A DNA stretch of 64,000 nt from Rhodanobacteraceae bacterium (GTDB lineage: Bacteria; Pseudomonadota; Gammaproteobacteria; Xanthomonadales; Rhodanobacteraceae). The stretch spans positions 573 to 64,572 of the forward strand of contig DASSNC010000111.1 in NCBI GenBank assembly GCA_035688305.1. The letters run 5' to 3'. The notes under the pieces were generated by a model. It was not told the origin of the DNA. It did not search any database and saw only the letters and a list, made by a program, of their open reading frames with translations. The translations under genes and the position numbers were made by a program. Of this stretch, positions 1-64,000 are shown piece by piece. How positions within the stretch are numbered: position 1 is the stretch's first letter; every line of letters begins with the position of its first letter.

Positions 1-1
1 G

Positions 2-136
2 CCGGATTCCGATTCCTTGCGCGTGCACATCCATGGCCTGCGTGCCGTCATCGACAAGCCCTTCGACAAACCGCTGATCCACACGCGCCACGGCATCGGC
101 TATCGCATGGTCGATCCGGATGCAGTCCCGACGTAA
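2..136 (+). CDS. Response regulator, C-terminal fragment (OmpR/PhoB-type winged-helix domain); the 5' end lies outside the window
   Basis: Frame 2 reads ...LRVHIHGLRAVIDKPFDKPLIHTRHGIGYRMVDPDAVPT with TAA at 134-136, a typical OmpR-family C-terminus. It overlaps the start of the downstream kinase gene. Confidence 0.7.
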   Translation, partial: PDSDSLRVHIHGLRAVIDKPFDKPLIHTRHGIGYRMVDPDAVPT

Positions 137-1418
137 GCTCCGCGTCCGGCTGATTGTCACCTTCACGCTGTTTGGCTTCTGCCTCAGCGCGCTGTTTGCC
201 GGCGCGTCCCTGTACGTGCGCGCCAAGGTCGAAAACCAGCTGATCAACCAGAGCCTCGAAGCCGATGTGCAGCAGGCACTGGAAAACAAGCACCAGCATC
301 CCGACCAGCCCTTGCAATCGAAGCTCGTCGAGGGCTGGTTGTGGAACAATCGCACCGTTTATCAGGCGCCGCTGGCCTGGCAGGGATTGGCGCCAGGCGT
401 TTACGACATGCGCGGCGGCGAGGACGGCAAGCCGCTGCACTACAAGTTGGCGGTGGCCCGCAAGTACGGGCTGGATGCGTTCCTCACCTACGACATCAGT
501 CGCGAAGGATTGGGCAAGCGCCAGTTGGTGACCAGCCTCATCGCCGCGGTGTTGTTGTTCACGCTGTTGTCGCTGGCGGTCGGCTACTGGCTGTCGCGGC
601 GCGTGATGCGGCCGGTGACCGACCTTGCGCAACGGCTGCGTGCGTTCCGCAGCGGTGGCCAGCCCGAAGTCCTGGCCCCCTATTTTGCCGAAGATGAAGT
701 GGGCGAACTGGCCGCCGCGCTGGATGATTACGCGCAGCGCCAGAGTTCGATGATCCAGCGTGACCGCGAATTCAACGCCGACGTCAGCCACGAATTGCGC
801 ACGCCGCTGGCGGTGATCGCCAGCACCACCGAGTTGCTGATGGCCACGCCCGACCTTTCGGAGAAGTTGCGCACCCGCCTGCAGCGAATCGAGCGTGCGG
901 TGCGTCAATCGACCGAGCTGACCCAGGCGCTGCTGTTGCTTTCGCGCGCCGAGCGCTCTGGCCCGGTCGATGGCGAAACCACCGATGTCGCAAGGATCGC
1001 CGAAGAGGTCGCCGACACCCATCGCCCCGACCTGGGCCGCAAGCCGATCACGCTGCGCACGGAAATCGAGGCCGCGGTGTTGGTTGAAGCGCCGTCTTCG
1101 GTGGTGGCGGTGGCGCTCGGCAACCTCGTCGGCAATGCCTGCAAGTACACCCAGGAGGGTGAGATCGTGGTGCGCGTGCAGGCTGGCCGCGTACGCGTCG
1201 AGGATACCGGACCCGGAATCAAGGCCGAGGACGCCGAGCACCTGTTCGAACGAGGCGTGCGTGGCGAAGGCCAGACGGTCAAGGGCGCCGGCCTGGGATT
1301 GGCGATCGTGCGCCGCCTGTGCGAGCTCTACGGTTGGCAGGTGAGCCTGCAGCCGCGCGCCGAACGTGGCGCGGTGGCTACCCTGGATTTCGGCACTGGC
1401 GAGCGGGAAGGCGATTGA
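120..1418 (+). CDS. Sensor histidine kinase (membrane-bound, HAMP + HisKA + HATPase)
   Basis: 432 aa. Hydrophobic N-terminal segments, H-box FNADVSHELRTPL, N box GNLVGNACKYT, G boxes DTGPGI and GAGLGLAIV. Overlaps the upstream response-regulator gene. Confidence 0.9.
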   Translation: MQSRRKLRVRLIVTFTLFGFCLSALFAGASLYVRAKVENQLINQSLEADVQQALENKHQHPDQPLQSKLVEGWLWNNRTVYQAPLAWQGLAPGVYDMRGGEDGKPLHYKLAVARKYGLDAFLTYDISREGLGKRQLVTSLIAAVLLFTLLSLAVGYWLSRRVMRPVTDLAQRLRAFRSGGQPEVLAPYFAEDEVGELAAALDDYAQRQSSMIQRDREFNADVSHELRTPLAVIASTTELLMATPDLSEKLRTRLQRIERAVRQSTELTQALLLLSRAERSGPVDGETTDVARIAEEVADTHRPDLGRKPITLRTEIEAAVLVEAPSSVVAVALGNLVGNACKYTQEGEIVVRVQAGRVRVEDTGPGIKAEDAEHLFERGVRGEGQTVKGAGLGLAIVRRLCELYGWQVSLQPRAERGAVATLDFGTGEREGD

Positions 1419-1593
1419 TTCGACCAACGCGGGTGGGCGCAGGCATTGACCCGACAGGCGTATACTGCCTGTCCCCCGCCGGGCCGCGCGGATGCTGCCC
1501 GGCATGGGCTTGCGGCGAACGCCGCGGTGGGGCACAGTGAGGCCGGGCCAGCGCCTGATGCAGGCACGGTAACGCGACTTCAGGAGGGGGTTC

Positions 1594-2631
1594 ATGGATA
1601 TTGCCGAGCTGCTTGCCTTTTCGGTCAAGAACAAGGCCTCGGACTTGCACCTGTCGGCAGGCTTGCCGCCGATGATCCGCGTGGACGGCGACATCCGTCG
1701 CATCAATCTGCCCGCGCTCGAACACAAGCAGGTTCACTCGCTGGTGTACGACATCATGTCGGACAAGCAGCGGCGCGATTACGAGGAATTCCTCGAGGTC
1801 GATTTCTCGTTCGAGATTCCCGGGCTGGCGCGTTTTCGCGTGAATGCCTTCAACCAGAATCGCGGCGCGGGCGCGGTGTTCCGCACCATTCCGGCCGAAG
1901 TCTGGACGCTGGAAGACCTGGCCACGCCGAAGGTCTTCAAGGAACTCATCGACCAGCCGCAGGGATTGATCCTGGTCACCGGGCCAACCGGGTCGGGCAA
2001 GTCGACCACGCTTGCGGCCATGGTCGATCATGTCAACAAGAACCACTACGGGCACATCCTTTCGATCGAGGATCCGATCGAGTTCGTGCATACCGCGCAA
2101 AAATGCGTGATCAACCAGCGCGAAGTGCACCGTGACACACACGGATTCAACGAAGCCCTGCGCTCGGCGTTGCGCGAAGATCCCGACTACATCCTGGTCG
2201 GCGAAATGCGCGACATCGAAACCATCCGCCTGGCTTTGACGGCAGCGGAAACCGGACACCTGGTGTTCGCAACGCTGCACACCAATTCGGCCGCCAAGAC
2301 CATCGACCGCATCATCGACGTGTTCCCCGGTGGCGAAAAAGCCATGGTCCGCTCGATGCTGTCCGAATCGCTGCGCGCGGTCATCACCCAGACGCTTTTG
2401 AAGAAGGTCGGGGGCGGGCGTATTCCGGCGTGGGAGATCATGGTCGGCATCCCGGCCGTGCGCAACTTGATCCGCGAGGACAAGGTCGCGCAAATGTATT
2501 CGTCCATCCAGACCGGCCAGCAATTCGGCATGCAGACCATGGACCAGTGCCTGCAGGATCTCGTGCGGCGTGGGTTGATTACGCGCCAGGATGCTATGGC
2601 GCGGGCGAAGGTGAAGGAGACTTTCAAATGA
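1594..2631 (+). CDS. pilT: Type IV pilus retraction ATPase PilT
   Basis: 345 aa starting MDIAELLAFSVKNKASDLHLSAG. Walker A GPTGSGKST and the PilT-type AVRNLIREDK motif. GGAGGGGG Shine-Dalgarno sequence upstream. Confidence 0.95.
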   Translation: MDIAELLAFSVKNKASDLHLSAGLPPMIRVDGDIRRINLPALEHKQVHSLVYDIMSDKQRRDYEEFLEVDFSFEIPGLARFRVNAFNQNRGAGAVFRTIPAEVWTLEDLATPKVFKELIDQPQGLILVTGPTGSGKSTTLAAMVDHVNKNHYGHILSIEDPIEFVHTAQKCVINQREVHRDTHGFNEALRSALREDPDYILVGEMRDIETIRLALTAAETGHLVFATLHTNSAAKTIDRIIDVFPGGEKAMVRSMLSESLRAVITQTLLKKVGGGRIPAWEIMVGIPAVRNLIREDKVAQMYSSIQTGQQFGMQTMDQCLQDLVRRGLITRQDAMARAKVKETFK

Positions 2632-2806
2632 CGGGACCCGGTACCCGGGACCCGGGACCCGCGAAAGGCGGGAGCGCGCGCTGGCGCATCAGGCGCGCTG
2701 ACCACGATGTTCCGTTCAATTGCGGACGCGGTGATGAGGGCTTGGGTCGCGGAAGGGCCATTGTGGTGCTCTTCCGGGTCCCGGGTCCCGAGTCCCGGGT
2801 ACCGGG
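2632..2806. repeat. Long-range inverted repeat made of GGGACCC/CCCGGGT-type heptamers, bracketing about 112 nt between pilT and pilU
   Basis: The left arm is cgggacccggtacccgggacccgggacccg (2632-2661). The right arm is ccgggtcccgggtcccgagtcccgggtaccggg (2774-2806). The arms are reverse complements apart from one extra 7-nt unit. An inner hairpin (agcgcgcgctg...caggcgcgct) lies in the loop. Confidence 0.7.
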
Positions 2807-2815
2807 AGTACAACC

Positions 2816-3964
2816 ATGAGCGCAGTCGACTTTTCCTCGTTCCTCAAACTGATGGTGCACAAGAAGGCATCCGACCTTTTCATCACGGCCGGTGTCGCGC
2901 CGTCCATCAAGGTCAACGGGCGCATCGTGCCGATCACCCAGACGCCGTTGTCCGCGCAGGAATCGCGCGACATGGTGTTGAACGTGATGAACCCGATCCA
3001 GCGCGAAGAGTTCGAAAAGACCCATGAGTGCCAATTCGCGATCGGCGTATCCGGGGTCGGCCGCTTCCGCGTGTCGTGCTTCTACCAGCGCAATTGCGTC
3101 GGCATGGTGTTGCGCCGGATCGAGTCGAAAATCCCGACGGTCGAGGAACTCAACCTGCTGCCGATCGTCAAGCAGCTGGCGATGACCAAGCGCGGCATCG
3201 TGATCTTCGTCGGCGCCACCGGGGCCGGCAAATCCACGTCCCTGGCCGCGATGGTGGGTTACCGCAACCAGAACTCGACCGGACACATCATCACCATCGA
3301 AGACCCGATCGAATACGTGCACAAGCACGAAGGCTGCATCATCACCCAGCGCGAGCTCGGCATCGACACCGACAGCTGGGAAAACGCGCTCAAGAACACG
3401 TTGCGCCAGGCGCCCGACGTGATCCTGATCGGCGAGGTGCGTACCCGCGAGACCATGGAATACGCGATGCACTTCTCCGAAACGGGCCACCTGGTGCTGT
3501 GCACCTTGCACGCCAACAACGCCAACCAGGCGCTGGAACGCATCATCCACTTCTTCCCGGAAGACGTGCGCGAACAGTTGTACATGGACCTGTCGCTGAA
3601 CCTCAAGGGCGTCATCGCGCAGCAGTTGATCCCGACGCCGGATGGCAAGGGCCGCTGGGTGTCGATGGAAGTGATGATCGGTACGCCGCTGATCCAGGAC
3701 TACATTCGCAAGGGCGAGATCCACAAGATCAAGGACGTGATGAAGCAGTCGACCAACCTTGGCATGTGTACCTTCGACCAGAACCTGGTCGAGCTGTACC
3801 ACCAGGGCCACGTCAGCTACGAAGACGCCTTGCGCTACGCCGACTCGGCGAACGAAGTGCGCCTCGCGATCAAGCTGGCCCAAGGCGGCGACGCGCATTC
3901 GCTGTCGCAGGGCCTGGGCGATGTGGAGCTGATCGAGACGCGGGAAACCGGTCACCGGCTCTGA
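2816..3964 (+). CDS. pilU: PilT-family ATPase PilU
   Basis: 382 aa starting MSAVDFSSFLKLMVHKKASDLFITAG. Walker A GATGAGKST. Paralogous to the upstream pilT and in the canonical pilT-pilU order. Confidence 0.92.
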   Translation: MSAVDFSSFLKLMVHKKASDLFITAGVAPSIKVNGRIVPITQTPLSAQESRDMVLNVMNPIQREEFEKTHECQFAIGVSGVGRFRVSCFYQRNCVGMVLRRIESKIPTVEELNLLPIVKQLAMTKRGIVIFVGATGAGKSTSLAAMVGYRNQNSTGHIITIEDPIEYVHKHEGCIITQRELGIDTDSWENALKNTLRQAPDVILIGEVRTRETMEYAMHFSETGHLVLCTLHANNANQALERIIHFFPEDVREQLYMDLSLNLKGVIAQQLIPTPDGKGRWVSMEVMIGTPLIQDYIRKGEIHKIKDVMKQSTNLGMCTFDQNLVELYHQGHVSYEDALRYADSANEVRLAIKLAQGGDAHSLSQGLGDVELIETRETGHRL

Positions 3965-4023
3965 AGGTACGGACTGGCGCTGCCGCGCGGCGCACGCATC
4001 GAACCGCCTGCCACCTGACCTGC

Positions 4024-4052
4024 AAAAACCCCGGCTGAGCGCCGGGGTTTTT
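4024..4052. terminator. Bidirectional rho-independent terminator between the convergent pilU and lipoprotein genes
   Basis: The sequence aaaaaccccggc-tgagc-gccggggttttt has a 7-bp GC stem (4029-4035 / 4041-4047) flanked by an A-tract and a T-tract. Confidence 0.8.
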
Positions 4053-4067
4053 GCTTGTGCACTGTGT

Positions 4068-5747
4068 TCAGCGGTGCTGGGTGTCCCCTTCAAAATGCAG
4101 ACCGTCGTGGTCCAGCGTCACCCGCATGTCGATGGCCTTGATCGTCTCGCTCATCCGGTTGAACAGGGTCACGACGTTCTGCATGTCGGCCTGGTTCTTC
4201 GCTGGTGCCATGGCGGCGAAGCGGCCGAACCAACTTGCCAGCACGCCATACATCTTGCCGTCCACATGCATCCGCAACATCGTGTCACCATTGCCTGCCG
4301 GAGCATTCAGCGCGTTCGCGAGCATGCTGTCTTCGCCAGCGCCCACGCCCGCTGCCAGCGAGTGCGAATCGGCAGCGATCCAGCCCTGGTTGCCACCGCC
4401 AAGCATGACCTGCATGCGCGGCGGCAGGTCGAATGCCACCGGCTTGCCGTCGGTGCTGATGGTCTTCAGCGCAAACTGTGGCGCCGTCTGCTGGACCTTC
4501 TGCGCAAGCTCGGCAGGGTTGGAACTGGCCACCAGCACCCGTCCGGCGAATTGCGGACCGGGTTCCCACTTGTCGAGCACCAGGCGCACCCCGAGCAGCG
4601 AGGCGGCTTCCGGGGGCATCTGCACCGGCGGGTTGGCTGCGGTCTGCGCGAACTTGTTCAACGACTGCAGCGCGGGGCATTGATAGGCCTTCTCTGCCGC
4701 GACTTTTGCGCGGTCCTGGATGAACGCCTGCCATTTCTGCAGCGGCAGTGCCAGCACCATGTCGAACATCGAATCGTCGGACTTCGCATCCATGCCCGCC
4801 ACCGGCTGCTTGAGGGCGCTGAGGGCACCGAGCAGTGACGGCGACAGCTTGATGTCGACGCTTTGGCGCATTTCCTGCGGTGTGTAGGTCGTCATGCCGA
4901 GGCTGGCCATGGGCACGTTGCTGGCGAGCGATGCAAATTCGGTTGCGCACGCGGGGTTTGTGGGTGCGGCGCCGAAGTCCTTGGCAAATTCCTGGGTGAC
5001 CGCGTCCTTGCCGTCGAAGGCATTGGCGAACAGTTTCGGCAGGTCGATGTAGCCGGAACCGTAATCGGAATAGCCATGCTCGCTGTTGATTTTCTCAAGC
5101 CGTGCCGCTGCGTTGCTGGTCGGCTTTTTCAGGCCAAGCAACTGTTCCAGCATGTCGGGACTTGCGTCTGCCGGTGCCAGGGTGGCAACCAGTTGCTTGC
5201 CCTCGACGGCAACCAGCACGTGCACCTTGGCGTCGTTGCCGCCGATGAGCCAGTAGGCCTGGTTGCCGACGCTGGCGGTGGGAATGCTCACGCCTGCGCG
5301 TTGTTGCACTTTCGCCCAGAATGCCTTGAAGGTATCGGGCGATGCGAGTTCCGTGCGCATCACCGGGACGTCGCCGATCCCGTACATCGCAAACAGACCC
5401 GTCATCGGGAAGCCCATCGCCGTGGCGACCTCCTTGCGGGTGTGGGCAGTCGCGAGTTCAGCCTGCATCGCGGTGAGGATTTTCGCGACATCGGGATGTT
5501 CGTCACCGACCAGCTTGGCGAGTTGGCCGAACTGGGCAGCATTGGCCTGGGCGCCGGCATTGAACGCGTCAGCCCAGGCGTTGGTGAGTTCCGTTGGAAC
5601 CGGTTGCAGATTGGCGAACAAGTACGGCGTGTCCGCCGGCGCGAAGGTGATTGGCGCGTTGGAGTCGACATGCTTGCCGCAACCGGCAAGCACGAGCGCG
5701 GAAAGGCAGGCCGTCGCGAGGACGGCCCGACGCAGGACTGGACGCAT
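4068..5747 (-). CDS. Hypothetical lipoprotein
   Basis: 559 aa. The N-terminus MRPVLRRAVLATACLSALVLAGCGK carries a signal peptide with lipobox LAGC. High-GC codon bias is consistent with coding. No family recognised. Confidence 0.7.
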   Translation of the reverse strand: MRPVLRRAVLATACLSALVLAGCGKHVDSNAPITFAPADTPYLFANLQPVPTELTNAWADAFNAGAQANAAQFGQLAKLVGDEHPDVAKILTAMQAELATAHTRKEVATAMGFPMTGLFAMYGIGDVPVMRTELASPDTFKAFWAKVQQRAGVSIPTASVGNQAYWLIGGNDAKVHVLVAVEGKQLVATLAPADASPDMLEQLLGLKKPTSNAAARLEKINSEHGYSDYGSGYIDLPKLFANAFDGKDAVTQEFAKDFGAAPTNPACATEFASLASNVPMASLGMTTYTPQEMRQSVDIKLSPSLLGALSALKQPVAGMDAKSDDSMFDMVLALPLQKWQAFIQDRAKVAAEKAYQCPALQSLNKFAQTAANPPVQMPPEAASLLGVRLVLDKWEPGPQFAGRVLVASSNPAELAQKVQQTAPQFALKTISTDGKPVAFDLPPRMQVMLGGGNQGWIAADSHSLAAGVGAGEDSMLANALNAPAGNGDTMLRMHVDGKMYGVLASWFGRFAAMAPAKNQADMQNVVTLFNRMSETIKAIDMRVTLDHDGLHFEGDTQHR

Positions 5748-5783
5748 GGGTGATTCTCCTTGTTCCCCGGGTTGAAACGTGGA

Positions 5784-6695
5784 TTATGCAGGTGGCGTGA
5801 GCAGATCGGCCAGCACGGCCATCCGCACGGCCACCCCGTTGGCGACCTGGTCGAGGATCCGCGATTGCGGGCCATCGGCGATTTCCGGTGCAATCTCGAT
5901 GCCGCGGTTGATCGGCCCGGGGTGCAGTACCTGGCAATCCTGCGCGGCCAGCGCGAGGCGGCGCGCGTCGAGTCCGAAGTGGGCGTGGTAGTCGGCGGCA
6001 TCCGGAAACTGCGCGGCCGCCATGCGTTCCTTCTGGATGCGCAGCATGATCACCACGTCGGTGCCCGCGAGCGCGGCATCGAAATCCCCGCTGGTGCTGC
6101 AGCCAGGGAATTCGGCCAGCGCATCCGGCAGCATCGCGGCCGGCGCGCACAGGCGGATGTCGCCCACGCCCAGCGCGTGCAGCGCCTGCGCATCCGAGCG
6201 CGCGACGCGCGAGTGGCGGATGTCGCCGCAGATCGTCACGCGCAGGTTCTCGAAATCGGGGCGGCGCTGGCGGATGGTCAGCGCGTCCAGCAAGCCTTGC
6301 GTCGGATGCGCGTGGGTGCCGTCACCAGCGTTGATGATGGCTACATTCGACTTCGCGTGCTCGGCGAGGTACTTCGGCATGCCGTTTTCGTTGTGCCGGA
6401 CCACCAGTGCGTCAAGCCCCATTGCCTCCAGCGTGTGCAGCGTGTCGAGCAGGCTTTCGCCCTTGCTGGTGGATGAGTGCGACAGCTCGAAGTTCACGTT
6501 GTCCGCACCCAGTCGCTTGGCCGCCAGCACGAATGACGTGCGGGTGCGCGTCGAGTGTTCGAAGAACAGCGTGAGCACCGTGCGGCCAAGCAGCAGGTCG
6601 CGTGGCGCGCCGTCGCGACGGAAGCCTTCAGCGCGATCGAGCAGGCGGGTGATGACCGTGTGGTCAAGGTTTTCGAGGGTCAGCAGGTGGTGCAT
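5784..6695 (-). CDS. pyrB: Aspartate carbamoyltransferase catalytic subunit
   Basis: The internal ATG at 6695 gives MHHLLTLENL..., with FFEHSTRTRTSF and HPTQGLLD motifs. The 123-codon upstream extension of the ORF is Arg/Pro-rich high-GC read-through. Confidence 0.92.
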   Translation of the reverse strand: MHHLLTLENLDHTVITRLLDRAEGFRRDGAPRDLLLGRTVLTLFFEHSTRTRTSFVLAAKRLGADNVNFELSHSSTSKGESLLDTLHTLEAMGLDALVVRHNENGMPKYLAEHAKSNVAIINAGDGTHAHPTQGLLDALTIRQRRPDFENLRVTICGDIRHSRVARSDAQALHALGVGDIRLCAPAAMLPDALAEFPGCSTSGDFDAALAGTDVVIMLRIQKERMAAAQFPDAADYHAHFGLDARRLALAAQDCQVLHPGPINRGIEIAPEIADGPQSRILDQVANGVAVRMAVLADLLTPPA

Positions 6696-6843
6696 GGGAA
6701 TCCTTTTGCGATCACCCCTGATCGCGGCTTTGCCGAATTGGTCTGGTGCCGCGGGCGTCACGATGGCGGGTAAACCGGAACGGCGTTTCCTCGCCTGACT
6801 TGCCACAACAGCCGCTTCGCTTCCGACGGTCGAACATGGCACG

Positions 6844-7290
6844 CTATTCGGGGTTGGGGTTTGACTGGCCCGACGTCTGCGCCAACCAGCTCTCAAGGAT
6901 AACGGCCGCCGCCAGCGAATCGATGTTGGCCGCGTCGCGGCGGCGTGCGGCGCCCGCCGCGCGCTGCCCGGCAAAGCGGCGCGCGGCCTCCTGGGAGGTA
7001 TGCCGCTCGTCGACCAGATGCACCGGCAGGCCGCTGCGGTTCCCCAGTGTGGTGGCGAACGCACGCGCGGCCCGCGTGATCGCCTGTTCGCCGCCGTCCA
7101 GCGTCAGCGGCAGGCCGACGATCAACGCTTCCGGCTTCCACTCGGCGAGCAGCGCATCGACACGCGTCCATTCGGGCTCGCCCGCGTTCACCATGAGGAT
7201 GGGCAATGGGCGCGCGGACTGGCTGATGTGATTGCCGCTGGCGACACCGATCCGGCGCTGGCCGTAGTCGAATCCCAGCACGCAACTCAT
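6844..7290 (-). CDS. ruvX: Holliday-junction-resolvase-like protein RuvX/YqgF
   Basis: The internal ATG at 7290 gives MSCVLGFDYGQRRIGVASG..., with VDERHTSQEA further on. The start overlaps the stop of the upstream yqgE-like gene. Confidence 0.88.
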   Translation of the reverse strand: MSCVLGFDYGQRRIGVASGNHISQSARPLPILMVNAGEPEWTRVDALLAEWKPEALIVGLPLTLDGGEQAITRAARAFATTLGNRSGLPVHLVDERHTSQEAARRFAGQRAAGAARRRDAANIDSLAAAVILESWLAQTSGQSNPNPE

Positions 7291-7961
7291 GCGCGGCCGG
7301 AATACGAAGTCAGGTTGGCCGGATTGATCCCGACCAACGCCACCGCGGCGCTCCAGCGTTCGTCCAATGCCGTATCGAACAGGACGCGTTCGTCGGCTGC
7401 CACCGTGAGCCACGCGTTGTCGCGCAGTTCCTGCTCGAGCTGGCCGGCGCCCCAACCGGCATAGCCCAGCGCCACCAGCGCGCGGCGCGGACCGCCGCCA
7501 TCCGCCATCGCGGCAAGGATGTCGCGCGAGGTGGTGACGCTGACCATGTCATTGACGCGGTAGCTGGAATCCCATTCGTGCTTGCCCGATACGTGCAGCA
7601 CGAAGCCGCGTTCGGGTTGTACCGGGCCACCGACCAACACGGGCGCGGCGGCGATGTTTTCGCGCTCGCACGGCATGTTCATCTGCTTCAGCACGTCGCC
7701 CAGCGTGAATTCGGAAAGGCGGTTCACCACCAGACCCATCGCGCCGTCGTCGCCGTGCTGGCAGATGAAGGTGATGCCGCGCGCGAAATTGGGATCGCCC
7801 ATGCCCGGCATCGCAATCAGGAAATGCCCGGTGAGCGAGGCCGGCTTGGCGGCGGATGCGCTGGGCACCTTGGCCTGGTTGCGCGCGGACGCCTTGCCTG
7901 ATGGTCGGCGTGGACGGCTCCGGGGCGGGGTTTTTGCAGGTGGCTTGGCCATGGCGAGCAT
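7287..7961 (-). CDS. YqgE/AlgH family protein (UPF0301)
   Basis: 224 aa containing LTGHFLIAMPGMGDPNFARGITFICQHGDDGAMGLVVNR. Conserved yqgE-ruvX arrangement. Confidence 0.85.
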   Translation of the reverse strand: MLAMAKPPAKTPPRSRPRRPSGKASARNQAKVPSASAAKPASLTGHFLIAMPGMGDPNFARGITFICQHGDDGAMGLVVNRLSEFTLGDVLKQMNMPCERENIAAAPVLVGGPVQPERGFVLHVSGKHEWDSSYRVNDMVSVTTSRDILAAMADGGGPRRALVALGYAGWGAGQLEQELRDNAWLTVAADERVLFDTALDERWSAAVALVGINPANLTSYSGRA

Positions 7962-7982
7962 TGTACGCCGCCGCGCTGCCGC

Positions 7983-8891
7983 TCACTCTGGCCGGATGCC
8001 GCGGGTTTGCAGGTGGTTGCCCGGCAGGAATTGCCATACGCGGGTGATTCCGAGCTCGGTGATGCGTTGCCCGGAGGCGTCCTTTTCGCGCGGTATCGGC
8101 GGGAACGGGGCGGCCAGGTGCACGATGCGGATTGCCGCGTTGTCGAGCACCGGATAGCCGGAACTCGCGTTGACGGTCACGCCGCGCACCTGGCCGCTGG
8201 TGTCGATCACGACCGTCAGCATTACGTCGCCGTGCAGGCCGCGCCGGCGCGCTGCATCCGGATAGTTGAGGTTGCCTACCCGTTCAATGTGATGCACCCA
8301 CGCAACTTGATAGGCGGCGTCCGCCACACTGCGCGTGTTGGCCGAGATGTAGCGCCTGCGGGGGCGCCGCGCATACGATTCCTTTGCTTCGCGCACTTCC
8401 TGCTCCAGGCGCGCGGCTTCCAGTCGCTGCGCGACCGGAATGGCCGCCTCCCGTTCGGAGGTCTGCGGCTCCGCTCGCGTATCGCGCTGTTGCGCCACTT
8501 GCATCTGCGCCGCACCGCTGGTGACGACCACGTGCGCGCCGCTGGCGGTTTGCTGGTGCGGCGCTGCCGGCATCACCGGGATCGGGGCGATGCCTGCCTG
8601 GGTGACCGGCAGCGGACCCGAGAAAGGCGCGCCGGGGCGGTGCGCCTGGTCGCTGTTGCCGCCGCCGGCGTTGTTGGCCTGCGCGAGGAAATCGGCCTTT
8701 TTCGGCGCTTCCGCGTTCGAGGTGTTGATCAGGGTGACGTCCAGCGTCGGCAGGCTGGGCGCGGGCTTGGCAAAACCGAAGCCGATGCCGAGGATCAGGA
8801 TTGCGTGCAGCATCAGCGAAAACAGCAATGCCACGCCCATCCGATCTGCGCTGCCGGACGCGTGTTCCATGTTGACCACTGCAGCGTTCAC
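7983..8891 (-). CDS. Energy transducer TonB family protein
   Basis: 302 aa. One N-terminal TM helix, a Pro/Ala-rich spacer, and a TonB C-terminal domain (YPDAARRRGLHGDVMLTVVIDTSGQV). GTG start overlapping the gshB stop. Confidence 0.82.
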   Translation of the reverse strand: MNAAVVNMEHASGSADRMGVALLFSLMLHAILILGIGFGFAKPAPSLPTLDVTLINTSNAEAPKKADFLAQANNAGGGNSDQAHRPGAPFSGPLPVTQAGIAPIPVMPAAPHQQTASGAHVVVTSGAAQMQVAQQRDTRAEPQTSEREAAIPVAQRLEAARLEQEVREAKESYARRPRRRYISANTRSVADAAYQVAWVHHIERVGNLNYPDAARRRGLHGDVMLTVVIDTSGQVRGVTVNASSGYPVLDNAAIRIVHLAAPFPPIPREKDASGQRITELGITRVWQFLPGNHLQTRGIRPE

Positions 8892-9853
8892 ACCATCGCA
8901 CCGCGAGTCGCGTCGGACTCGATCGCATCAAACACCAGACCTGCAATATTAAGCCCGAATTGCGCATCCAGCTCGCGCACGCAGGTGGGTGAGGTGACGT
9001 TGACTTCGGTGAGGTAGTCGCCGATCACGTCCAGCCCCGCGAGCACGATGCCGCGCCGCTGCAATTCCGGGCCCACCTCCGCTGCGATCCAGCGGTCACG
9101 TTCCGAGAGCGGCTGGCCGACGCCCTTGCCGCCGGCGGCCAGGTTGCCCCGAAAATCCGTGCCTTGCGGAATGCGCGCGAGGGCGTACGCCACCGGCTCA
9201 CCGTTGACCACGAGAATGCGCTTGTCGCCGGCGGTGATCTCGGGAATGAACTTCTGCGCCATCACGAAGTGGCGGTCGTCGCCCGCCAACGTCTCCAGGA
9301 TCGAATTGAGGTTCGGATCGTCGCCGCGCGAGCGGAAAATGCCGCGTCCACCCATCCCGTCCAGCGGTTTCAGCACCACCTCGCCCTGCTCGTGCGCGAA
9401 GCGCCGCAGTTCGGCGCGCTCGCGCGCCACCAATGCGGCGGTGCAGCATTGCGGAAACCACTGCGCGGCCAGTTTTTCGTTGAAGTCGCGCAAGGCTTGC
9501 GGGTTGTTCACCACCCGCACGCCCGCGCGCGCAGCCAGGTCCAACACCAGGGTGTCGTAAAGGAATTGCGCGTCGAAGGGCGGGTCCTTGCGGGCCAGCA
9601 CGATGTCCGCGGCCTCGGCCAGCGGCTGCCAGCGAGCTTCGCCCAGCGTGAACCAGTCGGAGCGGCTGTCGCGAACCTCCAGCGGCGCCAGCTGCGCCCA
9701 TGCCACGCCGTTGCGTATGGCGAGGTCGCGCTGCAACATGTACAGCAGCCGATATCCGCGCCGCGCGGCCTCCAGCATCAGCGCGAGGGTCGTGTCCTTC
9801 TCGGGATGGATGGCGGCGATGGGATCCATCAATACCGCAACGGTTTGTGTCAT
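8888..9853 (-). CDS. gshB: Glutathione synthetase
   Basis: The internal ATG at 9853 gives MTQTVAVLMDPIAAIHPEKDTTLALMLEA..., followed by an ATP-grasp region (VLKPLDGMGGRGIF). Confidence 0.92.
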   Translation of the reverse strand: MTQTVAVLMDPIAAIHPEKDTTLALMLEAARRGYRLLYMLQRDLAIRNGVAWAQLAPLEVRDSRSDWFTLGEARWQPLAEAADIVLARKDPPFDAQFLYDTLVLDLAARAGVRVVNNPQALRDFNEKLAAQWFPQCCTAALVARERAELRRFAHEQGEVVLKPLDGMGGRGIFRSRGDDPNLNSILETLAGDDRHFVMAQKFIPEITAGDKRILVVNGEPVAYALARIPQGTDFRGNLAAGGKGVGQPLSERDRWIAAEVGPELQRRGIVLAGLDVIGDYLTEVNVTSPTCVRELDAQFGLNIAGLVFDAIESDATRGAMV

Positions 9854-10054
9854 GGGGGTTCCAAGGACGTGCGCTTGGTGTATCTTGGCACAGGCGGCTG
9901 GTGTTGCCGGGGACGGCATCCGGGATTCGTGGCCAGGGGGCGCGAATTCCGGGATTCAGGCGAGGGAGCGATTGAGGGAATCGTCGTGATAGCCGTCACA
10001 CATGACACGCGGTGCGGCATGCATGTTGCATGAAACCTCACCGCCTCCTGCGAG

Positions 10055-10483
10055 GTGGAATCCATAACCGTGAACGACAACGTCAATCCCGATGGTCTGG
10101 CCGGACTCAAGGTCATGATCATCGACGACTCCAAGACCATTCGCCGCACCGCTGAAACCCTGCTCAAAAAGGAGGGGGCCGAGGTGCTGACGGCCGTTGA
10201 CGGCTTCGAGGCGCTCGCCAAGATTTCCGATCTGCGGCCCGACATCATTTTCGTCGACATCATGATGCCGCGGCTGGATGGCTATCAGACGTGCGCGTTG
10301 ATCAAGAACAATCACGTGTTCCGCAGCACGCCGGTGATCATGCTGTCCTCCAAGGATGGCCTGTTCGACAAGGCGCGCGGGCGGATCGTGGGTTCCGAGC
10401 AGTATCTCACCAAGCCCTTTACGCGCGACGAATTGCTCGGAGCAATCCGGCAGCACGTGCGCGCGCCTGCAACTGTCAAGTGA
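10055..10483 (+). CDS. pilG: Twitching-motility response regulator PilG (CheY-like)
   Basis: 142 aa, single receiver domain (VMIIDDSKTIRR...DIMMPRLDGY...SSKDG...TKPF). First gene of the pilGHIJ-chpA cluster. Confidence 0.9.
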   Translation: MESITVNDNVNPDGLAGLKVMIIDDSKTIRRTAETLLKKEGAEVLTAVDGFEALAKISDLRPDIIFVDIMMPRLDGYQTCALIKNNHVFRSTPVIMLSSKDGLFDKARGRIVGSEQYLTKPFTRDELLGAIRQHVRAPATVK

Positions 10484-10521
10484 CGTCCGCCGGAGGCGGC
10501 GGCGTGCAAGAGAGAGAATTC

Positions 10522-10893
10522 ATGGCAAACATCCTCATCATCGACGACTCGCCCACCGACGTGAAGATTTTTTCCGGCGCGCTGGAGCGGGCAGGGCACA
10601 AGGTCAGCGCAGTCGCGACCGCCGAGGCAGGTATCGCGGCGGCCCAGAAGGAACAGCCCGACCTGGTCTTGATGGATGTGATCATGCCCGGCATGAACGG
10701 CTTCCAGGCCACCCGCAGTCTCACCAAGGATCCGGCGACCAGTGCCATTCCGGTGGTCATCGTCACCACCAAGAACATGGAAACCGACCGCATGTGGGGC
10801 TTGCGCCAGGGCGCCAAGGACGTGCTGGTCAAGCCGATCAGCGAAAAGGATCTGGTCGCCAACGTCAACAAATATCTCCCGGCCAAGGGTTGA
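10522..10893 (+). CDS. pilH: Response regulator PilH (CheY-like)
   Basis: The internal ATG at 10522 gives MANILIIDDSPTDVKIF..., with DVIMPGMNGF further on. The upstream part of the ORF overlaps pilG and is not needed. Confidence 0.9.
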   Translation: MANILIIDDSPTDVKIFSGALERAGHKVSAVATAEAGIAAAQKEQPDLVLMDVIMPGMNGFQATRSLTKDPATSAIPVVIVTTKNMETDRMWGLRQGAKDVLVKPISEKDLVANVNKYLPAKG

Positions 10894-10900
10894 TCGACGC

Positions 10901-11524
10901 ATGAGCAAGAAACGCCGGCAAAAAACGCGTTCGGGCGAGGTCGCCGATGCGACTGGCGCCGCCGAGCACGAGGTTGCCGAATTCGCGCAGCCCGAGGGGG
11001 CGTTTGCGCTGCTGGCCGACTATGAACAGCGCAGCCTTGAGCACGATCCCGGTGTGCCGGAGCAGATCGAAGCGCCCGGCCTGTGGCGCGCGATCGGCTT
11101 TCGCGTGGGTGAGCGCCACTTCGTATGCGGGATCGACGAGATTACGGAAATCCTGATGGTGCCGCCGCCGGTCACCAGCATTCCCGCAACGCGCCCGTGG
11201 TTGCTCGGCGTCGCGAATGTGCGCGGCAACCTGATCGCGCTGGTGGACCTGAAGCAATTCCTGTTCGGGCAGCGCGTGCATGTCACTGGACGCACGCGGG
11301 TACTTGTGGTGCGCCAGAGCGGCGGCAACGTCGGACTGCTGGTGGACGAGCTGCTTGGGCAACGCAACCTCACCGACGCCGACCGTGCCGGGGCCGAGGG
11401 CGAAGCCGATCCCGGTCTCGCGCGTTTCGTCACCGAGAACGTGACGACTGCACAGGCAAGGCTGGGACGATTCAGTATGGTGGAGTTGACGCGCGCGCCG
11501 GAATTCCAGCACGCGGGACTCTAG
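10901..11524 (+). CDS. pilI: CheW-like coupling protein PilI
   Basis: The ATG at 10901 gives MSKKRRQ... CheW domain (PWLLGVANVRGNLIALVDL). Position between pilH and pilJ. Confidence 0.85.
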   Translation: MSKKRRQKTRSGEVADATGAAEHEVAEFAQPEGAFALLADYEQRSLEHDPGVPEQIEAPGLWRAIGFRVGERHFVCGIDEITEILMVPPPVTSIPATRPWLLGVANVRGNLIALVDLKQFLFGQRVHVTGRTRVLVVRQSGGNVGLLVDELLGQRNLTDADRAGAEGEADPGLARFVTENVTTAQARLGRFSMVELTRAPEFQHAGL

Positions 11525-11683
11525 TTTTGCGATCATCCCCGATCGCGGTTGCGTTGGGTGTTTTCGAGTATTGGAGGGGTTGCACACGATGAACACCAGA
11601 ACGGCCCTGGGTGGCCTGACTTTCAACGACAACCGCTCCGAATCAACGGTTCAAACGACAGACTTGGCAATGAGGTGGCAATC

Positions 11684-13684
11684 ATGAGCGCGAATACCGG
11701 TGCGGCACGCCAGCGGGCGTCCCTGCAAACCTGGCTGATCATCCTGCTGCTGGCGTCGATCATTCTCGCCGGCGTGGACTTCTTCCTGTTGAACCGGCAC
11801 GACAGTCAGGACCGTGCGGCGGCGCAGCTCACCACCCACATCCAGGTGAACTCGCAACAGGTCGCGAACTTCGCCCTGCAATCCGCGAACGGCAACATCG
11901 ACGCCTTCAAGGAACTCGCGAGCACGCGTGGCGCGATCGCGGCGGCGGTGCAGCATCTCAACAGCGGCGACCCGGCCACCGGGCTGCCTGCCTATGGCGA
12001 CGCGATCGGCGTGCGCAGCGAGATGGCCGCGCTCTCCAATTCGTGGAACGCGCTGAACAACGACCTGGGCAAGATTCAGGCAAACCGCGGCGCGGTGCTG
12101 GATTCGGCTGCACAGGCTGCCACCTTCAGCCAGCAGATGCCGAACCTGAACTCGAAGATCAACCAGGTCATCAGCATCCTGCAGTCCAAGGGTTCGTCCT
12201 CGCAGATCTACACCGCCTCGCAGCTGATGGTCTCGGGCGACCGCCTGATCCGTCGCGTGGGTGACGTGTTGCAGGGCGGTGCCGACTCGGCATCCGCCGC
12301 CAACGGCCTCGCGCTCGACTCCACCAACTACGGTGCGACCCTGAAACAGCTTGCCGACGGCAGCTCCGGCGAGGCGGCCAAGATCCTCGGCGAGGTGCAA
12401 AAATCGTGGACTGGCCTTGAAGCGCCGGTGCAGAAGGTGATTGCCGCCGCCCCGACGCTGGTGACGGTCAAGAACGCCGCGACCCAGGCCTCGGTGGATT
12501 CCCAGGACGTGTTGTTGAAGGCCAGCAACGTGTCCAACGCCATCGCCAAGCTGCCGCAAACGCGTCCGTTCCCGAACGTGTGGTGGGGCCTTCTGGGCGC
12601 CGTCGCGGCGGGCGTGTTGGCGATCTTGCTGGCAGTCAACTTCATCCGTACCGAGCGCAAGCGTTCGGCCGAAAGCCGCAGTTTGAATGAACGCAACCAG
12701 CAGGCCATCATGCGGTTGCTGGACGAAATGGGCACCCTCGCCGAAGGTGATTTGACGGTAAAGGCGACCGTGACCGAAGACATCACCGGCGCGATCGCGG
12801 ACTCGGTGAACTTCGCCGTGGAAGCGCTGCGTTCGTTGGTGACCACCATCAACGAGACGGCCGTGCGGGTGTCGTCGGCCGCCCAGGAAACGCAGGCTAC
12901 CGCCAAACATCTGGCGGACGCCGCCAACCAGCAGGCCCAGCAGATCACCTCGGCCTCGGCCAAGATCAACGAGATGGCGGTGTCCATCGACCAGGTGTCC
13001 AAGAACTCCGCCGACAGCGCGGAGGTGGCCCAGCGCTCGGTGCAGATCGCATCCAATGGCGCGCAGATCGTGCGCCAGACGATCTCGGGCATGGACTCGA
13101 TTCGCGAGCAGATCCAGGAGACCTCCAAGCGCATCAAACGCCTCGGTGAGTCGTCGCAGGAAATCGGCTCGATCGTCGAGCTCATCAACGACATCGCCGA
13201 GCAGACGAACATCCTGGCCCTGAACGCGGCCATTCAGGCAGCCTCTGCCGGTGAGGCGGGCCGCGGCTTCGCGGTGGTCGCCGACGAAGTGCAGCGACTG
13301 GCCGAACGCGCCACGGGCGCCACCAAGCGTATCGAAACGCTGGTGCAGACGATTCAGTCCGATACGGTCGAGGCGGTCAGCTCGATGGAGCAGACGACGA
13401 CGCAGGTGGTGAACGGTGCGCGCCTCGCCGAGGATGCCGGTACCGCGCTGGGTGAAATTGAAAAGGTGTCGAACAACCTCGCCGGATTGATTCAGGGCAT
13501 CTCCAGCGCCGCCAAGCAGCAGTCCGCGGCGGCCACCAACATCTCGTCGACGATGAGCTCGATTCAGCAGATCACCACGCAAACGTCGGTGGGTGCGAGC
13601 CAGACGGCCGAGTCGATCGGCAATCTCGCGCAACTGGCCCAGGAGCTGCGCCGTTCGGTCGCCGACTTCAAGTTGCCGGCATAA
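11684..13684 (+). CDS. pilJ: Methyl-accepting chemotaxis protein PilJ
   Basis: The ATG at 11684 gives MSANTGAARQRASLQTWLIILLL.... Two TM helices and the highly conserved MCP signalling domain (EIGSIVELINDIAEQTNILALNAAIQAASAGEAGRGFAVVADEVQRLAER). Confidence 0.9.
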   Translation: MSANTGAARQRASLQTWLIILLLASIILAGVDFFLLNRHDSQDRAAAQLTTHIQVNSQQVANFALQSANGNIDAFKELASTRGAIAAAVQHLNSGDPATGLPAYGDAIGVRSEMAALSNSWNALNNDLGKIQANRGAVLDSAAQAATFSQQMPNLNSKINQVISILQSKGSSSQIYTASQLMVSGDRLIRRVGDVLQGGADSASAANGLALDSTNYGATLKQLADGSSGEAAKILGEVQKSWTGLEAPVQKVIAAAPTLVTVKNAATQASVDSQDVLLKASNVSNAIAKLPQTRPFPNVWWGLLGAVAAGVLAILLAVNFIRTERKRSAESRSLNERNQQAIMRLLDEMGTLAEGDLTVKATVTEDITGAIADSVNFAVEALRSLVTTINETAVRVSSAAQETQATAKHLADAANQQAQQITSASAKINEMAVSIDQVSKNSADSAEVAQRSVQIASNGAQIVRQTISGMDSIREQIQETSKRIKRLGESSQEIGSIVELINDIAEQTNILALNAAIQAASAGEAGRGFAVVADEVQRLAERATGATKRIETLVQTIQSDTVEAVSSMEQTTTQVVNGARLAEDAGTALGEIEKVSNNLAGLIQGISSAAKQQSAAATNISSTMSSIQQITTQTSVGASQTAESIGNLAQLAQELRRSVADFKLPA

Positions 13685-13699
13685 GGGGCGGGACCAGCC

Positions 13700-16600
13700 A
13701 TGATGACGGGCGACGACATGATGTCCACGACGACCGACGAGGCCGGCGTGGCTTCCCTCGCGCCCGATGGAGCTGGGAGGATGGCAAGCGGCGCTGCGCG
13801 GAAACCGACGATGCGACTCGAAGAACACCTCGAATTCTCGACCCTCGGTTGGGTCAAACCCCAGATCGACCAGCTCCTGTCCGAGGCGCGGCTGGCGCTG
13901 GAGAGTTATTCGGACTCTCCTGGTGACCAGGCCTCGATGCACAGCTGCATCGATCTGCTGCACCAGGTTCTGGGCACCTTGCGGATGGTCGAGTTGTACG
14001 GCGCCGCCGAGCTTGCGCAGGAGATGGAACATCTTGCGCAGAACCTGCTGGAAGAAAACATCGCCAAGCGCGACGAGGCCTTCGGCGCGCTGATGCGCGG
14101 CCTGGTGCAACTGCCCGATTACTTCGACCTGATCGAGACCGGCCACAAGGACATCCCGATCGTCCTGTTGCCGCTGATCAATGAAATGCGCGACGCGCGC
14201 GCGGCCGCGCCGGTTGACGAGAAGGTGCTGTTCCACCCCGATATCGACCGCCCGTTGCCGGCGCAGGCGGCGGGTGCGCGCGCGGCGTTCCCGTTCGCCG
14301 ATCTGCGCCAGCGCACCACCCAGGTCCGCCTGCGTTTCCAGGTGCAGTTGCTGGCGTGGACGCAGGGCCACGAGCCCGATTTCGCCGTGATGCGCGGCTG
14401 CCTGGATGAGTTGCTGTCGATCAGCCATGCCGAAGCTGCGCGCCGGCTGTGGTGGGTCGCCGGTGGCGTGGTGGAGGCACTGCAACAGGGCCGCCTCGAT
14501 CAGCATGCGGCCAGCTTGCGCCAGCAATTTGGCCAGCTCGACCGCACCATCCGCAAGATGCAGGATCAAGGCGAGGACGTCTGCAGTGACGAGGATTCGC
14601 ACGAACTGACGCGTACGCTGCTGTACTTCATCGCGCACGCCAAGCCCGGAGACGGGCGCAGCAATGACGTGTTCCATGCGTTCGCGCTGGACCGGGTGTT
14701 GCCGACCGCCGAAGAGCTCGAGCACGCGCGTGCCGCGATGTCCGGGCGCAACCGCGCGCTGCTGGACACCGTCGCCAAGGCCGTCCGCGAAGACCTGTTG
14801 CGCGTGAAGGAAGGGCTGGACATCTTCCTGCGCCGCGACGAACGCGACAACCAGCAGCTTGTGCCGCACCTCGATACGCTGCAGCGCGTGGCCGACACAC
14901 TCACGATGCTGGGCCTGGAAGGGCCCGCCCGGATGATTGGCGAGCAGCGTCAGACCATCGCCCACATCATCGACGGCAAACGCGAACCCAAACCGGAAAC
15001 CGTGCTGGATGTCGCCAGCGCCTTGTTGTACGTCGATGCCTCGCTCGACGAACACATCGAAAACCTCGGCGCGCCCGAGGACAGTGATTCCTCGCTGCCG
15101 ACCAGCGAAGCGCGCAAGATCATGCGTGCGCTTATGCGTGAAGCCGGTGCCAATCTCGGCCGCGTCAAGGACGCCCTGACCGCCTTCATCGAATCGGCAT
15201 GGTCGCACGACCGCCTGGCTGGCGTGCCGAAGATGCTGGCCGAAGTCAGCGGCGCGCTGCGGATTCTCAATCTGGAACGGCCGGCGGGGCTGGTCGATGG
15301 CATCGACCGCTATATCGACAACGAGCTCGTGATTGACCGGACGGTACCCACGGTCGATGAGATGGACCTGCTGGCCGATGCCTTGGCGGGCGTCGAGTAC
15401 TACCTCGAAATCGGGCGCGACTCCAGCGCCAGCAACGACCAGCTTCTCGCTGGCGCCCAGCGCAGTCTGGAATCGCTGCATTACTGGCCAGTGCCGGAGC
15501 GCCGCGCGCCGGTCGCCGTGGTCGAAGCAGCCGATGGATCCGACGATGTTGCCGCACCGCTGCCGGCCGAGGAATTCGAGTCAACCGCTACACCGACCGA
15601 GCCGCACGCCGCCCCACCGGCCGCTCCAGCCGCACCTGCGGCCGTTGCCGACGAGTCGCTGGTCGTGCCGGGGGTCGGGCCGGGCAAGTGGGTCGATGTC
15701 GAGGAAGAAGTTCTGGAACCCATCACCGGCGATGGTGTGGCCGTTGACACCACGTTCCAGGACGCTGCAGGCATTGACGAGGAAATTCGCGAGGTCTTCG
15801 TCGAGGAAGTCGGCGAGGAGATCGCCAACATCAGTGTCAACCTGCCGGCGTGGAAATCCAATCCGGAAGACCTGGACACACTCAAGAACGTGCGCCGCTC
15901 GTTCCACACCCTGAAGGGTTCGGGGCGGCTGGTGGGCGCGATGGCGCTGGGCGAGTTCAGCTGGAAGGTCGAGAACATGCTCAATCGCGTGCTCGACCAC
16001 ACCATCCAGCCCGACGCCAACGTGCAGGACCTGGTGGATACCGCAGTGGCCGCGCTGCCCAAACTGCACGCGGGGCTGCAGGGAGACCCGGTTGCGCTGG
16101 ACCCGCCGCTGGACGCGATCATGCAGGCGGCCGACAAGCTGGCTGCCGGCGAACCGGCGCGGGTTGCCGACTTCGTGCAAGGCTACCGGAAGACCATTCG
16201 TACCGTCCGCCGCTGGGTTCCACAAGCCGAGGCGGTGGTGGCAGCGCCCGCGCCTGTGGCGCCGGTGTCCGTCATTACCTCGCCGGAGTCGGGCCTGCCG
16301 GTGGTGGATCCGATTTTGCTCGACGTGCTGCGCACCGAGGTTGGCCAGCATGTGGGCAGCCTGCGTGATTATCTTGGCCGCAATGGCAACCACGATGTCG
16401 CCGTGGACGACGAGCTGGTGCGTGCCGTGCATACGCTGCACGGGGCGGTCGCCATGGTCGGCATCGATTCGTTGTCGAGCATGCTGGGCCCGATGGAAGT
16501 GTGGATGCGCCGGGTGCGCAGCGCGGACGCGCCGCTCGATCGCGAGGGCTGCGACGCCGTGCGCGACGCCGTCGCGATGACCGACCACGTGATGGCGCAA

Positions 16601-19600
16601 TTCGACGCGCCGATGCCGGATGTGCCCGATAGCACCGTCCTGACCGAGCGGATCGAGACCCTGCGTGACCGTTGGCCGGAAGCGGCACCCTTGGGTGGAC
16701 CGCGCCAGCACATTGCACATCCCGTCACTCCCGAGCCGATTGTCGAGGAAGCGCCCGAGGGGGCTGCCTTGGCCGGATTGGATGCCGGTGGTGCGGAGGA
16801 AGACGCCGAAGCGCGCGCCATGCGCGAAGCCGAAGAGCAGCTTGCGGCTGACCAGGCTGAGGCCGACCGTGTTGCTGCGGAGAAGGCGGAAGCCGAACGC
16901 ATTGCCGCCGAGCAAGCCGAAGCCGAACGGGCTGCAGCAGAACAGGCCGAGCAGGCCGAAGCCGAACGCGCCGCCGCCGAGCAGGCCGAGCAAGAACGGG
17001 CTGCAGCAGAACAGGCCGAGCAAGAACGTGCCGCCGCGGAGCAGGCCGAAGCCGAACGTGCCGCCGCGGAGCAGGCCGAAGCCGAGCGGGCTGCGGCAGA
17101 ACAGGCTGAGCAAGAACGTGCCGCCGCCGAGCAAGCCGAAGCCGAACGTGCCGCAGCCGAGCAGGCTGAAGCCGAGCGTGCCGCAGCCGAGAAGGCCGAA
17201 GCCGAACGTGCCGCAGCCGAGCAGGCCGAAGCCGAACGTGCCGCCGCCGAGCAGGCCGAAGCCGAGCGTGCCGCCGCCGAGAAGGCCGAGGCGGAACGTA
17301 TTGCGGCCGAGCAGGCCGAGGCGGAACGTATTGCGGCCGAGCAGGCCGAACAGGAACGTGCGGCTGCCGCGAAAGCGGAGGCCGAGCGTATTGCTGCTGC
17401 CCGCGAGCAGGCCGCCCGCGAAATCGCCGCCAACGCCTTGCCGGCATTCCCGGACGATCCGCAGCCGGAGGGTGCGCTCGACATCGAGAATCTCGATCCT
17501 GAGCTCGCAGGCCTGTTCACCGAGGAAGCTGGAGAATTGCTGGACGCCAGCGATGGCCTGTTGGCTACCCTCCGCAGCGCGCCCGACGATGTCGAGAGCG
17601 TACGCGGGCTGCAACGCAACCTGCACACGCTCAAGGGCGGTGCGCGCGTGGTGGGTATTTCCGCCGTGGGCGACCTCGCGCATGTGATGGAAACGCTGCT
17701 GGAACAGATCGTCGACCACAAGCGCGCACTTGAACCCATCGAGGTCGATTCGCTGGAGCGCGGTTTCGACCGCCTGCAGGACATGGTGCATCGGGTATCG
17801 GAAGGCCAGGCCATTGCCACGCCGGTGCATGCGATCGAGCGCTTCGATGCGCTCGCGAGCGGACGCCCGATTGCCGGTGTCACGTCCGAAGCGCAACAGC
17901 CGGAATCGGCTGCTGCCCCGGCGCCGATTCCGCCACCGCGTCCGGCGCCCGCGCCCGTTGCCGAAGCCGAAGTGCGCGCGCCGGCGGAACTTATCCGCGT
18001 ACGCTCGGACCTGCTCGATTCAATGGTCAACGCGGCCGGCGAGGCGTCGATTTACCGCGCGCGCCTCGAACAGCAGGTCAGCAACTTCCGCTTCAACCTG
18101 GTCGAACTGGACCAGACCGTTGCACGTTTGCGCGAACAGTTGCGCAAGCTCGAGATCGAAACCGAAACCCAGATCCTGTCGCGCTACCAGCGCGAGAACG
18201 AGGCCGGCGAAAGCACGACCTTCGATCCACTGGAACTCGATCGCTTCTCGAACCTGCAGCAGTACTCGCGTGCCTTGGCCGAGTCGGTTTCGGACTTGGC
18301 ATCCATCCAGGACATCCTGGACGACCAGACCCGCCAGTCCGAAACCTTGCTGCTGCAGCAGTCGCGCGTGAACTCGGACTTGCAGGACGGCCTGATGCGC
18401 ACGCGCATGGTGCCGTTCGAGTCGATGGTGCCGAACCTGCGCCGTACCCTGCGTGGTGCCGCCGACGAGCTCGGCAAGCGCGCGCAGTTGCGCGTGGTCG
18501 GCGCGCAGGGCGAAATGGATCGCAACGTGCTCGAGCGCATGAAGGCGCCGTTCGAGCACATGCTGCGTAACGCGTTGACGCACGGCATCGAGGATCCCGC
18601 GCAGCGCGTCGCCGTCGGCAAGCCGATGGAAGGCACGGTCACCATCGAAGTCGGCCGTCTGGGTACGGAAGTGTTGGTGCGGGTGTCCGATGACGGCGCC
18701 GGCTTCAACCGCGACGCGATCCGCGCCAAGGCCATCGAACGCGGCCTGCTGGCGCCGGACGTGCCGGTGTCGGACAGCGAGCTGTACAACTTCGTCCTGC
18801 AGACGGGCTTCTCCACTGCCGGCGAGGTCAGCCAGTTGGCCGGCCGTGGCGTCGGCATGGACGTGGTCGCCAATGAAATCCGCCAGCTTGGCGGCTCGCT
18901 CACGATCGAGTCGGAACGCGGCCAGGGCACGGCGTTCAACATCCGCCTGCCATTCACGCTGGCGGTCACACAGGCCATCACGGTGCGCGCGGCCGAAACG
19001 GTGTTTGCGGTGCCAATGACCTCGGTGCAGGCGGTGTCGCGCATCCGCCGCGAGGAATTGGCCGAGCGCCTTGCCAGCGGCGACCTGAAGGTCGAATACG
19101 CCGGCGAGGAGTACGCGCTGCACGATCTCTCCGAGTTGCTGGGATTCCCGGCGTCGAAGATTCCCGAAGAGAATACCGGTCAGCTGCCACTGCTGATGGT
19201 GCGGGCAGGGGACCTGCGCGCCGCGATCCGCATCGACATGGTGATCGGGTCGCGCGAGATCGTGGTGAAGCCGGTCGGTCCGCAGATCAGCAACGTGCCG
19301 GGCATGTTCGGCGCCACCATCATGGGCGACGGCTCGGTGATGTTGATACTCGACCTTGCGCCGTTGGTGCGGCATTTCGTTGCCAATCGCGCCGCGGCAG
19401 CCTTGGCACTGGCGACCGAGCAGGAAAGCGGCACCGTTGCGGCACCGGCGGAACCGGCAGCCCCGCCCGTGGACGAACGCGGTCCAAGCCTGGTCATGGT
19501 GGTGGACGATTCGATCACCATGCGCAAGGTCACCACGCGCGTGCTCGAACGCGAGAACTTCGAAGTCATCACGGCGAAGGACGGCGTGGATGCGCTGGAG

Positions 19601-19858
19601 AAGCTGCAGGACCGCGTGCCGGATGTGATGTTGCTCGATATCGAGATGCCGCGCATGGACGGCTACGAGTTGGCGACGCACATGCGCAACGACGTGCGCT
19701 TCCGCCAGGTGCCGATCATCATGATCACCTCGCGCATGGGCGAAAAACACCGCCAGCGCGCATTCGAGATTGGCGTCGATCGCTACCTCGGCAAGCCGTA
19801 CAGCGAACCGGACCTCTTGCGCAATGTCGCCGAGATCCTGGAGGCGGGGCGTGGCTGA
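13700..19858 (+). CDS. chpA: Hybrid CheA-type histidine kinase ChpA/PilL (multiple Hpt domains, kinase core, CheW domain, C-terminal receiver)
   Basis: 2052 aa. Several Hpt signatures (RSFHTLKGSGRLVG, VRAVHTLHGAVAMVG, RNLHTLKGGARVVG). CheA HATPase (GRGVGMDVV). Receiver domain (VMVVDDSITMRK...DIEMPRMDGY). Confidence 0.92.
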   Translation: MMTGDDMMSTTTDEAGVASLAPDGAGRMASGAARKPTMRLEEHLEFSTLGWVKPQIDQLLSEARLALESYSDSPGDQASMHSCIDLLHQVLGTLRMVELYGAAELAQEMEHLAQNLLEENIAKRDEAFGALMRGLVQLPDYFDLIETGHKDIPIVLLPLINEMRDARAAAPVDEKVLFHPDIDRPLPAQAAGARAAFPFADLRQRTTQVRLRFQVQLLAWTQGHEPDFAVMRGCLDELLSISHAEAARRLWWVAGGVVEALQQGRLDQHAASLRQQFGQLDRTIRKMQDQGEDVCSDEDSHELTRTLLYFIAHAKPGDGRSNDVFHAFALDRVLPTAEELEHARAAMSGRNRALLDTVAKAVREDLLRVKEGLDIFLRRDERDNQQLVPHLDTLQRVADTLTMLGLEGPARMIGEQRQTIAHIIDGKREPKPETVLDVASALLYVDASLDEHIENLGAPEDSDSSLPTSEARKIMRALMREAGANLGRVKDALTAFIESAWSHDRLAGVPKMLAEVSGALRILNLERPAGLVDGIDRYIDNELVIDRTVPTVDEMDLLADALAGVEYYLEIGRDSSASNDQLLAGAQRSLESLHYWPVPERRAPVAVVEAADGSDDVAAPLPAEEFESTATPTEPHAAPPAAPAAPAAVADESLVVPGVGPGKWVDVEEEVLEPITGDGVAVDTTFQDAAGIDEEIREVFVEEVGEEIANISVNLPAWKSNPEDLDTLKNVRRSFHTLKGSGRLVGAMALGEFSWKVENMLNRVLDHTIQPDANVQDLVDTAVAALPKLHAGLQGDPVALDPPLDAIMQAADKLAAGEPARVADFVQGYRKTIRTVRRWVPQAEAVVAAPAPVAPVSVITSPESGLPVVDPILLDVLRTEVGQHVGSLRDYLGRNGNHDVAVDDELVRAVHTLHGAVAMVGIDSLSSMLGPMEVWMRRVRSADAPLDREGCDAVRDAVAMTDHVMAQFDAPMPDVPDSTVLTERIETLRDRWPEAAPLGGPRQHIAHPVTPEPIVEEAPEGAALAGLDAGGAEEDAEARAMREAEEQLAADQAEADRVAAEKAEAERIAAEQAEAERAAAEQAEQAEAERAAAEQAEQERAAAEQAEQERAAAEQAEAERAAAEQAEAERAAAEQAEQERAAAEQAEAERAAAEQAEAERAAAEKAEAERAAAEQAEAERAAAEQAEAERAAAEKAEAERIAAEQAEAERIAAEQAEQERAAAAKAEAERIAAAREQAAREIAANALPAFPDDPQPEGALDIENLDPELAGLFTEEAGELLDASDGLLATLRSAPDDVESVRGLQRNLHTLKGGARVVGISAVGDLAHVMETLLEQIVDHKRALEPIEVDSLERGFDRLQDMVHRVSEGQAIATPVHAIERFDALASGRPIAGVTSEAQQPESAAAPAPIPPPRPAPAPVAEAEVRAPAELIRVRSDLLDSMVNAAGEASIYRARLEQQVSNFRFNLVELDQTVARLREQLRKLEIETETQILSRYQRENEAGESTTFDPLELDRFSNLQQYSRALAESVSDLASIQDILDDQTRQSETLLLQQSRVNSDLQDGLMRTRMVPFESMVPNLRRTLRGAADELGKRAQLRVVGAQGEMDRNVLERMKAPFEHMLRNALTHGIEDPAQRVAVGKPMEGTVTIEVGRLGTEVLVRVSDDGAGFNRDAIRAKAIERGLLAPDVPVSDSELYNFVLQTGFSTAGEVSQLAGRGVGMDVVANEIRQLGGSLTIESERGQGTAFNIRLPFTLAVTQAITVRAAETVFAVPMTSVQAVSRIRREELAERLASGDLKVEYAGEEYALHDLSELLGFPASKIPEENTGQLPLLMVRAGDLRAAIRIDMVIGSREIVVKPVGPQISNVPGMFGATIMGDGSVMLILDLAPLVRHFVANRAAAALALATEQESGTVAAPAEPAAPPVDERGPSLVMVVDDSITMRKVTTRVLERENFEVITAKDGVDALEKLQDRVPDVMLLDIEMPRMDGYELATHMRNDVRFRQVPIIMITSRMGEKHRQRAFEIGVDRYLGKPYSEPDLLRNVAEILEAGRG
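16847..17400 (+). repeat. About 18 tandem 30-bp units inside chpA, encoding (AEQAEAERAA)n
   Basis: Direct reading shows near-identical 10-aa units (AEQAEAERAA / AEQAEQERAA / AEKAEAERIA). One unit carries a 3-codon insertion. Confidence 0.9.
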
Positions 19859-21146
19859 CCAGGGCACCCGCGCCTTGCCGCGCATTGCATTCGTGTTCGG
19901 CGACGCGTCGCTGGCCGAGCACGTGCGTGATGCAGTGACCGGGCACGCCGAAATCACCTATTCGGTTCCTGCGCAGGACTTCGATGCGGCACGCCTGGTC
20001 GATGCACAGGTAGCCTCGGCGTTGGTGAACGTCGACGGGGGTGACTGGCTAGATGAAATCGAGTCGCGCCTGAATGCCGCCGGTGTCCCCGTGGTGTTCA
20101 ATGATCCTGATTATTCACGCGGCCTCGATGGTTGGGACCGCGCGCGCTGGTTGCGCCACCTGACCGCGAAGCTGTGCGGCAGCGACGACTATGATCCGCC
20201 GCGGCCGGTAGCCGTGGCGGACGCGCCGGATGCTGCGCCGGCGGAAGTGGACACAACCGCGCCCGCTGCTGTTGCGGAGGTCGCCAGCGACGAGACCAAC
20301 TCGCCCGGTGCAACGGACGATCCCGAGGCCGACGGCGATTTGGCGGCGGGCGAACCAGCGTCCCGCTCCAGCGACGCGGTGGCGGAACGGCCGCTGTCGC
20401 CGCATGAAATAGAAACCATGACGGCCGACTTCGTGGCGACGCCCGAGTTGCACACCAAATCGGCGTCGTCGTGGCAGCCGACCGCCGTCACCGTACAAGT
20501 GTCGGCGCAGCCTTCCGTTGCAGCGAGGTTGCCGGAGGCCACGCCGCAATCCGGACCCGCCACGCCTGAACCAGTCGCGTCCGAACCGGCCGAAATGGGT
20601 CCTGACGCATCCACGCAACCCGCGATCGATCCGCCGCAGGCATCCGACCAGGATGCAACGACGGATCTTCTGGACGTGGACACCGAAGCATTGTCGGCGA
20701 TGATCGACGAGCGCCTGGCGCAACCGGAAGCGTCCGCAGGCCTGCAAGAGACATGGGACGTTCCGGGTGCGACGGCTGGCGATATGGATGCACCTGCAGA
20801 TCCGGCATTGGGCGACCCCGTGCCCTCGGATGACGCGGCTGCGGGCATGCACACGATTCCCGTGGCTGACGTATCTGAGGCGCCCGCCAGCGATCCGGAC
20901 GCCGACGTGTTGGCGAGCCTGCCGTCGCTCGACGATTGGCAGTTGCTCGATGCGGATGCCATGCCTGAAGCTGCCAAATCCGGCAGTGGGCGGGTTGCGT
21001 CGGAGCTGCCCGACAGTCTTTCCGACCTTTCGCTGGTGCCCATGGATCCCACGGGCGATATTCCCATCAACACCGATCCGATCGAACGCTGGATCGACGA
21101 AGCCGAGGGCCGTACCAAGCCCAAGGGTGACGGAGACAAAGCATGA
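19851..21146 (+). CDS. Pil-Chp-associated hypothetical protein with an acidic Pro/Ala/Asp-rich C-terminal two thirds
   Basis: ORF 19770-21146. The likely GTG start at 19851 overlaps the chpA stop by 8 nt. The first ~110 aa look globular (RIAFVFGDASLAEHVRDAV...) and the rest is low complexity. The stop overlaps the start of the next gene (ATGA at 21143). Confidence 0.55.
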   Translation: MADQGTRALPRIAFVFGDASLAEHVRDAVTGHAEITYSVPAQDFDAARLVDAQVASALVNVDGGDWLDEIESRLNAAGVPVVFNDPDYSRGLDGWDRARWLRHLTAKLCGSDDYDPPRPVAVADAPDAAPAEVDTTAPAAVAEVASDETNSPGATDDPEADGDLAAGEPASRSSDAVAERPLSPHEIETMTADFVATPELHTKSASSWQPTAVTVQVSAQPSVAARLPEATPQSGPATPEPVASEPAEMGPDASTQPAIDPPQASDQDATTDLLDVDTEALSAMIDERLAQPEASAGLQETWDVPGATAGDMDAPADPALGDPVPSDDAAAGMHTIPVADVSEAPASDPDADVLASLPSLDDWQLLDADAMPEAAKSGSGRVASELPDSLSDLSLVPMDPTGDIPINTDPIERWIDEAEGRTKPKGDGDKA

Positions 21147-21631
21147 ACGACGACCTGGGTTTGCCGCGCGAAATTCGCGGCGTCATGCTTCCCGTCACGG
21201 GTGGCCGCGTGCTGGTGCCCAACACCACGATGGCCGAGGTGATCTCCTACGCCAAACCCGCACCCGTGCGCGGTGCGCCCCCATGGTTGCTGGGTCGCCT
21301 TACGTGGCGCGGCTGGGGCCTGCCGGTGCTGGCGTTCTCGTCGTTGGCGGGTGTGGCCGGTGGCGGCGAAGCGACCGAAAACGCGCGCGTCGCGATCCTG
21401 AAGGCGCTGAGCGGCCACCCCCGGCTGCCCTATTTCGGCGTGTTGAGTCAGGGCTTTCCGCGCCTGACCCTGATTTCCGAAGCGATCATGAAACCCGATG
21501 AGAGCGCCGACGCCGAGGCACTGCCGGCGTGCGTGCGCGAGCAGGTGATCGTGCACGATGAAGCGGCCTGGATTCCCGATCTTGCGGCGGTCGAGAACAT
21601 GGTCGTGGAGGCGTTGAGCGTTGCCGCTTGA
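21143..21631 (+). CDS. chpC: CheW-like protein (ChpC-type)
   Basis: 162 aa containing PWLLGRLTWRGWGLPVLAF, a CheW-like core. Last gene of the Pil-Chp cluster. Confidence 0.75.
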   Translation: MNDDLGLPREIRGVMLPVTGGRVLVPNTTMAEVISYAKPAPVRGAPPWLLGRLTWRGWGLPVLAFSSLAGVAGGGEATENARVAILKALSGHPRLPYFGVLSQGFPRLTLISEAIMKPDESADAEALPACVREQVIVHDEAAWIPDLAAVENMVVEALSVAA

Positions 21632-22514
21632 GCGCATCGAGACGCGCAACGCCGAGATCGGCGACGGCTTTTTCGTGCGGCGGGCCTTGCCCAGCAAGCT
21701 GCGCCGCATGGTCGGTGCTTGGTGTTTTCTCGATCATCTTGGCCCGGTTGCCTACCAGGCCGGCGGTGGACTTGCGGTAGGGCCACATCCGCATATCGGC
21801 CTGCAGACTTTTACCTGGATGATCGAAGGCGAGGTCATCCATCGCGACAGTCTCGGCAACGAACAGACGATTTCGCCCGGCCAGGTCAACCTCATGACGG
21901 CTGGCCACGGCATCTCCCATTCCGAGGATTCGCCACCCGGCCGCGGCGGTCGCGCGCACGCAGTGCAGTTGTGGATCGCACTGGACGAAGCGCATCGCCA
22001 CGGGCCGCCCGCTTTTTGCAACTATCCCACGCTGCCGGTGAGCGAGCGCGATGGGTGCCGCATCACACTGCTGGTCGGTTCGCTCGCCGGGCAGCACTCG
22101 CCGGTGGAAGTGTTCTCGCCATTGCTCGGTGTGGACGTTGCGCTGCAGTGCGCGACGACGCTCGATGTGCCGTTGGATCCAGCGTTCGAACACGCCGCGC
22201 TGGTACTCGAAGGCGAAGTGACGATTGCCGGCGAATCGTTCGTGCCCGGCACGCTCGCCTACCTCGGCAGCGATCGCGATGGCGTTTCGTTGCAATGCGC
22301 GGCGCCGGCGCGGATGGTGCTGGTCGGCGGTGCGCCATTCGGCGAAGACATCCTGCTGTGGTGGAATTTTGTCGCCCGCACGCAGCAGGAGATGGCTGAC
22401 GCCGTGCGCGACTGGAACCACGGCACCCGTTTCGGCGAGGTCCACGGCAGCCCGTCGCGGCGTTTGGTCGCGCCGGATGTCACACAGCTCAGGTTGCGAT
22501 CGCCGGGCCGCTGA
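21621..22514 (+). CDS. Pirin family protein
   Basis: 297 aa containing PHPHIGLQTFTWMIEGEVIHRDSLGNEQTISPGQVNLMTAGHGISHSE, the cupin metal-site motif of pirins. TTG start overlapping the chpC stop. Confidence 0.88.
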   Translation: MPLERIETRNAEIGDGFFVRRALPSKLRRMVGAWCFLDHLGPVAYQAGGGLAVGPHPHIGLQTFTWMIEGEVIHRDSLGNEQTISPGQVNLMTAGHGISHSEDSPPGRGGRAHAVQLWIALDEAHRHGPPAFCNYPTLPVSERDGCRITLLVGSLAGQHSPVEVFSPLLGVDVALQCATTLDVPLDPAFEHAALVLEGEVTIAGESFVPGTLAYLGSDRDGVSLQCAAPARMVLVGGAPFGEDILLWWNFVARTQQEMADAVRDWNHGTRFGEVHGSPSRRLVAPDVTQLRLRSPGR

Positions 22515-22521
22515 GCCTGCG

Positions 22522-23256
22522 TCAGAAGTCGCCGAAGAGTGCCTGCAAGACCGCGATTGCCGCAAGCCCGGCGGTTTCGGTGCGCAGGATGCGCGGGCCG
22601 AGCGACAGCTTGGCGAATCCGGCCGTGTGCAGTGCGGCGAGGTCACCGTCCCCGAATCCGCCTTCCGGGCCAACCGCGATCACGCTGTGGGGCGTGGGTT
22701 GCAGCGCACGTGGAGCGCGGGCTTCGCCGGGATGCAATACCAATCGGGTTGAGTGGGGATCCGCAGCGAGCGCGGTCAGCCAGGCGGCCAGCGGTTGCGC
22801 CGGGTGCAGCGCCGGAACGATGGCGCGGCCGGATTGCTCGCAGGCGGCGATCGCGACAGCTCGCCAATGTTCGAGGCGTTTGGCTGCGCGGCCATCGTCG
22901 AGCTTCACTTCACTGCGTTCGGTCACCAGCGGCACGATCGCGGCAACCCCCAGTTCCGTGGCTTTCTGCACGATCCAGTCCATCTTCTCGCCGCGCGCCA
23001 CGGCCTGCGCCAGGGTGATGCGCAGCGGTGATTCGCGGGTGACGGCCTGCCGGGACTCGATCTGCACCGCGGCGTCGCGACCGCTGGCCGAGGTCAGGTG
23101 TGCCGGGTAATCGTGGCCATCGCCATTGAACAAGGTGAGCGCAGCGCCGGCGCGCAGGCGCAACACGCGCAGCACGTGGGCCGCAGCCGGCGCGGGCAGT
23201 GTGACTTCGGTACCGACTTGCAGGGCGGTGGCGACGTGGATGCGGATGTTGCGCAT
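22522..23256 (-). CDS. rsmE: 16S rRNA (uracil1498-N3)-methyltransferase RsmE
   Basis: The ATG at 23256 gives MRNIRIHVATALQVGTEVTLP..., with a C-terminal GPEGGF...LGPRILRTETA motif. Confidence 0.9.
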   Translation of the reverse strand: MRNIRIHVATALQVGTEVTLPAPAAAHVLRVLRLRAGAALTLFNGDGHDYPAHLTSASGRDAAVQIESRQAVTRESPLRITLAQAVARGEKMDWIVQKATELGVAAIVPLVTERSEVKLDDGRAAKRLEHWRAVAIAACEQSGRAIVPALHPAQPLAAWLTALAADPHSTRLVLHPGEARAPRALQPTPHSVIAVGPEGGFGDGDLAALHTAGFAKLSLGPRILRTETAGLAAIAVLQALFGDF

Positions 23257-23383
23257 GGGCGTGGAACTCGTCCGGGGCGACGGCGGTCTCAAGTATGAAC
23301 GAAACCTGTTGCGCCGGACGCGCGTTCACGTTGGCGCGAGCGCGTGGGTGGACAATGAAGCGTCAAGCACCGGAGAAACCAAC

Positions 23384-23722
23384 ATGAAAATGAACAGACT
23401 CTTCATGGCCTTGGCTGCCACAGGCTTCGCGGCGGCAGTGTCCGCGTCGGCATTCGCCGGGCAGGCGTCGCCGAGTCAGGACGCCGCCGCGAGTCAGACC
23501 AACACGGCCACGGCGCCTGCGAAGGCCAAGCGTGCCGTGCCGGCGCCCGGCAGCCGCAACTGCATCCAGAGCACCGGCAGCCACATCCCGCCGCCGAAGG
23601 GCCAGTGCCTGCCGGTGGCAGGCAACAGCTACAGCCAGCAGGACATTCGGCGCACTGGTGCCACGGACGTTGGTCGGGCGCTGCAGATGCTTGATCCATC
23701 CGTCACGGTGCACGGGCATTAG
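23384..23722 (+). CDS. Small secreted protein resembling the first segment of a TonB-dependent-receptor plug
   Basis: The ATG at 23384 gives MKMNRLFMALAATGFAAAVSASAFAGQ, a signal peptide. It is followed by STGSHIPPP...YSQQDIRRTGATDVGRALQMLDPSVTV. 112 aa in total. Confidence 0.6.
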   Translation: MKMNRLFMALAATGFAAAVSASAFAGQASPSQDAAASQTNTATAPAKAKRAVPAPGSRNCIQSTGSHIPPPKGQCLPVAGNSYSQQDIRRTGATDVGRALQMLDPSVTVHGH

Positions 23723-23847
23723 CGAAACCATCAATCGTCATGGCGGCATTGCCGCATCGGTGAGGTCTTGGCATAGGTGGTTCGGGCACGCGCGGCCCGA
23801 ACAGCCGCGCGTCGGCTGGGCATCCACGGCCATCAGCAGGAACGGAA

Positions 23848-25212
23848 TCAAGTGGCGGCGGCTTCGATGGCATCCGCGGCGACCGCGATCATGCGATCGA
23901 TGTCGCCTTCGTCGATGCAGTACGGTGGCAGGAAGTAGACCGTATCGCCCAGCGGGCGCAGCAACATGCCGTGCGCGAGGGCGTGGCGATAGAAGCGCAG
24001 GCCGCGCCGCTGCGCGCCTGGCCAGGGCGTACGTGTAATCTTGTCGGCCACCAGATCCATGGCAGCGATCATGCCCGTCTGGCGCAGGTTGGCCACGTGC
24101 GGATGCGCGCGCAGCGGTTCCAGCCGCCTGGCCAGATGCGCCGCCAGTTCCTGGTTGCGCTGCAGCACCGGTTGTTCGGCGAAGATCGCCAGGGAGGCCA
24201 GGGCGGCCGCGCAGGCAATCGGATTGCCGCCGAAAGTGTGCGAGTGCAGGAAGGCGTTGTTGGCGGCGTAGTCGCCAAGGAATGCCGCGTACACGTTAGC
24301 AGTCGTCAGCACGGCCGACATCGGCAGCGCACCGCCGGTCAGTCCCTTCGACAGGCACATGAAGTCCGGCGTGATGGAGGCCTGCTCGCACGCGAACAGG
24401 GTGCCGGTGCGGCCAAAGCCCACCGCGATCTCGTCGGCGATCAAGTGCACGTCGAATTCATCGCACAGCTTGCGCAAGCCGGCAAGGTAAAGCGGTGCGT
24501 GCATGCGCATGCCGCCAGAGCATTGCACCAGCGGCTCGATGATCACCGCGCAGGTCTCGTGCGCATGCTGTTCCATGATCGCGCGCATGTCGCCGAGGCG
24601 CCGGCGCGCCACTTCGTCGGCGGTCTCGCCCGCTTCGGCGTCCAGCCAGTCCGGCGAGGGCGCGACAATTGGCTCCAGCAGCAACGGCCCATACACCGCG
24701 CGGTACAGGGGCAGGTCGCTGACGCTGAGCGCGCCCAGCGTTTCGCCATGATAGGCGTTGGCCAGCGCGATGAAGCGGGTGCGTTGGGGCTGGCCGCTGT
24801 TGTGCCAATAATGGAAACTCATTTTCAGCGCGATTTCCACCGCGCTGGCGCCATCGCTGGCGTAGAACACGCGTTCAAGGCCCGGCGGGGTGATCCGCAC
24901 CAGCTCTTCGGACAGGCGCAGCCCCGGCTCATGGGTGAAGCCCGCGAACATCACGTGGTTGAGCGTGGCGGCCTGCTCGGCCACGGCCGCGGCGATGCGC
25001 GGGTTGGCGTGGCCGAACAGGTTGCTCCACCACGAGCTGATGCCGTCGAAATAACGCTTGCCCTCGGCATCGATCAGCCAGGCGCCGTCGCCGCGCACGA
25101 CCGGAATCAACGGCAGCGCGCCGTCGTGTTCGCGCATCTGGGTGCAGGGATGCCAGTTGTGGGCGAGGTCGCGTGCAGCCAGTGCGGCGTTGCTTTGGGG
25201 CGGGGTTTTCAT
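23848..25212 (-). CDS. bioA: Adenosylmethionine-8-amino-7-oxononanoate aminotransferase
   Basis: The ATG at 25212 gives MKTPPQSNAALAARDLAHNWHPCTQM.... Class-III aminotransferase with the PLP lysine context (CLSKGLTGG). Confidence 0.92.
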   Translation of the reverse strand: MKTPPQSNAALAARDLAHNWHPCTQMREHDGALPLIPVVRGDGAWLIDAEGKRYFDGISSWWSNLFGHANPRIAAAVAEQAATLNHVMFAGFTHEPGLRLSEELVRITPPGLERVFYASDGASAVEIALKMSFHYWHNSGQPQRTRFIALANAYHGETLGALSVSDLPLYRAVYGPLLLEPIVAPSPDWLDAEAGETADEVARRRLGDMRAIMEQHAHETCAVIIEPLVQCSGGMRMHAPLYLAGLRKLCDEFDVHLIADEIAVGFGRTGTLFACEQASITPDFMCLSKGLTGGALPMSAVLTTANVYAAFLGDYAANNAFLHSHTFGGNPIACAAALASLAIFAEQPVLQRNQELAAHLARRLEPLRAHPHVANLRQTGMIAAMDLVADKITRTPWPGAQRRGLRFYRHALAHGMLLRPLGDTVYFLPPYCIDEGDIDRMIAVAADAIEAAAT

Positions 25213-25266
25213 CCCGGCATGATCGCGGCGATGACGGTACGGCTCAAGCACAGCTAAGCTTGGACG

Positions 25267-26076
25267 ATGGCTGTGAACGTCGATGCCCCGTTCCTCGATG
25301 ATGCGCTCGCCGTGGCGTTGGATGCCGCGCGCGCCGCCGGCGAGCGCATCGAACACCACTTCGACCGGGGTGTCGAAGTGGAGCTGAAACCGGATGCAAC
25401 CCCGGTGACGGTGGCCGACCGCGAGGCCGAGGATCTCATCCGCGCCGCGATCCTGCGGGCGTTCCCGGAGCACGCGATTTACGGTGAGGAGCGCGGACGC
25501 AGCGGCCACGGCGAATTCCTGTGGCTGGTCGACCCGCTGGACGGCACCAAGAGCTTCGTGCGCCACACGCCCTACTTTTCCACCCAGATCGCATTGATGC
25601 ATGCGGGCGAGCTGGTGCTGGGCGTGTCGCACGCGTCGGTCTATGGCGAGACCATGTGGGCGCGGCGCGGCGGCGGCGCGTTCCTTGGCGGGCAGCGCGT
25701 GCGGGTTGCGGACACGCGTGCCGTCGCTGACGCATCGCTGTCACTTGGCAACATCAAATCGCTGACCCGCGATGCCGGGCGCTGGCGCGCGTTCGGGGAC
25801 CTTCTGGGCGACGTCAACCGGGTGCGCGGCTATGGCGATTTCTGCCATTACCACCTGCTCGCGCGTGGCGCGCTGGACGTGGTGGTGGAGTCCGACGTCA
25901 ACATCCTCGACATCGCGGCACTCGCCGTGATCGTGCGTGAGGCCGGTGGCGCCTTCACCGATCTGGACGGCGCCGGGCTGACGCTGGCGACAACCAGCGT
26001 GCTGGCGGCGGCTCCGGGGTTGCACGCAACGGTGCGCGACCGGCTGCGGCGGCCCGAAGCAACTTCCGGGACTTGA
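25267..26076 (+). CDS. Inositol monophosphatase family protein
   Basis: 269 aa with IMPase motifs (GEERG, WLVDPLDGTKSFVR). Confidence 0.85.
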   Translation: MAVNVDAPFLDDALAVALDAARAAGERIEHHFDRGVEVELKPDATPVTVADREAEDLIRAAILRAFPEHAIYGEERGRSGHGEFLWLVDPLDGTKSFVRHTPYFSTQIALMHAGELVLGVSHASVYGETMWARRGGGAFLGGQRVRVADTRAVADASLSLGNIKSLTRDAGRWRAFGDLLGDVNRVRGYGDFCHYHLLARGALDVVVESDVNILDIAALAVIVREAGGAFTDLDGAGLTLATTSVLAAAPGLHATVRDRLRRPEATSGT

Positions 26077-26155
26077 CAAAAGCGCCGAATGTGTCACGTT
26101 TGTTACAGTTATCTGCAGCAGACCAGATGGATTCCCCGCAAACAAGGAGAACGTC

Positions 26156-26359
26156 ATGTCCGTGACCAAGGTCATCGAATTGAGCGCGTCGTCGCCGAAG
26201 GGCATCGAAGATGCGGTTCGACATGGGCTCGAGAAAGCCTCCAAGACCGTGAAGAACATGCGCGGCGCGTGGGTCAACGACATCAAGATTTCCACGGATG
26301 CCGACGGCACGATCCGCGAATGGCGGGTCAATATGCGGATCAATTTCGAGGTCGATTGA
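26156..26359 (+). CDS. Dodecin family protein
   Basis: 67 aa reading MSVTKVIELSASSPKGIEDAVRHGLEKASKTVKNMRGAWVNDIKI..., a pattern typical of bacterial dodecins. AAGGAGAA Shine-Dalgarno sequence upstream. Confidence 0.8.
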   Translation: MSVTKVIELSASSPKGIEDAVRHGLEKASKTVKNMRGAWVNDIKISTDADGTIREWRVNMRINFEVD

Positions 26360-26444
26360 TGCAAACAGGAATCGCGTGGCCGGCTCGGTCGGACCGGTCG
26401 CAGTGTGAAGACGTGAGGGCGTCTGCAACGGAGCGTGCAAATCA

Positions 26445-27143
26445 ATGAGTGCCGTGACGTGGGCCGTCGGGTGTCTGGAAGACGATCAGGACCAGGCCGA
26501 GTTGTTGCGACTTTGGCTTGAGCACGCCGGATACGGTTGTGCGTTGTTCCGCAACGCCACCGATTTCCGTCGGCGCCTCGGCAGTGAGGCTGTCGATCTG
26601 CTGTTGCTGGATCGCAGCCTGCCGGATGCAACCGGCCTGGATGTGCTCAGCTTCATACGCCAGTCGTCCAATGCCAGCTTGCCCGTGATCTTCCTGACCG
26701 CAAGCGGCGAGGAATCCGACATCGTCGAAGGCCTGGCCGCGGGCGCGGACGACTACGTCGTCAAGCCGCCCAAGCAAGGTGAGCTGCTGGCGCGGGTGGC
26801 AGCCGTGCTGCGCCGCCGCGGCGCTGACCTGGAAGGCTCCGACGTGCTGGAAATGCCGCCGTACCGGCTCGACTCGCAGCGCCGGCAGATCCTGATTGAC
26901 GGTGTGCCGGTGGACCTGACCCAACGCGAATATGAGCTCGCAAACTACCTGTTCCGTCGTCAGGGACGCATCGTCAGTCGCGATGCGCTGCTGGAAAATG
27001 TCTGGAACCTGGCGGGCGACGTCACCACCCGCACCGTCGATACGCACATCAGCCGCCTGCGCAAGAAGCTCGGCCTGTCGGGCGAGAACGGCTGGCGCCT
27101 CACGGCGGTGTATCAGCACGGGTATCGCATCGAACAGATTTGA
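26445..27143 (+). CDS. OmpR-family response regulator with no adjacent kinase gene
   Basis: 232 aa with a receiver domain (LLLLDRSLPD...KP) and a winged-helix domain (LTQREYELANYLFRRQGRIVSRDALL...VDTHISRLRKKL). Confidence 0.88.
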   Translation: MSAVTWAVGCLEDDQDQAELLRLWLEHAGYGCALFRNATDFRRRLGSEAVDLLLLDRSLPDATGLDVLSFIRQSSNASLPVIFLTASGEESDIVEGLAAGADDYVVKPPKQGELLARVAAVLRRRGADLEGSDVLEMPPYRLDSQRRQILIDGVPVDLTQREYELANYLFRRQGRIVSRDALLENVWNLAGDVTTRTVDTHISRLRKKLGLSGENGWRLTAVYQHGYRIEQI

Positions 27144-27290
27144 TGCGCGTGCATCCATGAGTGCGGCATTACACACGGTCGCAGCAACTCTGGTGATCAG
27201 GCGGTACCAGCCGCAGATTCAGCCATCCGTGACCGATAGCTGCTCAGCAAGCAGCTACACTTGCTGGCCGATTGACTGCATTGCCGCCAG

Positions 27291-27878
27291 ATGTTGAACT
27301 CGACGATTCTGGAAACGCTGCGGAACCTGCACGCGGCAGCCTGCGCGAGCGGCGACCCCGAGCCGAATGCGATGACGGTGGCGACCGCCGATCCGGGTGG
27401 CCGCGTGCACGCGCGCATGGTGCTCCTCAAGACGTTCGACGCACGCGGCCTGACGTTCTTCACCCACTACGACGGCGACAAGGGCGTGCAGCTGGCGGCC
27501 AACCCGCGAGTCGCGCTGTGCCTGTATTGGCGGCACCTGGCACCCGCAGCGCAGGTACGCGTCGAGGGACGCGCCGAGAAGATGCCGGCGGCGGAATCGG
27601 ACGCGTATTTTGCAAGCCGTGAGCGCTTGAGCCAACTTGGTGCCTGGGCATCGTTGCAGTCGCAGACCTTGCCCGATCGCGGCGTGCTGGATGCGCGGAT
27701 CGCTGAATTCGAGCGCAAATTCGCCGGTCGCGACGTGCCGCGTCCCGAAGAATGGGGCGGATACCGCGTGGTGCCCGATCTGGTCGAGTTCTGGTACGCG
27801 GGAGAACACCGCTGGAATGAACGCGAACGTTGGGAGCTGGTCGGCGATGATTGGCAGCAGCGGTTGCTGTATCCGTGA
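27291..27878 (+). CDS. pdxH: Pyridoxamine 5'-phosphate oxidase
   Basis: 195 aa with YFASRERLSQLGAWASLQS and the WGGYRVVPDLVEFWYAGEHRWNER signature. Confidence 0.9.
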   Translation: MLNSTILETLRNLHAAACASGDPEPNAMTVATADPGGRVHARMVLLKTFDARGLTFFTHYDGDKGVQLAANPRVALCLYWRHLAPAAQVRVEGRAEKMPAAESDAYFASRERLSQLGAWASLQSQTLPDRGVLDARIAEFERKFAGRDVPRPEEWGGYRVVPDLVEFWYAGEHRWNERERWELVGDDWQQRLLYP

Positions 27879-28672
27879 GCGGTGGTCCACGCCGCATTGT
27901 TTGCCTGACGGAAGAACCGACCGAAGTCCTGTATGCCCTCGGCGAGCAGGACCGCATCGTCGGCATCTCGGGTTTCACGGTACGTCCACCGCGTGCGCGC
28001 AAGGAAAAACCGAAAGTCTCGGCGTTCACCAGCGCGAAGATCGACCGAATCCTCGCACTCAAGCCCGACATGGCCATCGGGTTTTCCGATATCCAGGCCG
28101 ACATCGCACGCGAGTTGATCAAGGCTGGAGTCGAGGTATGGATCAGCAACCATCGATCCGTCGACGGGATCCTCGCCTACGTGCGGCGCCTGGGTGCGCT
28201 GGTAGGCGTACCCGCCAAGGCGGAGGCGTACGCCGGTGTGCTGGAGGCGCACGTCGAAACGGTGCGTGCCGCGGGTGCTGCGCTCCCGCGCCATCCGCGC
28301 GTGTATTTCGAGGAATGGGACGAGCCGCTGATCACCGGCATCCAGTGGGTGGCCGAACTGGTCCGCATCGCCGGTGGCGACGACGTGTTTCCCGAGCGGG
28401 CGGCCGAGTCACTGGCGAAGCAGCGCATCCTGGCCGATCCGATGGAAGTCGTACGCCGCCAACCGGACATCATCCTCGCGTCGTGGTGCGGCAAGAAATT
28501 CCAGCCGGACGCGGTGACGGCCCGCGCCGGGTGGCACGCGATTCCCGCCGTGCGCGACGGTGAGCTGCACGAGATCAAGTCGCCGATCATCCTGCAGCCT
28601 GGGCCGGCGGCGCTCACCGACGGGCTTGATGCGATGCATGCGGTCATTGCCCGCTGGGCAGGGCATCGTTGA
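27875..28672 (+). CDS. Fe/B12-type periplasmic-binding-fold protein (BtuF-like, cobalamin-binding family) with no visible signal peptide
   Basis: ORF 27851-28672. A GTG at 27875 gives a GTGA overlap with the pdxH stop; a TTG at 27851 is the alternative. Contains RIVCLTEEPTEVLYALGEQDRIVGISGF and LKPDMAIGF, typical of this fold. Confidence 0.72.
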   Translation: MSGGPRRIVCLTEEPTEVLYALGEQDRIVGISGFTVRPPRARKEKPKVSAFTSAKIDRILALKPDMAIGFSDIQADIARELIKAGVEVWISNHRSVDGILAYVRRLGALVGVPAKAEAYAGVLEAHVETVRAAGAALPRHPRVYFEEWDEPLITGIQWVAELVRIAGGDDVFPERAAESLAKQRILADPMEVVRRQPDIILASWCGKKFQPDAVTARAGWHAIPAVRDGELHEIKSPIILQPGPAALTDGLDAMHAVIARWAGHR

Positions 28673-28757
28673 ACGTGATGATGTCGCTGACGTTGGCTTG
28701 GGCCCACTCGAACAGTGGCATCGGCGTACGGGTTCCGCTCGCCTCTGCGGCGAGCGG

Positions 28758-29275
28758 GCTACTTTTGTTTCGGCAAAAGTAGCCAAAACCATTGCGCCCG
28801 GCGTAGCGGTTTCGGCAACGTCGTGTTGCCGAAACTACCCTTGGTGCTCGCAGATCGCGCGCCGGCGCGAACTCGGCCATCCGTGGCCTCGAACATGCGC
28901 GCCTTGCTCGCGCGATCTGCTGCGCGCCGCGGCGCCACGCAAGGGCGCGTTTGTGGCCCTTGGTCCGGCCATCCATGGCCTCGTTCGAGGCAAGGACAGG
29001 CAGGCCGCTGCGTACTAACCTGCGCGCAGGAAGCGCGCCAGTTGGGGCCCCTCAAACACGGTGGGCGGTCGACGGATCAGCCCGGAGGGTGGCGCACGGG
29101 ATGTGCGCCAGTTTGCCGCAGGGCCATGGATGGCCCGTCGGCAAACCCCGGCGGCCGCGCGCGGACCCGGAGCCCATGGATGGGCGGAGGGCGGGTTTGC
29201 GGGGTGGCCTTCTCTTTGGTGACTTTCTCTTGGCCACACAAGAGAAAGTCACCCGCCCGCCCGGGAGGCGGGCGG
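28758..29275. repeat. Non-coding mosaic of stacked perfect palindromes and CCATGGATGG-type motifs
   Basis: Hairpins at 28758-28783 (10-bp stem), 28809-28835 (11 bp), 29219-29252 (13 bp, gtgactttctctt/aagagaaagtcac) and 29253-29275 (9 bp). There are also five copies of ggccatccatggcc-like palindromes. ORFs here overlap on both strands with no coding signal. Confidence 0.7.
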
Positions 29276-29383
29276 AACAAGCCATGGATGGCGGTTTGCG
29301 ATAACGCGAGGCAACCCGTACGGTGACGCGTCCCGCGAAGCAGGTGAGGTTGATCGTTTTGAGGGAAAACCGGAGCCGTTGCC

Positions 29384-29953
29384 TCAGATGCGATGCCCGA
29401 GATCCATCAGCCACGCCACCGCGACCGTCTCGAACAGCAGGATCACCAGGATTGCCAGCGCTGGCGAAAAATCGAAGCCGCCGATCAGGGGCAACACTTT
29501 GCGGAACGGCTTCAGCACCGGCGCGACGATCTTGCCGAGCAACGGCACCAGCGCATTGCGCGGATCGACGTTGACGTAACTCAGCAGTGCCCACGCGAAT
29601 ATCATCACGAGATAGGCGATCGCGAAGAAGTTCAACACGTCGGCGGCGCCCAGCACCAGCGTGCCGACGTTCGACGACCAGAATCCGGGCGTGACGAAGC
29701 GCAACAGGAAGTTCTTGGCGACTTCGAGGATCCAGATGATCAGCAAGGCCGCGAGATTGATGCGTCGCAGCGTCGGGATCACCGGCCGCAGCGGCGTGAG
29801 GATCGGATTGGTGGCGCGGTACAGGAACTGGCAGATCGGGTTGTAGAAGTCCGCGCGCGTGGCTTCGGCGAGCAGCCGGAATGCGAACAGCGCGACCACC
29901 GCGCCGAACAGGAACTCGATCAGGAGCGTCAGGGCGTTGGCGAGGTAAATCAT
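29384..29953 (-). CDS. yggT: YggT family membrane protein
   Basis: 189 aa, hydrophobic, containing NPICQFLYRATNPILTPLRPVIP. The start overlaps the proC stop (ATGA), giving the conserved proC-yggT order. Confidence 0.85.
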   Translation of the reverse strand: MIYLANALTLLIEFLFGAVVALFAFRLLAEATRADFYNPICQFLYRATNPILTPLRPVIPTLRRINLAALLIIWILEVAKNFLLRFVTPGFWSSNVGTLVLGAADVLNFFAIAYLVMIFAWALLSYVNVDPRNALVPLLGKIVAPVLKPFRKVLPLIGGFDFSPALAILVILLFETVAVAWLMDLGHRI

Positions 29954-30813
29954 TCCGCGCGGTCCAGCTCGGCCGACATTTCGGCCCCGCGTTGACGCGC
30001 TGCTGCCAGCGCACTTTCAACCAGTGCGCGCAGCCCGCCTTGCTCGAACGTTTCCAACGCCGCGGCGGTGGTGCCGTGCGGGGAGGTGACGCGGCGGCGC
30101 AGCTCCGCGGGGGGCTCACTGCTTTCGGTCAGCATGCGTCCGGCGCCGAGGCAGGTTTGCGCCGCCAGCGCTCGCGCCGTGTCGCGCGGCAGGCCCAGCT
30201 TCACGGCGGCATCTTCCATGGCCTCGACCAGCAGGAAGAAGTACGCGGGTCCCGAACCGGACAACCCCGTAACGGTGTCCATCTGCGCCTCGTCGTCGAT
30301 CCAGCGCACCACGCCAGCCGCGCCCAGGATGCCCTCGGCCAGCGCATGCTGTGCCGTGCTGACGTTGCCGTTGGCGCACAGCCCACTTGCGCCTGCGCCA
30401 ACCAGTGCCGGCGTATTCGGCATGCAACGAACGATCGCATGCTGCGGGCCAAGCAGTCGTTCAAGTTGCGCGATGCGGATGCCGGCTGCAATGGAAATCA
30501 CCAGCGGATTGGCGCCGCGCAGCGAACCTGCCAGGGCGACGCAGACCTCGCTCATCACCTGCGGTTTCACCGCCAGGACCACGCAGTCGGCACCGTTGAC
30601 GGCATCCGCGTTTTCCGCGAACACTTGCACCCCGAATTCCTGCGCCAACGCGTCGCGCGCTTCGGCCCGTGGTTCGGCGACCCGGATTGATGCGGCTTGT
30701 GCGCCGCGCGCAATCTGCGCGCCGATCAGGCTGCGCGCCATGTTGCCGCCGCCGATGAAGGCAATGGCCGGAGGCTGGGAGCCTTGGGCGCGCGGGTCAT
30801 TACGCTCGGTCAT
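29950..30813 (-). CDS. proC: Pyrroline-5-carboxylate reductase
   Basis: The ATG at 30813 gives MTERNDPRAQGSQPPAIAFIGGGNMARSLI.... C-terminal TSPHGTTAAALE motif. Confidence 0.92.
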   Translation of the reverse strand: MTERNDPRAQGSQPPAIAFIGGGNMARSLIGAQIARGAQAASIRVAEPRAEARDALAQEFGVQVFAENADAVNGADCVVLAVKPQVMSEVCVALAGSLRGANPLVISIAAGIRIAQLERLLGPQHAIVRCMPNTPALVGAGASGLCANGNVSTAQHALAEGILGAAGVVRWIDDEAQMDTVTGLSGSGPAYFFLLVEAMEDAAVKLGLPRDTARALAAQTCLGAGRMLTESSEPPAELRRRVTSPHGTTAAALETFEQGGLRALVESALAAARQRGAEMSAELDRAE

Positions 30814-30873
30814 GGCTTGAACGCCTTTCGTCAATTCACAAGGCGGTGATTGTAGCTGTGGGGATGGATTGCC

Positions 30874-31622
30874 TTCAGGCGATCGCCAAGCCGCCTCGTT
30901 GCAGGTTGGGTTGCGTGTCGTAGGTTGGGTTGGATGCAATGAAGCCCAACGGAATCCGCGTGCGCTATCTGAACCGCCCCGTAGGTTGGGTTGACCCCGA
31001 ATTTATTCGGGGGAAGCCCAACAAGATTTCCCAGCTCGCGTTGGGCTTCGCCGGAAGAAGCCCGGCTCAGCCCAACCTACGGGTTCCAGGCGATCGCCAA
31101 GCCGCCTCGTTGCAGGTTGGGGTGCGTGTCGTAGGTTGGGCTGGATGCAATGAAGCCCAACGGAATCCGCGTGCGCCATCTGAACCGCCTCGTAGGTTGG
31201 GTTGACCCCGAATTTATTCGGGGCAAGCCCAACAAGATTTCCCAGCTCGCGTTGGGCTTCGCCGGAAGAAGCCCGGCTCAGCCCAACCTACGGGTTTCAG
31301 GCGAGCGCCACGTGTCGTGGGTTGCGTTGGATGCAATGAAGCCCAACGGGTCCACGCGAGATCGTGTTGGGCTTCGCGAAGATCCGCTCAGCCCAACCTA
31401 CGGGTTTCAGGCGATCGCCACGTGTCGTGGGTCGGGTTGGATGCAATGAAGCCCAACGGGTCCACGCGAGATCGTGTTGGGCTTCGCGAAGATCCGCTCA
31501 GCCCAACCTACGGGTTTCAGGCGATCGCCACGTGTCGTAGGTTGGGCTGAATGCAATGAAGCCCAACAGGTTGGCGCGGGATTGTGTTGGGCTTCGCGAA
31601 GAGCCGCTCAGCCCAACCTACG
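30874..31622. repeat. REP-type palindromic element array: two units of about 211 bp followed by three units of about 110 bp
   Basis: Repeated gtaggttgggctg...aagcccaac palindromes separated by caggcgatcgcc. The unit periods were measured from the repeated cag positions (30877/31088 and 31300/31410/31520). Confidence 0.88.
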
Positions 31623-31652
31623 TTACGCCCGAGTCCCGAATCTCGGTGGCTT

Positions 31653-34600
31653 TCAGCTTTGCGCCGCCAGCTTGCGGCGTGCCCGCTCGGCCTTGCGAGC
31701 CGCCTTGCGCTCGCGGCGCCGGTTCGCGCGGTTGCCGAAGACAAGGTAGATCGCAGGCGTCGAAAGCAGGGTCAGGCTTTGCGAGAAGATCAGGCCGCCG
31801 AACATCGCGATGCCGAGTGGGCGGCGCAGGTCGGCTCCGGTACCGAAACCGATCAGCAGCGGCACCGAGGCCAGGATCGCGACCATCGTGGTCATCATGA
31901 TCGGGCGGAACCGCACCAGGCAGGCCTCGCGCACCGCGTCCAGCGGTGTCTTGCCCTCGCGTTGCGCGACCAGCGCGAAGTCGATCATCATGATCGCGTT
32001 CTTTTTCACCAGCCCGATCAGCAGGATCAGCGCCATGATCGCGACGATCGACAACGGCGTGCCGGTGACCTTGAGCGCCAGCAGCGCGCCAACACCCGCG
32101 GCCGGCAAGGTCGAAAGAATCGTGACCGGGTGGATCAGGTTTTCGTACAACATGCCGAGCACCAGATACACCGCGAGGATCGCGCCCAGCAGCAACAGCG
32201 GCATCATCGCCATCTGTTGCTCGAAGCGCCGGAAGAAATCGCCCAGGCCGAGCTTGATGTCGCCGGGCATGCGCATTTCGGAGATCGTCCTGTTGATCTG
32301 CGCGGTGGCCTCGCCCATGCTCACGCCCGGCGCGAGGTTGAACGACAGCGACATGCTGGTCATCTGGTTGATGTGCTCGATCTCGCTGGGCGCGATGGTG
32401 GCCTCCTGATGCGCGATCGCGCTGATCGGGATCATCTGCCCGCTGGATGAGCGCACATGGATGGTGTTGAGTGCTGCTGGTGAAGCAGTCTGCGATGGCA
32501 GCGCCGTCATCACCACTTGATACTGGTTGCTGTCGGAATAGATCGTCGAGATCGGGCGTTGCCCGAAAGCGTTGTACAGCGCGTCGTCGACCGTGGCCAT
32601 CGACACGCCCAGCCGCGAGGCCTTGGCGCGGTCGACCACCATGTTCTGCATCAGCGAACCGTCGTCGAGGTCGGTGCCAACGTTGCGGAAGATCGGGTTC
32701 TTCTTCAGTTCCGCCTGCAACTTCGGCAGCCACTCCTCAAGTTCGACGGCGCTGTTGCTCTGCAGGTTCACGCTGTATTGGCCACCCTGGCTGCTGCCAC
32801 CGCCGCCGCCGCCCAGGTCCTGCAGGGCGCGGAAGCGCACGTCGAGGTCGGGGTAGCGGTCGACCTTGGCCGACAGCCGCGCCACCACGTCCTGGGTGGA
32901 CTTCTCGCGGCCGTGACCCAGCGGTTTCAGCTGCACGCTGAACCAGCCGCTGGCACCGCGGCGGCTGGTGCCGATCGACGCGCCCACGTATTCAACCGCC
33001 GGATCGGCGCGCAACATCTTCACCAGCGCGCTGGTGCGGCTTTCAAGATCCGTGAACGACATCGTCACGCCACCGCTGGCGCGGCCCCAGATCAGGCCTG
33101 TGTCCTGCGGCGGGAAGGCCGTGCCGGGCAGGGCGGTGAAGAGGTAGATCGTCAAGGCCAGCAGTGCCAGCGGCGACCACGCCATCAACTTCGGATGCCG
33201 GTACAGCGACCAGTCGAGCGTGCGGGTATAGACCTTCAGCATGCCGGCATGGAAGCCGTCCAGCATGCGTGACAACTTCGATGGGGTGGCCTTGGCCTCC
33301 GCCTCGTGGTGACGCAGGAAGCGGCCACACAGCGCCGGCGTCAGCGTCAGCGAGACCAACATCGACACGAAGATCGCGGCGATCACCGTCACCGTGAATT
33401 CGCGGAACCACATGCCGATGAACGAGGGCGCGAACAGGATCGGCATGAACACGGCGATCAGCGAGGCCGTGATCGCGATGATGGTGAAGCCGATTTCCCT
33501 GGCGCCGAGGAGTGCCGCTTCGAGGCGCGACTTGTTCTCGTCGAGGTGGCGCATGATGTTCTCGATCACCACGATCGCGTCGTCGACCACGAAGGTCAGT
33601 GCGATCACCAGCGCCAGCAACGACAAATTGTCGAGCGTGTAATCGAGCGCGTACATCACGATGAAGGCGCCGCACAACGACAAGGGCACGGCCGCGGCTG
33701 CAATCAGCGTGGGCGCGAGCCGGCGCAGGAACACCGCCATGGTCAGCACCACCATCGCGAGGCTGATCAACAAGGTGAGCTGGACGTCGTTGACCGAGTT
33801 GCGGATGGTGGACGTTTCATCGAAGTACGAGGTCAATTTCGTGCCGGGTGGCAGCAGGTTCTGCAGCCCCGGCAATTCCCGCTTGACGCTGTCCACCGTT
33901 GCGATCACGTTGGCGTCGGAGCGCTTGTAGATCTGCAGCTGGATCGAGCGCTTGCCGTTGAAGTAGGCGGCCTGGAACTGGTCTTCGGCGCCCTGATAGA
34001 CGTTGGCGACATCCCGCAGGTACACCGGCGTGCCGTTGTGCGTGGCGACCACGAGGTTGGCGAAATCGGCGGCGGTGCGCAGCTTGTCGGTCGCGACGAT
34101 GGTGGTGGTGATGTCGCCGTCGGTCAGGAAGCCCTGTGGCGAGGTCACGTTGGCGGCCGTGACCGCATTGCGGATCTGGTTGCTCGACAGCCCCAGCGAT
34201 GCGAGCTTGTGCAGGTCGACGTCCACCCGCACTGCCGGTTGCGCGCTGCCCGAAACGTCGACCGAGGCCACGCCGGGAAGCTGGCTGAGGCGCGGCTGCA
34301 ACAGGGTGTTGGCGGCGTCGAACAGCTCCGACATCGGCTGGGTGTCGGAGGTAAGCGCCAAGGTCAAGACTGGATCGTCGTTGGGATTGGCCTTGTGCCA
34401 CTGCGGCATCGACAACCCGGTGGGCAGGTCAGGCACCGCTGCGTTGATCGCGGCATCGACTTCCTGCGCGGCCGTGTTGATGTCGACATCGGAATCGAAC
34501 AACAGCAACACGAAGGCGCTGCCGTTGGAGCTGCGTGAACGCATCATGTCGATGCCGGGGATCTGGCCGAGGTGGCGCTCCAGCGGTGCGGTCACCGTGC

Positions 34601-34781
34601 TCGAAATGGTGGTGGCGTTGGCGCCGGGTTCGCTCGCCGAAACCCAGATCGCCGGGAACGACACCTGCGGCAACGCGCTGATCCCGAGCAGCGTGTAGCA
34701 CAGCGCACCGATTGCCAGCACGCCCGCTGCGAGCAGCGAGGTGCCGATGGGGCGTCGAATGAATGGGCCGGAGATGTTCAT
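31653..34781 (-). CDS. mdtC: RND multidrug efflux permease, second of a tandem pair (MdtC-type)
   Basis: 1042 aa starting MNISGPFIRRPIGTSLLAAGVLAIG, with 12-TM RND architecture. Downstream of a paralogous RND gene and a membrane fusion protein gene. Confidence 0.85.
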   Translation of the reverse strand: MNISGPFIRRPIGTSLLAAGVLAIGALCYTLLGISALPQVSFPAIWVSASEPGANATTISSTVTAPLERHLGQIPGIDMMRSRSSNGSAFVLLLFDSDVDINTAAQEVDAAINAAVPDLPTGLSMPQWHKANPNDDPVLTLALTSDTQPMSELFDAANTLLQPRLSQLPGVASVDVSGSAQPAVRVDVDLHKLASLGLSSNQIRNAVTAANVTSPQGFLTDGDITTTIVATDKLRTAADFANLVVATHNGTPVYLRDVANVYQGAEDQFQAAYFNGKRSIQLQIYKRSDANVIATVDSVKRELPGLQNLLPPGTKLTSYFDETSTIRNSVNDVQLTLLISLAMVVLTMAVFLRRLAPTLIAAAAVPLSLCGAFIVMYALDYTLDNLSLLALVIALTFVVDDAIVVIENIMRHLDENKSRLEAALLGAREIGFTIIAITASLIAVFMPILFAPSFIGMWFREFTVTVIAAIFVSMLVSLTLTPALCGRFLRHHEAEAKATPSKLSRMLDGFHAGMLKVYTRTLDWSLYRHPKLMAWSPLALLALTIYLFTALPGTAFPPQDTGLIWGRASGGVTMSFTDLESRTSALVKMLRADPAVEYVGASIGTSRRGASGWFSVQLKPLGHGREKSTQDVVARLSAKVDRYPDLDVRFRALQDLGGGGGGSSQGGQYSVNLQSNSAVELEEWLPKLQAELKKNPIFRNVGTDLDDGSLMQNMVVDRAKASRLGVSMATVDDALYNAFGQRPISTIYSDSNQYQVVMTALPSQTASPAALNTIHVRSSSGQMIPISAIAHQEATIAPSEIEHINQMTSMSLSFNLAPGVSMGEATAQINRTISEMRMPGDIKLGLGDFFRRFEQQMAMMPLLLLGAILAVYLVLGMLYENLIHPVTILSTLPAAGVGALLALKVTGTPLSIVAIMALILLIGLVKKNAIMMIDFALVAQREGKTPLDAVREACLVRFRPIMMTTMVAILASVPLLIGFGTGADLRRPLGIAMFGGLIFSQSLTLLSTPAIYLVFGNRANRRRERKAARKAERARRKLAAQS

Positions 34782-34956
34782 GGCGCCACGGCGGGGGATT
34801 GGAGACGGGTAATGGGGGTGCGTGCAGCGGACATCTCCGCCAGAGCGGAATACCTGGCCGCGGCGTTCGGCAATCCCTGCCGCCCGCGTTGCACGGACGG
34901 TTCGTTCGGAGCGCCCCCACTACCCGCCTTCCGTCCCCGCGCATGTGCCGTGGCCA

Positions 34957-37900
34957 TCAGGAACCCTCGGCGGGCGCATGCGCCAGTTCGGCATGACGTT
35001 GTCCGAAACGCTCCCGCAGCCACTCGCTGAAGCGCTCCATGTACAGGTAGATCACCGGCGTGGTGTACAGCGTCACCAGTTGCGAGAGCAGCAGGCCGCC
35101 GACGATCGAGATGCCCAGCGGTTGCCGGAGCTCCGCGCCGATGCCGTTGCCGAGTGCCAGCGGCAGCGCGCCGAACAGCGCCGCGAAAGTGGTCATCATG
35201 ATTGGCCGGAAACGCAGCAGGCAGGCGCGCCGGATCGCGTCGTGCGGGTTCATGCCGCCGCGTTGCGCGGTGATCGCAAAGTCGATCATCAGGATCGCGT
35301 TCTTCTTCACGATGCCGATCAACAGCACGATGCCGACGATTCCGTCCACCGACAGCGGCAACCCGAAGATGATCAACGCCAGCAACGCGCCGACGCCGGC
35401 CGGCGGCAGGGTCGAAAGGATCGTCAGCGGGTGGATGTAGCTTTCATACAGCACGCCCAGCACGATGTAGATCACGATGATCGCGGCCAGCAGCAACAGC
35501 ACTTCGTTGCCGAGCGAAGAGGAGAATTCCGCTGCCTTGCCGATGAAGCCGGCACGGATTTGTGCGGGCAGGTTCTGCGATGCTGCGACGCCGTTGATCG
35601 CATCGACCGCCTGCGACAGCGAATAGCCGGGCGCGACGTTGAACGAGATGATCACCGCCGGCAGCTGGTTCTGGTGGGCGATTACCAGGGGTGCGTCGGT
35701 GACGGTCGCCGACGCCAGCGCCGACAATGGCACGGTGCCGCCGCCGCCCAACTGGATGCCGGTGTTCGACTGCCCGATGCCGGTCGAAGTCGACGAATTG
35801 GACGACTTCAACATGCCGAGGCTGGTGGCGTTGCTGCCGGTCAGCGCGCCACTGGCGCCGTTCGAGCGCACCCGCAGCATGTTCATGAGGTCGGAACGGT
35901 TGCGGAATTGCGGCGCGACCTCCAGCACCACCCGGTACTGGTTCTGCTGGGTGAAGATGGTCGAAATCTGGCGCTGGCCGTAGGCGTCGTACAGGGTGTC
36001 ATCGATGGTCTGCACCGGCACGCCGAGGCGGCTCGCGGCGGTACGGTCGATGTTAAGCTGCAGCGCGCGTCCGTTTGCCGCGAGGTTGTCGGAGACGTCC
36101 GTGACCTCGGGCAATTGCCGGATCGCGGCCAGCATCTTGCGGGCGTACGGTGCAAGGTCGGTCGCGCTCACTTCCGACAATGCGTATTGGTACTCCGTCG
36201 GTGCGACCGTCGAGTCGAGCGTGATGTCCTGCACCGGCTTCAGGAACAGTTCCACGCCCGGAATGCCTGCGACATCGTGCTGCAGGCTGGCCACGACGTC
36301 GCGCAGGCTGCCGCGCTGGCCGCGCGGCTTCAGCACGATGCTGACCTGGCCCTGGTTGAGCGTGGGATTGATCGTGCCTGCGCCGATGAATGCCGCGACG
36401 CCGGCCACCGCCGGATCGCGCCGCAAGGCCGCGGTGACGGCCTGGGTGTGCTTTTCCATCGCCGGAAACGCGATGTCGTTGTCGGCTTGCACCACGCCCG
36501 TGATGAGGCCGGTGTCCTGCTCGGGCAACAGGTCTTTCGGGATCGCCACGTACAAGACGATCGTCACCGCCACCGAGGCCAGCGCAATCAGGATGGTGGT
36601 GCGTTGGTGTGCCAGTACCCAGTCAAGCGTGACTTCGTACCAATACAGCATCTTGGCGTAGAAGCCCCGCCGGTTCTGCAACGCGGCTTCGTCACCCTGC
36701 GGCAGTGAGCCGGGCTTCAAGAGGTAAGCACACATCATCGGCGTGAGTGTCAGCGACACGACCATCGAGATTGCAACCGCAATGGTGAGCACCCACGCGA
36801 ATTCGTGGAACAGGCGGCCGGTGACGCCGGGCATCAGCAACAGCGGCAGGAATACCGCGATCAGGGAAACCGTCAACGACAGCACGGTGAAGGCGATTTC
36901 GCGCGAACCGATCTCGGCTGCCTCGCGGCCGCCCTTGCCCTTTTCGATGTAGCGCACGATGTTCTCGATCATCACGATCGCATCGTCCACCACGAAGCCG
37001 GTGGCCACAGTCAGTGCCATCAACGACAGGTTGTCCAGCGAGAACCCTGCGAACGCCATCACCGCGAAGGTGCCGACCAGCGACAGGGGCACCGCGACGG
37101 CGGGGATCAAGGTCGCCCACAACCGCCGCAGGAACGCGAAGATCACCGCCACCACCAGCGCGATCGCCAGCAGCAGGGTCATCTCCACGTCGTGCACCGA
37201 GGCGCGGATCGTCACCGTGCGGTCGGCGAACACCGACAGATGCACGCCCGCGGGCAGCGTCGCGCGCAACTCGGGCAGGGTCTGCTCGATCTGGTCGACG
37301 GTCTTGATGATGTTGGCGCCGGGCTGGCGGCGGATGTCCATCAGTACCGCGGGTTTCCCGTTCGCCCAGGCGGCCAGCTGGTCGTTCTCGACGCCCTCGA
37401 TCACGTCGGCGACGTCCGACAGTCGCACCGACGCGCCATTCTTGTAGGCAATGATGGTGTTGGCGTAATCGGTCGCGCTTTGCAACTGGTCGTTGGTGCC
37501 GATCACGTAGGTCTGCACCGCGCCGTTCAACGAGCCCTTGGCGGCGTTGACGTTGGCCTGCGTCAGCGAGCTGCGGATATCCTCCATGGTCAGGCCGAGG
37601 TTGCCGAGCTTGCCCGGATCGACCTGCACGCGCACCGCCGGACGCACGTTGCCGGCGATCGACACCAGCCCGACGCCCGGCACCTGCGCGAGGCGTTGGG
37701 AGAGGATCGAGTCGGCGAAATTGTTGACGTCGCGCAACGGCAGGCTGTCGGAAGTGAGCGTGAGCGTCAGGATCGGCGCATCGGCTGGATTGACGCGCTT
37801 GTACACCGGCGGATAGGGCAGGCTGCCCGGCAGGCGTGCGGTGCGCAACGCCGACTGCACGTCCTGCGAGGCGACGTCGAGGTCGGTGTTCATCGCGAAC

Positions 37901-38181
37901 TGCAGGGTGATGGTTGACAGCCCCGAGGCGCTGTTCGAGCTCATCATCGTGAGCCCGGAAATCTGGCCGAGCTGCTGTTCCAGCGGCGTCGTCACCAGGG
38001 TCGCGACGGTGGTCGCGCTGGCACCCGGGTATTGCGTGCTGACCACCAGGCTGGGCGCCTCGATTTCCGGCAGGGCGGAAACCGGCAGCGCCTTGTAGCC
38101 GATGATGCCCAGCAGCAACACCGCCAGCATCAACAACGAGGTGGCGATCGGTCGGCGGATGAAGAGGCTGGAGAAGCTCAT
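34957..38181 (-). CDS. mdtB: RND multidrug efflux permease, first of a tandem pair (MdtB-type)
   Basis: 1074 aa starting MSFSSLFIRRPIATSLLMLAVLLLG. RND family. Confidence 0.85.
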   Translation of the reverse strand: MSFSSLFIRRPIATSLLMLAVLLLGIIGYKALPVSALPEIEAPSLVVSTQYPGASATTVATLVTTPLEQQLGQISGLTMMSSNSASGLSTITLQFAMNTDLDVASQDVQSALRTARLPGSLPYPPVYKRVNPADAPILTLTLTSDSLPLRDVNNFADSILSQRLAQVPGVGLVSIAGNVRPAVRVQVDPGKLGNLGLTMEDIRSSLTQANVNAAKGSLNGAVQTYVIGTNDQLQSATDYANTIIAYKNGASVRLSDVADVIEGVENDQLAAWANGKPAVLMDIRRQPGANIIKTVDQIEQTLPELRATLPAGVHLSVFADRTVTIRASVHDVEMTLLLAIALVVAVIFAFLRRLWATLIPAVAVPLSLVGTFAVMAFAGFSLDNLSLMALTVATGFVVDDAIVMIENIVRYIEKGKGGREAAEIGSREIAFTVLSLTVSLIAVFLPLLLMPGVTGRLFHEFAWVLTIAVAISMVVSLTLTPMMCAYLLKPGSLPQGDEAALQNRRGFYAKMLYWYEVTLDWVLAHQRTTILIALASVAVTIVLYVAIPKDLLPEQDTGLITGVVQADNDIAFPAMEKHTQAVTAALRRDPAVAGVAAFIGAGTINPTLNQGQVSIVLKPRGQRGSLRDVVASLQHDVAGIPGVELFLKPVQDITLDSTVAPTEYQYALSEVSATDLAPYARKMLAAIRQLPEVTDVSDNLAANGRALQLNIDRTAASRLGVPVQTIDDTLYDAYGQRQISTIFTQQNQYRVVLEVAPQFRNRSDLMNMLRVRSNGASGALTGSNATSLGMLKSSNSSTSTGIGQSNTGIQLGGGGTVPLSALASATVTDAPLVIAHQNQLPAVIISFNVAPGYSLSQAVDAINGVAASQNLPAQIRAGFIGKAAEFSSSLGNEVLLLLAAIIVIYIVLGVLYESYIHPLTILSTLPPAGVGALLALIIFGLPLSVDGIVGIVLLIGIVKKNAILMIDFAITAQRGGMNPHDAIRRACLLRFRPIMMTTFAALFGALPLALGNGIGAELRQPLGISIVGGLLLSQLVTLYTTPVIYLYMERFSEWLRERFGQRHAELAHAPAEGS

Positions 38182-38215
38182 GCTCGCGGGACTCGGGACC
38201 CGTCGATCGTGTTCA

Positions 38216-39520
38216 TCACCGCCTCCGCCCGCGCCCGCCGTCCTTGGCCGCAGCCTTGATTTCGGCAGTGGTGGGTGGCGCCGGAATTTCGCCGGGCTTC
38301 ATCGGCGTGACCTTGCTGCCTTCCTTCAGCCGGAACTGGCCGGCGGTGACCACCAGGTCGCCGGCTTTCAAGCCCTTGCTGATGATCAGCCCGGTGTCGC
38401 CGGATTCGCCGCTGGTCGTGACGGGCTGCATCGTCACGTACTTCGCGGGCTTGTCATTGGCGGGCGCGCTCCCCGCCGCGTGCGCACCACGGGCGCCGCG
38501 ACGTGGCTTCTTCGCGCCGTCAGCAGCCGAGCTGGCTCCCGCGGGCGGCGTGTCCGTCACCAGCCACACGTACTCGCCGTTCGGGCCGCGCTGCACCGCC
38601 GCGGTCGGCACCACCAGCGCATTGTCATCCACGCTGACCTGCAGCCGTATGTTGGCGTATTGGCCCGGATACAGCTGGTTCTTCGCGTTCGGAAATTCCG
38701 CCTTCAACTTGAACGAGCCGGTATCGGGGTCGATCTGGTTGTCGATGACCTTCAGCACGCCATCGGCCTCGACGGTATTGCCGTCGGGGTCCAGTACCGC
38801 CACCGTCAGCGGCGCCTTGGCCTGCGCGGCGCGCACTTCATCGAGGTACTTGCCAGCCAGCGAGAAGATCACGTCGATCGGGTGCATCTGGGTGACCGTG
38901 ACGATGGTGGTGCCGGTGTTGATCACGTTGCCGGGGGTCACCTGCCGGATACCTGCGACGCCCTCGATCGGCGAGGTGACCTTGGTGAAACCGAGTTGTA
39001 CCCGGGTGTTCTGGATGGACGCGTCGTCGGCGGCGACCGCAGCCCGCCATTGTGCGAGCGTGTTCTTCTGGGTGATGCGGTCGATCTGGGCGACGTACTC
39101 GCGGTATTTCGGATCCTCGGAACGCTGCAGGTTGGCTTTGGCCGTGGCGAGCTGGGTCTGGTCCTGGGCCCGCTTGGCGAGCGCCTGGTTCAATTGTGCC
39201 TGCAGGGTGCGGGGATCGATCTCGGCCAACACCTGTCCCTGCTTGACCGGGCCACCTTCCACGAAATCCAGTTTCATCAGCTCGCCGCCGACCTGCGGCT
39301 GCACGTTGACCGAGTTGATCGGTTGCACCGTGCCCTGGTTGCCGAGGTACATCGGCACGTTCTGTGCCGCCACCGGCACCACGGTGACCGGTACCGGTGC
39401 GTTGGCGCCGAAGTCACCAAAGCCGCGATGCCCCGCGCCGCTGAAGACGCGCCACAGGATGATGACGAGGATCACGACGCCGACCAGCGTCCAAATCCAT
39501 TTGCTTCGCGACATGCGCAT
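38216..39520 (-). CDS. mdtA: RND efflux membrane fusion (periplasmic adaptor) protein, MdtA-type
   Basis: 434 aa. N-terminal TM anchor and a HlyD-like coiled-coil/lipoyl/beta-barrel pattern (VTVVPVAAQNVPMYL..., GQVLAEIDPRTLQAQL). First gene of the operon. Confidence 0.85.
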   Translation of the reverse strand: MRMSRSKWIWTLVGVVILVIILWRVFSGAGHRGFGDFGANAPVPVTVVPVAAQNVPMYLGNQGTVQPINSVNVQPQVGGELMKLDFVEGGPVKQGQVLAEIDPRTLQAQLNQALAKRAQDQTQLATAKANLQRSEDPKYREYVAQIDRITQKNTLAQWRAAVAADDASIQNTRVQLGFTKVTSPIEGVAGIRQVTPGNVINTGTTIVTVTQMHPIDVIFSLAGKYLDEVRAAQAKAPLTVAVLDPDGNTVEADGVLKVIDNQIDPDTGSFKLKAEFPNAKNQLYPGQYANIRLQVSVDDNALVVPTAAVQRGPNGEYVWLVTDTPPAGASSAADGAKKPRRGARGAHAAGSAPANDKPAKYVTMQPVTTSGESGDTGLIISKGLKAGDLVVTAGQFRLKEGSKVTPMKPGEIPAPPTTAEIKAAAKDGGRGRRR

Positions 39521-39713
39521 GCGGGTGTTGTCCGGAGGGGTAATGGGCCACGCTTGGACCGTCCGCGCGGCGAACGGTTCGCCGCAACGTGGCGGCGTGT
39601 GCCTAAATTACCCGATCACCCGTGCGCGTGCCCCTGCCGAACGGCATGCCGCGGGGCATGACAACCGTCACGACCCTTGGCCAGTACCGGGAGCCGCCGC
39701 CAGGCGAAGCTCG

Positions 39714-41291
39714 TCAGGGTGCCGAGTGGCTTTCGCCTTGGGTGAAGCTCAGGATGCCCTTGCGATCGAGCCACCACAGCACCAGCGCGACCAGCAAGGC
39801 AAAGATCGTGCAACCGATGCCCGCAACGCCGAGCCAGTTGTACAGCCGGGTGTAGATCGGCATCATCTGGACCGGATCGGTGATGGTGGCCGGCACGCTG
39901 GCCAGGGTCGCGACCAGCCCGCCGAGGTATTGCGCGACACCCGAAGCGACGAAGTACGCCCCCATCATGAACCCGCCCATGCGTGCCGGCACGTAGCGGG
40001 CCACGAACGCGAGGCCGAGGCCAGAGGTCAACAGTTCGCCGATCGAGCCGAATCCGTAGCCCCAAACCATGACCCACTGGCTGGTCTTGCCGGGTTCGGT
40101 GGTGAAATGCCCGGCCGCGCCGTAGATGAAGAATCCGATCGCCACCGCGGCAAAGCCGAGCGCAAATTTGCTGGCGATGGACAGATCCTTGCCGCGTTTG
40201 GCAGCGCGGGTATAGATGACGGCAAGGATCGGACTGAGCGCGAAGATCCAGAGTGGATTCAGCGCCTGGAACTGCGCCGGCGACCAATCGAATATGTGCA
40301 GGCCAAACAGCCGGAAGGCGGGGTCGACATCGCGCAGCGCGAACAGGTTCAGCGACGTCGACATCTGCTGGTAGAAGATGAAGAAGAACACCGTTTCGAT
40401 GACCAGGATCAGCGCGATGATGATGCCCGCGCGCTCGGTGCGGTGGCACGAGGCGATCAACCACGCGAAGATCGCCAGCACGCAAGCGCCGGCGACCAGC
40501 ACGAAATATTGCGCGACCGTGCGATCCTTCAGGATGTAGGCCGAGATGAATACCACCGCTACGCCGCCGGCGATGACTGTCAGCAGCTTCCAGAACTTCA
40601 TCGGATGGTGGTCCGGCCCGGAACCGATGGCGCTCAAGGTGTGGCGCATCACCATGTAGTTGCCGAGGCCGACCAGCAGGCCCACGCAGCACACCGCGAA
40701 CGCGATGTGCCAGCCGAGGCCGTCGCCAAACAGGTTGCGGGCGTTGTCGCCCAGCAGCCAGGTCAGCTGGCCGTTGAACGGCGCGTTGAAGTAATCCTTG
40801 ATTTTCGGCGTCGCCAGCATCGAAAAGGTCGAGCCGATGTTCACCGCCATGTAGTAAATGGTGAAGGCGGCGTCGATCTTGGTGTCATCGCCTTCGTAGA
40901 TCTTGCGCACGAGGTTGCCGGCGTTGGCCTTGAACAGGCCGTTGCCGACCACGATCACGCCCAGGGCAAAGAACAGGAAGTTCGAGCTGTGCGCCGGCAC
41001 CACCATCAGTGCATAGCCGATCGCCAGCACGACGGCGCCCAGCAGCATGGTGTGGCGGGTGCCAAAGAATTTGTCGCCCACCCAGCCGCCGATTGCCGGC
41101 GCGACGTAGATCAGTGCCGCCGCCGCCCCCCAGGTCAGGTTGGCCGGCGTATCCTGGAAGCCCAGCCGCTCAACCATGTAGTAAATGATCAGCGCCTGCA
41201 TGCCGTAGTAGCCGAAGCGTTCCCACATCTCGATCAGGAATACGGTCGAGAACGAGCGGGTCTTGGATACCGTGGGCATGCTTGCGTTCAT
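39714..41291 (-). CDS. POT/PTR2-family di-/tripeptide:proton symporter
   Basis: 525 aa with the signature FLIEMWERFGYYGMQALIIYYM and multiple TM segments. Confidence 0.9.
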   Translation of the reverse strand: MNASMPTVSKTRSFSTVFLIEMWERFGYYGMQALIIYYMVERLGFQDTPANLTWGAAAALIYVAPAIGGWVGDKFFGTRHTMLLGAVVLAIGYALMVVPAHSSNFLFFALGVIVVGNGLFKANAGNLVRKIYEGDDTKIDAAFTIYYMAVNIGSTFSMLATPKIKDYFNAPFNGQLTWLLGDNARNLFGDGLGWHIAFAVCCVGLLVGLGNYMVMRHTLSAIGSGPDHHPMKFWKLLTVIAGGVAVVFISAYILKDRTVAQYFVLVAGACVLAIFAWLIASCHRTERAGIIIALILVIETVFFFIFYQQMSTSLNLFALRDVDPAFRLFGLHIFDWSPAQFQALNPLWIFALSPILAVIYTRAAKRGKDLSIASKFALGFAAVAIGFFIYGAAGHFTTEPGKTSQWVMVWGYGFGSIGELLTSGLGLAFVARYVPARMGGFMMGAYFVASGVAQYLGGLVATLASVPATITDPVQMMPIYTRLYNWLGVAGIGCTIFALLVALVLWWLDRKGILSFTQGESHSAP

Positions 41292-41393
41292 GGGCGTACG
41301 GGGGTGTTTGTGGCCGAGGATCGGTCAAGACTACCCGAACACAGGCTGAATGTGGCGGGGGCGGGGAACGGGGAACAGGGGACACGGGCAGTT

Positions 41394-41655
41394 TGTAGGT
41401 TGGGCTGAGCGCTTCTTGCGAAGCCCAACGCGTTCACGCGTGAAACCATTGGGCAGGCGATCGCGCGTACATGCGGGTAGCGAGCCTGATGGCTCCCCGT
41501 CACTGGCTGTCACGCTTTTCCGCGTCTGTAGGTTGGGCTGAGCGCTTTTTGCGAAGCCCAACGCGTTCACACGTGAAACCATTGGGCAGGCGATCGCGCG
41601 TACATGCGGGTAGCGAGCCTGATGGCTCCCCGTCACTGGCTGTTATGCTTTCCCG
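41394..41655. repeat. Two tandem units of about 133 bp, same REP family as the 30874-31622 array
   Basis: The sequence tgtaggttgggctgagcgcttc/tttgcgaagcccaacgcgttcac...gggcaggcgatcgcgcgtacatgcgggtagcgagcctgatggctccccgtcactggctgt is repeated, starting at 41394 and again at 41527. Confidence 0.88.
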
Positions 41656-41679
41656 AGTTCCGAATCCCGAGTCCCGCCC

Positions 41680-42237
41680 ATGCAGCTCTACCTCGACCTC
41701 CTGCGCGACGTGCTCGAGAACGGCGCCCGCAAGGACGACCGCACCGGCACCGGAACGCTATCTGTGTTCGGGCGGCAAATCCGCATGGACCTTGCCGCCG
41801 GCTTCCCGCTGCTCACCACCAAGAAACTGCACCTGAAGTCCATCGTGCACGAGTTGCTGTGGTTCCTGCGCGGCGACACCAACATCGCGTACCTGAAGGA
41901 ACACGGCGTCAGCATCTGGAACGAATGGGCCGACGCCAGCGGCGACCTCGGCCCCGTGTACGGCAGGCAGTGGCGGGCCTGGCCGACGCCCGACGGACGC
42001 AGCATCGACCAGATTTCGCGGGTGGTCGAACAGATCAGGCAGCGCCCCGATTCGCGCCGCATGCTGGTCAGCGCCTGGAACGTCGGCGAGCTGGACCAGA
42101 TGGCCCTGATGCCCTGCCACGCCTTGTTCCAGTTCTACGTCGCGAATGGGAAATTGTCGTGCCAGCTGTACCAACGCTCGGCGGATATCTTTCTTGGCGT
42201 GCCGTTCTTTTCAGGCATAGCAATTCTGAAGGCCTAG
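41680..42237 (+). pseudogene. thyA: Native thymidylate synthase, truncated after about 176 codons by the island insertion
   Basis: It reads as canonical ThyA ([15 protein letters not shown]...[16 protein letters not shown]) up to 42207. Nine unrelated codons (FSGIAILKA) and a TAG stop follow. The roughly 88 C-terminal residues expected from established ThyA sequences are absent, and base composition drops at the same point. Confidence 0.85.
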
Positions 42238-42340
42238 GTACTCGTTTCCCTGTAGGCCATATCGCTATTGTCCATGATCCAGGGCGAGCGTGTTGCGCCT
42301 CAGGCCTATGTCAGTTATACCGGCCAACGAAATTGGGAGT

Positions 42341-43243
42341 ATGAGCGTGCGTCATCCGGAACATCAGTATCTTGATTTGCTTGCGCAGGTTCTGAACCAT
42401 GGCGACGAACGCCTCGACCGGACCGGCGTTGGCACTCGCTCGATCTTTGGTGCCATGGTTCGCTTCGACTTATCTGATGGAACTGCTCCCATCCTTACGA
42501 CCAAACGCGTCTACTGGAAGACCGCCGTGAAGGAGATGCTCTGGTTCCTGACGGGTGGGACGAATATAAAGCCGCTGCTTCGCGAAAAGGTGCGAATCTG
42601 GACTGATTGGCCTTTGGACAAATTTCGCCGAACTACCGGGCAGAATATTTCACAAGAAGAGTTTGAGCAACGAATTTTAGACGACGATGACTTCGCCGCT
42701 CAATGGGGTGATCTCGGGCCGGTGTACGGCAAGCAGTGGCGTCGGTGGCTGGGATCAGACGGCCGAGAACATGATCAAATTGCAAATTTAATACTTGCGT
42801 TACGCGAAAAACCAACAAGCCGGCGCATGCTGTTTCACGGCTGGAATGTTGCTGAGCTCGACAAAATGGCGCTCCCTCCTTGTCACATGGTTTATCAATA
42901 TCATGTGACATCTACGGGTCGCCTTAACTGTTTGTTATTTCAGAGATCGGTCGACTTGCTGCTGGGAGCCGCTTTCAATTATGTCGGTGCAACAGCATTG
43001 CAACTAATGCTTGCGCAGCAAGCTGGTCTTAATCCAGGAGAGTTGGTTTGGGTTGGTGGTGACGTTCATTTGTATCTTAATCATCTCGATCAAGCGCGTG
43101 AGCAGCTCTCACGTGAGCCCCGCCCGTTCCCAAAGATCAGGCTCACGCGTCATGCGTCGAGCATCGACGACTATAGGATCGACGACTTCAAAGTCGATGA
43201 CTACTTGCCGCACCCGCCGATTAAGGCTGATGTCGCGGTTTAG
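42341..43243 (+). CDS. thyA: Island-borne complete thymidylate synthase (long type with an inserted small domain)
   Basis: ATG at 42341 preceded by GGGAG. The 300-aa product starts MSVRHPEHQYLDLLAQVLNHGDERLDRTGVGTRSIFG. Motifs include [36 protein letters not shown] and HLYLNH. The C-terminus PHPPIKADVAV is intact. Confidence 0.9.
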   Translation: MSVRHPEHQYLDLLAQVLNHGDERLDRTGVGTRSIFGAMVRFDLSDGTAPILTTKRVYWKTAVKEMLWFLTGGTNIKPLLREKVRIWTDWPLDKFRRTTGQNISQEEFEQRILDDDDFAAQWGDLGPVYGKQWRRWLGSDGREHDQIANLILALREKPTSRRMLFHGWNVAELDKMALPPCHMVYQYHVTSTGRLNCLLFQRSVDLLLGAAFNYVGATALQLMLAQQAGLNPGELVWVGGDVHLYLNHLDQAREQLSREPRPFPKIRLTRHASSIDDYRIDDFKVDDYLPHPPIKADVAV

Positions 43244-43298
43244 ATCTGGTTGTGATGGAGGGGCACACTCTCGCAGCGATCGGTGCCCACGGGGTACG

Positions 43299-45920
43299 TT
43301 GAGTGAGCACAGGCTGCGTTCTCTACTCGATCACGATTGTAAAGACGGACGAATCCTGGCCGATCGTGGCGGCAAAATAAGCCGACGCCACTACGCAGGT
43401 CTACTCGGCTGTACTCACAGTGCCCTGGCGAGGTTCAAGGCTGTGTTCGCGGAGTACGAGCAGCGACTCGGTATAGTGACGGGTCCGATGCAACACTTCT
43501 CTGAGATGAGAAAATGGCTCACTAAGTCATACGAGTCACGAGAGCTAGGGATTCGCGATAACAAGTTGGACCGAGTTGCATTCATGATGCACTTTGGTCT
43601 GCGTGGTGGGACTTTTATGAGACGCCACCCACCAATTCGGAAGTTGTTCGAGGAGTTTGATGCTCGCGCGAAACGTGAAAGCTATCTTCCGCTCGAGAGA
43701 TATAAGGAACTCGAACGAGTAGTGGCCATACTTGCCGCTGGGCCTGTCCTCAACAAAGACCGAATGACCATTAATCAGGTCGAGCTCGCGAAAGCAGCCA
43801 AGGTTCCTAGGGCCAGACTCGGCAGCAGGCCTTTTGCAGATGTAGTTGCGGCAAGCCAAGCGACAATCTCGGCTGAAGTCGCTGCAAGTAGAATTGATCC
43901 ATATGTTCACGGCCGCGTTTTCCCGTTTAGTGACTTAATAGCACCTTGGTCAGAGCTATTTCTCGAGCGTGTTGGGATTCGATTCAAACATATAGCGGTG
44001 GGCCTATCGCCATCAACGGTTAAAGGCCCTTATCTCCAGCTTGTTCATATGCTTGCCTGGATCGGCAGAAGTGAGAATCCGCACTGTCGAACAGTTGTTG
44101 CCGAAGCCAATAAATTTGGCCGAGTGCACTCAGTCGATGAATGGGAGGAGGCGTTATTTGTCTACCGTGATCGACTGGTTGCAACGATTGCCGATGGATC
44201 AGCGACGGAAAGTTCCGTTGACGGTGCGATTTCTGCACTGCGTATCGTGCTCAACGCTCTGTCTTCGGCGCAGGTCGTGCCACCTGTTGCGATAACCTTA
44301 CCAGGCATTAAGCACGTCAGGCGTCGAAGCGGCCACCTGAGGAGCGTTGCGGAGGCGAGCCTCACTGACGCGGGGCAAGAAGCCGATTACGTTGCATTCG
44401 CACGAGATCGCTTCCTCGATGCGTGCAAGGGTTCGGGCACCGACATGGGGATGGGCGACACGGACGACTTCATCAACGGGTTAACCGTTGAGATTAGCGT
44501 CTCTCATGATTTGTCTAGCGATCCTGTTGAGGCGATTCGCCTTGTGCTGGAGCGGCGCCTCCGTGCTCTTCACAGCCATGCAGCGGCGATCGTTGATAGT
44601 GCTGTGAAGGCCAGACAGCGAGGTCACGAACTGCTCTTGCGCTCTCAAATCGACGGGGCGGCATTCGAAGCCGGCTACCTTGCGTCTACTGGCAATCCGT
44701 ACAAATTAAGGCAACTTGTCCGAGAGTTTTTCCCAAATCCGGCTGATTCCACAAAAGCCAAGACTGAACAAGGCGTTGCGAATCTGCTAGCGCTGATCCA
44801 ACAGCGGTGTGGGGGAGTCCCACCGGTGGGCAACAAAAACAATAGTCTTGGTTACGGGCAGTTCTTTGCCAAACGCTATCTCGCCTATGGTGGACTAGCA
44901 ACTATCGGTAGATTGCTGAATCCGGATTCGGATACTGTTGGCGCAGTCCTTACTCTGTATCTCATCGAAAGCGGGGCGAACGTAAGCGTAGGTCGTACGC
45001 TCGATCGGGAATGCATGGAAGCCAGTGACCTAAGCAAATATTGCCGCATCACCGGTTACAAGGCCCGAGCTAAGGGAAAACCCATCATAGTTGACTTGCC
45101 AGAACGCTCGCCGGCTGTGGAGGCAATTAAATGGTTCTTATCGAGCAGCGAAGAACTGAAAGCCGCTGCGGGACGTGACAGCGATCGACTATTTCTAATG
45201 CGGATTGGCGGTCGCGTACAACTGATGACACCGCATTGGTACAACAATTGGTTCAAATCATTCGCGGGGTCAGTGCCAGAGCTGCAGGGCGTAAAACTGC
45301 TCCCGAGCATGATTCGGCCATCTGTACTCCTACACGCTTCGCTCGGAAACGAAGGCCGACTCGCGGTGGGAATGGCTATCGGCCAACACGGACTCGCCGT
45401 GACTCAAGGCTATCAGCAGAAGTGGCCCACCAGGCTGTTGTATGACGAAAATATCCGGCGCTTTCAAAAAGCATTCGAAACCCTGGTCCTTTCCGGTGCG
45501 GAGGATGTGGCGTTGAAACTTGGCATTACGGTGGAACAGTTCACTGCACGGTTGGGAGAGTTGCGCGCCACTGGGCTCGGCACCTTCTGTAGGGATCAGC
45601 GGGGGCGCTCCAGTGAGCCCGGTAAAAAATGCTCCACGCTCGACTGCTGGAACGACTGCCCGCATATGCTTATTGTGGCTGAGGTAGAGGCAATCGCTGC
45701 ACTTCAACTCTGGCAAAGGTCGCTACGGGCTGCGCGCCCAGATTGGGAACGCGACCAGCCTGAGCGTTGGGATCGGGTGTGGCTTCCTTGGCTCTGCCTC
45801 ACAGATGTCGTCGAGGAAAAGATGGTGCGCGGTCCTATGATCAAGATTTGGAATGCGGCAATGCGCCGAGCATCTGAGATCTCCGCGAAATCCGACTACG
45901 TACCGCCTCACCCTTGGTAA
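43299..45920 (+). CDS. Large tyrosine-recombinase-like protein, first of the trio (Tn554 TnpA-like position)
   Basis: ORF 43011-45920. Its upstream part overlaps thyA in another frame, so the start is uncertain; a TTG at 43299 is the first plausible start after the thyA stop. C-terminal catalytic-domain-like motifs: SGANVSVGRTLD (Arg I), ITGYKARAKGK, LLPSMIRPSVLLHA (x-x-Arg), GQHGLAVTQGY (His...Tyr). Confidence 0.65.
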   Translation: MSEHRLRSLLDHDCKDGRILADRGGKISRRHYAGLLGCTHSALARFKAVFAEYEQRLGIVTGPMQHFSEMRKWLTKSYESRELGIRDNKLDRVAFMMHFGLRGGTFMRRHPPIRKLFEEFDARAKRESYLPLERYKELERVVAILAAGPVLNKDRMTINQVELAKAAKVPRARLGSRPFADVVAASQATISAEVAASRIDPYVHGRVFPFSDLIAPWSELFLERVGIRFKHIAVGLSPSTVKGPYLQLVHMLAWIGRSENPHCRTVVAEANKFGRVHSVDEWEEALFVYRDRLVATIADGSATESSVDGAISALRIVLNALSSAQVVPPVAITLPGIKHVRRRSGHLRSVAEASLTDAGQEADYVAFARDRFLDACKGSGTDMGMGDTDDFINGLTVEISVSHDLSSDPVEAIRLVLERRLRALHSHAAAIVDSAVKARQRGHELLLRSQIDGAAFEAGYLASTGNPYKLRQLVREFFPNPADSTKAKTEQGVANLLALIQQRCGGVPPVGNKNNSLGYGQFFAKRYLAYGGLATIGRLLNPDSDTVGAVLTLYLIESGANVSVGRTLDRECMEASDLSKYCRITGYKARAKGKPIIVDLPERSPAVEAIKWFLSSSEELKAAAGRDSDRLFLMRIGGRVQLMTPHWYNNWFKSFAGSVPELQGVKLLPSMIRPSVLLHASLGNEGRLAVGMAIGQHGLAVTQGYQQKWPTRLLYDENIRRFQKAFETLVLSGAEDVALKLGITVEQFTARLGELRATGLGTFCRDQRGRSSEPGKKCSTLDCWNDCPHMLIVAEVEAIAALQLWQRSLRAARPDWERDQPERWDRVWLPWLCLTDVVEEKMVRGPMIKIWNAAMRRASEISAKSDYVPPHPW

Positions 45921-45924
45921 TTGT

Positions 45925-47979
45925 ATGACTAAGGACGCCGCACTTACTCATCCGAGCGTCATACCAGTTCCGCTTGACATGGATGATCGACGCCGTGCGT
46001 CATGGCTGCTGAACAAGTACACCGACTCGATTTGGGTAGTTACCGACACACATGATCGTGGTCAGAGGAATGCGATCCAGTTTCAGTTTAGGCTGGCTGA
46101 CGGGAGGTCTCTGATAAACGCCGATAGGCTGTACGCGACGGTTAAAGAATATGCTTGGTGGGTGCGGGACTCCAGATACAGCCGCATTGACGACGCATCC
46201 ACACACGCGACGATGGTGCGCAACTTGATGAATTTCGCACACGCGCTAAGCCTACGCAACATCTGGTCGTTTGCCCATTTGCAACCGTACGACCTGGAGC
46301 AACTGATAGAGGACTGCCGCTTTGGTACCGATGCTCTAATCCACGCTTCGGAACGAGTTGAAGCACATCTACGAAAATTGGAAGAAGCGAACAAAAGCGA
46401 GCCCAGGCCGTATGGAGGGCTTCCCCCGTATGTCAATCCAGCCACCGGTAGGCGCACTGGCTTCGTCTCTTCAGGCCAGATTCTGGCGGCGTGTAACCTG
46501 CCCACTAGCGCGCGCACGTTGCGACGTGTCGGTGAGCTGATTGCGCGAGCTGCTGCGGCAAATGGTCTACGGATAAGGCGGCCGCTTCGCAACTTTGCCG
46601 GCGATCTTGACCAGTTGCCTAATGTGACAGTCCAAGCTTTACATCGGTCGTTAGATCCGCTCGAGCAACTTTATGCCATGCGGCGCAAGATCTTGGCTGA
46701 GTCCATCGGGTTTAGACCATTTCCATGCGGCGCTGCACGAGTTGCGGCTGCCAAGGGGGTGGGTGCTGCGCGTACCCCCATTCCGCCACCGATGCTCGTG
46801 CTTCATCTTTTTGAGCAATCCGCGCGCTGTATCTCCGACTACGATGAAAAGCTGAAACCCAGTCAGATGGAGCGAAGCGACGTATTCCGAATGGCATCTG
46901 CGTGCTGGATCGTTATCGCCGGGTTTACCGCTCGTCGCGATGAGGAGATCGACGATTTGCGCCATGGGTGCCTTCGAGGAGATGAGCAAGCCGGTTGGTG
47001 GCTCCATGTGTACATTGAAAAGACTTTGCAGCGTAAGGAATGGATCCCGGTGCCAAGACTTGTAGCAAGGGCGGTCGAAATAATGTCGGCCATCAGTGCG
47101 ACTGCACGGCAGGAAGCAGGCGGCGATCAGCTGTTCCAGTGGCTACATCCGGACAGCAGAAGAACGGTTCGGATCGATGTTGGCCGCCAACTAGATGAAT
47201 TCGCCGAGGCGGTGCACGTCCCACTGCATCGTTCGCCTGACGGGTCAGTCGCTGCTTGGCACTGGCATCCCCATCAGTTTCGGCGGTTCTTTGCCGTTTT
47301 GTACTTTTACCGCTTCGAGGGTGCAACGATCGAGGCTTTGTCGCACCATCTCCGACACTTCAGTTTGGAGATGACAAAGCGCTACGTGACTCAGGACCCG
47401 GAGGTTGCTGCTCTTTGGCGTGATGTCGAATGGGGCTACTTGGGTGAGGTTGCACGATCCATTGTCGCGGGCGAGCGTTCTGTCTCTGGTGCCGCCGGTG
47501 AGCGATTGAAAAAGGTCGCACACCGTCTTATTGACATGTTTCGGCGCAAGCTGCTGATCATCTCACCAGAACGCGTTGGCGCCAGCGTCGCACTGATTAT
47601 GCGGCGCCAAGGAATGGTGCTGACGCCTAAGCCTTGGGTTATCTGCTCCTGCCCAAGAACGCGTGACGCTGCGATACTTGCAGCATGCCGCCGCGAACAA
47701 CCTGTTGATGTAGCGGCGGTGGGCCCCGACTTTGCGCATGCTGGTCCTTTAGTTTGCTCTTCATGTCCCCACGCCATAACGCAAAGGGATCGGTGTAGTG
47801 CCATCGATGCCGAAGTCAAACATCTGGAGGCCGCTGCCGTGTCTCAACCTCGCACTAACACTCTGCTTGGAGCGCTCGAGGAAGCCCGGGTAATCGAGCT
47901 GCGCCGCGTTCGGGAAACGCAGTACGAACACGCAAGCGCTGTCAGGTGGGCGACTCAGGAAATGGAGGGAAATGGATGA
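45925..47979 (+). CDS. Tyrosine recombinase, second of the trio (Tn554 TnpB-like position)
   Basis: The ATG at 45925 lies 5 nt after the previous stop. Motifs: FTARRDEEIDDL (Arg I), HPHQFRRFFA (His-x-x-Arg), LSHHLRHFSLEMTKRYV (His...Tyr nucleophile). Confidence 0.8.
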   Translation: MTKDAALTHPSVIPVPLDMDDRRRASWLLNKYTDSIWVVTDTHDRGQRNAIQFQFRLADGRSLINADRLYATVKEYAWWVRDSRYSRIDDASTHATMVRNLMNFAHALSLRNIWSFAHLQPYDLEQLIEDCRFGTDALIHASERVEAHLRKLEEANKSEPRPYGGLPPYVNPATGRRTGFVSSGQILAACNLPTSARTLRRVGELIARAAAANGLRIRRPLRNFAGDLDQLPNVTVQALHRSLDPLEQLYAMRRKILAESIGFRPFPCGAARVAAAKGVGAARTPIPPPMLVLHLFEQSARCISDYDEKLKPSQMERSDVFRMASACWIVIAGFTARRDEEIDDLRHGCLRGDEQAGWWLHVYIEKTLQRKEWIPVPRLVARAVEIMSAISATARQEAGGDQLFQWLHPDSRRTVRIDVGRQLDEFAEAVHVPLHRSPDGSVAAWHWHPHQFRRFFAVLYFYRFEGATIEALSHHLRHFSLEMTKRYVTQDPEVAALWRDVEWGYLGEVARSIVAGERSVSGAAGERLKKVAHRLIDMFRRKLLIISPERVGASVALIMRRQGMVLTPKPWVICSCPRTRDAAILAACRREQPVDVAAVGPDFAHAGPLVCSSCPHAITQRDRCSAIDAEVKHLEAAAVSQPRTNTLLGALEEARVIELRRVRETQYEHASAVRWATQEMEGNG

Positions 47980-48521
47980 GGTCCCCACGGACAACCTTGC
48001 TCGACAGAGGTCGGGGTGCCAAGCCCCAAACAGTCGAACAACGGATTGAAAGACGCCTCGAAGTCCTGCGGGAATGGCTCCGTAGTGGTGTCCCGGTGGG
48101 CAGATCCATTCCTAAGAATCTGAAAGCAGTACGCATATGGGAAGAAGCCGAACTCCGTATACAACCCATCGCATCGCCGAATGAATTCACGACGACGCAT
48201 CGGTTGCACGGCCCTCTTATACGTGACATTGCCGGAATTCTCACTGAGCTGAAGAAGCGCTACAAGCAACCAGCAAGAGCCCAGCCAAAAGCATCAACAT
48301 CAGTAGAGAAATTCGATCGCAAGGCGTTCGAAAGGCAACTTGAGGCAGTGGTGTCGCAATGGCACTCAGAGCGCGATCAGCGATTGAGTCAAGAAAGGCG
48401 CGCCGATGCGGCTGAAGCCCGCAATGTATTGTTGCTTGAGGAGAGCGCAAAAAAGGATGTTCTTATCGCCGATCTTCGGCGACAAGTCGCAGTGCATAAA
48501 GGTTTGAGGGTAGTGAAGTGA
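47976..48521 (+). CDS. Small coiled-coil protein, third of the trio (Tn554 TnpC-like position)
   Basis: The ATG at 47976 forms an ATGA overlap with the previous stop, with a GGAGGGA Shine-Dalgarno sequence at 47964-47970. 181 aa. The C-terminal half is heptad-like and charged (ERQLEAVVSQWHSERDQRLSQERRADAAEARNVLLLEE). No family recognised. Confidence 0.55.
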   Translation: MRSPRTTLLDRGRGAKPQTVEQRIERRLEVLREWLRSGVPVGRSIPKNLKAVRIWEEAELRIQPIASPNEFTTTHRLHGPLIRDIAGILTELKKRYKQPARAQPKASTSVEKFDRKAFERQLEAVVSQWHSERDQRLSQERRADAAEARNVLLLEESAKKDVLIADLRRQVAVHKGLRVVK

Positions 48522-48574
48522 GGCTTGATGCCGGCAATGCATACGACATCGGCAGAATTCGGACAGACAATGCA

Positions 48575-51500
48575 TTATGGAGAGTCTGACGGCCTGATCG
48601 CGAATCGCACCTTCTCTTCATGGCTTGCATTCTTGGATCGACGTGCCGTCGCAGCAGTAAATTCTCGGACCCCAATAAGCGCCTCCAGTTGAGTCCGGCC
48701 GGTTGCGTTCAAAACGATGGCCGCCCCTTCTCCCCAGAGGCAATCGCCGTGCGTTTGGCCATCAGGCGCTCCGTCTCGCCAGCAATAGGCAGTTGCTACG
48801 ATCGCCCCGGTGGTGTCTGCCCACGTAGAGGAGCCGTCATCTGCAATTCGCCAGTTGAGGCTCGCGGTAAGGGAGGGATCGAGAGTCAGCTCGAAGTTAG
48901 GAAGCGACCCCAAACCCTCACGTTCGACGCGGCAAACAGGGATCCACGCTCTGGTTTCAGGTCCGCCGTTAAGTCCCGCGGGCGCTGAAACGGGTAGGCC
49001 ATCATACAGAAAGCGAGGATCGATACGAGCAGGAAGTCTCGTTCCGAATAAGCGCATCCGTGTCCATTCATAGGTAGTGAAAGCGTCTCTTCCGTGAAAA
49101 TGAGACACCCCCGCGAGGATTGTGTCTGGGCCGAGATCCACATCACTCAAGTCCTCTTCCACCGCCGCCAGCCAGTCTTCCTCGTCCACCCTGAATCCGG
49201 GCATCGTCGGTCGGTGGACAAATTCGGGCCTAATATCCATCTTAGTCCGCAGTGGGACTTGGGACTCGCCGAGGGCCCAAACCAATTGATCGATCTCGTC
49301 GGCACTGATTCGGCCTGCCCGTTCTAGTTCTCCGGCGATCCGTCGTAGGGCCCTTAGCGCCCCGACCACATGGGGGTATCGAAACGTCAATCGGAAGCCT
49401 AGTTTTGACATCTCCCGCTCTAATCCATCGAGACCTGGCTGCCCGAACGCCTCTAATCCACCCCAACTTTCGATCAGATCTTGGACTCTGCGCCGAATGT
49501 GACCCGTCGAAACACCAGCGGCCTCGGCAAGCCGGCTGACGAGATGATCGACGGGAGCGCTCCAAGCCGCGACATCCGATACAGCGGGCGGCCCGAAAGG
49601 TCGTCGGCGAAGAGAGTTAGCCCTAACGACCGGTTGTAGGGGCGGGAGAGCCAAACTGTAGAAAACTGGGGTCGGAGCGACTTGGCGCCCGACATCCAAT
49701 CCCCACTTCATGGTCAATGCTTTCGCAAGCGAACGCACTACGATGTCGTCGTGATCAACAAGCGCAACAACGCGGGTCTCCAGCACCCCCCGGAGTTTCG
49801 TTCTACCCCACGCGCGGGCGAGACGAAGGCCCTCAATCACCTCTTCCGCGGCACCCGAAAGCATTGATTCGATCAGTGTCGTTAGCGCATCTTCATCGAT
49901 GTCTGCCAAGGCGGAAAGGCCTCGTTCCGCGTGCCATCTGAGTTCGGGAATGGGAAGCGCTAAAAGTTGGTGAAATAGCTTCGCAGTTAAAGCTGAGTCT
50001 GTATCAACATCGATCATCTCGATGTCTTTACCAAGTCGGTAGTCGCGTGTGCAAGGCAATTGCTCCTCCACTGACTCCCACATTGCCTGCCAATTCGGGG
50101 CAGTCGTGAGCACCGGCCAGATGTCATCGATATCCCACAGAAGCGAGTTAGTCATCTCTTCTCCAGCTGCCAGCGCCGATGCGAAGTTCGCGTAAGCATC
50201 TGCGTGGACAGCGGCCCCATCCAACTTCAATCGGGCCTGGAAGTAACGTCGACGACCACCGCCCATCGTCCAGGACCAGCTTGCACTACGATCCTCAGCA
50301 ATCACATAACCGTTGACCAGGCGAGCAGCCACATCGTTGCGGCCAACGGCCAATGCTCTATCCACCAAGCTGAATCGAGCGCGGTTATCCTGGCTTATGC
50401 GGGCATGTCGATCGAACAAAGCAAGCGCTACATCAATATCGGCCGTTGGAATCAGCCTGATGAATGCCTTCGTCGCGTCATAGTCAACGGATCCGTCTGT
50501 CGCCACTTCGTCGAGCCGAGCCGTGAGGCTCGTTATGTCGGCAACATCGTCATAACGTGTTGGAGAGTCTCCGCCGCTTCTGCGCAGCGTCGGCTCGCCG
50601 GCGAGCCTTGCCATGCCCGCGCGGATGCCTCCTGAAGGCACTCCACGCTTCTCAACCTCTAGCGCCAGTGTGTCGAGAAGCGAATGCCTGACGTCCATCT
50701 GCGAATGGATCTCGATATTCATTTGCAGAATATTGGCTATAACATCGACTTCCGCAGGTGCCGCGACGCCCATGGCTTCGCGAATGAACCACCCTTCTGA
50801 CTCACTGCGGTAATACGCTGCCCTATGGAAGGGCAGGCAGAGCGAAACCCAGGTCTCGACACAAGCCCTGAGGCGCCGTGGATCTCGCTTGACCAAGCCG
50901 ATCATCAAGGCATCCACGACGTCCGGTAATTCAATCAGATCGGCGTTGTTGAGAGCCAGTGCCGTGCTGATGCCAAGCTTCGCGTTATCCAACATCGCCT
51001 CTACGATGATCTCGTGAGCGATTCGGCCAGCTGCGTCTCTACCTTCTGTTAGCGTCATGCCGACGGCTTGCCGAGCAAGCGTGCGTACACGCGCGAATCG
51101 CCCGACCGGATCGATACGATTAGCCTCGCGCAGGAGTGCTATCCAGAAGGCATACTGCGGATCCTTTTTCGCTTGAACGGCATAACCGAGTGTTTCAGCT
51201 CTGCCTTCCGCTAACAACGCTCGTGCACGATCTTTGCGTCCGATTTGCGCGAATGCAACAGCCAAGCGAGCTGTACTCGAAAGAAACTCGCTCGGAGTAT
51301 TCTCGTCCCGACGTTCCAGCAATCCGCTTAAGCGCCGCTCCGCATCATCGACATTCCCACCTAACTGTGCCATCGTGCAGGCGATCACACTCTCGAGGGG
51401 GACGAAGCGATTTCGTTCTGTCGGGCTATCGGCAAGGACTTGATCGATCTCATTTACTGCCATTGCGAACTCATTCAGTCCCAATCTAGCTGCCGACTCC

Positions 51501-54500
51501 AAAAGGGACCGCACCACCTCCGATGCCGCGGAAGTCAGCTGGCTGGTAGCGAAGAACTCGCCTGCCTCTTGGGCACGCGTTCGGCACACGTAACGCATGA
51601 ACCGCGCGCATTCTTGCGCAATTTCACCGTGAGCTATCGATGCTGCAGCATTTCGACTACGCGCAGCTAGCTGCCCTGCGAGCTCGCTGAACTGTTGCAA
51701 CGGTCTCAGCTGAGGCTTGCCCGATTGCGGAGCGGTGGCAACCGACAAGCTGAGCAAGGTCGCCAGTTCTGAGTATTCCATCACTGCTCGCGTAACGTGC
51801 TTGACCGACTCGTAGTTGATGGAATCATCAAGCTCGGAAATCGCGGGTGGCGCAAGCCCTTGGAAAAGAGATCGCGCATTAGTCAGCAGATTTCTATGGG
51901 CAATCTTAAGGGCAACCTTTCTCCTCAGCCAATCTGAGGTTTCCGAAAGCGCCCGTACATCTGTCGTGGCCTGCTCAATTAATGCTGTCGCATCTGCTGT
52001 CCTCCCGCGGGTCAATAGATGTGCAGCCGCCCAAAGGCGCAAGAACACGTGTGCACCGGGCTCCAAGCGGAAATCGGCGATTATTGTGCCTACATCAACT
52101 GCCGAATCGAATGCCAAGGCTGCCATTGCGGCACGTTTTCGTAGCAGATTCCCGAGGTCGTTCGGGTCCTGAAATGGATGATTGTCACGCCCGGCGACCT
52201 CGACGATACGGTCAATCCCGGACAAGATCTCAGTCGGCGTCCTAAAATGGATTGCCTGCTCAACCCAATTCTCAAGCTCGCTACGTTGGGAAACCGGACC
52301 TCCGGTGGACCCGTCGTCACTTCCCAGGTCGTGCAATGGTTCGATGCGCTCGAAGAGAGATCTTGCTCGATCCAAGTTTCCCTCGGCCAACCACGCAGCC
52401 ACCACGGCGTATCCGTTACCGCCTACCTCCTCAATGAATGCCTCCGCATCATCAACGTCGCCAGTTGCAATCAAGGCCTCGACCGTATCATCCGACTGCT
52501 CAATGGCCGAAAATCGACGAGTCAACTCGTCCGACGAAAAGATCAAACGGAAGGCTGCTGTTGGATCCCGCACCTCCTTCAAAGAATTGAAGGCCAGCCT
52601 GATATCGTCCTGAATGCTACCCACCGATCGGCCGGCTAGAAACTGCTCGCGAAAGAGCGCCGGAGTCGCGAGTACTAGCGCCTCTTGATGCGCTCCAGAG
52701 CGCAACAGATAGCGCAATTGCAGATACCGTTGAGGCGAATCATCGCCTGCGCTTACCGCGATTTCCGCCAATCGTCGGTATAGCTGTGTTGAGTATTCAG
52801 GATCTGGCACTCCATAACGCAATCTGGGTATGCGGGCCACAAACAGCCGAAAACTGTTGTGAAAGACCGACCAGCCACGCCCATTACTGATGAGGAGATG
52901 GCGAACGTTGCGCCAGGCGCGATCTATGGCGTCGATGGAGTAGAACTGTTCGAGCTGGCCCAGATCCAATGGAGCCTCTGATCTAGCGATGAGCCCGAGA
53001 ATGTCCATGATCTCTTGGTCATCGTCCAACCCGCGCAATGCGGATGTGTACAACGCCTCGACGTCTCCCGAGTATTCGAACCCTCCATCCAGAATACTCG
53101 CCCGTTCCACCTCGTCCTTGGCAGCGAGCAGCGCTTCGATCAGGTAGTGAGTCGCAAGCGGATGACCTTGCGCCAACTCGCGTAAGCGCGTCCTCGAGAT
53201 GGTCTCTGGAAGCCCCATAGCATCCGCCATTGCGGAAATTGCACCCTGAGACAGAGGGGCGATTTCCACATGGCGTCTTGGCAAACCCGATTGGTCTCGA
53301 ACAGAAGGTGGAATGCCGGGCAGATCTACGCGCTGGGTCCCCAGAAGGAACACAACGCCATCGGGAATCGAGGCCGGAAGTGGCAATTCCGAAAGAAATG
53401 ACCGCTCGGGGCGCTCCTCTCGAGGTACATGATCCAATCCATCGACGACAATAAGCGTTCGAGTACCAGTTTCTTGGAACCGCGTACCCGCTGCGCTAAG
53501 CAATGCTTCGAGTTCCTCCCGCCTTTCTTGAGGTGACTCCCGCCGGAACCGAAGACCGCGCAGACCGGTTCGTCGTAGCCCTACGATCAGGTCCTCTTGA
53601 AAGTCGGCTGCCTCTGCGCGGCCTATCCCTTGGGCAGCTCCAGGCACGAAAGCCAGGTACCTGACCACAACAAGCCGAGGCTCCGATTCGAATGCAATCT
53701 GCAGCAAAGTGGACTTGCCGGAACCAGGAGGCCCGACTAATGACACATATCCCGATGTGCTTCCATTCAATGCAAGCCTAAGTTGCTCCTCCGTAGCCGG
53801 ATTGCGCTGTACGGCAGCGCCAACGGGAAACTGGTGGCGATGCAGGGTCTCGACATCGAGCCAGCCCATTTCTCGCAGGAATGCTTCTCTGGTCCATCGA
53901 TCCTGCTCGGGAACGCGAGCAACAAGAGTTGGCAAGCGCTGCGCTATCCGATCTACTTGCGGCTGTGAGAGATCGGTTATGCCAAATCGAGTGGCGAAAT
54001 CTGGATCTCCGCCATGGACGAGTTCGAAATGGCGCAGAAACTCCTCGAATCCAGCATCGTCGAGGCTCGACTTCCCAAGTAGATGTTCGACAAATGAGCC
54101 CCAACGAGATACTTTCCACTCCGCCAACGTCCATGAAGGGTGTGCCCTCCAGTCTTCGACGAACTGTCGCGTCGTTCCACCATCATCAGTTAGCCGATCA
54201 TTTTCCGACGGAATATCCGATACAACGACGCGAATTCTTACCGTCTGACCCGGGCAACTTTCCCGTAGCTGCTGCCAAGCGAGAACTAATCCAGATAGCA
54301 AACCGTCGCTCCCGGTCAAGAGCGAACTGATCCGAAACGCGGAGGGGTTCCGTGCAGTCTTGAATTGGTGTCCCACCACTTCGTCGTCATACCCCAACAC
54401 GACGTCGTCGGCGATTCCGGCACATCGATCTGCGAGGCCCACCCAGCGCAGGTCTCCGCCGTCCAACCCGCGGTAGATGGCCGCGGCCGCAGCTTCGTAC

Positions 54501-54616
54501 TGGCGGGTGTATCCGCGCTGTGCCCGTCTCTCACCCTCTCCCGGAGCAGTTGTTCGGGTAGCAGAAGCTTCAGGTGAGGGTTCGGGATCTAGGGCAGGGG
54601 AAGCGGGGACACTCAT
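48575..54616 (-). CDS. Giant STAND-type NTPase with an N-terminal Cap4/DUF4297-like PD-(D/E)xK nuclease domain and long helical-repeat C-terminus (Avs/NLR-like)
   Basis: 2013 aa. N-terminal RGYTRQYE...GIADDVVLGYDDEVVGHQFK (nt 54359-54430). Walker A GPPGSGKS (nt 53711-53734), Walker B LIVVDGLDH, and a GHPLATHYL winged-helix-type motif. About 1400 aa of Leu/Ala-rich helical repeats and a distinct C-terminal ~250 aa follow. Confidence 0.8.
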   Translation of the reverse strand: MSVPASPALDPEPSPEASATRTTAPGEGERRAQRGYTRQYEAAAAAIYRGLDGGDLRWVGLADRCAGIADDVVLGYDDEVVGHQFKTARNPSAFRISSLLTGSDGLLSGLVLAWQQLRESCPGQTVRIRVVVSDIPSENDRLTDDGGTTRQFVEDWRAHPSWTLAEWKVSRWGSFVEHLLGKSSLDDAGFEEFLRHFELVHGGDPDFATRFGITDLSQPQVDRIAQRLPTLVARVPEQDRWTREAFLREMGWLDVETLHRHQFPVGAAVQRNPATEEQLRLALNGSTSGYVSLVGPPGSGKSTLLQIAFESEPRLVVVRYLAFVPGAAQGIGRAEAADFQEDLIVGLRRTGLRGLRFRRESPQERREELEALLSAAGTRFQETGTRTLIVVDGLDHVPREERPERSFLSELPLPASIPDGVVFLLGTQRVDLPGIPPSVRDQSGLPRRHVEIAPLSQGAISAMADAMGLPETISRTRLRELAQGHPLATHYLIEALLAAKDEVERASILDGGFEYSGDVEALYTSALRGLDDDQEIMDILGLIARSEAPLDLGQLEQFYSIDAIDRAWRNVRHLLISNGRGWSVFHNSFRLFVARIPRLRYGVPDPEYSTQLYRRLAEIAVSAGDDSPQRYLQLRYLLRSGAHQEALVLATPALFREQFLAGRSVGSIQDDIRLAFNSLKEVRDPTAAFRLIFSSDELTRRFSAIEQSDDTVEALIATGDVDDAEAFIEEVGGNGYAVVAAWLAEGNLDRARSLFERIEPLHDLGSDDGSTGGPVSQRSELENWVEQAIHFRTPTEILSGIDRIVEVAGRDNHPFQDPNDLGNLLRKRAAMAALAFDSAVDVGTIIADFRLEPGAHVFLRLWAAAHLLTRGRTADATALIEQATTDVRALSETSDWLRRKVALKIAHRNLLTNARSLFQGLAPPAISELDDSINYESVKHVTRAVMEYSELATLLSLSVATAPQSGKPQLRPLQQFSELAGQLAARSRNAAASIAHGEIAQECARFMRYVCRTRAQEAGEFFATSQLTSAASEVVRSLLESAARLGLNEFAMAVNEIDQVLADSPTERNRFVPLESVIACTMAQLGGNVDDAERRLSGLLERRDENTPSEFLSSTARLAVAFAQIGRKDRARALLAEGRAETLGYAVQAKKDPQYAFWIALLREANRIDPVGRFARVRTLARQAVGMTLTEGRDAAGRIAHEIIVEAMLDNAKLGISTALALNNADLIELPDVVDALMIGLVKRDPRRLRACVETWVSLCLPFHRAAYYRSESEGWFIREAMGVAAPAEVDVIANILQMNIEIHSQMDVRHSLLDTLALEVEKRGVPSGGIRAGMARLAGEPTLRRSGGDSPTRYDDVADITSLTARLDEVATDGSVDYDATKAFIRLIPTADIDVALALFDRHARISQDNRARFSLVDRALAVGRNDVAARLVNGYVIAEDRSASWSWTMGGGRRRYFQARLKLDGAAVHADAYANFASALAAGEEMTNSLLWDIDDIWPVLTTAPNWQAMWESVEEQLPCTRDYRLGKDIEMIDVDTDSALTAKLFHQLLALPIPELRWHAERGLSALADIDEDALTTLIESMLSGAAEEVIEGLRLARAWGRTKLRGVLETRVVALVDHDDIVVRSLAKALTMKWGLDVGRQVAPTPVFYSLALPPLQPVVRANSLRRRPFGPPAVSDVAAWSAPVDHLVSRLAEAAGVSTGHIRRRVQDLIESWGGLEAFGQPGLDGLEREMSKLGFRLTFRYPHVVGALRALRRIAGELERAGRISADEIDQLVWALGESQVPLRTKMDIRPEFVHRPTMPGFRVDEEDWLAAVEEDLSDVDLGPDTILAGVSHFHGRDAFTTYEWTRMRLFGTRLPARIDPRFLYDGLPVSAPAGLNGGPETRAWIPVCRVEREGLGSLPNFELTLDPSLTASLNWRIADDGSSTWADTTGAIVATAYCWRDGAPDGQTHGDCLWGEGAAIVLNATGRTQLEALIGVREFTAATARRSKNASHEEKVRFAIRPSDSP

Positions 54617-54787
54617 CGGTTCATGATAGTGAATGGCCTTCGATGCCGCTGGAATGGGCCCGGAGTCGGAAATTGGGTCGGCGGCAACAAGGCAACGCCA
54701 CCGCAGATCGGCTTGGACGTGCAGAAGGCCAAGCGCAAAGAATTTTGGAGCAAGTCCGGCAACCGACCCATCGACTCTACGGCTAAC

Positions 54788-56305
54788 TTACGTCTCGGAA
54801 TTCGAAACTGCCGCCGCGTCGGTATCTTGGGGCCATTCAAGGCAGCTCCGGATGTTAAATCCGCCCGTTGAGCCGTACTTCGTCACATCGGCGGGAAGAT
54901 GATCCGTCAGATATCGGTGAACACGGCGAACAATGGCTGCATCAAAGCTCAGGATGCCCAGGGGGATCGGGAATCCGCGGCCATCGTTAATTGGCGCGTG
55001 AACAACCACGGCGGCAACTCTGCGCGGAATCAGGAGGACTTCGAGCGAGCTTGGAATCGCCCCAGTATTTGGCCTGCAGAAGATTGTGGGAGCGGCTTTA
55101 GTCAGCCGCCGCTGAGGTTTTCCTTCATCAATCAAGATGGGGCTGCGCTCCATCTTTCTGCCAGTGGCGTCTACATCAACGCCTTCCTTCGTGAGCGTTT
55201 CGAGAAGCTCCAGGAAGGATCGCGAAGCACCCCATGCTGACTGCTTCGGCACGACCCACAAGAAAACGTCATCATTGCTAAGCGCAGGTTCGTTTGCGTA
55301 GCCGATAGCCGTTGTAATTCGTACGATGTTCTCGGGTTGATACAGCGCTCCAGCGATGCCAACGGTGGGCCTATTGCTGCGCAACTCACCGGCGCGACCG
55401 GCCAATTCCTTGAAGTAACGAAGCGATGCAAAACCAGAGCGATTCACATACTCCTTTAGGTACTCGGGCGCGATATTCGTCAGGACGTCGAGCGCATTGA
55501 CATCCTCCGGCGTCTTTACGGTTCGAAGATTCTCCAGAAACTCCGCCACACCATGGACGACTCGGTCTCGATCGGCAAGTTCGTGCCCTGTTCTCCACTT
55601 CTCCAGAAGCGCTTCAGGTTCGCTAGGCCTCCGAACTGAGGCCATGGCAACAAACGGGACGACTGCTGAGAATCGGTCGCCGGCGACTACGTCATCCACT
55701 GAGTACAAGGACCTCTTTAGTTGATCCACCGCCTCCCTGTCCCTGCGACTTGAAATCTCTCCATAGAATCTGCGAAAGGACTCAGGAACGTGCCTCGAAG
55801 CGTTGGCGACCAGGTCCGGATCTCGAATCGCAAGCTCAGGTAGCGATCTTTCAAATTCGGATTGGTGCTCCCGATCGCAGGGCGCAAGAGAGAGTAAATC
55901 GAATCCAACTCTTTCTGTTTTTTTAGCGACGTCGTAGATCTGAGGCTTGTCGCTCGCCTTAAAGAGGGCGTTGCCGGCATCCGTCAGCCAAATGCGTCCT
56001 TCGGAGCGAGATATATAGGCTCGGGCTTCGGCATCACGTATGACGTACGCCATTTCATTGGCGTTGAAGCCAAAGAAGCTTGCAGCAGTTTCCTCTGGCA
56101 TGCCGTCGGCAGAATGCAATAGTCGCAGCAAGAACTCGGTTGTTAGCGAAACCTCGCCAACTTCGGCCACTTTGTGCCGCACCACGAACTGTCTGGCCGG
56201 AAGTTGCACGTCGAAAATTCCGACGGGAACCCGAACGTCGATCGATTCAGGTTCGGCTCCAATTGCTGCCTTGCGCAATGAAAGCACGCGACGAGCCCCG
56301 CTCAT
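54788..56305 (-). CDS. Hypothetical 505-aa protein, translationally coupled to the NERD-kinase-helicase gene
   Basis: The ATG at 56305 overlaps the upstream gene's TGA (ATGA at 56302-56305). The long ORF has composition matching its neighbours. I see no nucleotide-binding, HxK (PLD) or other catalytic motif. Confidence 0.7.
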   Translation of the reverse strand: MSGARRVLSLRKAAIGAEPESIDVRVPVGIFDVQLPARQFVVRHKVAEVGEVSLTTEFLLRLLHSADGMPEETAASFFGFNANEMAYVIRDAEARAYISRSEGRIWLTDAGNALFKASDKPQIYDVAKKTERVGFDLLSLAPCDREHQSEFERSLPELAIRDPDLVANASRHVPESFRRFYGEISSRRDREAVDQLKRSLYSVDDVVAGDRFSAVVPFVAMASVRRPSEPEALLEKWRTGHELADRDRVVHGVAEFLENLRTVKTPEDVNALDVLTNIAPEYLKEYVNRSGFASLRYFKELAGRAGELRSNRPTVGIAGALYQPENIVRITTAIGYANEPALSNDDVFLWVVPKQSAWGASRSFLELLETLTKEGVDVDATGRKMERSPILIDEGKPQRRLTKAAPTIFCRPNTGAIPSSLEVLLIPRRVAAVVVHAPINDGRGFPIPLGILSFDAAIVRRVHRYLTDHLPADVTKYGSTGGFNIRSCLEWPQDTDAAAVSNSET

Positions 56306-59300
56306 ACGTCACCTTCCTTCCGCTTGACCCTGCCAGTGACCTTCTCTTTTCCCTTCCTCGACGATTTTGGTGAAGCCAGAAGCTCGGAGGCGTCCAGGCG
56401 CATGGCGTCACCGCCTTTGACCTCTTCGTCGAAGCCGGCCGAAACAGCACCAAGCGGAGACCCTTCTCTCCATGCTGCCTTTGCGCCCACGATGACAAGA
56501 CGATCCATCGCTCGACTCAGGGCGACATTGATTCGATTCTTCTTCGCCAGGAAGCCGGGCTGTATTGTAGGCGCCCCGCGGTCCTTGATCCCATCTGCGT
56601 TGTTTCGAACCAGCGACAGAATCACAATGAGGTTTTCTTTGCCTTGGTAGCTGTCGATAGTGTCAACCTTGATCGCGCGCCTGAATACCTCTGGAAGGCT
56701 CTCGGATTGGAGTTTCCGTCTCACGAGTTCAAGCTGCGCCGCATACGCGCAGATCACGCCGATCGCCTCCACGCCATCCGGCAGAGTCTTAATCCAGCTC
56801 AAGAATGGCTCGTGTTCGGACCAGCGCTTAAGCAGCCAGACGATCACATCCGCTTCGGCGGCATTGTGTAAACTCCCACGCCTTATACTTCCGGCCCTTT
56901 GGTAAGCGCTCGCACCCATGGCGTCCGTACTCACCCACACGAGTGGAACCGCCAGTTCAGGCGGCAGGGCCCCCGGAGGAATTTCTGGCTTGGTCCGTTC
57001 GTGTTGCAGAGCTCGGTCGTAGAACGAGTTGGAGACCAACCTGCCGATCGGCGGAAGCATCCGATACTGCTTCTTTAACGTATGCCCCCCATGTTTGCCG
57101 TATGTGGATTCGAACGCGCGCTCGAAATCGCTCTTAACCACTTCGGCTGCCGAAATCTTCAACTCAAGCGCGAGAGCATCCACGACATCTGGAGAATGCT
57201 GGGGTTCGAGTTGCGCGTGGTCGCCTACTAGCACGACCCATTTCCCCGCTTGTATTGGAACCGCCAGCTCGCTCGGAGTGCAGCGCGCCGCCTCATCCAC
57301 GATCACGAGATCAAAGGTTGTCTTCGTCAGCCCCAAGGAAGAACGGCCAAGGCCTACGCATGTACCCGAGACTACTTGCCGGGTGCCGGCTAGAAAAGTC
57401 TCGTAGCTCCTCTGCCATGTAGAGACAGTTCCGACGATGTCCCGCCCGAGCTCTGCGATGTTTCGCAGCCGCTCAACCCTATGAGCAGTTTCATTCGAAA
57501 GCCTTGAGAAGAAGAGGGAGGTGACCATGTTCTCGACCTCGCTCGATTCAACTTCTGACAGGTCGCAATCAATACCACGATCTAGAAGGCGCTGCTGCAC
57601 AGTTGCCTTCAATGAGTTGACTCGGACTGTTTCGCTGTTTGCCTCGACCAACTCGGAAACGCGGGCCAGTATCGGCCGGATTGTGTCCTCGAAGAACATC
57701 ACGGTCTCGCATTCGGTTTCACTCAGTCCAAGATATCTCGCAACGACACCCATCCTTAATTCGCGGGTCGCGACGAAGTCATCCTTATAAGCTCGTTCAA
57801 CGGCAGCGGCGTGGTATGGCCTCAACGACTCGGAAATCTGGCCCTCAGCGCCAACCCGAATCATGCTTAGCGAGTCGCGGTCCTTTCCGAACAAGTTCAA
57901 TACGGCCTCGGCCGCGTTGTTGACAGCTTCATGCGATTGACTGGCAACTAGCACGTTCCTCGCGAGCCCATGAGTCAGCGCGTAGTGCACCAGTGCGCCA
58001 ATGAAGCGCGTCTTTCCTGTCCCTGGGGGGCCCTGCAACAAGCCCAACGGCCGATGCGCGACGATTCCTTTGAATGCGGCCACCTGCGTCGGATTGAGCT
58101 TATAGCGCTGCACCAGCAGGTCTTCTTCCACCTCAATGGTGATGTTGTAGGGCCGCTTGCCTGTGGCAGGGTAAAAAGCGTCGAGCAACTCAGGAGCAAC
58201 GGAGTTTTTGGTGAGAATTCGAGTTGTTGCCTCCTCGCGGCGCTGCCAGCTCGTGTTCTCCATACGACTTTGGAACCGGAGGCGGTCGCCATCTCGAACG
58301 ATGGGGCCTCGAGAGCCGTCGACGTAACCGTGAATGGCCAAAGCGTCTGCAGATGTCTTCTGAACGTCGAGGGCCCCGATCTTGCGCCAGATGCCGTTAT
58401 TGTCGAGTCGCTCAACTGCGACCACGTCCTTTCGGTCGAAATCCAGGTTGCCGACCGACAGCTGAATCGGTAATACGTGAAGACGCGCTTGCGAGCGATA
58501 TGTACTGTCGCCTAAGGCAAGAACCTCCGTCTTGAGCTCGCCCTCGATCCGAATCGAACGCTCCCACAACAGTGGCACATCCAAACTACCCCTTGCTCCA
58601 CCTTCGCCGGCTGCTTGCTCTCGCTCTACAAGCTCGTCCTCCTTTGCTTCGATGCTGGCGACTTGAGACAGTTCCTGCTCGCTCTCTTCCTTTATCTGAG
58701 GTGGTGGCGCGCCCAGTGCAGCCGCAACCTCAGGGAGTTGGAGGATCGACGAAATAGCCCCCAATTGACTCAATCCGCTTTCAATCACGAGATTCGCGCG
58801 GAATCCGCAGATCTTCTGCTTCGCGAGCCAAGATGCCTGCGCTTGTTCAAGCTTGTTGCGCCACGCCTTCGAGGGCGCTCCGGTAGCGCCCAATTCGACC
58901 GAAAGCTCCTCGACTGCGCCAACGATTTTGAGTCGCCTGTCGCTTTTCACAATCCAAAACTGCCCTTCGTCAGGAAGCATCGGGCCAGATTCAGTGCGAG
59001 GAATGGAGATGGTGAAACTCGGCAGATCACTTTCAGTAGGCGGTTTCGCAGCGACTTCGAGAGCCTCGCGTAGCGGTAACAATGTACCGTTCGCTGGAGG
59101 TCCCATGCGACATTCTTCGATGGCCCTTTCGATTCGTCGAGCGACTTCCGCATTGATGTCTAGCCTCGCCAGAAGTTCCTCTGCGATTTTTGTCACTGCG
59201 TAGCGATCGCGCTCGAATCGCCCACCCGAAGCGGGTGAATAGGCTCGAGATCGACGAGATCCGTCTTGGGCGGATGAGTAGTCGACCATGTCAATGAGAA

Positions 59301-61227
59301 CCGGCAGGGGCTTGCCTGCACTTCCATCGACAATGATGTTGTCAGGTTTTAGGTCTCCATGAGCCACCGCTCGCCCATGCAGATTTTCAATCACATCGAT
59401 GAGCTCGACGATAAACTCTATCGCTGCAAGCGCCTCTCCTAGTGGGCCGGTTCCCATGCTCTCCGCAAGCGTTCTGCCGGGAACATACTCCTGAACCAGA
59501 ACAATCGCATCGCCAGTCCAATGCACATTAAGCAGTCGAGCAGTCCCCTTAGCCGGAGCCTCTGCTAACTGCTGAGCATGGTCTAAAAACGCAAGGATTC
59601 GGGAGCGCTCCTTAGCAATGTTCCCGAGCGTGAGCGACTGCCACATCTTTACGAGGCGCAGTTGTCCTTCGGAATCGGCTCTCCAGACAATCGCCCGCTC
59701 ATCGTCGCTTATGAGCTCGGTCTCGAGATAAGCCTTGAAGATATCTCTCTGTGTCTTCAATGTTCGGTAGCGCTCGAGCCCTTCGATTGTCGACTTTTCA
59801 TCGCTGCCTGAAACAAGAGCGGCGTTGAACGCTGCAAGCATTTCGCCCGCGTCGCTGAATCGATTGGACTGGTCCACGTCCAGACACTTCTCGAACCACG
59901 GATGCAGATTAGAAAACTCTCCGTCTGCGTCGATCGTACTGTTCCATTCTGGCGGCTCGCCGCGGGGAGGCTCCCCAAATAGCAGACGGTGAATCACGCA
60001 TCCCAGCAAAAATACATCCCTGCGAAGTAGATCAACAGGTCCACCCAAGATGTCCTCAGGCATGCTGGAAGTAGAAAGAAACTGAAACCGAGACTCGCCT
60101 AGCGTCTGGACTTCAGGTAAAGATGCAGACATCAAATGTGAGAGTTTTACCGTACTTGGTAGCTCCACCCATACGCTGTGAGCACCCAAATCCAAGTGAG
60201 CGGCGTTCAATGCGTGAATCGGTGCTACCGACGACAGAACCTGTCGTGCTAAGGCGATGCGTTCTCCTGCGGTGGCACCAGCGAGGTCCGACTGAGCGAA
60301 CTCGCTCAAGCGCTTCATCCGTCGTCGGCGCTCGAAAACCTCCCAGTAAGAGACACCACGCTCCGGATCTTCCGCCTTTGGCTTGAAAATCGACTCACCG
60401 CACTTCGGGTTCCGATCATCCAACCAAGCGATAACCTTCCTTTCACGACCTGCTATTTCCGCGCGCCCGGCTTCGGTCTGAAACCGTGTGTCAGCCTTTG
60501 CAAAGTTCCAGCGGCGCAGGAGTCCGCAGGAATTGTCAATTCCAGACTCCTCCACGTCAAACTCGGCATAGAGCTCTTCACGGTGCTGGAATGTGGGCGC
60601 GTCTACACGCGCTATGAAGCCACCATAATTGCGTTTGCCAACTTGGAATATTCCACCACCCACATTGAAAAAGCGCCTGAAGCGCTGCATCCAGACATCG
60701 CTCGTGAAGTCTTCGAAGAAGACAGGACCAAAGGCTTTGATTCTTTTATCCTTGTTTCGGACAACCTTGATGAAGTCATCGATGTAGAAGACGAACGCTG
60801 ACTCGCTATCGGCAATCTGAGACCGATCTTTGGTATTGGTCAGCACTACCGCTGACTGGATCATCGGGGTGGGCAGAGGATCAGTTAATCCCTCCTTCTT
60901 AGCCTGCTCTGATAATGATTTTTTAAGAATGGGATGAAGTTCGCGCGCGATCTCTGCGATTTTCCCTACGGGGGATCGACCATTGTTGCGGTTTCCATTG
61001 AACCAGTTGCCATCGCGACTACTGATCGGCCCCTTCCAGTCCTTCAAGTCGACCAGCAAAAAGCGATCTTCCAACACAAGAACTACGTCGATTTCTCGAG
61101 TACCTTTTCCAGGCAAAGACAGATCAAGGTTCGTAAACGCGTGCCAACTATCTGGGAGAGCCTTAAGTTTGTCTAATCCTGGAACCTCACGAACATGAAT
61201 TCCACGGCCATTGTTGAATATTTTCAT
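56302..61227 (-). CDS. Fusion protein with NERD nuclease-like domain, pseudokinase-like segment, Ser/Thr-kinase-like domain and Upf1/DNA2-like SF1 helicase
   Basis: 1641 aa. NERD motif EIDVVLVLEDRFLLVDLKDWKG (aa ~45-66). Degenerate kinase loop HLDLGAHS (nt 60175-60198) followed by DVFLLGCVIHRLLFGEPP. Second kinase with LRLVKMW (beta3 Lys), VQEYVPGRTLAE (hinge), HGDLKPDN (nt 59338-59361) and LIDMVDY. Helicase motifs GPPGTGKT (nt 58009-58032), VIVDEAARC, GDHAQLEP, KKQYRM, TIDSYQGKE and VALSRA. Confidence 0.85.
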   Translation of the reverse strand: MKIFNNGRGIHVREVPGLDKLKALPDSWHAFTNLDLSLPGKGTREIDVVLVLEDRFLLVDLKDWKGPISSRDGNWFNGNRNNGRSPVGKIAEIARELHPILKKSLSEQAKKEGLTDPLPTPMIQSAVVLTNTKDRSQIADSESAFVFYIDDFIKVVRNKDKRIKAFGPVFFEDFTSDVWMQRFRRFFNVGGGIFQVGKRNYGGFIARVDAPTFQHREELYAEFDVEESGIDNSCGLLRRWNFAKADTRFQTEAGRAEIAGRERKVIAWLDDRNPKCGESIFKPKAEDPERGVSYWEVFERRRRMKRLSEFAQSDLAGATAGERIALARQVLSSVAPIHALNAAHLDLGAHSVWVELPSTVKLSHLMSASLPEVQTLGESRFQFLSTSSMPEDILGGPVDLLRRDVFLLGCVIHRLLFGEPPRGEPPEWNSTIDADGEFSNLHPWFEKCLDVDQSNRFSDAGEMLAAFNAALVSGSDEKSTIEGLERYRTLKTQRDIFKAYLETELISDDERAIVWRADSEGQLRLVKMWQSLTLGNIAKERSRILAFLDHAQQLAEAPAKGTARLLNVHWTGDAIVLVQEYVPGRTLAESMGTGPLGEALAAIEFIVELIDVIENLHGRAVAHGDLKPDNIIVDGSAGKPLPVLIDMVDYSSAQDGSRRSRAYSPASGGRFERDRYAVTKIAEELLARLDINAEVARRIERAIEECRMGPPANGTLLPLREALEVAAKPPTESDLPSFTISIPRTESGPMLPDEGQFWIVKSDRRLKIVGAVEELSVELGATGAPSKAWRNKLEQAQASWLAKQKICGFRANLVIESGLSQLGAISSILQLPEVAAALGAPPPQIKEESEQELSQVASIEAKEDELVEREQAAGEGGARGSLDVPLLWERSIRIEGELKTEVLALGDSTYRSQARLHVLPIQLSVGNLDFDRKDVVAVERLDNNGIWRKIGALDVQKTSADALAIHGYVDGSRGPIVRDGDRLRFQSRMENTSWQRREEATTRILTKNSVAPELLDAFYPATGKRPYNITIEVEEDLLVQRYKLNPTQVAAFKGIVAHRPLGLLQGPPGTGKTRFIGALVHYALTHGLARNVLVASQSHEAVNNAAEAVLNLFGKDRDSLSMIRVGAEGQISESLRPYHAAAVERAYKDDFVATRELRMGVVARYLGLSETECETVMFFEDTIRPILARVSELVEANSETVRVNSLKATVQQRLLDRGIDCDLSEVESSEVENMVTSLFFSRLSNETAHRVERLRNIAELGRDIVGTVSTWQRSYETFLAGTRQVVSGTCVGLGRSSLGLTKTTFDLVIVDEAARCTPSELAVPIQAGKWVVLVGDHAQLEPQHSPDVVDALALELKISAAEVVKSDFERAFESTYGKHGGHTLKKQYRMLPPIGRLVSNSFYDRALQHERTKPEIPPGALPPELAVPLVWVSTDAMGASAYQRAGSIRRGSLHNAAEADVIVWLLKRWSEHEPFLSWIKTLPDGVEAIGVICAYAAQLELVRRKLQSESLPEVFRRAIKVDTIDSYQGKENLIVILSLVRNNADGIKDRGAPTIQPGFLAKKNRINVALSRAMDRLVIVGAKAAWREGSPLGAVSAGFDEEVKGGDAMRLDASELLASPKSSRKGKEKVTGRVKRKEGDV

Positions 61228-61422
61228 TCAGCGCGCCTGCTCTTGAGTCCACACATGCTCCGCCATCCAAGCACCAATCCGCCAAGGTTCCGGAGCCACT
61301 CAGAACCCGTGTTGCGCATAACGACGCTTGATCTTCACGGGTTGCTTTGTCGGTAATCTGACCGAATTAACTTGATTCGAGCTACCAATCTCCTTGATGC
61401 ACGCGCCTTGGATGCGTCGATC

Positions 61423-64000
61423 TCAGACCGAAGTATCGGTGGAACGCACCACGCTCCCTTCGCGCAATGATTCGTAAAGCCGGGCAGGGCCCAACAATAC
61501 CTCACGGATACCAGTACGCACGCGTTCGGAATCCAGGGCCTGGGTGCTCATCGAGGTATGCGCGGCCAAGGCATCCATGATCGCATTCATCAGCTCTCTG
61601 CCGAGGTCGGGCGAGTTGGCGAACTGCTCCTTGGTATTGCTGGCCGCCTGCTGAATCAGGGTTTCCGATTCCAGCAGTTTGCCCTTGATGACATTGTTCA
61701 CGTAGCTCAGCTTATCGTTTTCGGTAAGGTCGCCCTGGAACAGGTCGTTGACCTGCTCGATGATCTGCGCGAGCTGCTCCTTCGCCGGGTCGCGAATCTC
61801 ATGCGTCCCGGTTTCGTCCATCGGCTTCAGCTTCGGGTACCGCTGGTCCATCAGTGACATCGCGGCCTTGCCAAGATTGCGCAGCCGGTGATGGGTCAGC
61901 ACGATTTGCGACAGGTCGATGGTTTCGCGCTCGCGGCCGAATTCCAGCAGCGGCAACAGGCGCTTGAAGAAGATCGCCCGCTTCTCCACCGCCGTATTGC
62001 CGTAATCGAAGATCTGCGACAGGAATGCGTACACACGCAGATAGATGCCGAGGTTCTTCTTGAACAGTTGCAGCGCGTTCATCTCGTCCTGCGCGGCTTG
62101 CTCGGCCTTGGCATCCCGGCCCTCCTGCGCAGCACGCCATGACTGCTGTGCAGCCCGGTACTGCCTCAGCAAGCGTTCCGCGACCGGTTCGATCGTCGCC
62201 GCCAGTTCACGTTGAGCGCCTTGCGGATCCAGTTCCGCCCGCACCACGCGCTCGACTTCGTTGTCGTCGTAGTGCCCGGATGCGTTTAGTTGTGCAAGCA
62301 GGTCGTAGACCAGATTCGGATCGGTGACACGCTCCAGCTCTGCGGTTTCGTAGTAGGTCTTGAACGCCTGCAGAATTTCCCCGGCATCGTTGACGAAATC
62401 CAGTACGTAGGTGGTGTCCTTCTTGCCGAACGGGCCGCGATACGCCCGATTGAGACGTGACAATGTCTGCACAGCTTGGATGCCGGCAAGGCGCTTGTCC
62501 ACGTACATGCCGCACAGCAAAGGCTGGTCGAAGCCGGTCTGGAACTTGTTGGCGACCAGCAGGATTTGATACTCGTCGGTCGCGAACGCCTCGCGCATGT
62601 CCTGGCGGCGCAGGGTCGGATTCAGCGACGTGCTGTTTTCCGTGAACGCGTCCGGACCGGATTCGGGGTCGTGCACTTCGCCCGAGAACGCCACCAGCGT
62701 GCCGATCGGATAGCCGCGATCCTTGATGTACTTGTCGATGGCAAGCTGCCAGCGCACCGCCTCCACGCGGCTGGCCACCACCACCATCGCCTTGGCGTGG
62801 CCGTCGAGCAACGGCGCGACGTTCTCGCGGAAGTGCTCGACCACCACCTGCACCTTCTGCGCGATGTTGTACGGGTGCAGCCGCACCCAGCGCATGATGC
62901 CCTTCAGGGCCGAGTTGACCTCGACTTCCTTCTCGTCCCATTCCTTGCCCTGGTTGGCCAGCTTGAACGCGAGTTTGTACGGTGTGTAGTTTTCCAGCAC
63001 GTCGAGGATGAATTCCTCCTCGATCGCTTGGCGCATGGAATAGATGTGGAACGGCGCGGGCTTGTTGTCGTCGCCCGCCGGCCGGTCCGGAGCGGGTCGC
63101 GTGCCGAACAGCTCCATCGTCTTGGCCTTCGGTGTCGCGGTGAAGGCCACGTAGGTCACGCCCGCGGTGTTCGCCCGTGCGGCCATCTGCACGGCCAGCA
63201 TGTCCTCGGTGTCGATCTCGCCGCCGTCTTCTATCTCCGCAAGTTCCTGCACGGAGAGCACCTGCCGCAACTTGCTGGCTGCCTCGCCGGTCTGCGAACT
63301 GTGCGCCTCGTCGGCGATCACCGCAAAGCGCTTGCCCTGCGTCGCGGCCAGTTCCTGTACGGTCTTCAGCGCGAACGGAAAAGTCTGGATCGTGCACACG
63401 ACGATCTTCTTGCCGCCGGCCAGCGCTTTCGCCAGCTCCGCACTCTTGGCCGCGCTTTCGCCGGTGACGACCTCGACCACGCCGGTGGTGCGCTCGAAGT
63501 CGAACACCGCATCACGCAACTGCGCGTCCAGCACGTTGCGGTCGCTCACCACCAGCACGGTGTCGAACACCTTGCGGTTGTCGGCATCGTGCAGGTCGGC
63601 GAGGAAGTGCGCCGTCCACGCGATCGAATTGGTCTTGCCGGAACCGGCCGAATGCTGTATCAGGTATTTCCCGCCGGCGCCCTTCGCGTACACATCCACC
63701 ACCAGTTTGCGTGTCGCGTCCAACTGGTGATAGCGCGGAAAGATCAGCGCCTTGATACGTTTTTTCTCGTCGCGCGGCGTGACCAGGTAGCGACCGATGA
63801 TTTCGAGCCAACTGTCACGCTGCCAAACCTGTTCCCACAGGTACGCGGTGCGGTAGCCGTCAGGATTCACCGGGTTGCCCTTGCCGCCATGGTCGCCGCG
63901 GTTGAACGGCAGGAACGCCGTCGCCGCACCAGCCAGCCGCGTGGTCATTTCCACTTCGCTGCTGCTGACCGCGAAGTGCACCAGCGCGCCGCCGGGGAAC
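61423..64000 (-). CDS. hsdR: Type I restriction enzyme R subunit (HsdR); the N-terminus lies outside the window
   Basis: The reading frame is open to the window edge. Motifs: LIQHSAGSGKTNSIAW (motif I), VIADEAHSSQTG (DEAH), FTATPK and QTLSRLNR (motif VI). High, host-like GC. Confidence 0.9.
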   Translation of the reverse strand, partial: FPGGALVHFAVSSSEVEMTTRLAGAATAFLPFNRGDHGGKGNPVNPDGYRTAYLWEQVWQRDSWLEIIGRYLVTPRDEKKRIKALIFPRYHQLDATRKLVVDVYAKGAGGKYLIQHSAGSGKTNSIAWTAHFLADLHDADNRKVFDTVLVVSDRNVLDAQLRDAVFDFERTTGVVEVVTGESAAKSAELAKALAGGKKIVVCTIQTFPFALKTVQELAATQGKRFAVIADEAHSSQTGEAASKLRQVLSVQELAEIEDGGEIDTEDMLAVQMAARANTAGVTYVAFTATPKAKTMELFGTRPAPDRPAGDDNKPAPFHIYSMRQAIEEEFILDVLENYTPYKLAFKLANQGKEWDEKEVEVNSALKGIMRWVRLHPYNIAQKVQVVVEHFRENVAPLLDGHAKAMVVVASRVEAVRWQLAIDKYIKDRGYPIGTLVAFSGEVHDPESGPDAFTENSTSLNPTLRRQDMREAFATDEYQILLVANKFQTGFDQPLLCGMYVDKRLAGIQAVQTLSRLNRAYRGPFGKKDTTYVLDFVNDAGEILQAFKTYYETAELERVTDPNLVYDLLAQLNASGHYDDNEVERVVRAELDPQGAQRELAATIEPVAERLLRQYRAAQQSWRAAQEGRDAKAEQAAQDEMNALQLFKKNLGIYLRVYAFLSQIFDYGNTAVEKRAIFFKRLLPLLEFGRERETIDLSQIVLTHHRLRNLGKAAMSLMDQRYPKLKPMDETGTHEIRDPAKEQLAQIIEQVNDLFQGDLTENDKLSYVNNVIKGKLLESETLIQQAASNTKEQFANSPDLGRELMNAIMDALAAHTSMSTQALDSERVRTGIREVLLGPARLYESLREGSVVRSTDTSV

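Follow-up and report, generated by a model that had tools for sequence, protein, structure and literature searches.

The locus analysed here raises a simple question: why should a host thyA gene, broken off within its coding sequence, be followed by a second, complete thyA of a different type? A first-pass annotation of the 64-kb window, by which we mean the whole stretch of DNA analysed, had proposed that an island lies inside thyA and carries a heterologous, full-length copy of the gene. The proposal is supported by the comparisons reported below, in particular by the empty site of an island-free relative (L028) and by the reading frames that can be rejoined in two relatives with complete elements (L011 and L055). 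We conclude, with a probability of about 85%, that the island is an integrative element of a widespread family, site-specific in thyA, which carries a replacement thyA and a recombinase operon. The relevant features are collected in Table 1.

Table 1. Features at the left junction and within the visible part of the island (window coordinates).
Feature	Coordinates	Strand	Basis
Left flank: 5' end of PTR2 transporter gene and intergenic region	40950..41679	.	Identity drop versus L028
Truncated host-type thyA, residues 1-176	41680..42207	+	tblastn versus E. coli ThyA; partial Pfam Thymidylat_synt
6-bp coupling sequence CCGTTC (Pro175-Phe176 codons)	42202..42207	+	Varies between insertions
Left terminal inverted repeat TTTTCAGGCATAGC	42208..42221	+	Conserved at breakpoint, 11 loci
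Sub-terminal CATAGCG-motif repeat CCATATCGCTATTGTCCATGA, candidate recombinase-binding site	42257..42277	+	Related motifs in relatives
Island thyA, long-type thymidylate synthase, 298-300 aa	42341..43243 (likely GTG start 42347)	+	Pfam, NCBIfam, residue check
recA-like gene, 896 aa	43230..45920	+	Gene callers, conserved residues, domain fold model
recB-like gene, large tyrosine recombinase, 684 aa	45925..47979	+	Weak Pfam, conserved motifs, profile matches
Small accessory gene, 181 aa	47976..48521	+	Conserved position after recB
STAND/AAA NTPase, 2013 aa, Avs-like	48575..54616	-	PADLOC Avs1b 7.2e-16; Pfam AAA_16, AAA_22, NACHT
Mokosh pair: MkoB 54788-56305, MkoA 56302-61227	54788..61227	-	PADLOC MkoB 3.4e-106; MkoA E = 0, 1593 bits
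HsdR, type I restriction R subunit, runs off window	61423..64000	-	PADLOC REase_I

The host-type copy aligns by tblastn with residues 1-176 of E. coli ThyA (71.6% identity) and covers only positions 2-178 of the 266 of the Pfam Thymidylat_synt profile. The match ends at window position 42207, corresponding to E. coli residue 176; past F176 come nine unrelated codons and a stop at 42235-42237, all of which (42208-42237) is DNA of the left end of the island. GC content falls from 0.64 to 0.54 at 42 kb, the same point at which the match to ThyA is lost. The break, with its junk codons and stop, and the coincident fall in GC had both been noticed at first reading, and tblastn, Pfam and base composition confirm them. 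It had also been argued that the lost C-terminal third holds residues required for catalysis, and N177, H207 and Y209 are indeed absent from the host fragment, which does not contain a full-length ThyA domain (PF00303). An exact-protein look-up of the truncated ThyA gave no match, and no 3' fragment of thyA was found by tblastn with E. coli ThyA anywhere in the window.

Such a junction might also be produced by a chimeric metagenome contig, or by a local duplication of thyA followed by decay, the more so as the source is a metagenome-assembled genome and several assemblies break near this point. However, at least six assemblies made independently from other samples (L004-L008, L025) contain an identical junction, which answers the concern, raised in the first-pass annotation, of an assembly artefact. 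The junction is found base for base in Logan, JGI, ENA and NCBI data, obtained from independent samples and with independent assemblers, as well as in isolate genomes, such as that of Tardiphaga robiniae LMG 26467. When two hosts are compared, nucleotide identity is about 85% up to 42206-42208 and at least 98% from exactly that point on. A local duplication is rejected because the two thyA copies of the window are only 46% identical as proteins. We regard an artefact, or a non-mobile rearrangement, as highly improbable.

The organization expected before insertion is found in the island-free relative L028, where PTR2, an intact thyA of 264 aa and folA follow each other, with flanks 99-100% identical to those of the window; the concern that island-free relatives might carry the same short thyA is thereby removed. 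In two other relatives both junctions of a complete element are present, delimiting 11,175 bp in L011 and 11,493 bp in L055, and removal of the element together with one 6-mer restores an intact 264-aa ThyA frame. Position and orientation are constant in 11 out of 11 left junctions and in about 65 right junctions, in which the consensus CCATAGCGA...GGTGACCGGAAAA precedes Pro-Phe codons and NIASY. A thyA remnant beginning N-I-A-S-Y, as had been predicted for the far side of the island, is thus found at the right junctions of the relatives. The right-junction pattern was matched 76 times in metagenomes, against about 4 matches expected. Taken together, the junction sequences point to a site-specific, one-orientation insertion between the Phe176 and Asn177 codons of thyA. 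The target stretch, in which NIASY follows the breakpoint, codes for the active site and is the best-conserved part of the gene, which explains how a single family could enter Alpha-, Beta- and Gammaproteobacteria.

The ends of the elements are marked by 8-bp inverted repeats, TTTTCCGG...CCGGAAAA, the left one being also written TTTTCMGG. The reverse complement of the longer left repeat of the window (Table 1) matches the right end CCGGAAAA in L011, L013 and L014 and in 54 distinct metagenome right ends. Further inside, a motif related to the sub-terminal repeat, CATAGCGCTATTGTC...TGA, lies 50-90 nt from the left end in L009, L011, L012 and L015, and ATAGC is found at a fixed distance of 36 nt from the terminus in 35 of the 54 right ends. 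Neither the right end, as CCGGAAAA or CCTGAAAA, nor a thyA remnant occurs after 42208 within the window. Next to the repeats, the left 6-mer varies between insertions (CCGTTC, CCCTGG, CCCTTC, GCCTAC, CCGTTT and CCGAGG were seen), while at the right junction native codons, either Pro-Phe or Ala-Phe, are found in every case; CCGTTC stands on both sides of the element in L055, while L011 features GCCTAC and CCGTTC. By analogy, a variable left and a native right 6-mer may be read as a signature like that of Tn554, SE and GInt elements.

The second thyA, described at first reading as complete, of a different type and with a long insertion, is all of these. Its product matches the whole of the Pfam PF00303 profile (positions 1-266, 1.2e-103) and the NCBIfam equivalog models for thymidylate synthase, and is 47.6% identical to E. 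coli ThyA, relative to which about 35 residues are inserted in the small-domain region. The 16 catalytic and substrate-binding positions that were checked, including the catalytic Cys146 and those binding dUMP and folate, are all conserved in eight island ThyAs. The GTG at 42347, located 7 nt past GGGAG, is the likelier start, a choice in line with the 298-aa product called at related loci. Exactly the same protein is encoded in five other metagenome contigs, and orthologues with 74-84% identity occupy the same position in L009-L015 and L055. Residue conservation suggests that the island ThyA would supply dTMP.

The island thyA opens an operon of four genes, thyA-recA-recB-small, which overlap or abut. 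The names recA and recB are our own labels, and the recA-like gene is unrelated to the RecA protein. It had been placed, with the other recombinase genes, 56 nt past thyA; this has to be corrected, as the product according to gene callers has 896 aa, and the start initially chosen would leave out conserved residues encoded upstream. The most likely start overlaps the thyA stop by 14 nt. The recA-like protein features helix-turn-helix-like repeats at the N-terminus and a cysteine cluster at the C-terminus, and has no sequence match in Pfam, NCBIfam or, by profile search, PDB. A fold search with the whole protein was uninformative; consistent recombinase matches came from a model of residues 385-800 only (pLDDT 77, pTM 0.73), for which the 11 best PDB fold matches are XerH, Cre and topoisomerase IB, the best E value being only 0.041 and model confidence being low around the candidate tyrosine. 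The model thus lends weak support to a tyrosine-recombinase-like fold. Residues R589, K611, R696, H720 and Y728 are invariant. The family includes 411 cluster representatives. Some recA relatives feature N-terminal extensions of about 300 aa; these were considered as possible fused ThyA or replacement enzymes, and no such domain was found in them by Pfam.

The recB-like protein matches Pfam Phage_integrase only weakly (E = 0.003, short of the curated cut-off), and an exact-protein look-up gave no match; R338, K366, H-x-x-R (450-453), H478 and Y487 are invariant or nearly so in 24 homologues. Its profile matches the large integrases of plasmid multi-recombinase modules, with E values from 4.6e-24 to 2.3e-20, and that of the recA-like protein matches the middle, "hypothetical" gene of a Mesorhizobium plasmid four-gene recombinase module (E = 5.7e-10). 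No relation between the two was found by profile-profile comparison. Both recombinases are presumed to be active. The small gene, whose ATGA start overlaps the recB stop, follows recB in every family member; it has no match in any of the family libraries searched, and, of the modules compared, profile search picked out a single relative, the L016 small gene. Its position corresponds to that of TnpC, Srap and GinD. As proposed at first reading, transcription from the host thyA promoter may plausibly read through into the operon: all family members have the same orientation, the interval 41300-43400 showed no terminator-like site, and the genes overlap or abut.

Directly after the small gene the cargo varies between elements. 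In the window it is composed of an Avs-like NTPase, a Mokosh pair and a type I restriction subunit, all on the opposite strand. The HsdR fragment is 100% identical to a protein of 1048 aa (P0172) of the source metagenome-assembled genome; hsdR runs off the window, and the island therefore continues past 64000. It extends from 42208 to beyond that position, for at least 21.8 kb, its right end lying outside the window. Logan contigs end inside hsdR, at 61646-61750, and none of the metagenome right-junction loci overlaps the cargo of the window.

The same architecture and breakpoint are found in Parvibaculum, Sphingomonas, Burkholderiales and Tardiphaga genomes, and nearly identical islands lie in at least four host backgrounds, showing that the element has spread horizontally between hosts. 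The family, widespread and always inserted at the same thyA codon, is apparently unnamed. Some members are decayed: in L029, L052 and L014 the recombinases or the left end have been lost, and the replacement thyA has been kept. This is consistent with an addiction-like stabilisation of the island, as the first-pass annotation had suggested. A 1588-aa ORF of L052 was considered as a fused recA-recB and discarded; its translation, read by eye, shows repeats of Rhs/YD type, and with the small gene behind it the ORF may be read as toxin and immunity cargo. Among more distant relatives, L016 and L017 contain the three-gene module, but no thyA or obvious replacement gene, and neither a tmk fragment nor a kinase was found near the distant recB relatives (L016-L024).

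How the copy of the window reached this genome is a separate matter. Identity to L028 is 99-100% up to about 40.9-41.0 kb and 83-86% from there on; the drop is located 1.2 kb left of the island end, and the lower identity runs through the thyA 5' fragment, which shares only about 78-87% identity with the L028 thyA despite flanks that are 99-100% identical. L028 also lacks the two tandem copies of a 133-nt intergenic unit seen at 41394-41655. From the divergence of its left flank, this copy seems not to have integrated here by itself. The flank probably came in with the island, the truncated host-type thyA appears to be of donor origin, and entry was probably by homologous recombination with at least 1.2 kb of donor flank, rather than by integration of the element itself. 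It may further be supposed that the island is a fixed relic, taken up passively along with chromosomal flanks of the donor, homologous recombination having followed transformation, conjugation or transduction, and no longer self-mobile in this genome. The position of the identity drop, the existence of decayed relatives and the fact that no conjugation or mobilisation genes were seen in the visible 21.8 kb agree with this supposition; the recombinase ORFs and the left end, on the other hand, are intact and 97-99% identical to copies in other hosts. We give it somewhat less than an even chance. It would account for the arrival of this copy, rather than for the nature of the family, and is compatible with our main interpretation of a site-specific element carrying a replacement thyA.

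According to that interpretation, insertion would destroy the host enzyme, and the element therefore carries a complete thyA of its own, as the first gene of an operon facing away from the host thyA promoter. Being first in the recombinase operon, thyA may share with the recombinases the transcription driven by the host promoter. Recombination would most likely be carried out by the two large tyrosine-recombinase-type proteins together with the small protein, acting on the 8-bp terminal inverted repeats as substrates through a 6-bp staggered crossover. The element would take one 6-mer along, whether or not it matches the target, as in Tn554, SE, GInt and Tn916. At the right end, an open reading frame maintained into the thyA remnant may keep the downstream folA expressed. 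Everything past the small gene would be variable cargo, in this case devoted to anti-phage defence.

If this is true, the family adds a second instance, of far wider scope, to the mobile elements that disrupt an essential gene and make good its loss. Experiment has so far demonstrated just one, involving tmk in P. putida, and it was presented as the first. An inserted element should be hard to lose without thymine starvation, which matters for the persistence of its cargo, here Mokosh, the Avs-like NTPase and the type I restriction system. Truncated thyA pseudogenes and "extra" thyA genes found in genomes and metagenome bins become interpretable, and the conserved ends and three-gene module represent a compact candidate integration tool, with a built-in auxotrophy marker.

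The first-pass annotation was not aware of thyA as an integration hotspot of this kind, and this has to be amended, as the idea has been anticipated in print twice, by the P. putida tmk/dNMPK island and by elements reported to lie inside thyA in Aeromonas. These were the only reports found in a literature search for thyA as an attachment site (PMC10229833, PMC10653934). The island of P. putida KT2440 disrupts tmk and carries a replacement dNMP kinase, PP_1964, as shown experimentally (Wirth et al. 2023, PMC10653934). In both cases an essential gene of the dTTP pathway is interrupted and a heterologous substitute enzyme is brought in, encoded at the island end beside two tyrosine recombinases and an uncharacterised protein; both feature variable cargo, occurrence in several genera, and derivatives in which only the replacement gene is left. 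They differ in the target, tmk instead of thyA, and in the substitute, which is a phage-like dNMP kinase there and a true ThyA of a different type here. The tmk module includes a TetR-like gene, in addition to the two tyrosine recombinases and the protein of unknown function, whereas none is found in the three-gene module described here; the replacement function was determined by experiment there and is read from sequence here. In Aeromonas, Tn7360, Tn7361a and Tn7361b carry mcr-3 and are reported to be integrated within thyA with 6-bp direct repeats; the report gives no position in thyA, nor carried thyA or recombinases, for Tn7360/Tn7361 (PMC10229833). By description, they resemble L055, flanked by CCGTTC twice; in L011 the two 6-mers are different.

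Other elements deal differently with a conserved housekeeping gene. SXT in prfC and the dusA-specific islands integrate without loss of function, supplying only a substitute gene end and thus forming a hybrid gene. The thyA element, in contrast, leaves the host gene broken and supplies a complete, separate one.

As far as the recombination module is concerned, the closest parallels are Tn554 and the SE and GInt elements. Tn554 of staphylococci contains tnpA, tnpB and tnpC and carries 6 bp from its previous site (PMC10214605, PMC3414803). Gene number and order fit, in that a small protein accompanies two tyrosine recombinases of which one is exceptionally long, the likeness being one of description and the recA fold being weakly supported. 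A single preferred chromosomal site, one orientation, a carried 6-bp core and the absence of a true target duplication are also shared, the left 6-mer being the variable one in thyA elements. Tn554, however, belongs to Firmicutes, its target att554 lies in radC, which is not essential, and it has no replacement gene. Moreover, the 6 bp are described for Tn554 and SEs as a copy of the donor's left-hand sequence placed to the right of the new site, whereas the non-native 6-mer of thyA elements is on the left, recombinase-proximal side.

Strand-biased circularising integrative elements (SEs) are organized as intA-tfp-intB-srap and GInts as ginABCD (PMC10214605, PMC5385486). The thyA elements share with them tyrosine-recombinase-type proteins and a small accessory protein at one end, cargo that diverges immediately downstream of the small gene, a specific target, imperfect terminal inverted repeats, a 6-bp footprint or perfect to imperfect 6-bp flanking repeats, matched here by the coupling sequences, and the lack of transfer or mobilisation genes. 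The recA and recB profiles, furthermore, match the second gene and the large integrase encoded by the third gene of four-gene modules. These features, and the Aeromonas reports of insertion in thyA with 6-bp repeats (PMC10229833), would suggest that the element is a GInt, an SE or a Tn7360/Tn7361 relative and nothing new. We consider this unlikely. The four-gene operon, with three integrase-type genes and ginD in GInts, is absent: in the window and in all relatives a single small gene accompanies two large recombinase-type genes, an integrase of some 380 aa was found neither in the island nor in its relatives, and the place of the first, ordinary-sized integrase (intA in SEs) is taken by thyA. 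Tfp and GinC are described as lacking the catalytic residues (RHRY in the case of Tfp; PMC10214605), while the recA-like protein keeps R589, R696, H720 and Y728 as candidates, in recombinase-like motifs. Neither thyA nor thymidylate is mentioned in the SE and GInt papers (PMC10214605, PMC5385486) and their supplements, and no Aeromonas protein is found among the named homologues, the Aeromonas elements being compared by description only. Hosts are also different, being here mainly Alpha- and Betaproteobacteria and Rhodanobacteraceae.

We give roughly even odds to the existence of an undescribed and widespread three-gene family, composed of a small protein, a large recombinase of the IntB kind and a Tfp/GinC-like protein with catalytic residues retained. 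Such a family would use the active-site-coding core of thyA as a near-universal attachment site across proteobacterial classes and meet the cost with a thyA of its own, placed first in the recombinase operon. If so, the family would represent a hard-to-lose platform for defence-system cargo. While GInts are described as not fully inactivating their targets, the thyA element hits an essential gene mid-way and compensates for it.

The host thyA of the window is broken off at nucleotide 42207, as the first-pass annotation had read from the sequence: the match to E. coli ThyA ends at residue 176 and is followed by nine codons unrelated to ThyA and a stop, and the reported fall in GC content at this point, from 0.64 to 0.54, is equally present. 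The host fragment covers positions 2-178 of the 266 in the Pfam thymidylate synthase profile, and no thyA 3' fragment was found anywhere in the 64-kb window in a search with E. coli ThyA. The C-terminal third of ThyA is required for catalysis; the residues of this part lost from the host copy by the insertion include N177, H207 and Y209.

The second, complete thyA of a different type, described 3' of the broken copy, was also recovered. Its product shares 47.6% identity with E. coli ThyA and about 46% with the host fragment, contains a small-domain insertion and keeps all of the 16 catalytic and ligand-binding residues checked; GTG at 42347 is the more likely start. Recombinase genes do follow, as had been stated, but probably without the proposed 56-nt spacing: the next ORF most likely starts ahead of the thyA stop and overlaps it (see table).

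Features of the island and of related loci (window positions unless a locus is named)
Feature	Position	Description
Truncated host thyA ORF	41680-42237	E. coli ThyA residues 1-176, 71.6% identity, match to nt 42207
Island thyA	42341-43243	whole Pfam thymidylate synthase profile, E = 1.2e-103
recA-like gene (unrelated to RecA protein)	start most likely 43230	896 aa; overlaps thyA stop
recB-like gene		684 aa; weak Pfam integrase match
Cargo 3' of small gene	48575-64000	Avs-like STAND NTPase; Mokosh MkoB and MkoA; type I restriction R subunit
Distant module, L016 (Pyrinomonadaceae)	6764-11579	3/3 genes
Distant module, L017 (Devosia)	6882-10993	two recombinase genes only; small-gene match not found
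Recombinase-less derivative, L029	61-5067	long-type thyA and right end kept
Recombinase-less derivative, L052	4-6726	E. coli-type thyA, 1588-aa ORF, small downstream gene, right end, remnant
Related locus, L013 (Sphingomonas sp. Leaf412)	7324-17537	displaced 3' remnant long, island type; no thyA upstream of recombinases
Related locus, L014 (Oryzibacter oryziterrae)	5900-14573	long, island-type 3' remnant; without left end or host 5' fragment

Comparison with island-free relatives had been proposed as a check. One such relative, with thyA in full length, is the JGI metagenome contig L028, which encodes an efflux adaptor protein identical to that of the window and carries an uninterrupted locus in which a PTR2 transporter gene is followed by an intact thyA of 264 aa, whose stop is overlapped by folA. 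The two sequences are 99-100% identical up to about 40.9 kb, and 83-86% identical thereafter, over the PTR2 5' end, the intergenic region and the thyA 5' fragment; the drop begins about 1.2 kb left of the island (40950-41679 region). The simplest reading of this profile is that the island would have been imported into this lineage by homologous recombination, along with a donor chromosome segment of 1.2 kb or more. The PTR2-thyA intergenic region also contains a tandem duplicate of a 133-nt unit (41394-41655, copies 96% identical), absent in L028, for which a REP- or MITE-like nature was considered.

Five further metagenome contigs (L004-L008) encode exactly the same island ThyA, and on them differing host thyA sequences are joined to a nearly invariant island starting TTTTCAGGCATAGC; the distinguishable host backgrounds number at least four. 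On a further contig with the same junction, L025, identity to the window is 82% in the host flank, about 85% in the thyA 5' fragment and at least 98% from 42206 onward. In a wider search, in which a recombinase alignment was scanned against one genome per species, the same gene order (host thyA ending at residue 176, complete island-type thyA, recA-like, recB-like, small gene) was found in a Parvibaculum MAG, a Sphingomonas MAG, Burkholderiales bacterium PBB3 and Tardiphaga robiniae LMG 26467, with island-type thyA copies 74-84% identical to that of the window. Judging from these junctions, the island appears to be mobile, with a single constant insertion site. The finding extends to a large element family with defined ends.

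Whole elements measure 11,175 bp (L011) and 11,493 bp (L055). The left end is TTTTCCGGCATAGC and the right end ...CCGGAAAA, so that the termini are 8-bp inverted repeats; no right end occurs in the window after 42208, and the island must therefore exceed 21.8 kb. Removal of the element and one 6-mer, the 6-bp sequence adjoining each end, from L011 leaves an uninterrupted 264-aa ThyA, 66% identical to the E. coli enzyme. A right-junction pattern (right end, 6 nt, AAYATYGC, 4 nt, TAYGC) matched 76 metagenome loci, against roughly 4 expected by chance; in about 65 of the 76 the consensus AcCATAGCGA...GGTGACCGGAAAA precedes a Pro-Phe codon pair and the 3' part of thyA. The right 6-mer is invariably native (CCGTTC 36 times, CCCTTC 19 times, and other Pro-Phe codon pairs), while the left one varies (CCGTTC, CCCTGG, CCCTTC, GCCTAC, CCGTTT, CCGAGG), and several versions would specify non-native residues. 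By analogy, a 6-bp staggered exchange would leave such a pattern, the element carrying one coupling sequence along from its previous site; exchanges of this type have been reported for Tn554, SEs, GInts and Tn916 (PMC10214605, PMC5385486). L037 (2310 and 3106) and L049 (8678 and 9875) each contain a pair of right-junction motifs spaced 0.8-1.2 kb, both motifs of the pair being succeeded by a 3' fragment of thyA, which looks like successive insertion or accretion.

Across the right end, the thyA 3' remnant keeps an open frame in every case (L011 16700-17092; right junctions in L029-L104), with an in-frame GTG conserved 12 nt before the right 6-mer, and in some loci a longer island ORF. Since folA, moreover, lies within -9 to +36 nt of the thyA stop in 13 right-junction loci, and abuts or overlaps it in L028, the right end may preserve folA expression.

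The target recognised by the element would be the DNA encoding the active-site stretch of ThyA ending in NIASY, nearly invariant because it is constrained by the active site, and this would give a broad host range. After insertion the element's ThyA would have to supply dTMP, unless the genome has a thyX or a further thyA. With the element lost, thyA would be restored only where the native 6-mer stays, Pro175-Phe176 being otherwise replaced; selection for keeping the island would come from this replacement and from any imprecise deletion. Relatives which have lost recombinases or left end but retain a replacement thyA (L029, L052, L014) fit such a lock-in. L013 and L014 represent either insertions into an island-type thyA or rearranged loci. 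Rhs/YD-type repeats were seen by eye in the translated 1588-aa ORF of L052.

Among 24 recB-like homologues, neither the tyrosine-recombinase motifs nor a C-terminal cysteine cluster varies. The recA-like protein has no match in family libraries or among PDB sequences; residues 385-800 were modelled with pLDDT 77 and pTM 0.73, and the 11 best PDB matches of the model, none at E = 0.001 or better, are XerH, Cre and topoisomerase IB. R589, K611, R696, H720 and Y728 are invariant, within motifs resembling recombinase boxes. A recombinase fold is supported; catalytic activity is putative. The family is large: at E <= 0.001 it comprises 411 cluster representatives (clusters of 50% identity). Several relatives (P0292, P0297, P0311 and others) feature N-terminal extensions of ~300 aa with repeated matches to the recA-like N-terminus, and a Fis-type helix-turn-helix match was found in one of them; the N-terminal region probably consists of DNA-binding repeats in an array.

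The recA-like profile matches (E = 5.7e-10) the second, 'hypothetical' gene of a four-gene Mesorhizobium plasmid module (integrase, hypothetical, large integrase, small TetR-like), and the recB-like profile matches the large integrases in this module, in a similar one carried by pMOL28 (Cupriavidus metallidurans) and in a two-integrase P. aeruginosa plasmid module. The island module resembles an SE- or GInt-type set of Tfp/GinC-like, IntB-like and small genes that lacks the first ordinary integrase, whose position is occupied by the island thyA. From thyA to the small gene, the first two genes overlap by 14 nt, the next two lie 4 nt apart and the last two overlap at an ATGA, and no terminator-like site is found from the host thyA start region to 43400, which makes co-transcription from the host thyA promoter plausible. 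The modules in L016 and L017 have no thyA nearby, indicating that elements directed at other targets use this module too.

Near-identical island copies differ in cargo directly past the small gene; the presence of defence genes in this variable position marks the island as a carrier of defence systems. GC content climbs within the hsdR region from about 0.55 to 0.63, and three Logan contigs end at 61646-61750, suggesting that the cargo is a mosaic.

What the first-pass annotation described is real, and the interpretation given there was essentially right. No paper on a thyA-inserting element with its own thyA was found in the literature. Aeromonas Tn7360 and Tn7361, for which thyA is mentioned once as insertion site, 'with 6-bp DRs', and a replacement gene is not mentioned (PMC10229833), are alike in thyA insertion and 6-bp repeats, as far as the published description goes. 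In function, the tmk island of P. putida KT2440 comes closest: its dNMP kinase has been demonstrated to take over from the thymidylate kinase that is disrupted, and members of this island family have in common two tyrosine recombinases, a TetR-like gene and an unknown protein (PMC10653934). In mechanism, the nearest classes are SEs, GInts and Tn554 (PMC10214605, PMC5385486, PMC3414803), although the island lacks the four-gene sets defining SEs and GInts. As there are precedents for the principle as well as for the kind of recombination machinery, the island family is not categorically new.

Follow-up and report, generated by a model that had tools for sequence, protein, structure and literature searches.

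The three coupled genes ORF1, ORF2, and ORF3 are likely to form the left-end operon of a four-protein machine that moves an island into and out of a fixed position in thyA. The trio alone would amount to three quarters of this machine, and ORF4, encoded near attR, would be the fourth component. The module resembles the four-protein systems SE (strand-biased circularizing integrative elements, IntA-Tfp-IntB-Srap, represented by SE-6283 and SE-6945 of Vibrio alfacsensis; PMC10214605, PMC9345347) and GInt more closely than Tn554, because a fourth, ordinary integrase gene is located at the other end of the island. The window analysed, a stretch of 64,000 nucleotides from a Rhodanobacteraceae bacterium, contains the left part of the island with the following features:

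41680..42207, + strand: host thyA 5′ fragment, high GC (PF00303 positions 2–178, E 1.5e-84), ending in the crossover hexamer
42202..42207, + strand: attL crossover hexamer CCGTTC (thyA Pro-Phe codons)
42208..42221, + strand: left terminal inverted repeat TTTTCAGG (family consensus TTTTCCGG) with a CATAGC motif directly after it
42338..43243, + strand: island-borne full-length thyA, low GC (PF00303 positions 1–266, E 1.3e-103), directly upstream of ORF1
43230 (or 43299)..45920, + strand: ORF1, predicted tyrosine-recombinase fold, 873–896 aa, bearing an additional N-terminal domain and, at its C-terminus, a Cys cluster
45925..47979, + strand: ORF2, 684-aa large tyrosine recombinase in the IntB position, with a C-terminal Cys-rich extension
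47976..48521, + strand: ORF3, putative 181-aa accessory protein, its start overlapping the ORF2 stop (ATGA)

The three ORFs are present as the initial annotation described them, conserved and tightly coupled, and all motifs quoted there were found in the sequence. At 90% identity, ORF2 has homologs in at least 163 clusters, ORF1 in at least 135, and ORF3 in 100; the ORF1 superfamily comprises 539 clusters at 50% identity. Each ORF has a large family of full-length homologs; the three are real genes rather than chance ORFs, and they are syntenic in every related locus. The ORF1 reading frame is open from 43011, and its candidate starts are ATG 43230 (896 aa) and TTG 43299 (873 aa, the start chosen earlier); no in-frame start was found between 43230 and 43299. 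The ATG start overlaps the stop of the island thyA by 14 nt, and the resulting length of 896 aa equals that of a 98%-identical database protein (P0121). The ORF1 stop codon (TAA) is separated from the ORF2 ATG by a spacer of 4 nt (TTGT) and not of 5 nt as first reported, and the 4-nt ATGA overlap between ORF2 and ORF3, with a GGAGGG Shine-Dalgarno sequence upstream, was borne out. A promoter scan of the + strand inside the module revealed no promoter-like site, with sites no more frequent than expected by chance.

The host thyA is cut at codon ~177 by the insertion. The reading frame of its 5′ fragment breaks after G-V-P-F, and the 3′ remnant is located on another contig (G000:C24:1146–1427; PF00303 positions 173–266), where CCGTTC also precedes it at attR (C24:1158–1163). 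The island-borne thyA shares 72–84% identity with its counterparts in 7 related loci, where the gene always lies directly upstream of ORF1. The insertion site and orientation are the same across Alpha-, Beta-, and Gammaproteobacteria, where the elements have conserved ends and a 6-bp hexamer; the left junction is the same in 5 of 8 close loci and in the window, and the right junctions match in 4/4. The trio, which according to the initial annotation probably drives the thyA-specific insertion, is strictly linked to a site- and orientation-specific insertion in thyA: it occurs in 8/8 close loci.

The ends of the element are 8-bp inverted repeats, TTTTCCGG and CCGGAAAA, around the 6-bp crossover hexamer. 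The left repeat is conserved at the left junction of 5 related loci (L006, L008, L009, L011, and L013), and at attR the element terminates in the reverse complement of this repeat, CCGGAAAA, both in the Rhodanobacteraceae genome (C24:1150–1157) and in L008, L010, and L012. A CATAGCG motif lies 12–30 nt inside the attR-end CCGGAAAA. The element thus has short terminal inverted repeats of 8 bp, the lack of which the initial annotation had cited as a trait of Tn554-family elements. The attL hexamer varies in related elements (CCCTTC, GCCTAC, CCGTTT, GAGTTC, and CCGAGG), and at least 3 attL hexamers do not code for Pro-Phe; the attR hexamer is that of the native thyA in 4/4.

As the initial annotation proposed, both large proteins carry tyrosine-recombinase folds, according to Foldseek and VIA comparisons of their predicted models. 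ORF2, which has a weak match to PF00589 (E 0.003), was modeled by AF2 with a pLDDT of 82.5, and Foldseek matched the model to XerH, Cre, lambda Int, and IntI at a probability of 1.0. Comparison with Cre gave a VIA Z of 13.6 over residues 68–516, with 273 residues (90–496) aligned at an rmsd of 4.7. The model contains the core-binding and catalytic domains that define the superfamily fold, and the protein holds the full R-K-H-R-H/W-Y residue set: R338, E341, K366, R453, H478, and Y487 are invariant among 32 family members, H450 is present in 30/32, and 11 distant homologs have the full catalytic set except one with Lys at 450. Judged by modeled fold and by residues, ORF2 is a complete tyrosine recombinase, and the retention of all catalytic residues superfamily-wide argues for catalysis. 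The structural neighbours of ORF2 also include YopR, MrpR, and SroF. The catalytic regions, originally placed at the protein ends, are followed in both ORF1 and ORF2 by conserved Cys-rich extensions of ~150–170 aa.

ORF1 had no match in Pfam or NCBIfam, and profile searches of the ORF1 and ORF2 families against PDB sequences returned nothing. The top Foldseek matches of its AF2 model (pLDDT 86.6) were all tyrosine recombinases, and the best 50 structure matches were all recombinases or type IB topoisomerases. Comparison with XerH gave a VIA Z of 16.7 (residues 214–724, 299 residues aligned, rmsd 5.0), and the core-binding and catalytic fold of the superfamily is present in this model also. In an alignment of 66 sequences, the ORF1 catalytic columns are N561 (65/66), K588 (66/66), R673 (66/66), H697 (63/66), and Y705 (66/66); that is to say, the Arg-I column is occupied by Asn, the His-II column is variable, and the R-K-H-R-H/W-Y set lacks both Arg-I and His-II. 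The R-H-R-Y residues, anticipated in both proteins, were therefore recovered completely in ORF2 and only as Arg-II, His, and Tyr in ORF1. The VGRTLD motif of ORF1 had been taken as the equivalent of RRDEE in ORF2, a register that is off by five residues; the arginine of VGRTLD (R566), considered as a stand-in for Arg-I, is present in only 43/66 sequences and was ruled out. The catalytic domains of the two proteins match each other in hhalign (E 3.5e-5); full-length hhalign of the two families gave no match, and only the catalytic sub-alignments did so.

Arg-I is required for catalysis in the recombinases studied. The role of ORF1 is uncertain because this residue is missing: the protein has a recombinase fold, yet it is probably not a standard catalytic member. 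Most likely it acts as a partner with a structural or DNA-targeting function, and it may contribute partially to catalysis. Its sequence places it as a Tfp-position paralogue lacking Arg-I and His-II, and not as a TnpA-type ordinary catalytic recombinase. The initial annotation left long N-terminal extensions (500+ aa before the catalytic domains) unexplained. That of ORF1 is now explained in part, as related elements encode a free-standing ~145-aa protein to which residues 57–128 are homologous; ORF2 has no such extension, its catalytic domain being preceded by about 280 aa that consist mostly of the core-binding domain. The ORF1 N-terminus also matched gene 4 of the four-gene modules described below weakly (E 5e-4, probability 32%), and a protein atlas gave no usable lead on it.

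ORF3 has a conserved N-terminal domain with an SPNEFTTTH motif, followed by a long helical tail. This tail, which is Pro/Gly-poor, had been read as a coiled coil, a reading that a crude heptad test, with its weak signal, did not support. The ORF3 homologs, about 184 aa in length, are all unannotated; Pfam and NCBIfam assign the protein to no known family, and the protein atlas gave no usable lead. In L005 (E 7e-12) and L014 (E 3e-17), the gene after the ORF2-like one is a homolog of ORF3, and a weak colinear match links ORF3 to the small proteins of L016–L020 (E 2.6e-4). By analogy, ORF3 would be an accessory protein of the kind required by the SE, GInt, and Tn554 systems.

ORF4 (about 460 aa), which is located outside the window, lies near attR in 9/9 related loci. 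With PF02899/PF13495 and PF00589 domains, it has the predicted composition of an ordinary integrase, in which a SAM-like core-binding domain is combined with a catalytic domain. In 9/9 related loci, in L016–L022, and on pPUV-7, the trio comes first, in the order ORF1-ORF2-ORF3, and ORF4 lies downstream of it or at the far end; cargo often sits between ORF3 and ORF4. In a minimal element of ~8 kb from Oryzibacter oryziterrae, the whole element is thyA-ORF1-ORF2-ORF3-ORF4-attR. A prevalence scan of 400 genomes of the phylum found no close relative.

Profile comparisons revealed that ORF4, ORF1, and ORF2 match genes 1, 2, and 3, respectively, of contiguous SE-ordered four-gene modules (E 1e-26 to 2e-4; ORF2 against gene 3, E 1e-21 to 1e-23). 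The modules matched are on pMOL28, a Mesorhizobium plasmid, and a Pseudomonas plasmid, and those on pMOL28 and in Mesorhizobium are absent from the GInt supplements. Given these matches, the thyA family would be a permuted, split version of the SE-ordered module. Because ORF4 lies away from the trio, with cargo on either side in some loci, it could act alone, as a classical integrase adjoining attR, and ORF1–ORF3 would then be a separate carried system (for example recombinase-fold DNA-binding regulators, a dimer-resolution or maintenance system, or a nested second element). The degenerate ORF1 pocket is compatible with such a role, as is the precedent of recombinase-fold proteins with incomplete active sites that act as phage repressors, given that YopR, MrpR, and SroF are structurally close to ORF2. 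We consider this arrangement unlikely, however: ORF2 keeps every catalytic residue; the trio and ORF4 occur together in all loci, including the ~8 kb element that otherwise carries only the island thyA; no second pair of ends that would mark a nested element was seen; and the same three proteins are contiguous and coupled in the four-gene modules, while genetics found all four module genes essential in SE and GInt (PMC5385486, PMC10214605).

An IS3-family element, accompanied by a 3-bp CCA duplication, interrupts ORF4 in the Rhodanobacteraceae genome, and this copy of the island is therefore probably immobile. The ORF4 join spans contigs C134 and C24, with the assembly broken at the multi-copy IS. 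Between the left part of C134 and the tail of the contig of the window, identity is only 89–90%, so strain mixing is possible. The interruption of ORF4, which may leave the copy unable to move, and the rearranged left ends of two relatives (L010 and L012) could indicate a decaying relic, that is, a fixed island whose three genes are functionless in this lineage. Such decay is very improbable for genes that are all intact, encode proteins 98–99% identical to proteins from other samples, and have every conserved residue in place; it would also touch the Rhodanobacteraceae copy only and not the identity of the genes.

For the four-protein machine, we infer a division of labour and a need for all four proteins. 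ORF2 would be the catalytically complete large recombinase, ORF1 a paralogous subunit with the recombinase fold, and ORF3 the small accessory protein. The operon would probably be read from the host thyA promoter, with the island thyA directly upstream of it. Recombination would take place across the 6-bp overlap in the thyA Pro-Phe codons, and the excised circle would carry this overlap flanked by the perfect 8-bp repeats, as CCGGAAAA-N6-TTTTCCGG, together with direct CATAGCG motifs. Identity of the overlap would not be required, so that the target hexamer would remain at one junction and a carried-in hexamer (footprint) at the other, as in SE and Tn554.

The thyA module shares with SE (i) an ordinary recombinase, a fold protein with a defective pocket, a large complete recombinase, and a small accessory protein, a set corresponding to IntA-, Tfp-, and IntB-type proteins plus Srap as judged via the SE-ordered plasmid modules; (ii) translational coupling and site specificity; and (iii) inverted repeats around a 6-bp spacer, with a 6-bp footprint, the joined ends being reconstructed from attR and attL. 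It differs from SE in that (i) the contiguous left-end intA-tfp-intB-srap operon is replaced by a permuted and split arrangement; (ii) of the catalytic residues, Tyr, Lys, Arg-II, and His persist in ORF1, whereas SE Tfp is reported to be without RHRY; (iii) ORF1 is about 300 aa longer than its SE counterpart, with the extra N-terminal domain; (iv) no similarity could be detected between ORF3 and gene 4 of those modules (family comparison not significant, E 0.007–0.07); (v) the hosts include Alpha- and Betaproteobacteria, where the published SE survey found none; and (vi) the target lies inside an essential gene, for which a substitute is carried.

GInt (ginABCD, Pseudomonas; PMC5385486) is likened to the module by its published description, the sequence matches here being to SE-ordered plasmid modules only. 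It likewise comprises three recombinase-fold proteins and a small protein, all required, with one of the three recombinases lacking the first arginine, and it has 6-nt staggered cuts, imperfect flanking repeats, and an operon at the 5′ end with cargo after it (PMC5385486). In contrast to the thyA module, the four GInt genes are contiguous, the defective one is reported third, and insertion occurs at a gene end with the product left intact (PMC5385486), whereas thyA is cut at codon ~177 and replaced by a carried substitute.

The initial annotation had equated ORF1-ORF2-ORF3 one-to-one with tnpA-tnpB-tnpC of Tn554 (Staphylococcus), a three-gene module that would suffice for thyA-specific insertion. 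The logic of several recombinases plus a small protein is indeed of the Tn554, SE, and GInt kind. Tn554 has two recombinases and a small essential protein, inserts site- and orientation-specifically with a 6-bp core and a carried-over, variable hexamer, and encodes a "large" recombinase near the size of the 684-aa ORF2 (PMC10214605); the order of large recombinases followed by a translationally coupled small protein fits as well. However, the first gene of Tn554 encodes an ordinary catalytic recombinase and a Tfp-type protein is lacking (PMC10214605), whereas the thyA module begins with the defective paralogue, which matches the Tfp-position gene, and its ordinary recombinase is the separate fourth gene, conserved beside the trio in 9/9 loci and lying beyond the stretch first annotated. 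NCBIfam gave no Tn554-type match for ORF1–ORF3, and the hosts of Tn554 and of the thyA module belong to different phyla. Judged by this description, the three-gene set of Tn554 is not that of the thyA module, and a self-sufficient Tn554-type trio is quite unlikely.

The tmk island of Pseudomonas putida KT2440 (PMC10653934) is likened to the thyA island by description. It also interrupts an essential gene of nucleotide metabolism and supplies a substitute, in this case a dNMP kinase, beside a conserved core in which two tyrosine recombinases are described together with an unknown protein and a small "TetR-like" one (PMC10653934); the target and the substitute differ from those of the thyA island. 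In a sister family of the thyA module, ligA is the gene that is split, and the substitute is a ligase; members of this family come from Photobacterium, Colwellia, Halomonas, Motiliproteus, and a Rhodocyclaceae genome.

We suggest, tentatively, that these modules may represent an undescribed multi-tyrosine-recombinase class (Tfp-like, IntB-like, small, and far-end IntA-like proteins) with branches that split essential genes and carry substitutes, and in which ORF1 is a working catalytic partner. If so, ORF1, without Arg-I but always with Tyr, would take part in catalysis, for example through an active site shared with ORF2 or ORF4, and would be no dead scaffold; the host would depend on the island through the substitute, thyA here and ligA in the sister branch.

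Multi-recombinase elements such as Tn554, SE, and GInt spread resistance and defence genes. To these the thyA family adds a natural permutation of the four-protein set; defined ends with perfect 8-bp inverted repeats, a 6-bp overlap, and footprint-like hexamers; a minimal element of ~8 kb with only the module and thyA; and a defective paralogue that retains its tyrosine. It would extend SE-type machinery to the Alpha- and Betaproteobacteria and suggests that such machinery repeatedly targets essential genes (thyA and ligA) with a substitute carried along, a strategy that would make defence islands like that of the window more stable.

In the window, the G+C content falls sharply, from ~65% to ~55%, across roughly 42.2–62 kb. 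The left part of the thyA island, which is at least 27.6 kb in size, is arranged as follows:

From 41680, frame lost at ~42207 after G-V-P-F: 5' fragment of the host thyA
42338–43243, after the host fragment: complete island thyA of lower G+C content
ATG at 43230 or TTG at 43299 to the stop at 45920 (open from 43011): ORF1
45925–47979, co-oriented with ORF1 and ORF3: ORF2
47976–48521, co-oriented with ORF1 and ORF2: ORF3

The initial annotation read the three ORFs as a Tn554-like tnpA-tnpB-tnpC trio that probably drives thyA-specific insertion. All three are present, each with at least 100 homolog clusters (at least 163 for ORF2, at least 135 for ORF1, and 100 for ORF3), nearly all of which lack annotation, and a search of 1.8 billion representatives with the ORF1-family profile returned 539 clusters. 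The three ORFs are real genes. Every motif quoted for ORF1 and ORF2 was found in the sequence, as was the 4-nt ATGA overlap of ORF2 and ORF3, with GGAGGG upstream; the ORF1–ORF2 spacer measured 4 nt rather than the 5 nt first given. A scan for promoter-like sites on the plus strand inside the module returned none, which fits, without proving, read-through from the host thyA promoter.

The association of homologous trios with thyA held in a survey of flanking genes across eight close loci (L006–L013) from Alpha-, Beta-, and Gammaproteobacteria: ORF1-ORF2-ORF3 was present in 8 of 8, the island thyA lay directly upstream in 7, the host 5' thyA fragment was kept in 5, always in the same orientation, and a thyA 3' remnant lay 2–5 kb beyond ORF3 in 3. 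The left ends of two loci are rearranged: in Oryzibacter (L012:4655–5662), the island thyA is preceded by an IS3-family transposase and the 5' fragment of the host gene is absent, and in Sphingomonas Leaf412 (L010:3000–7300), the island thyA is gone, although the right-hand junction to the thyA remnant persists intact. Members of the close family are rare: none turned up among 400 genomes sampled from the phylum.

The trio is probably not the complete functional unit. A PF00589 scan of the whole genome revealed a weak match where contig C24 begins, immediately 5' of the thyA 3' remnant. This fourth gene, ORF4, lies outside 43299–48521 and is conserved in 9 of 9 related loci (46–71% identity for the eight close ones, 34% for L014, which is distant). 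Full-length copies (~460 aa) combine a core-binding domain of the SAM-like type (PF13495 and PF02899, which pass the cut-off in L007 and L014) with a Phage_integrase domain, scored at 44 bits in L014, and have conserved RRxE, KG, HRxR, and GH...Y motifs. The entire content of the minimal Oryzibacter element is thyA-ORF1-ORF2-ORF3-ORF4, followed by attR, the right island junction. Cargo is located between ORF3 and ORF4 in the source genome, L008, and L010, and after ORF4 in L007, L009, L011, and L013. The source-genome ORF4 is split by an insertion sequence (IS):

C134 ~10025–10545, adjoining the IS left end: N-terminal part of ORF4
C134:~10534–11754 plus C24:1–139: IS3-family element of ~1.2 kb, with orfA (HTH_Tnp_1) and orfB (rve)
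C24:140–1005, adjoining the IS right end: C-terminal part of ORF4

A 3-bp duplication (CCA) brackets the IS, and its removal restores the conserved W-x-T-P-L-T-L-S. The assembly breaks at ORF4 because the IS is multi-copy, with copies of its ends at the termini of C24, C42, and C23; this metagenome-derived assembly may also mix strains. C134:1–2283 and 5515–5736 repeat, at only 89–90% identity, C109:62862–65145 and 68815–69036, a type I restriction region in the tail of the contig that carries the window; this divergence reflects either two paralogous island restriction loci or two co-assembled strains.

The predicted models settle the folds of ORF1 and ORF2, about which sequence methods say little: ORF2 had only a sub-threshold match to PF00589 (E 0.003), ORF1 and ORF3 matched no domain-family profile, and the ORF1- and ORF2-family profiles matched no PDB sequence. 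The ORF2 model (pLDDT 82.5) matched XerH, Cre, lambda Int, and IntI with a Foldseek probability of 1.0, and Cre in VIA with a Z of 13.6 (residues 68–516). For the ORF1 model (pLDDT 86.6), the top Foldseek matches were tyrosine recombinases only; VIA aligned 299 residues within 214–724 to XerH (Z 16.7), and its top 50 rows were all recombinases or type IB topoisomerases. These structural matches therefore indicate a core-binding plus catalytic fold in both predicted structures.

The active sites differ between the two proteins. A complete R-H-R-Y set was recovered in ORF2, in which R338, E341, K366, R453, H478, and Y487 are kept in 32 of 32 family members and H450 in 30; the catalytic residues are also present in 11 distant homologs, one with Lys at 450. 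Among 66 diverse ORF1 relatives, K588, R673, and Y705 never vary, and 63 retain H697. Alignment of the two catalytic regions by hhalign (E 3.5e-5, 142 columns) placed ORF1 S670/R673 on ORF2 H450/R453 and ORF1 H697/Y705 on ORF2 H478/Y487, and gap-free extrapolation of this register placed ORF2 R338 on ORF1 N561, a position with Asn in 65 of the 66 relatives. ORF1 is thus an N-K-x-R-H-Y protein, which, as read from these alignments, retains the fold and the nucleophile and has lost Arg-I and His-II. The VGRTLD arginine R566, considered as Arg-I, was ruled out, being present in just 43 of 66 relatives, with N561 occupying the extrapolated column.

Recognised types of multi-recombinase module are Tn554 (TnpA, TnpB, TnpC), SEs (IntA, Tfp, IntB, Srap), GInts (GinABCD), and RITs. 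SEs and GInts need each of their four genes, include one recombinase-fold protein in which catalytic residues are missing, and recombine with 6-bp overlaps and footprints (PMC5385486, PMC10214605). We searched the family HMMs against contiguous four-gene modules of a Mesorhizobium plasmid, C. metallidurans pMOL28, and P. aeruginosa pPAC1.3a:

Gene 1, ~380 aa: matches ORF4 (E 1e-23 to 1e-26), an ordinary recombinase
Gene 2, ~552–569 aa: matches ORF1 (E 6e-23, 2e-4, and 4e-3), with Asn at Arg-I and the Tyr kept, readable in 2 of 3 modules
Gene 3, ~616–637 aa: matches ORF2 (E 1e-21 to 1e-23), with the complete catalytic set

Since these modules have the SE gene order and genes 1–3 correspond to ORF4, ORF1, and ORF2, the thyA family is a permuted, split version, in the order Tfp-like, IntB-like, small protein, IntA-like, as judged against published descriptions of the SE, GInt, and Tn554 proteins. 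For ORF3, comparison with gene 4 of the modules gave nothing significant, and its candidacy as a Srap/GinD/TnpC equivalent is by analogy of size, position, and helical tail only. The initial reading stands in tying recombinase-fold proteins to thyA-specific insertion, and its tnpA-tnpB-tnpC mapping is wrong in detail. A literature search found no name for this family. The permuted order also exists in distant loci L014–L022. It was also seen on the P. aeruginosa megaplasmid pPUV-7 (L026, NZ_MT732185.1:336556–343639), as 784-aa and 700-aa "integrases", a 314-aa unknown protein, and a 435-aa integrase, with an efflux-pump gene a few kb downstream.

Beyond the shared fold, both proteins have a C-terminal extension, and ORF1 also has an N-terminal domain (residues 1–213) and a large helical insertion. 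The ORF1 N-terminal extension, initially called unexplained, is accounted for in part by the homology of residues 57–128 to stand-alone ~145-aa proteins (hhalign probability 94%, E 1.3e-7). Genes for these proteins lie directly 3' of ORF3 in 7 related loci and are missing from the window; in four loci, a gene for a ~770-aa RecD2-like SF1 helicase (AAA_30, HHH_RecD2, UvrD_C_2) lies between this gene and ORF4:

L005: 8581–9000, ~145-aa protein; 9003–11312, helicase
L007: 6252–6668, ~145-aa protein
L008: 12594–13055, ~145-aa protein; 13013–15343, helicase
L009: 12493–12918, ~145-aa protein
L010: 12555–13016, ~145-aa protein; 12974–15277, helicase
L013: 12510–12938, ~145-aa protein
L014: 11566–12009, ~145-aa protein; 12006–14231, helicase

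A RepB-type primase is additionally present at the Rhodovastum plasmid locus, and the helicase and primase genes hint at replication or DNA processing by some members in the excised state. GRLPW forms the C-terminus of four of the ~145-aa proteins, and an invariant ...P-x-P-W that of the ORF1 family; this ending might serve both as a docking tail. Cys clusters are conserved in the C-terminal extensions of both ORF1 (residues 760–790: C764, C778, C787, and the less conserved C783) and ORF2 (residues 570–615: C574, C576, C588, C611, C614), following the catalytic domains. These clusters, partly common to genes 2 and 3 of some four-gene modules, had only a weak Pfam match (Fer2_BFD) and may bind metal.

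The left junction reads GGCGTG-hexamer-TTTTCCGG-CATAGCG, and the right junction reads CATAGCG-(12–30 nt)-CCGGAAAA-hexamer-AAT. In the joined form, a 6-bp spacer would separate the arms of a perfect 8-bp inverted repeat, and direct CATAGCG motifs would lie on the two sides at unequal distances. At attR, 4 of 4 hexamers are native thyA sequence (CCGTTC or GCCTTC); the hexamers at attL, the left junction, are CCGTTC, CCCTTC, GCCTAC, CCGTTT, GAGTTC, and CCGAGG, at least 3 of which do not encode Pro-Phe, and L008 has four mismatches between its attL and attR hexamers. A variable attL hexamer with a native one at attR is the pattern reported for SE and Tn554 footprints. The attL hexamers with synonymous thyA codons resemble a record of previous hosts. 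Similarity between the inverted repeats and the thyA flanks is low; thus, target and ends are probably recognised through different DNA-binding surfaces.

A distant sister family has modules of ~715, 665, 175, and 452 aa. In four of its loci, the ORF1-like gene is immediately preceded by a gene encoding the C-terminal half alone (zinc finger, HhH, BRCT) of an NAD-dependent ligase:

L016:5868–6737
L017:5807–6688
L018:5806–6729
L020:5563–6708 (minus strand)

In each of the L016, L018, L019, and L020 genomes, an N-terminal fragment of the ligase is present, and immediately after it comes a second ligase that is full-length and more divergent; the coordinates place the two partial pieces at opposite ends of a 15–17 kb insert containing the module. 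Therefore, the sister branch, like the thyA branch, splits its target, ligA, and carries a substitute; the sister element appears to bring a replacement for an essential gene.

Follow-up and report, generated by a model that had tools for sequence, protein, structure and literature searches.

A predicted Mokosh type I operon of the E. coli SEC470 subtype and an Avs-like STAND gene in a low-GC island of a Rhodanobacteraceae genome

The window analysed here is a stretch of 64,000 nucleotides from a Rhodanobacteraceae contig, in which GC content falls from about 0.65 to 0.53–0.58 at roughly 42.2–62 kb, in accord with the low-GC island recognized in the initial annotation. Three co-oriented genes, A, B and C, were described there, and the ORF coordinates agree with that description: the stop codon of A (56304–56302) and the start codon of B (56305–56303) overlap in an ATGA, B and C are separated by 171 nt (54617..54787), and an hsdR-type gene lies directly upstream of A (Table 1). 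The hsdR-type gene matches SWI2_SNF2, ResIII and T1R_D3, the PADLOC model REase_I and TIGR00348 (E 1e-38); it is genomic context and belongs to a system separate from A and B and from C.

The three genes are not almost the entire cargo of the island, as had been stated, since the island also contains, at 42.3–48.5 kb, a thyA of its own and an integrase module of three ORFs. The middle ORF of this module encodes a divergent tyrosine recombinase, the probable integrase of the island, whose residues 389–517 match the PHROG integrase families phrog_216 and phrog_1 (E ~1e-6); searches of Pfam and PADLOC with this protein gave no match. The element as a whole is an integrative low-GC island inserted in thyA of a Rhodanobacteraceae genome. 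An Rfam search of 41–64 kb gave no match, a repeat search returned only short repeats within genes at chance level, and promoter and terminator scans of the B–C gap and of the region downstream of C revealed nothing informative.

Table 1. Features of the island locus, in coordinates of the window
Feature	Coordinates	Strand	Length or residues	Remarks
mkoA (gene A)	56302..61227	-	1641 aa	ORF
NERD nuclease-related domain of MkoA	60841..61170	-	aa 20–129	Pfam PF08378, E 6.6e-10
Degenerate kinase-like region of MkoA	59788..60540	-	about aa 230–480	catalytic loop HLDLGAHS, 344–351
Ser/Thr protein-kinase domain of MkoA	59248..59742	-	aa 496–660	HGDLKPDN 623–630, DFG-like D646
Upf1-like SF1 helicase core of MkoA	56479..58101	-	aa 1043–1583	
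mkoB (gene B)	54788..56305	-	505 aa	ORF
Winged helix-turn-helix of MkoB	55976..56146	-	about aa 54–110	AF2 model, pLDDT 85
C-terminal alpha/beta domain of MkoB, predicted PLD-like	54836..55378	-	about aa 310–490	
STAND gene C	48575..54616	-	2013 aa	ORF
Cap4-like (DUF4297-type) PD-(D/E)xK nuclease domain of C	53852..54544	-	about aa 25–255	AF2 model, pLDDT 77
STAND NTPase module of C	52433..53812	-	aa 269–728	Walker A GPPGSGKS 295–302, Walker B VVDGLDH 390–396
C-terminal region of C, presumed ligand sensor	48578..52432	-	aa 729–2013 (1285 aa)	
hsdR-type type I restriction subunit	61423..>64000	-		upstream of A; 5' end beyond the window
Divergent tyrosine recombinase	45853..47979	+		middle ORF of the three-ORF module (43011–48521), which adjoins the island thyA

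Gene A had been read as a fusion of a NERD domain, a kinase with a degenerate second copy and an Upf1-like helicase, and both the Pfam matches and the loops conserved among 34 homologues bear this out. The PD-(D/E)xK-type residues of the NERD domain are E45, D47, D60 and K62, and the surrounding REiD...DLKDW signature is kept in at least 90% of the homologues, with ELK in place of DLK in the E. coli protein. The catalytic loop of the degenerate kinase-like region lacks the canonical Lys and Asn; this form of the loop (AaHLDlG.HS) is itself conserved among the homologues, and the E. coli version reads HRDVADHS. The second kinase domain matches Pfam Pkinase (E 2.3e-12, residues 564–660), and its motifs aHGDlKP.Ni and D..DF are conserved across the same set. 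The helicase core matches AAA_11 (E 3.2e-34), AAA_12 (E 3.3e-37) and the IGHMBP2 family TIGR00376 (E 2.6e-40), with a Walker A motif (GPPGTGKT, 1066–1073) and a motif II (DEAA, 1311–1314) that are invariant or nearly so.

The initial annotation knew of no described system that matches A and B, and proposed profile searches, PADLOC among them, as the check that could refute novelty. These searches place the two proteins cleanly in the MkoA and MkoB families of Mokosh type I. The PADLOC model PDLC03921 (MkoA) aligns with residues 1–1616 of A over profile positions 1–1603 of 1607 (E=0, 1592.6 bits), and PDLC03923 (MkoB) aligns with residues 26–475 of B over positions 8–442 of 454 (E 3.4e-106). 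Furthermore, exactly this arrangement is present in a system of E. coli SEC470 that guards E. coli against phages, listed as SG199 and marked verified in Table S2 of Millman et al. 2022, with a 1652-aa MkoA labelled 'Kinase-Helicase' and a 478-aa MkoB labelled only 'HTH'. The SEC470-type reference proteins that we used come from an identical locus of E. coli TUM1886 (L122). Along its full length, A shares 30% identity with the reference MkoA (E 1e-165), and B aligns end to end with the reference MkoB, sharing its invariant residues. Given the full-length family matches and the homology to the verified pair, we assign A and B, from their sequences, to Mokosh type I of the SEC470 subtype, and refer to them as mkoA and mkoB. 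The two genes are translationally coupled through the ATGA overlap. Across genomes, mkoA lies directly upstream of an mkoB homologue in 35 of 36 loci, and no third gene is conserved beside the pair, any one neighbour being common to at most 4 of the 36.

In Mokosh type I, MkoA joins a COG1112/Upf1-like SF1 RNA-helicase domain to a Ser/Thr kinase, phage defence depends on the helicase ATP site, and, in the main-text definition, MkoB belongs to the PLD-family nucleases and bears an HxK(x)4D motif. The initial annotation had noted that B lacks a PLD motif and had taken this as a sign of a new system. The observation stands, in that the HKD motif is decayed, while the conclusion does not, as the verified SEC470 MkoB also carries only the 'HTH' label; that it is tagged 'HTH' and not 'HTH-PLD' indicates that a canonical HKD motif is not required in this subtype. 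In the structure model, the winged helix-turn-helix of MkoB matches the MarR family with probability 1.0 (rmsd 1.2–2.8 over 62–76 alignment columns). A Foldseek search with the model also retrieved PLD (7e0m), NucT (6ehi), Nuc (1byr), Zucchini (4ggk), F13 and TrmBL2 with E-values of 1e-3 to 6e-2, and with TMt of 0.43–0.49 for the small nucleases; the placement of the PLD-like domain at residues 310–490 was derived from the secondary structure of the model, Foldseek giving no query range. Sequence searches of Pfam with B and of the PDB with the MkoB-family profile returned no PLD match, and hhalign found no similarity between the MkoB family and a single truncated 399-aa fragment of the MkoB of enterotoxigenic E. 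coli (ETEC).

In place of H-x-K, MkoB has H436-A-P438, with G450 in register at +14. The motif Lys is Pro in the B family and Ser in the E. coli SEC470-type protein, and the Asp and Asn are absent. Conversely, E422, H436 and P448-L449-G450 are invariant, the E. coli protein included. The SEC470-type MkoB is thus predicted, from the model, to carry a PLD-like fold in which the HKD motif has decayed to H-x-P.

No mechanism for Mokosh type I was found in the searchable literature, and one group reported failure to purify the system; a table in PMC10952713 already lists NERD for Mokosh type I. In the working model that we propose for the pair, the Upf1-like helicase of MkoA would engage phage RNA or an RNA/DNA intermediate, as hypothesized by Millman et al., and the active kinase and the pseudokinase would together regulate or signal. 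Cleavage would fall to the NERD PD-(D/E)xK domain, a role proposed on account of its conserved catalytic residues, and MkoB, with its winged helix-turn-helix and a PLD-like fold with decayed HKD, would act as a nucleic-acid-binding adaptor or regulator. Since the NERD residues of MkoA are conserved and the HKD motif of MkoB is decayed, the effector role may sit in MkoA. We tentatively suggest, as one possible history, that in the SEC470-type branch an ancestral HTH-PLD MkoB lost its catalytic Lys and Asp and now serves in binding or regulation, the cut being made by a NERD domain acquired at the N-terminus of MkoA. We found no description of such a shift of the effector from MkoB to MkoA in the searchable literature.

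A somewhat doubtful alternative is that MkoB is still the nuclease effector, acting through a pocket formed by His436 and Glu422 (cf. the HTH-PLD protein of ETEC H10407), with the NERD domain of MkoA serving in sensing or DNA binding. H436, E422 and the PLG at 448–450 do not vary between Rhodanobacteraceae and E. coli, which speaks for a functional site in MkoB, its fold is predicted to be PLD-like, and PLD active-site mutations abolished defence in the Mokosh systems tested by Millman et al. Against this reading, the Lys, Asp and Asn of the HKD motif are replaced or missing, Millman et al. label the SEC470 MkoB only 'HTH', and the catalytic residues of the MkoA NERD domain are intact. In addition, PLD-fold domains that lack the HKD motif, such as the C-terminal domain of TrmB, bind ligands and are not known to be catalytic.

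Gene C encodes a three-part protein. The Cap4-like nuclease that had been proposed for its N-terminus is supported by the structure model and a fold search: the best PDB match of the model is the N-terminus of Avs3 (8dgc, E 5e-7, TMq 0.56), followed by HamA (8zue), Cap4 (6wam, 6vm6, 6wan) and LmuA (9nxx, 9hr5) with E-values to 1e-4. Residues G35, Y36, Q39, Y40, D63, D70, D71, Q84 and K86 of this domain are invariant. Pfam gave no DUF4297 or Cap4 match for the 280 N-terminal residues of C (E<=10) or for 24 homologues, so the Cap4-like fold is revealed by the structure model only. The middle of the protein matches AAA_16 (E 3.6e-7), AAA_22 (E 4e-6) and, weakly, NACHT (E 1.2e-3), and its Walker A and Walker B motifs are invariant among homologues; this upholds the initial assignment of C as a STAND ATPase. 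As to the huge repeat sensor of the same assignment, the sensors of Avs proteins usually consist of TPR-like helical repeats; in C, self-BLAST detected no internal repeats, and TPR matches are faint (TPR_19 in 6 of 24 homologues). The C-terminal ~1300 residues are rich in helix-forming residues and conserved throughout, with invariant columns up to residue 1993. Searches of PDB sequences with the full-length profile and with the NTPase segment retrieved generic P-loop matches only, and no solved STAND relative.

The C family comprises more than 642 full-length homologues of uniform length (~2000 aa), with 562 representatives at 50% identity at E<=1e-30. No neighbour is conserved beside these genes, no neighbour family occurring in more than 4 of 85 loci, and the genomic surroundings thus show C to be independent of any partner gene. 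C is therefore a stand-alone, single-gene, predicted antiviral STAND protein, Avs-like, of a family not named by PADLOC or NCBIfam. In the searched part of the supplement of Lee et al. (2026, bioRxiv), six accessions of C relatives are all absent, as are matching taxa, and C carries no assignment to the numbered clades of that study.

By analogy with Avs3, Avs4 and Avs7 (mechanism as in PMC13581612), the C-terminal sensor region of C would bind a conserved phage protein, whereupon the ATP-bound NTPase domains would oligomerize, probably into a tetramer, and the assembled Cap4-like nuclease domains would degrade dsDNA and abort the infection. In our estimate, it is improbable that C has no part in immunity and is a signalling or regulatory NTPase of the STAND type that lies in the island by chance. 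Such a role would be in line with the report of Lee et al. that 391 of 589 STAND clades are not defence-related; moreover, no defence-library model reaches its threshold on C, and several relatives, for example in Polaromonas, lie among housekeeping, including metabolic, genes. An immune function is favoured by the N-terminal Cap4-like nuclease with its invariant catalytic residues, a hallmark defence effector common to Avs3, Avs7, Cap4, LmuA and HamA, and by Avs1b being the closest named relative. The genomic surroundings argue the same way, as the window and five other loci (L041 and L123–126) place the gene among mobile elements and defence genes; C relatives adjoin integrases, IS elements and defence-type genes (AAA_21 with RloB, DUF1156, SNF2-NOV_C).

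The initial annotation had left open whether C is a third component of the A–B system or an independent neighbour. A reading of all three genes as one new system, in which the STAND protein works together with the Mokosh-like pair or downstream of it, would fit their common orientation, the mere 171 nt between B and C and the result of a simple scan of that gap, which found no terminator and no sigma-70-like promoter; the arrangement also recurs in a metagenome contig (L042). This contig is 99.6–100% identical to the window and hence the same element, not an independent occurrence, and it is the only one of the 85 C-family loci (upstream sequence reaches 5 kb or more in 43 of them) that contains MkoA or MkoB; the other 84 contain neither. 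Likewise, a C homologue is present in 0 of 36 MkoB-family genome loci, including the closest one, from Lysobacter arvi (~80% identity), and the closest relatives of C (89%, 75% and 64% identity) are flanked by other genes. Since, in addition, the verified SEC470 system functions as two genes, we regard a three-component system as very improbable. The lack of co-occurrence elsewhere marks C as an independent neighbour, and the island very probably carries two independent anti-phage systems, Mokosh type I (A and B) and the Avs-like C, which adjoin a type I restriction-modification gene.

Thus, the locus is a textbook defence island, with type I restriction-modification, Mokosh type I and an Avs-like STAND gene, and not a new three-gene module. 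The pair of a NERD-kinase-helicase MkoA and an 'HTH' MkoB was known already from SEC470, where it was verified. The new element is modest: the 'HTH-only' MkoB of the SEC470 type is predicted from the structure model to retain a decayed PLD fold, while the NERD site of MkoA is intact, which gives a testable view of how the poorly understood and widespread Mokosh type I restricts phage or kills the cell. For its part, the C family (~2000-aa Cap4-nuclease STAND proteins, forming no fewer than 562 clusters at 50% identity) is unnamed in PADLOC v2 and NCBIfam 2026, and among the many uncharacterized Avs families it is a reasonable choice for finding a ligand.

The genes had been classed as defence genes and compared with Mokosh type I, Nhi and Avs, and these comparators proved relevant. 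Nhi resembles A in the fusion of a nuclease-related N-terminus to an SF1 helicase, and NERD is common to Nhi-like systems (PMC10952713); it differs in lacking kinase domains and in consisting of one gene that has no partner, and no Nhi model is among the best 25 of the 37 PADLOC matches of A. PglW of BREX and MAD6 of MADS both combine NERD with a Ser/Thr kinase, and their N-termini are homologous to the N-terminal 430–480 residues of A, which span NERD and the kinase-like region (E 4e-25 and E 5.8e-34, respectively), and A scores 83 bits against a cut-off of 990 for PglW and 118 against 460 for MAD6; A differs further in ending in a C-terminal SF1 helicase, and PADLOC detected no further BREX or MADS component among the neighbouring ORFs tested. 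We therefore rejected Nhi, PglW and MAD6 as identities for A, their matches covering partial domains only and the full-length MkoA match being far stronger.

In overall plan, C resembles Avs3 (SeAvs3, PDB 8DGC, terminase-sensing), likewise the ~2000-aa product of a single gene, in which a Cap4-like nuclease at the N-terminus is followed by a STAND NTPase and then by a large C-terminal region, the presumed sensor in C. C has no detectable sequence similarity to it, P-loop matches being the only ones in PDB sequences, and no Avs3 model of PADLOC was matched by C or its 24 homologues. Among named defence models, only Avs1b (PDLC02159, NF041810) is matched by C, and only by its NTPase (residues 269–722), which is distantly similar to it with E 7e-16; the same model is matched by all 24 homologues (best E 2.6e-26). 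C scores 48–55 bits against the curated Avs1b cut-off of 1500, its effector and sensor regions are unmatched, and NCBIfam names Avs1b a protease, in contrast to the Cap4-like nuclease of C. With these results for Avs1b and Avs3, C is filed under the Avs class only.

Among the Mokosh type I systems, that of ETEC H10407 consists of a 1215-aa kinase-helicase MkoA and a 602-aa HTH-PLD MkoB, and shares with the pair described here the kinase and Upf1-like helicase of MkoA and an HTH-containing partner gene. The ETEC-type PADLOC model PDLC03920 (1112 positions) matches the helicase half of A (E 7e-123), aligning from about residue 977 and leaving the NERD and kinase regions uncovered. B lacks the canonical HKD motif of the ETEC MkoB (HAKIIVCD...GSCN) and its similarity to PDLC03922 is marginal and confined to the N-terminus (E 0.007). 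The SEC470 system differs from the one described here in sequence identity (~30% for MkoA, ~18–21% for MkoB), in the kinase loop (HGDIHPGN in the E. coli protein, HGDLKPDN here), and in host clade and island. The two have in common a two-gene operon with the same gene order and a start/stop overlap; an MkoA with NERD, degenerate kinase, kinase and Upf1-like helicase; an MkoB of ~480–505 aa with a winged helix-turn-helix and no canonical HKD motif; and homology of both proteins over their full length, with motif residues in common.

The initial annotation had described three minus-strand ORFs, and the ORF table bears out their sizes, the ATGA overlap of the first two, the 171-nt gap before the third and the hsdR gene upstream. 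The genes, mkoA, mkoB and a third encoding a STAND protein (hereafter C), lie in an island where GC content falls from ~0.65 to 0.53–0.58, across ~42.2 kb to ~62 kb of the window. They are the largest cargo of this island, but they do not account for nearly all of it as had been proposed, because the island also carries its own thyA and three plus-strand ORFs.

Features of the island and its edges (window coordinates)
Feature	Position	Strand	Remarks
Host thyA, 5' fragment	41680..42237		homology stops at ...LGVPF, codon ~176 (~nt 42207); beyond it, junk sequence and then a stop
Island thyA, complete, divergent	42290..43243 (ORF)		probable ATG at 42341; 46% identity to the host fragment
Three consecutive ORFs	43011-48521	plus	slightly overlapping; up to 969, 708 and 191 aa; follow island thyA
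C	48575..54616	minus	2013 aa; starts 171 nt past mkoB
mkoB	54788..56305	minus	505 aa; its start shares ATGA with the end of mkoA
mkoA	56302..61227	minus	1641 aa
HsdR-type subunit gene	61423..>64000		upstream of mkoA; continues beyond the window edge

The left edge of the island lies inside the host thyA gene, into which the low-GC segment was inserted. The window shows 100% matches to HET7562815.1 and the neighbouring protein, and derives from a Rhodanobacteraceae MAG. The insertion disrupts host thyA and brings a complete copy of its own, and therefore replaces the essential gene that it interrupts. The three ORFs that follow had no match in Pfam, PADLOC or NCBIfam. The middle one carries the C-terminal tyrosine-recombinase motif HWHPHQFRR...Y, has weak matches to PHROG integrases (E ~1e-6) and is a divergent tyrosine recombinase; together, the three probably form an unusual multi-gene integration module of a thyA-targeting island. 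Directly upstream of the truncated host thyA, a 133-nt unit is present in two tandem copies that are 95% identical (41391-41656), overlapped by a 22-nt palindrome (41423-41454).

Pfam identified NERD, Pkinase, AAA_11 and AAA_12 domains in the mkoA product and no domain in that of mkoB. In PADLOC, the former matches PDLC03921, an MkoA model, from end to end (positions 1-1603 of 1607; 1592.6 bits, E=0), and the latter matches the MkoB model PDLC03923 at positions 8-442 of 454 (E 3.4e-106), an outcome that, by the initial annotation's own criterion, refutes its proposal of an undescribed module. The definition of Mokosh type I pairs a kinase-helicase gene with a PLD gene, and the two verified E. 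coli systems of this type differ in architecture (Millman et al. 2022, Table S2). In ETEC H10407, MkoA has 1215 aa and the 602-aa MkoB is an 'HTH-PLD' protein with the canonical HAKIIVCD...GSCN motif, and in the verified system SG199 of strain SEC470, MkoA has 1652 aa and the 478-aa MkoB is labelled only 'HTH' (Millman et al. 2022, Tables S2 and S8). As a reference for the SEC470 type, we used a locus from E. coli TUM1886 that shows 100% identity to the 399 nt published for SEC470 and has genes of matching size (1652 and 478 aa). Its MkoA aligns with the MkoA studied here over the full length at 30% identity (E 1e-165), and the two MkoB proteins align end to end with their invariant residues in common. 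NERD has already been tabulated in Mokosh type I (PMC10952713). The arrangement, which had been thought to match no described system, is therefore that of the experimentally validated SEC470 subtype, as the PADLOC matches, the shared architecture and the direct homology all indicate, and the mkoA-mkoB pair is a new, divergent member of this subtype.

The TUM1886 locus adds a further mobile defence context for SEC470-type Mokosh. It lies inside an integrase-bearing island with an IS66 remnant, and just upstream of it is a 'TOTE conflict system archaeo-eukaryotic primase' pseudogene that carries a frameshift (L122:7753-8101).

Relatives of MkoB, scanned in one genome per species, were found at 36 loci (34-79% identity). 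A full-length MkoA is encoded immediately upstream in 35 of them, the exception being cut by a contig end; no relative of C occurs within 10 kb at any of the 36, and no other flanking gene family is common to more than four. The conserved Mokosh unit here consists of two genes. Across 34 MkoA sequences, E. coli included, the NERD PD-(D/E)xK residues (E45, D47, D60 and K62), the degenerate loop of the first kinase (HLDLGAHS), the canonical loop of the second (HGDLKPxN) with D646, and the helicase Walker A (GPPGTGKT) and DEAA motifs are all kept.

The possibility that C is a third component of the module is likewise contradicted from the side of C, since MkoA and MkoB accompany its family at only one of 85 loci from genomes and metagenomes, a metagenome contig 99.6–100% identical to the window. 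No neighbour family recurs at more than four of these 85 loci. C is thus an unrelated, independent, single-gene neighbour of the Mokosh pair. Its full-length relatives, ~2000 aa long, number more than 642 and come from Xanthomonadales, Burkholderiales, Pseudomonas, Acidithiobacillus and an acidobacterium. Searched exhaustively with residues 1-760, the family yielded 562 representatives of 50% identity clusters (E<=1e-30), nearly all 1950-2130 aa long and matching at the N-terminus.

Close relatives of C have different surroundings. The nearest one that is not identical (89%), from a farmland metagenome (L123:7152-13380), adjoins an HTH gene and an integrase of phage type; it is split into ORFs of 1551 and 526 aa, probably by a frameshift or as a pseudogene. 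A 64% relative (L124-L126) lies in a defence-island context, with an SNF2/DEAD helicase with NOV_C upstream and, downstream, first an AAA_21 ATPase with RloB and then a DUF1156 protein. A Pseudomonas copy is located beside IS66 and an SMC-like ATPase.

Pfam detected only AAA_16, AAA_22 and a weak NACHT in C. In the PADLOC and NCBIfam libraries, the only match is a distant one to Avs1b; it covers the NTPase (aa 269-728) alone, scores 48-55 bits where the cut-off is 1500, and recurs in every one of 24 homologues. The N-terminal 275 residues, modeled with 16 homologues (pLDDT 77), gave as the best PDB match the Cap4-like nuclease at the N-terminus of Avs3 (8DGC; E 5e-7, TMq 0.56), followed by HamA, Cap4, LmuA and the HerA-associated DUF4297, so that the Cap4-like call initially made from sequence alone is upheld by the predicted fold. 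Residues G35, Y36, Q39, Y40, D63, D70, D71, Q84 and K86 are invariant in this domain. NCBI annotates the identical protein, HET7562815.1, with 1955 aa and a start ~58 codons after the first ATG (window 54443-54616), which would remove the first four of these residues; the homologues support the 2013-aa reading. The C-terminal 1285 aa (729-2013), the presumed sensor, are conserved throughout, with faint TPR signals only and no detectable internal repeats. C belongs to the Avs class, which is already known, and its family has no name in current defence libraries. Lee et al. 2026 (PMC13581612), who sort STAND proteins into 589 clades and 684 sensor clusters, describe at least 90 defence-associated families that are structurally distinct, several of which carry Cap4 nucleases activated on ligand-induced tetramerisation. 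By analogy with these, the sensor of C would bind a conserved phage protein, the NTPase would oligomerise, and the Cap4-like domains would cut dsDNA.

The AlphaFold2 model of MkoB, built with 33 homologues, is confident (pLDDT 85, pTM 0.76). Foldseek comparison with the PDB returned MarR-type winged-helix matches (probability 1.0) and members of the PLD superfamily: PLD 7e0m, NucT, Nuc, Zucchini, vaccinia F13, PLD4 and TrmBL2, the last itself a wHTH and PLD-like protein. The PLD-superfamily matches are modest (E 1e-3 to 6e-2; TMt 0.43-0.49 for the small nucleases), and the PLD-like assignment is tentative because sequence-profile searches of the family did not detect PLD. In the alignment, His436 is nearly invariant, Pro438 (in E. 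coli, Ser) takes the place of the HKD Lys, no HKD Asp is present, and Gly450 is invariant at +14, where HxK(x)4D(x)6G(S/T)xN has its G. On our reading of the model, both MkoB subtypes may share a common HTH and PLD-fold plan, from which the SEC470 branch would have lost the catalytic Lys and Asp while its MkoA partner carries a predicted intact NERD nuclease. This combination suggests that the nuclease role may have moved from MkoB to MkoA in the SEC470 branch.

The genes noted at the outset are thus confirmed, and their interpretation as an undescribed module is not supported. The residual novelty is modest: an MkoB whose PLD domain is predicted to have decayed, alongside an intact NERD, and a large family of Cap4-STAND proteins. 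What had appeared to be one new system is a validated Mokosh type I subtype next to an unrelated neighbour of the Avs class.
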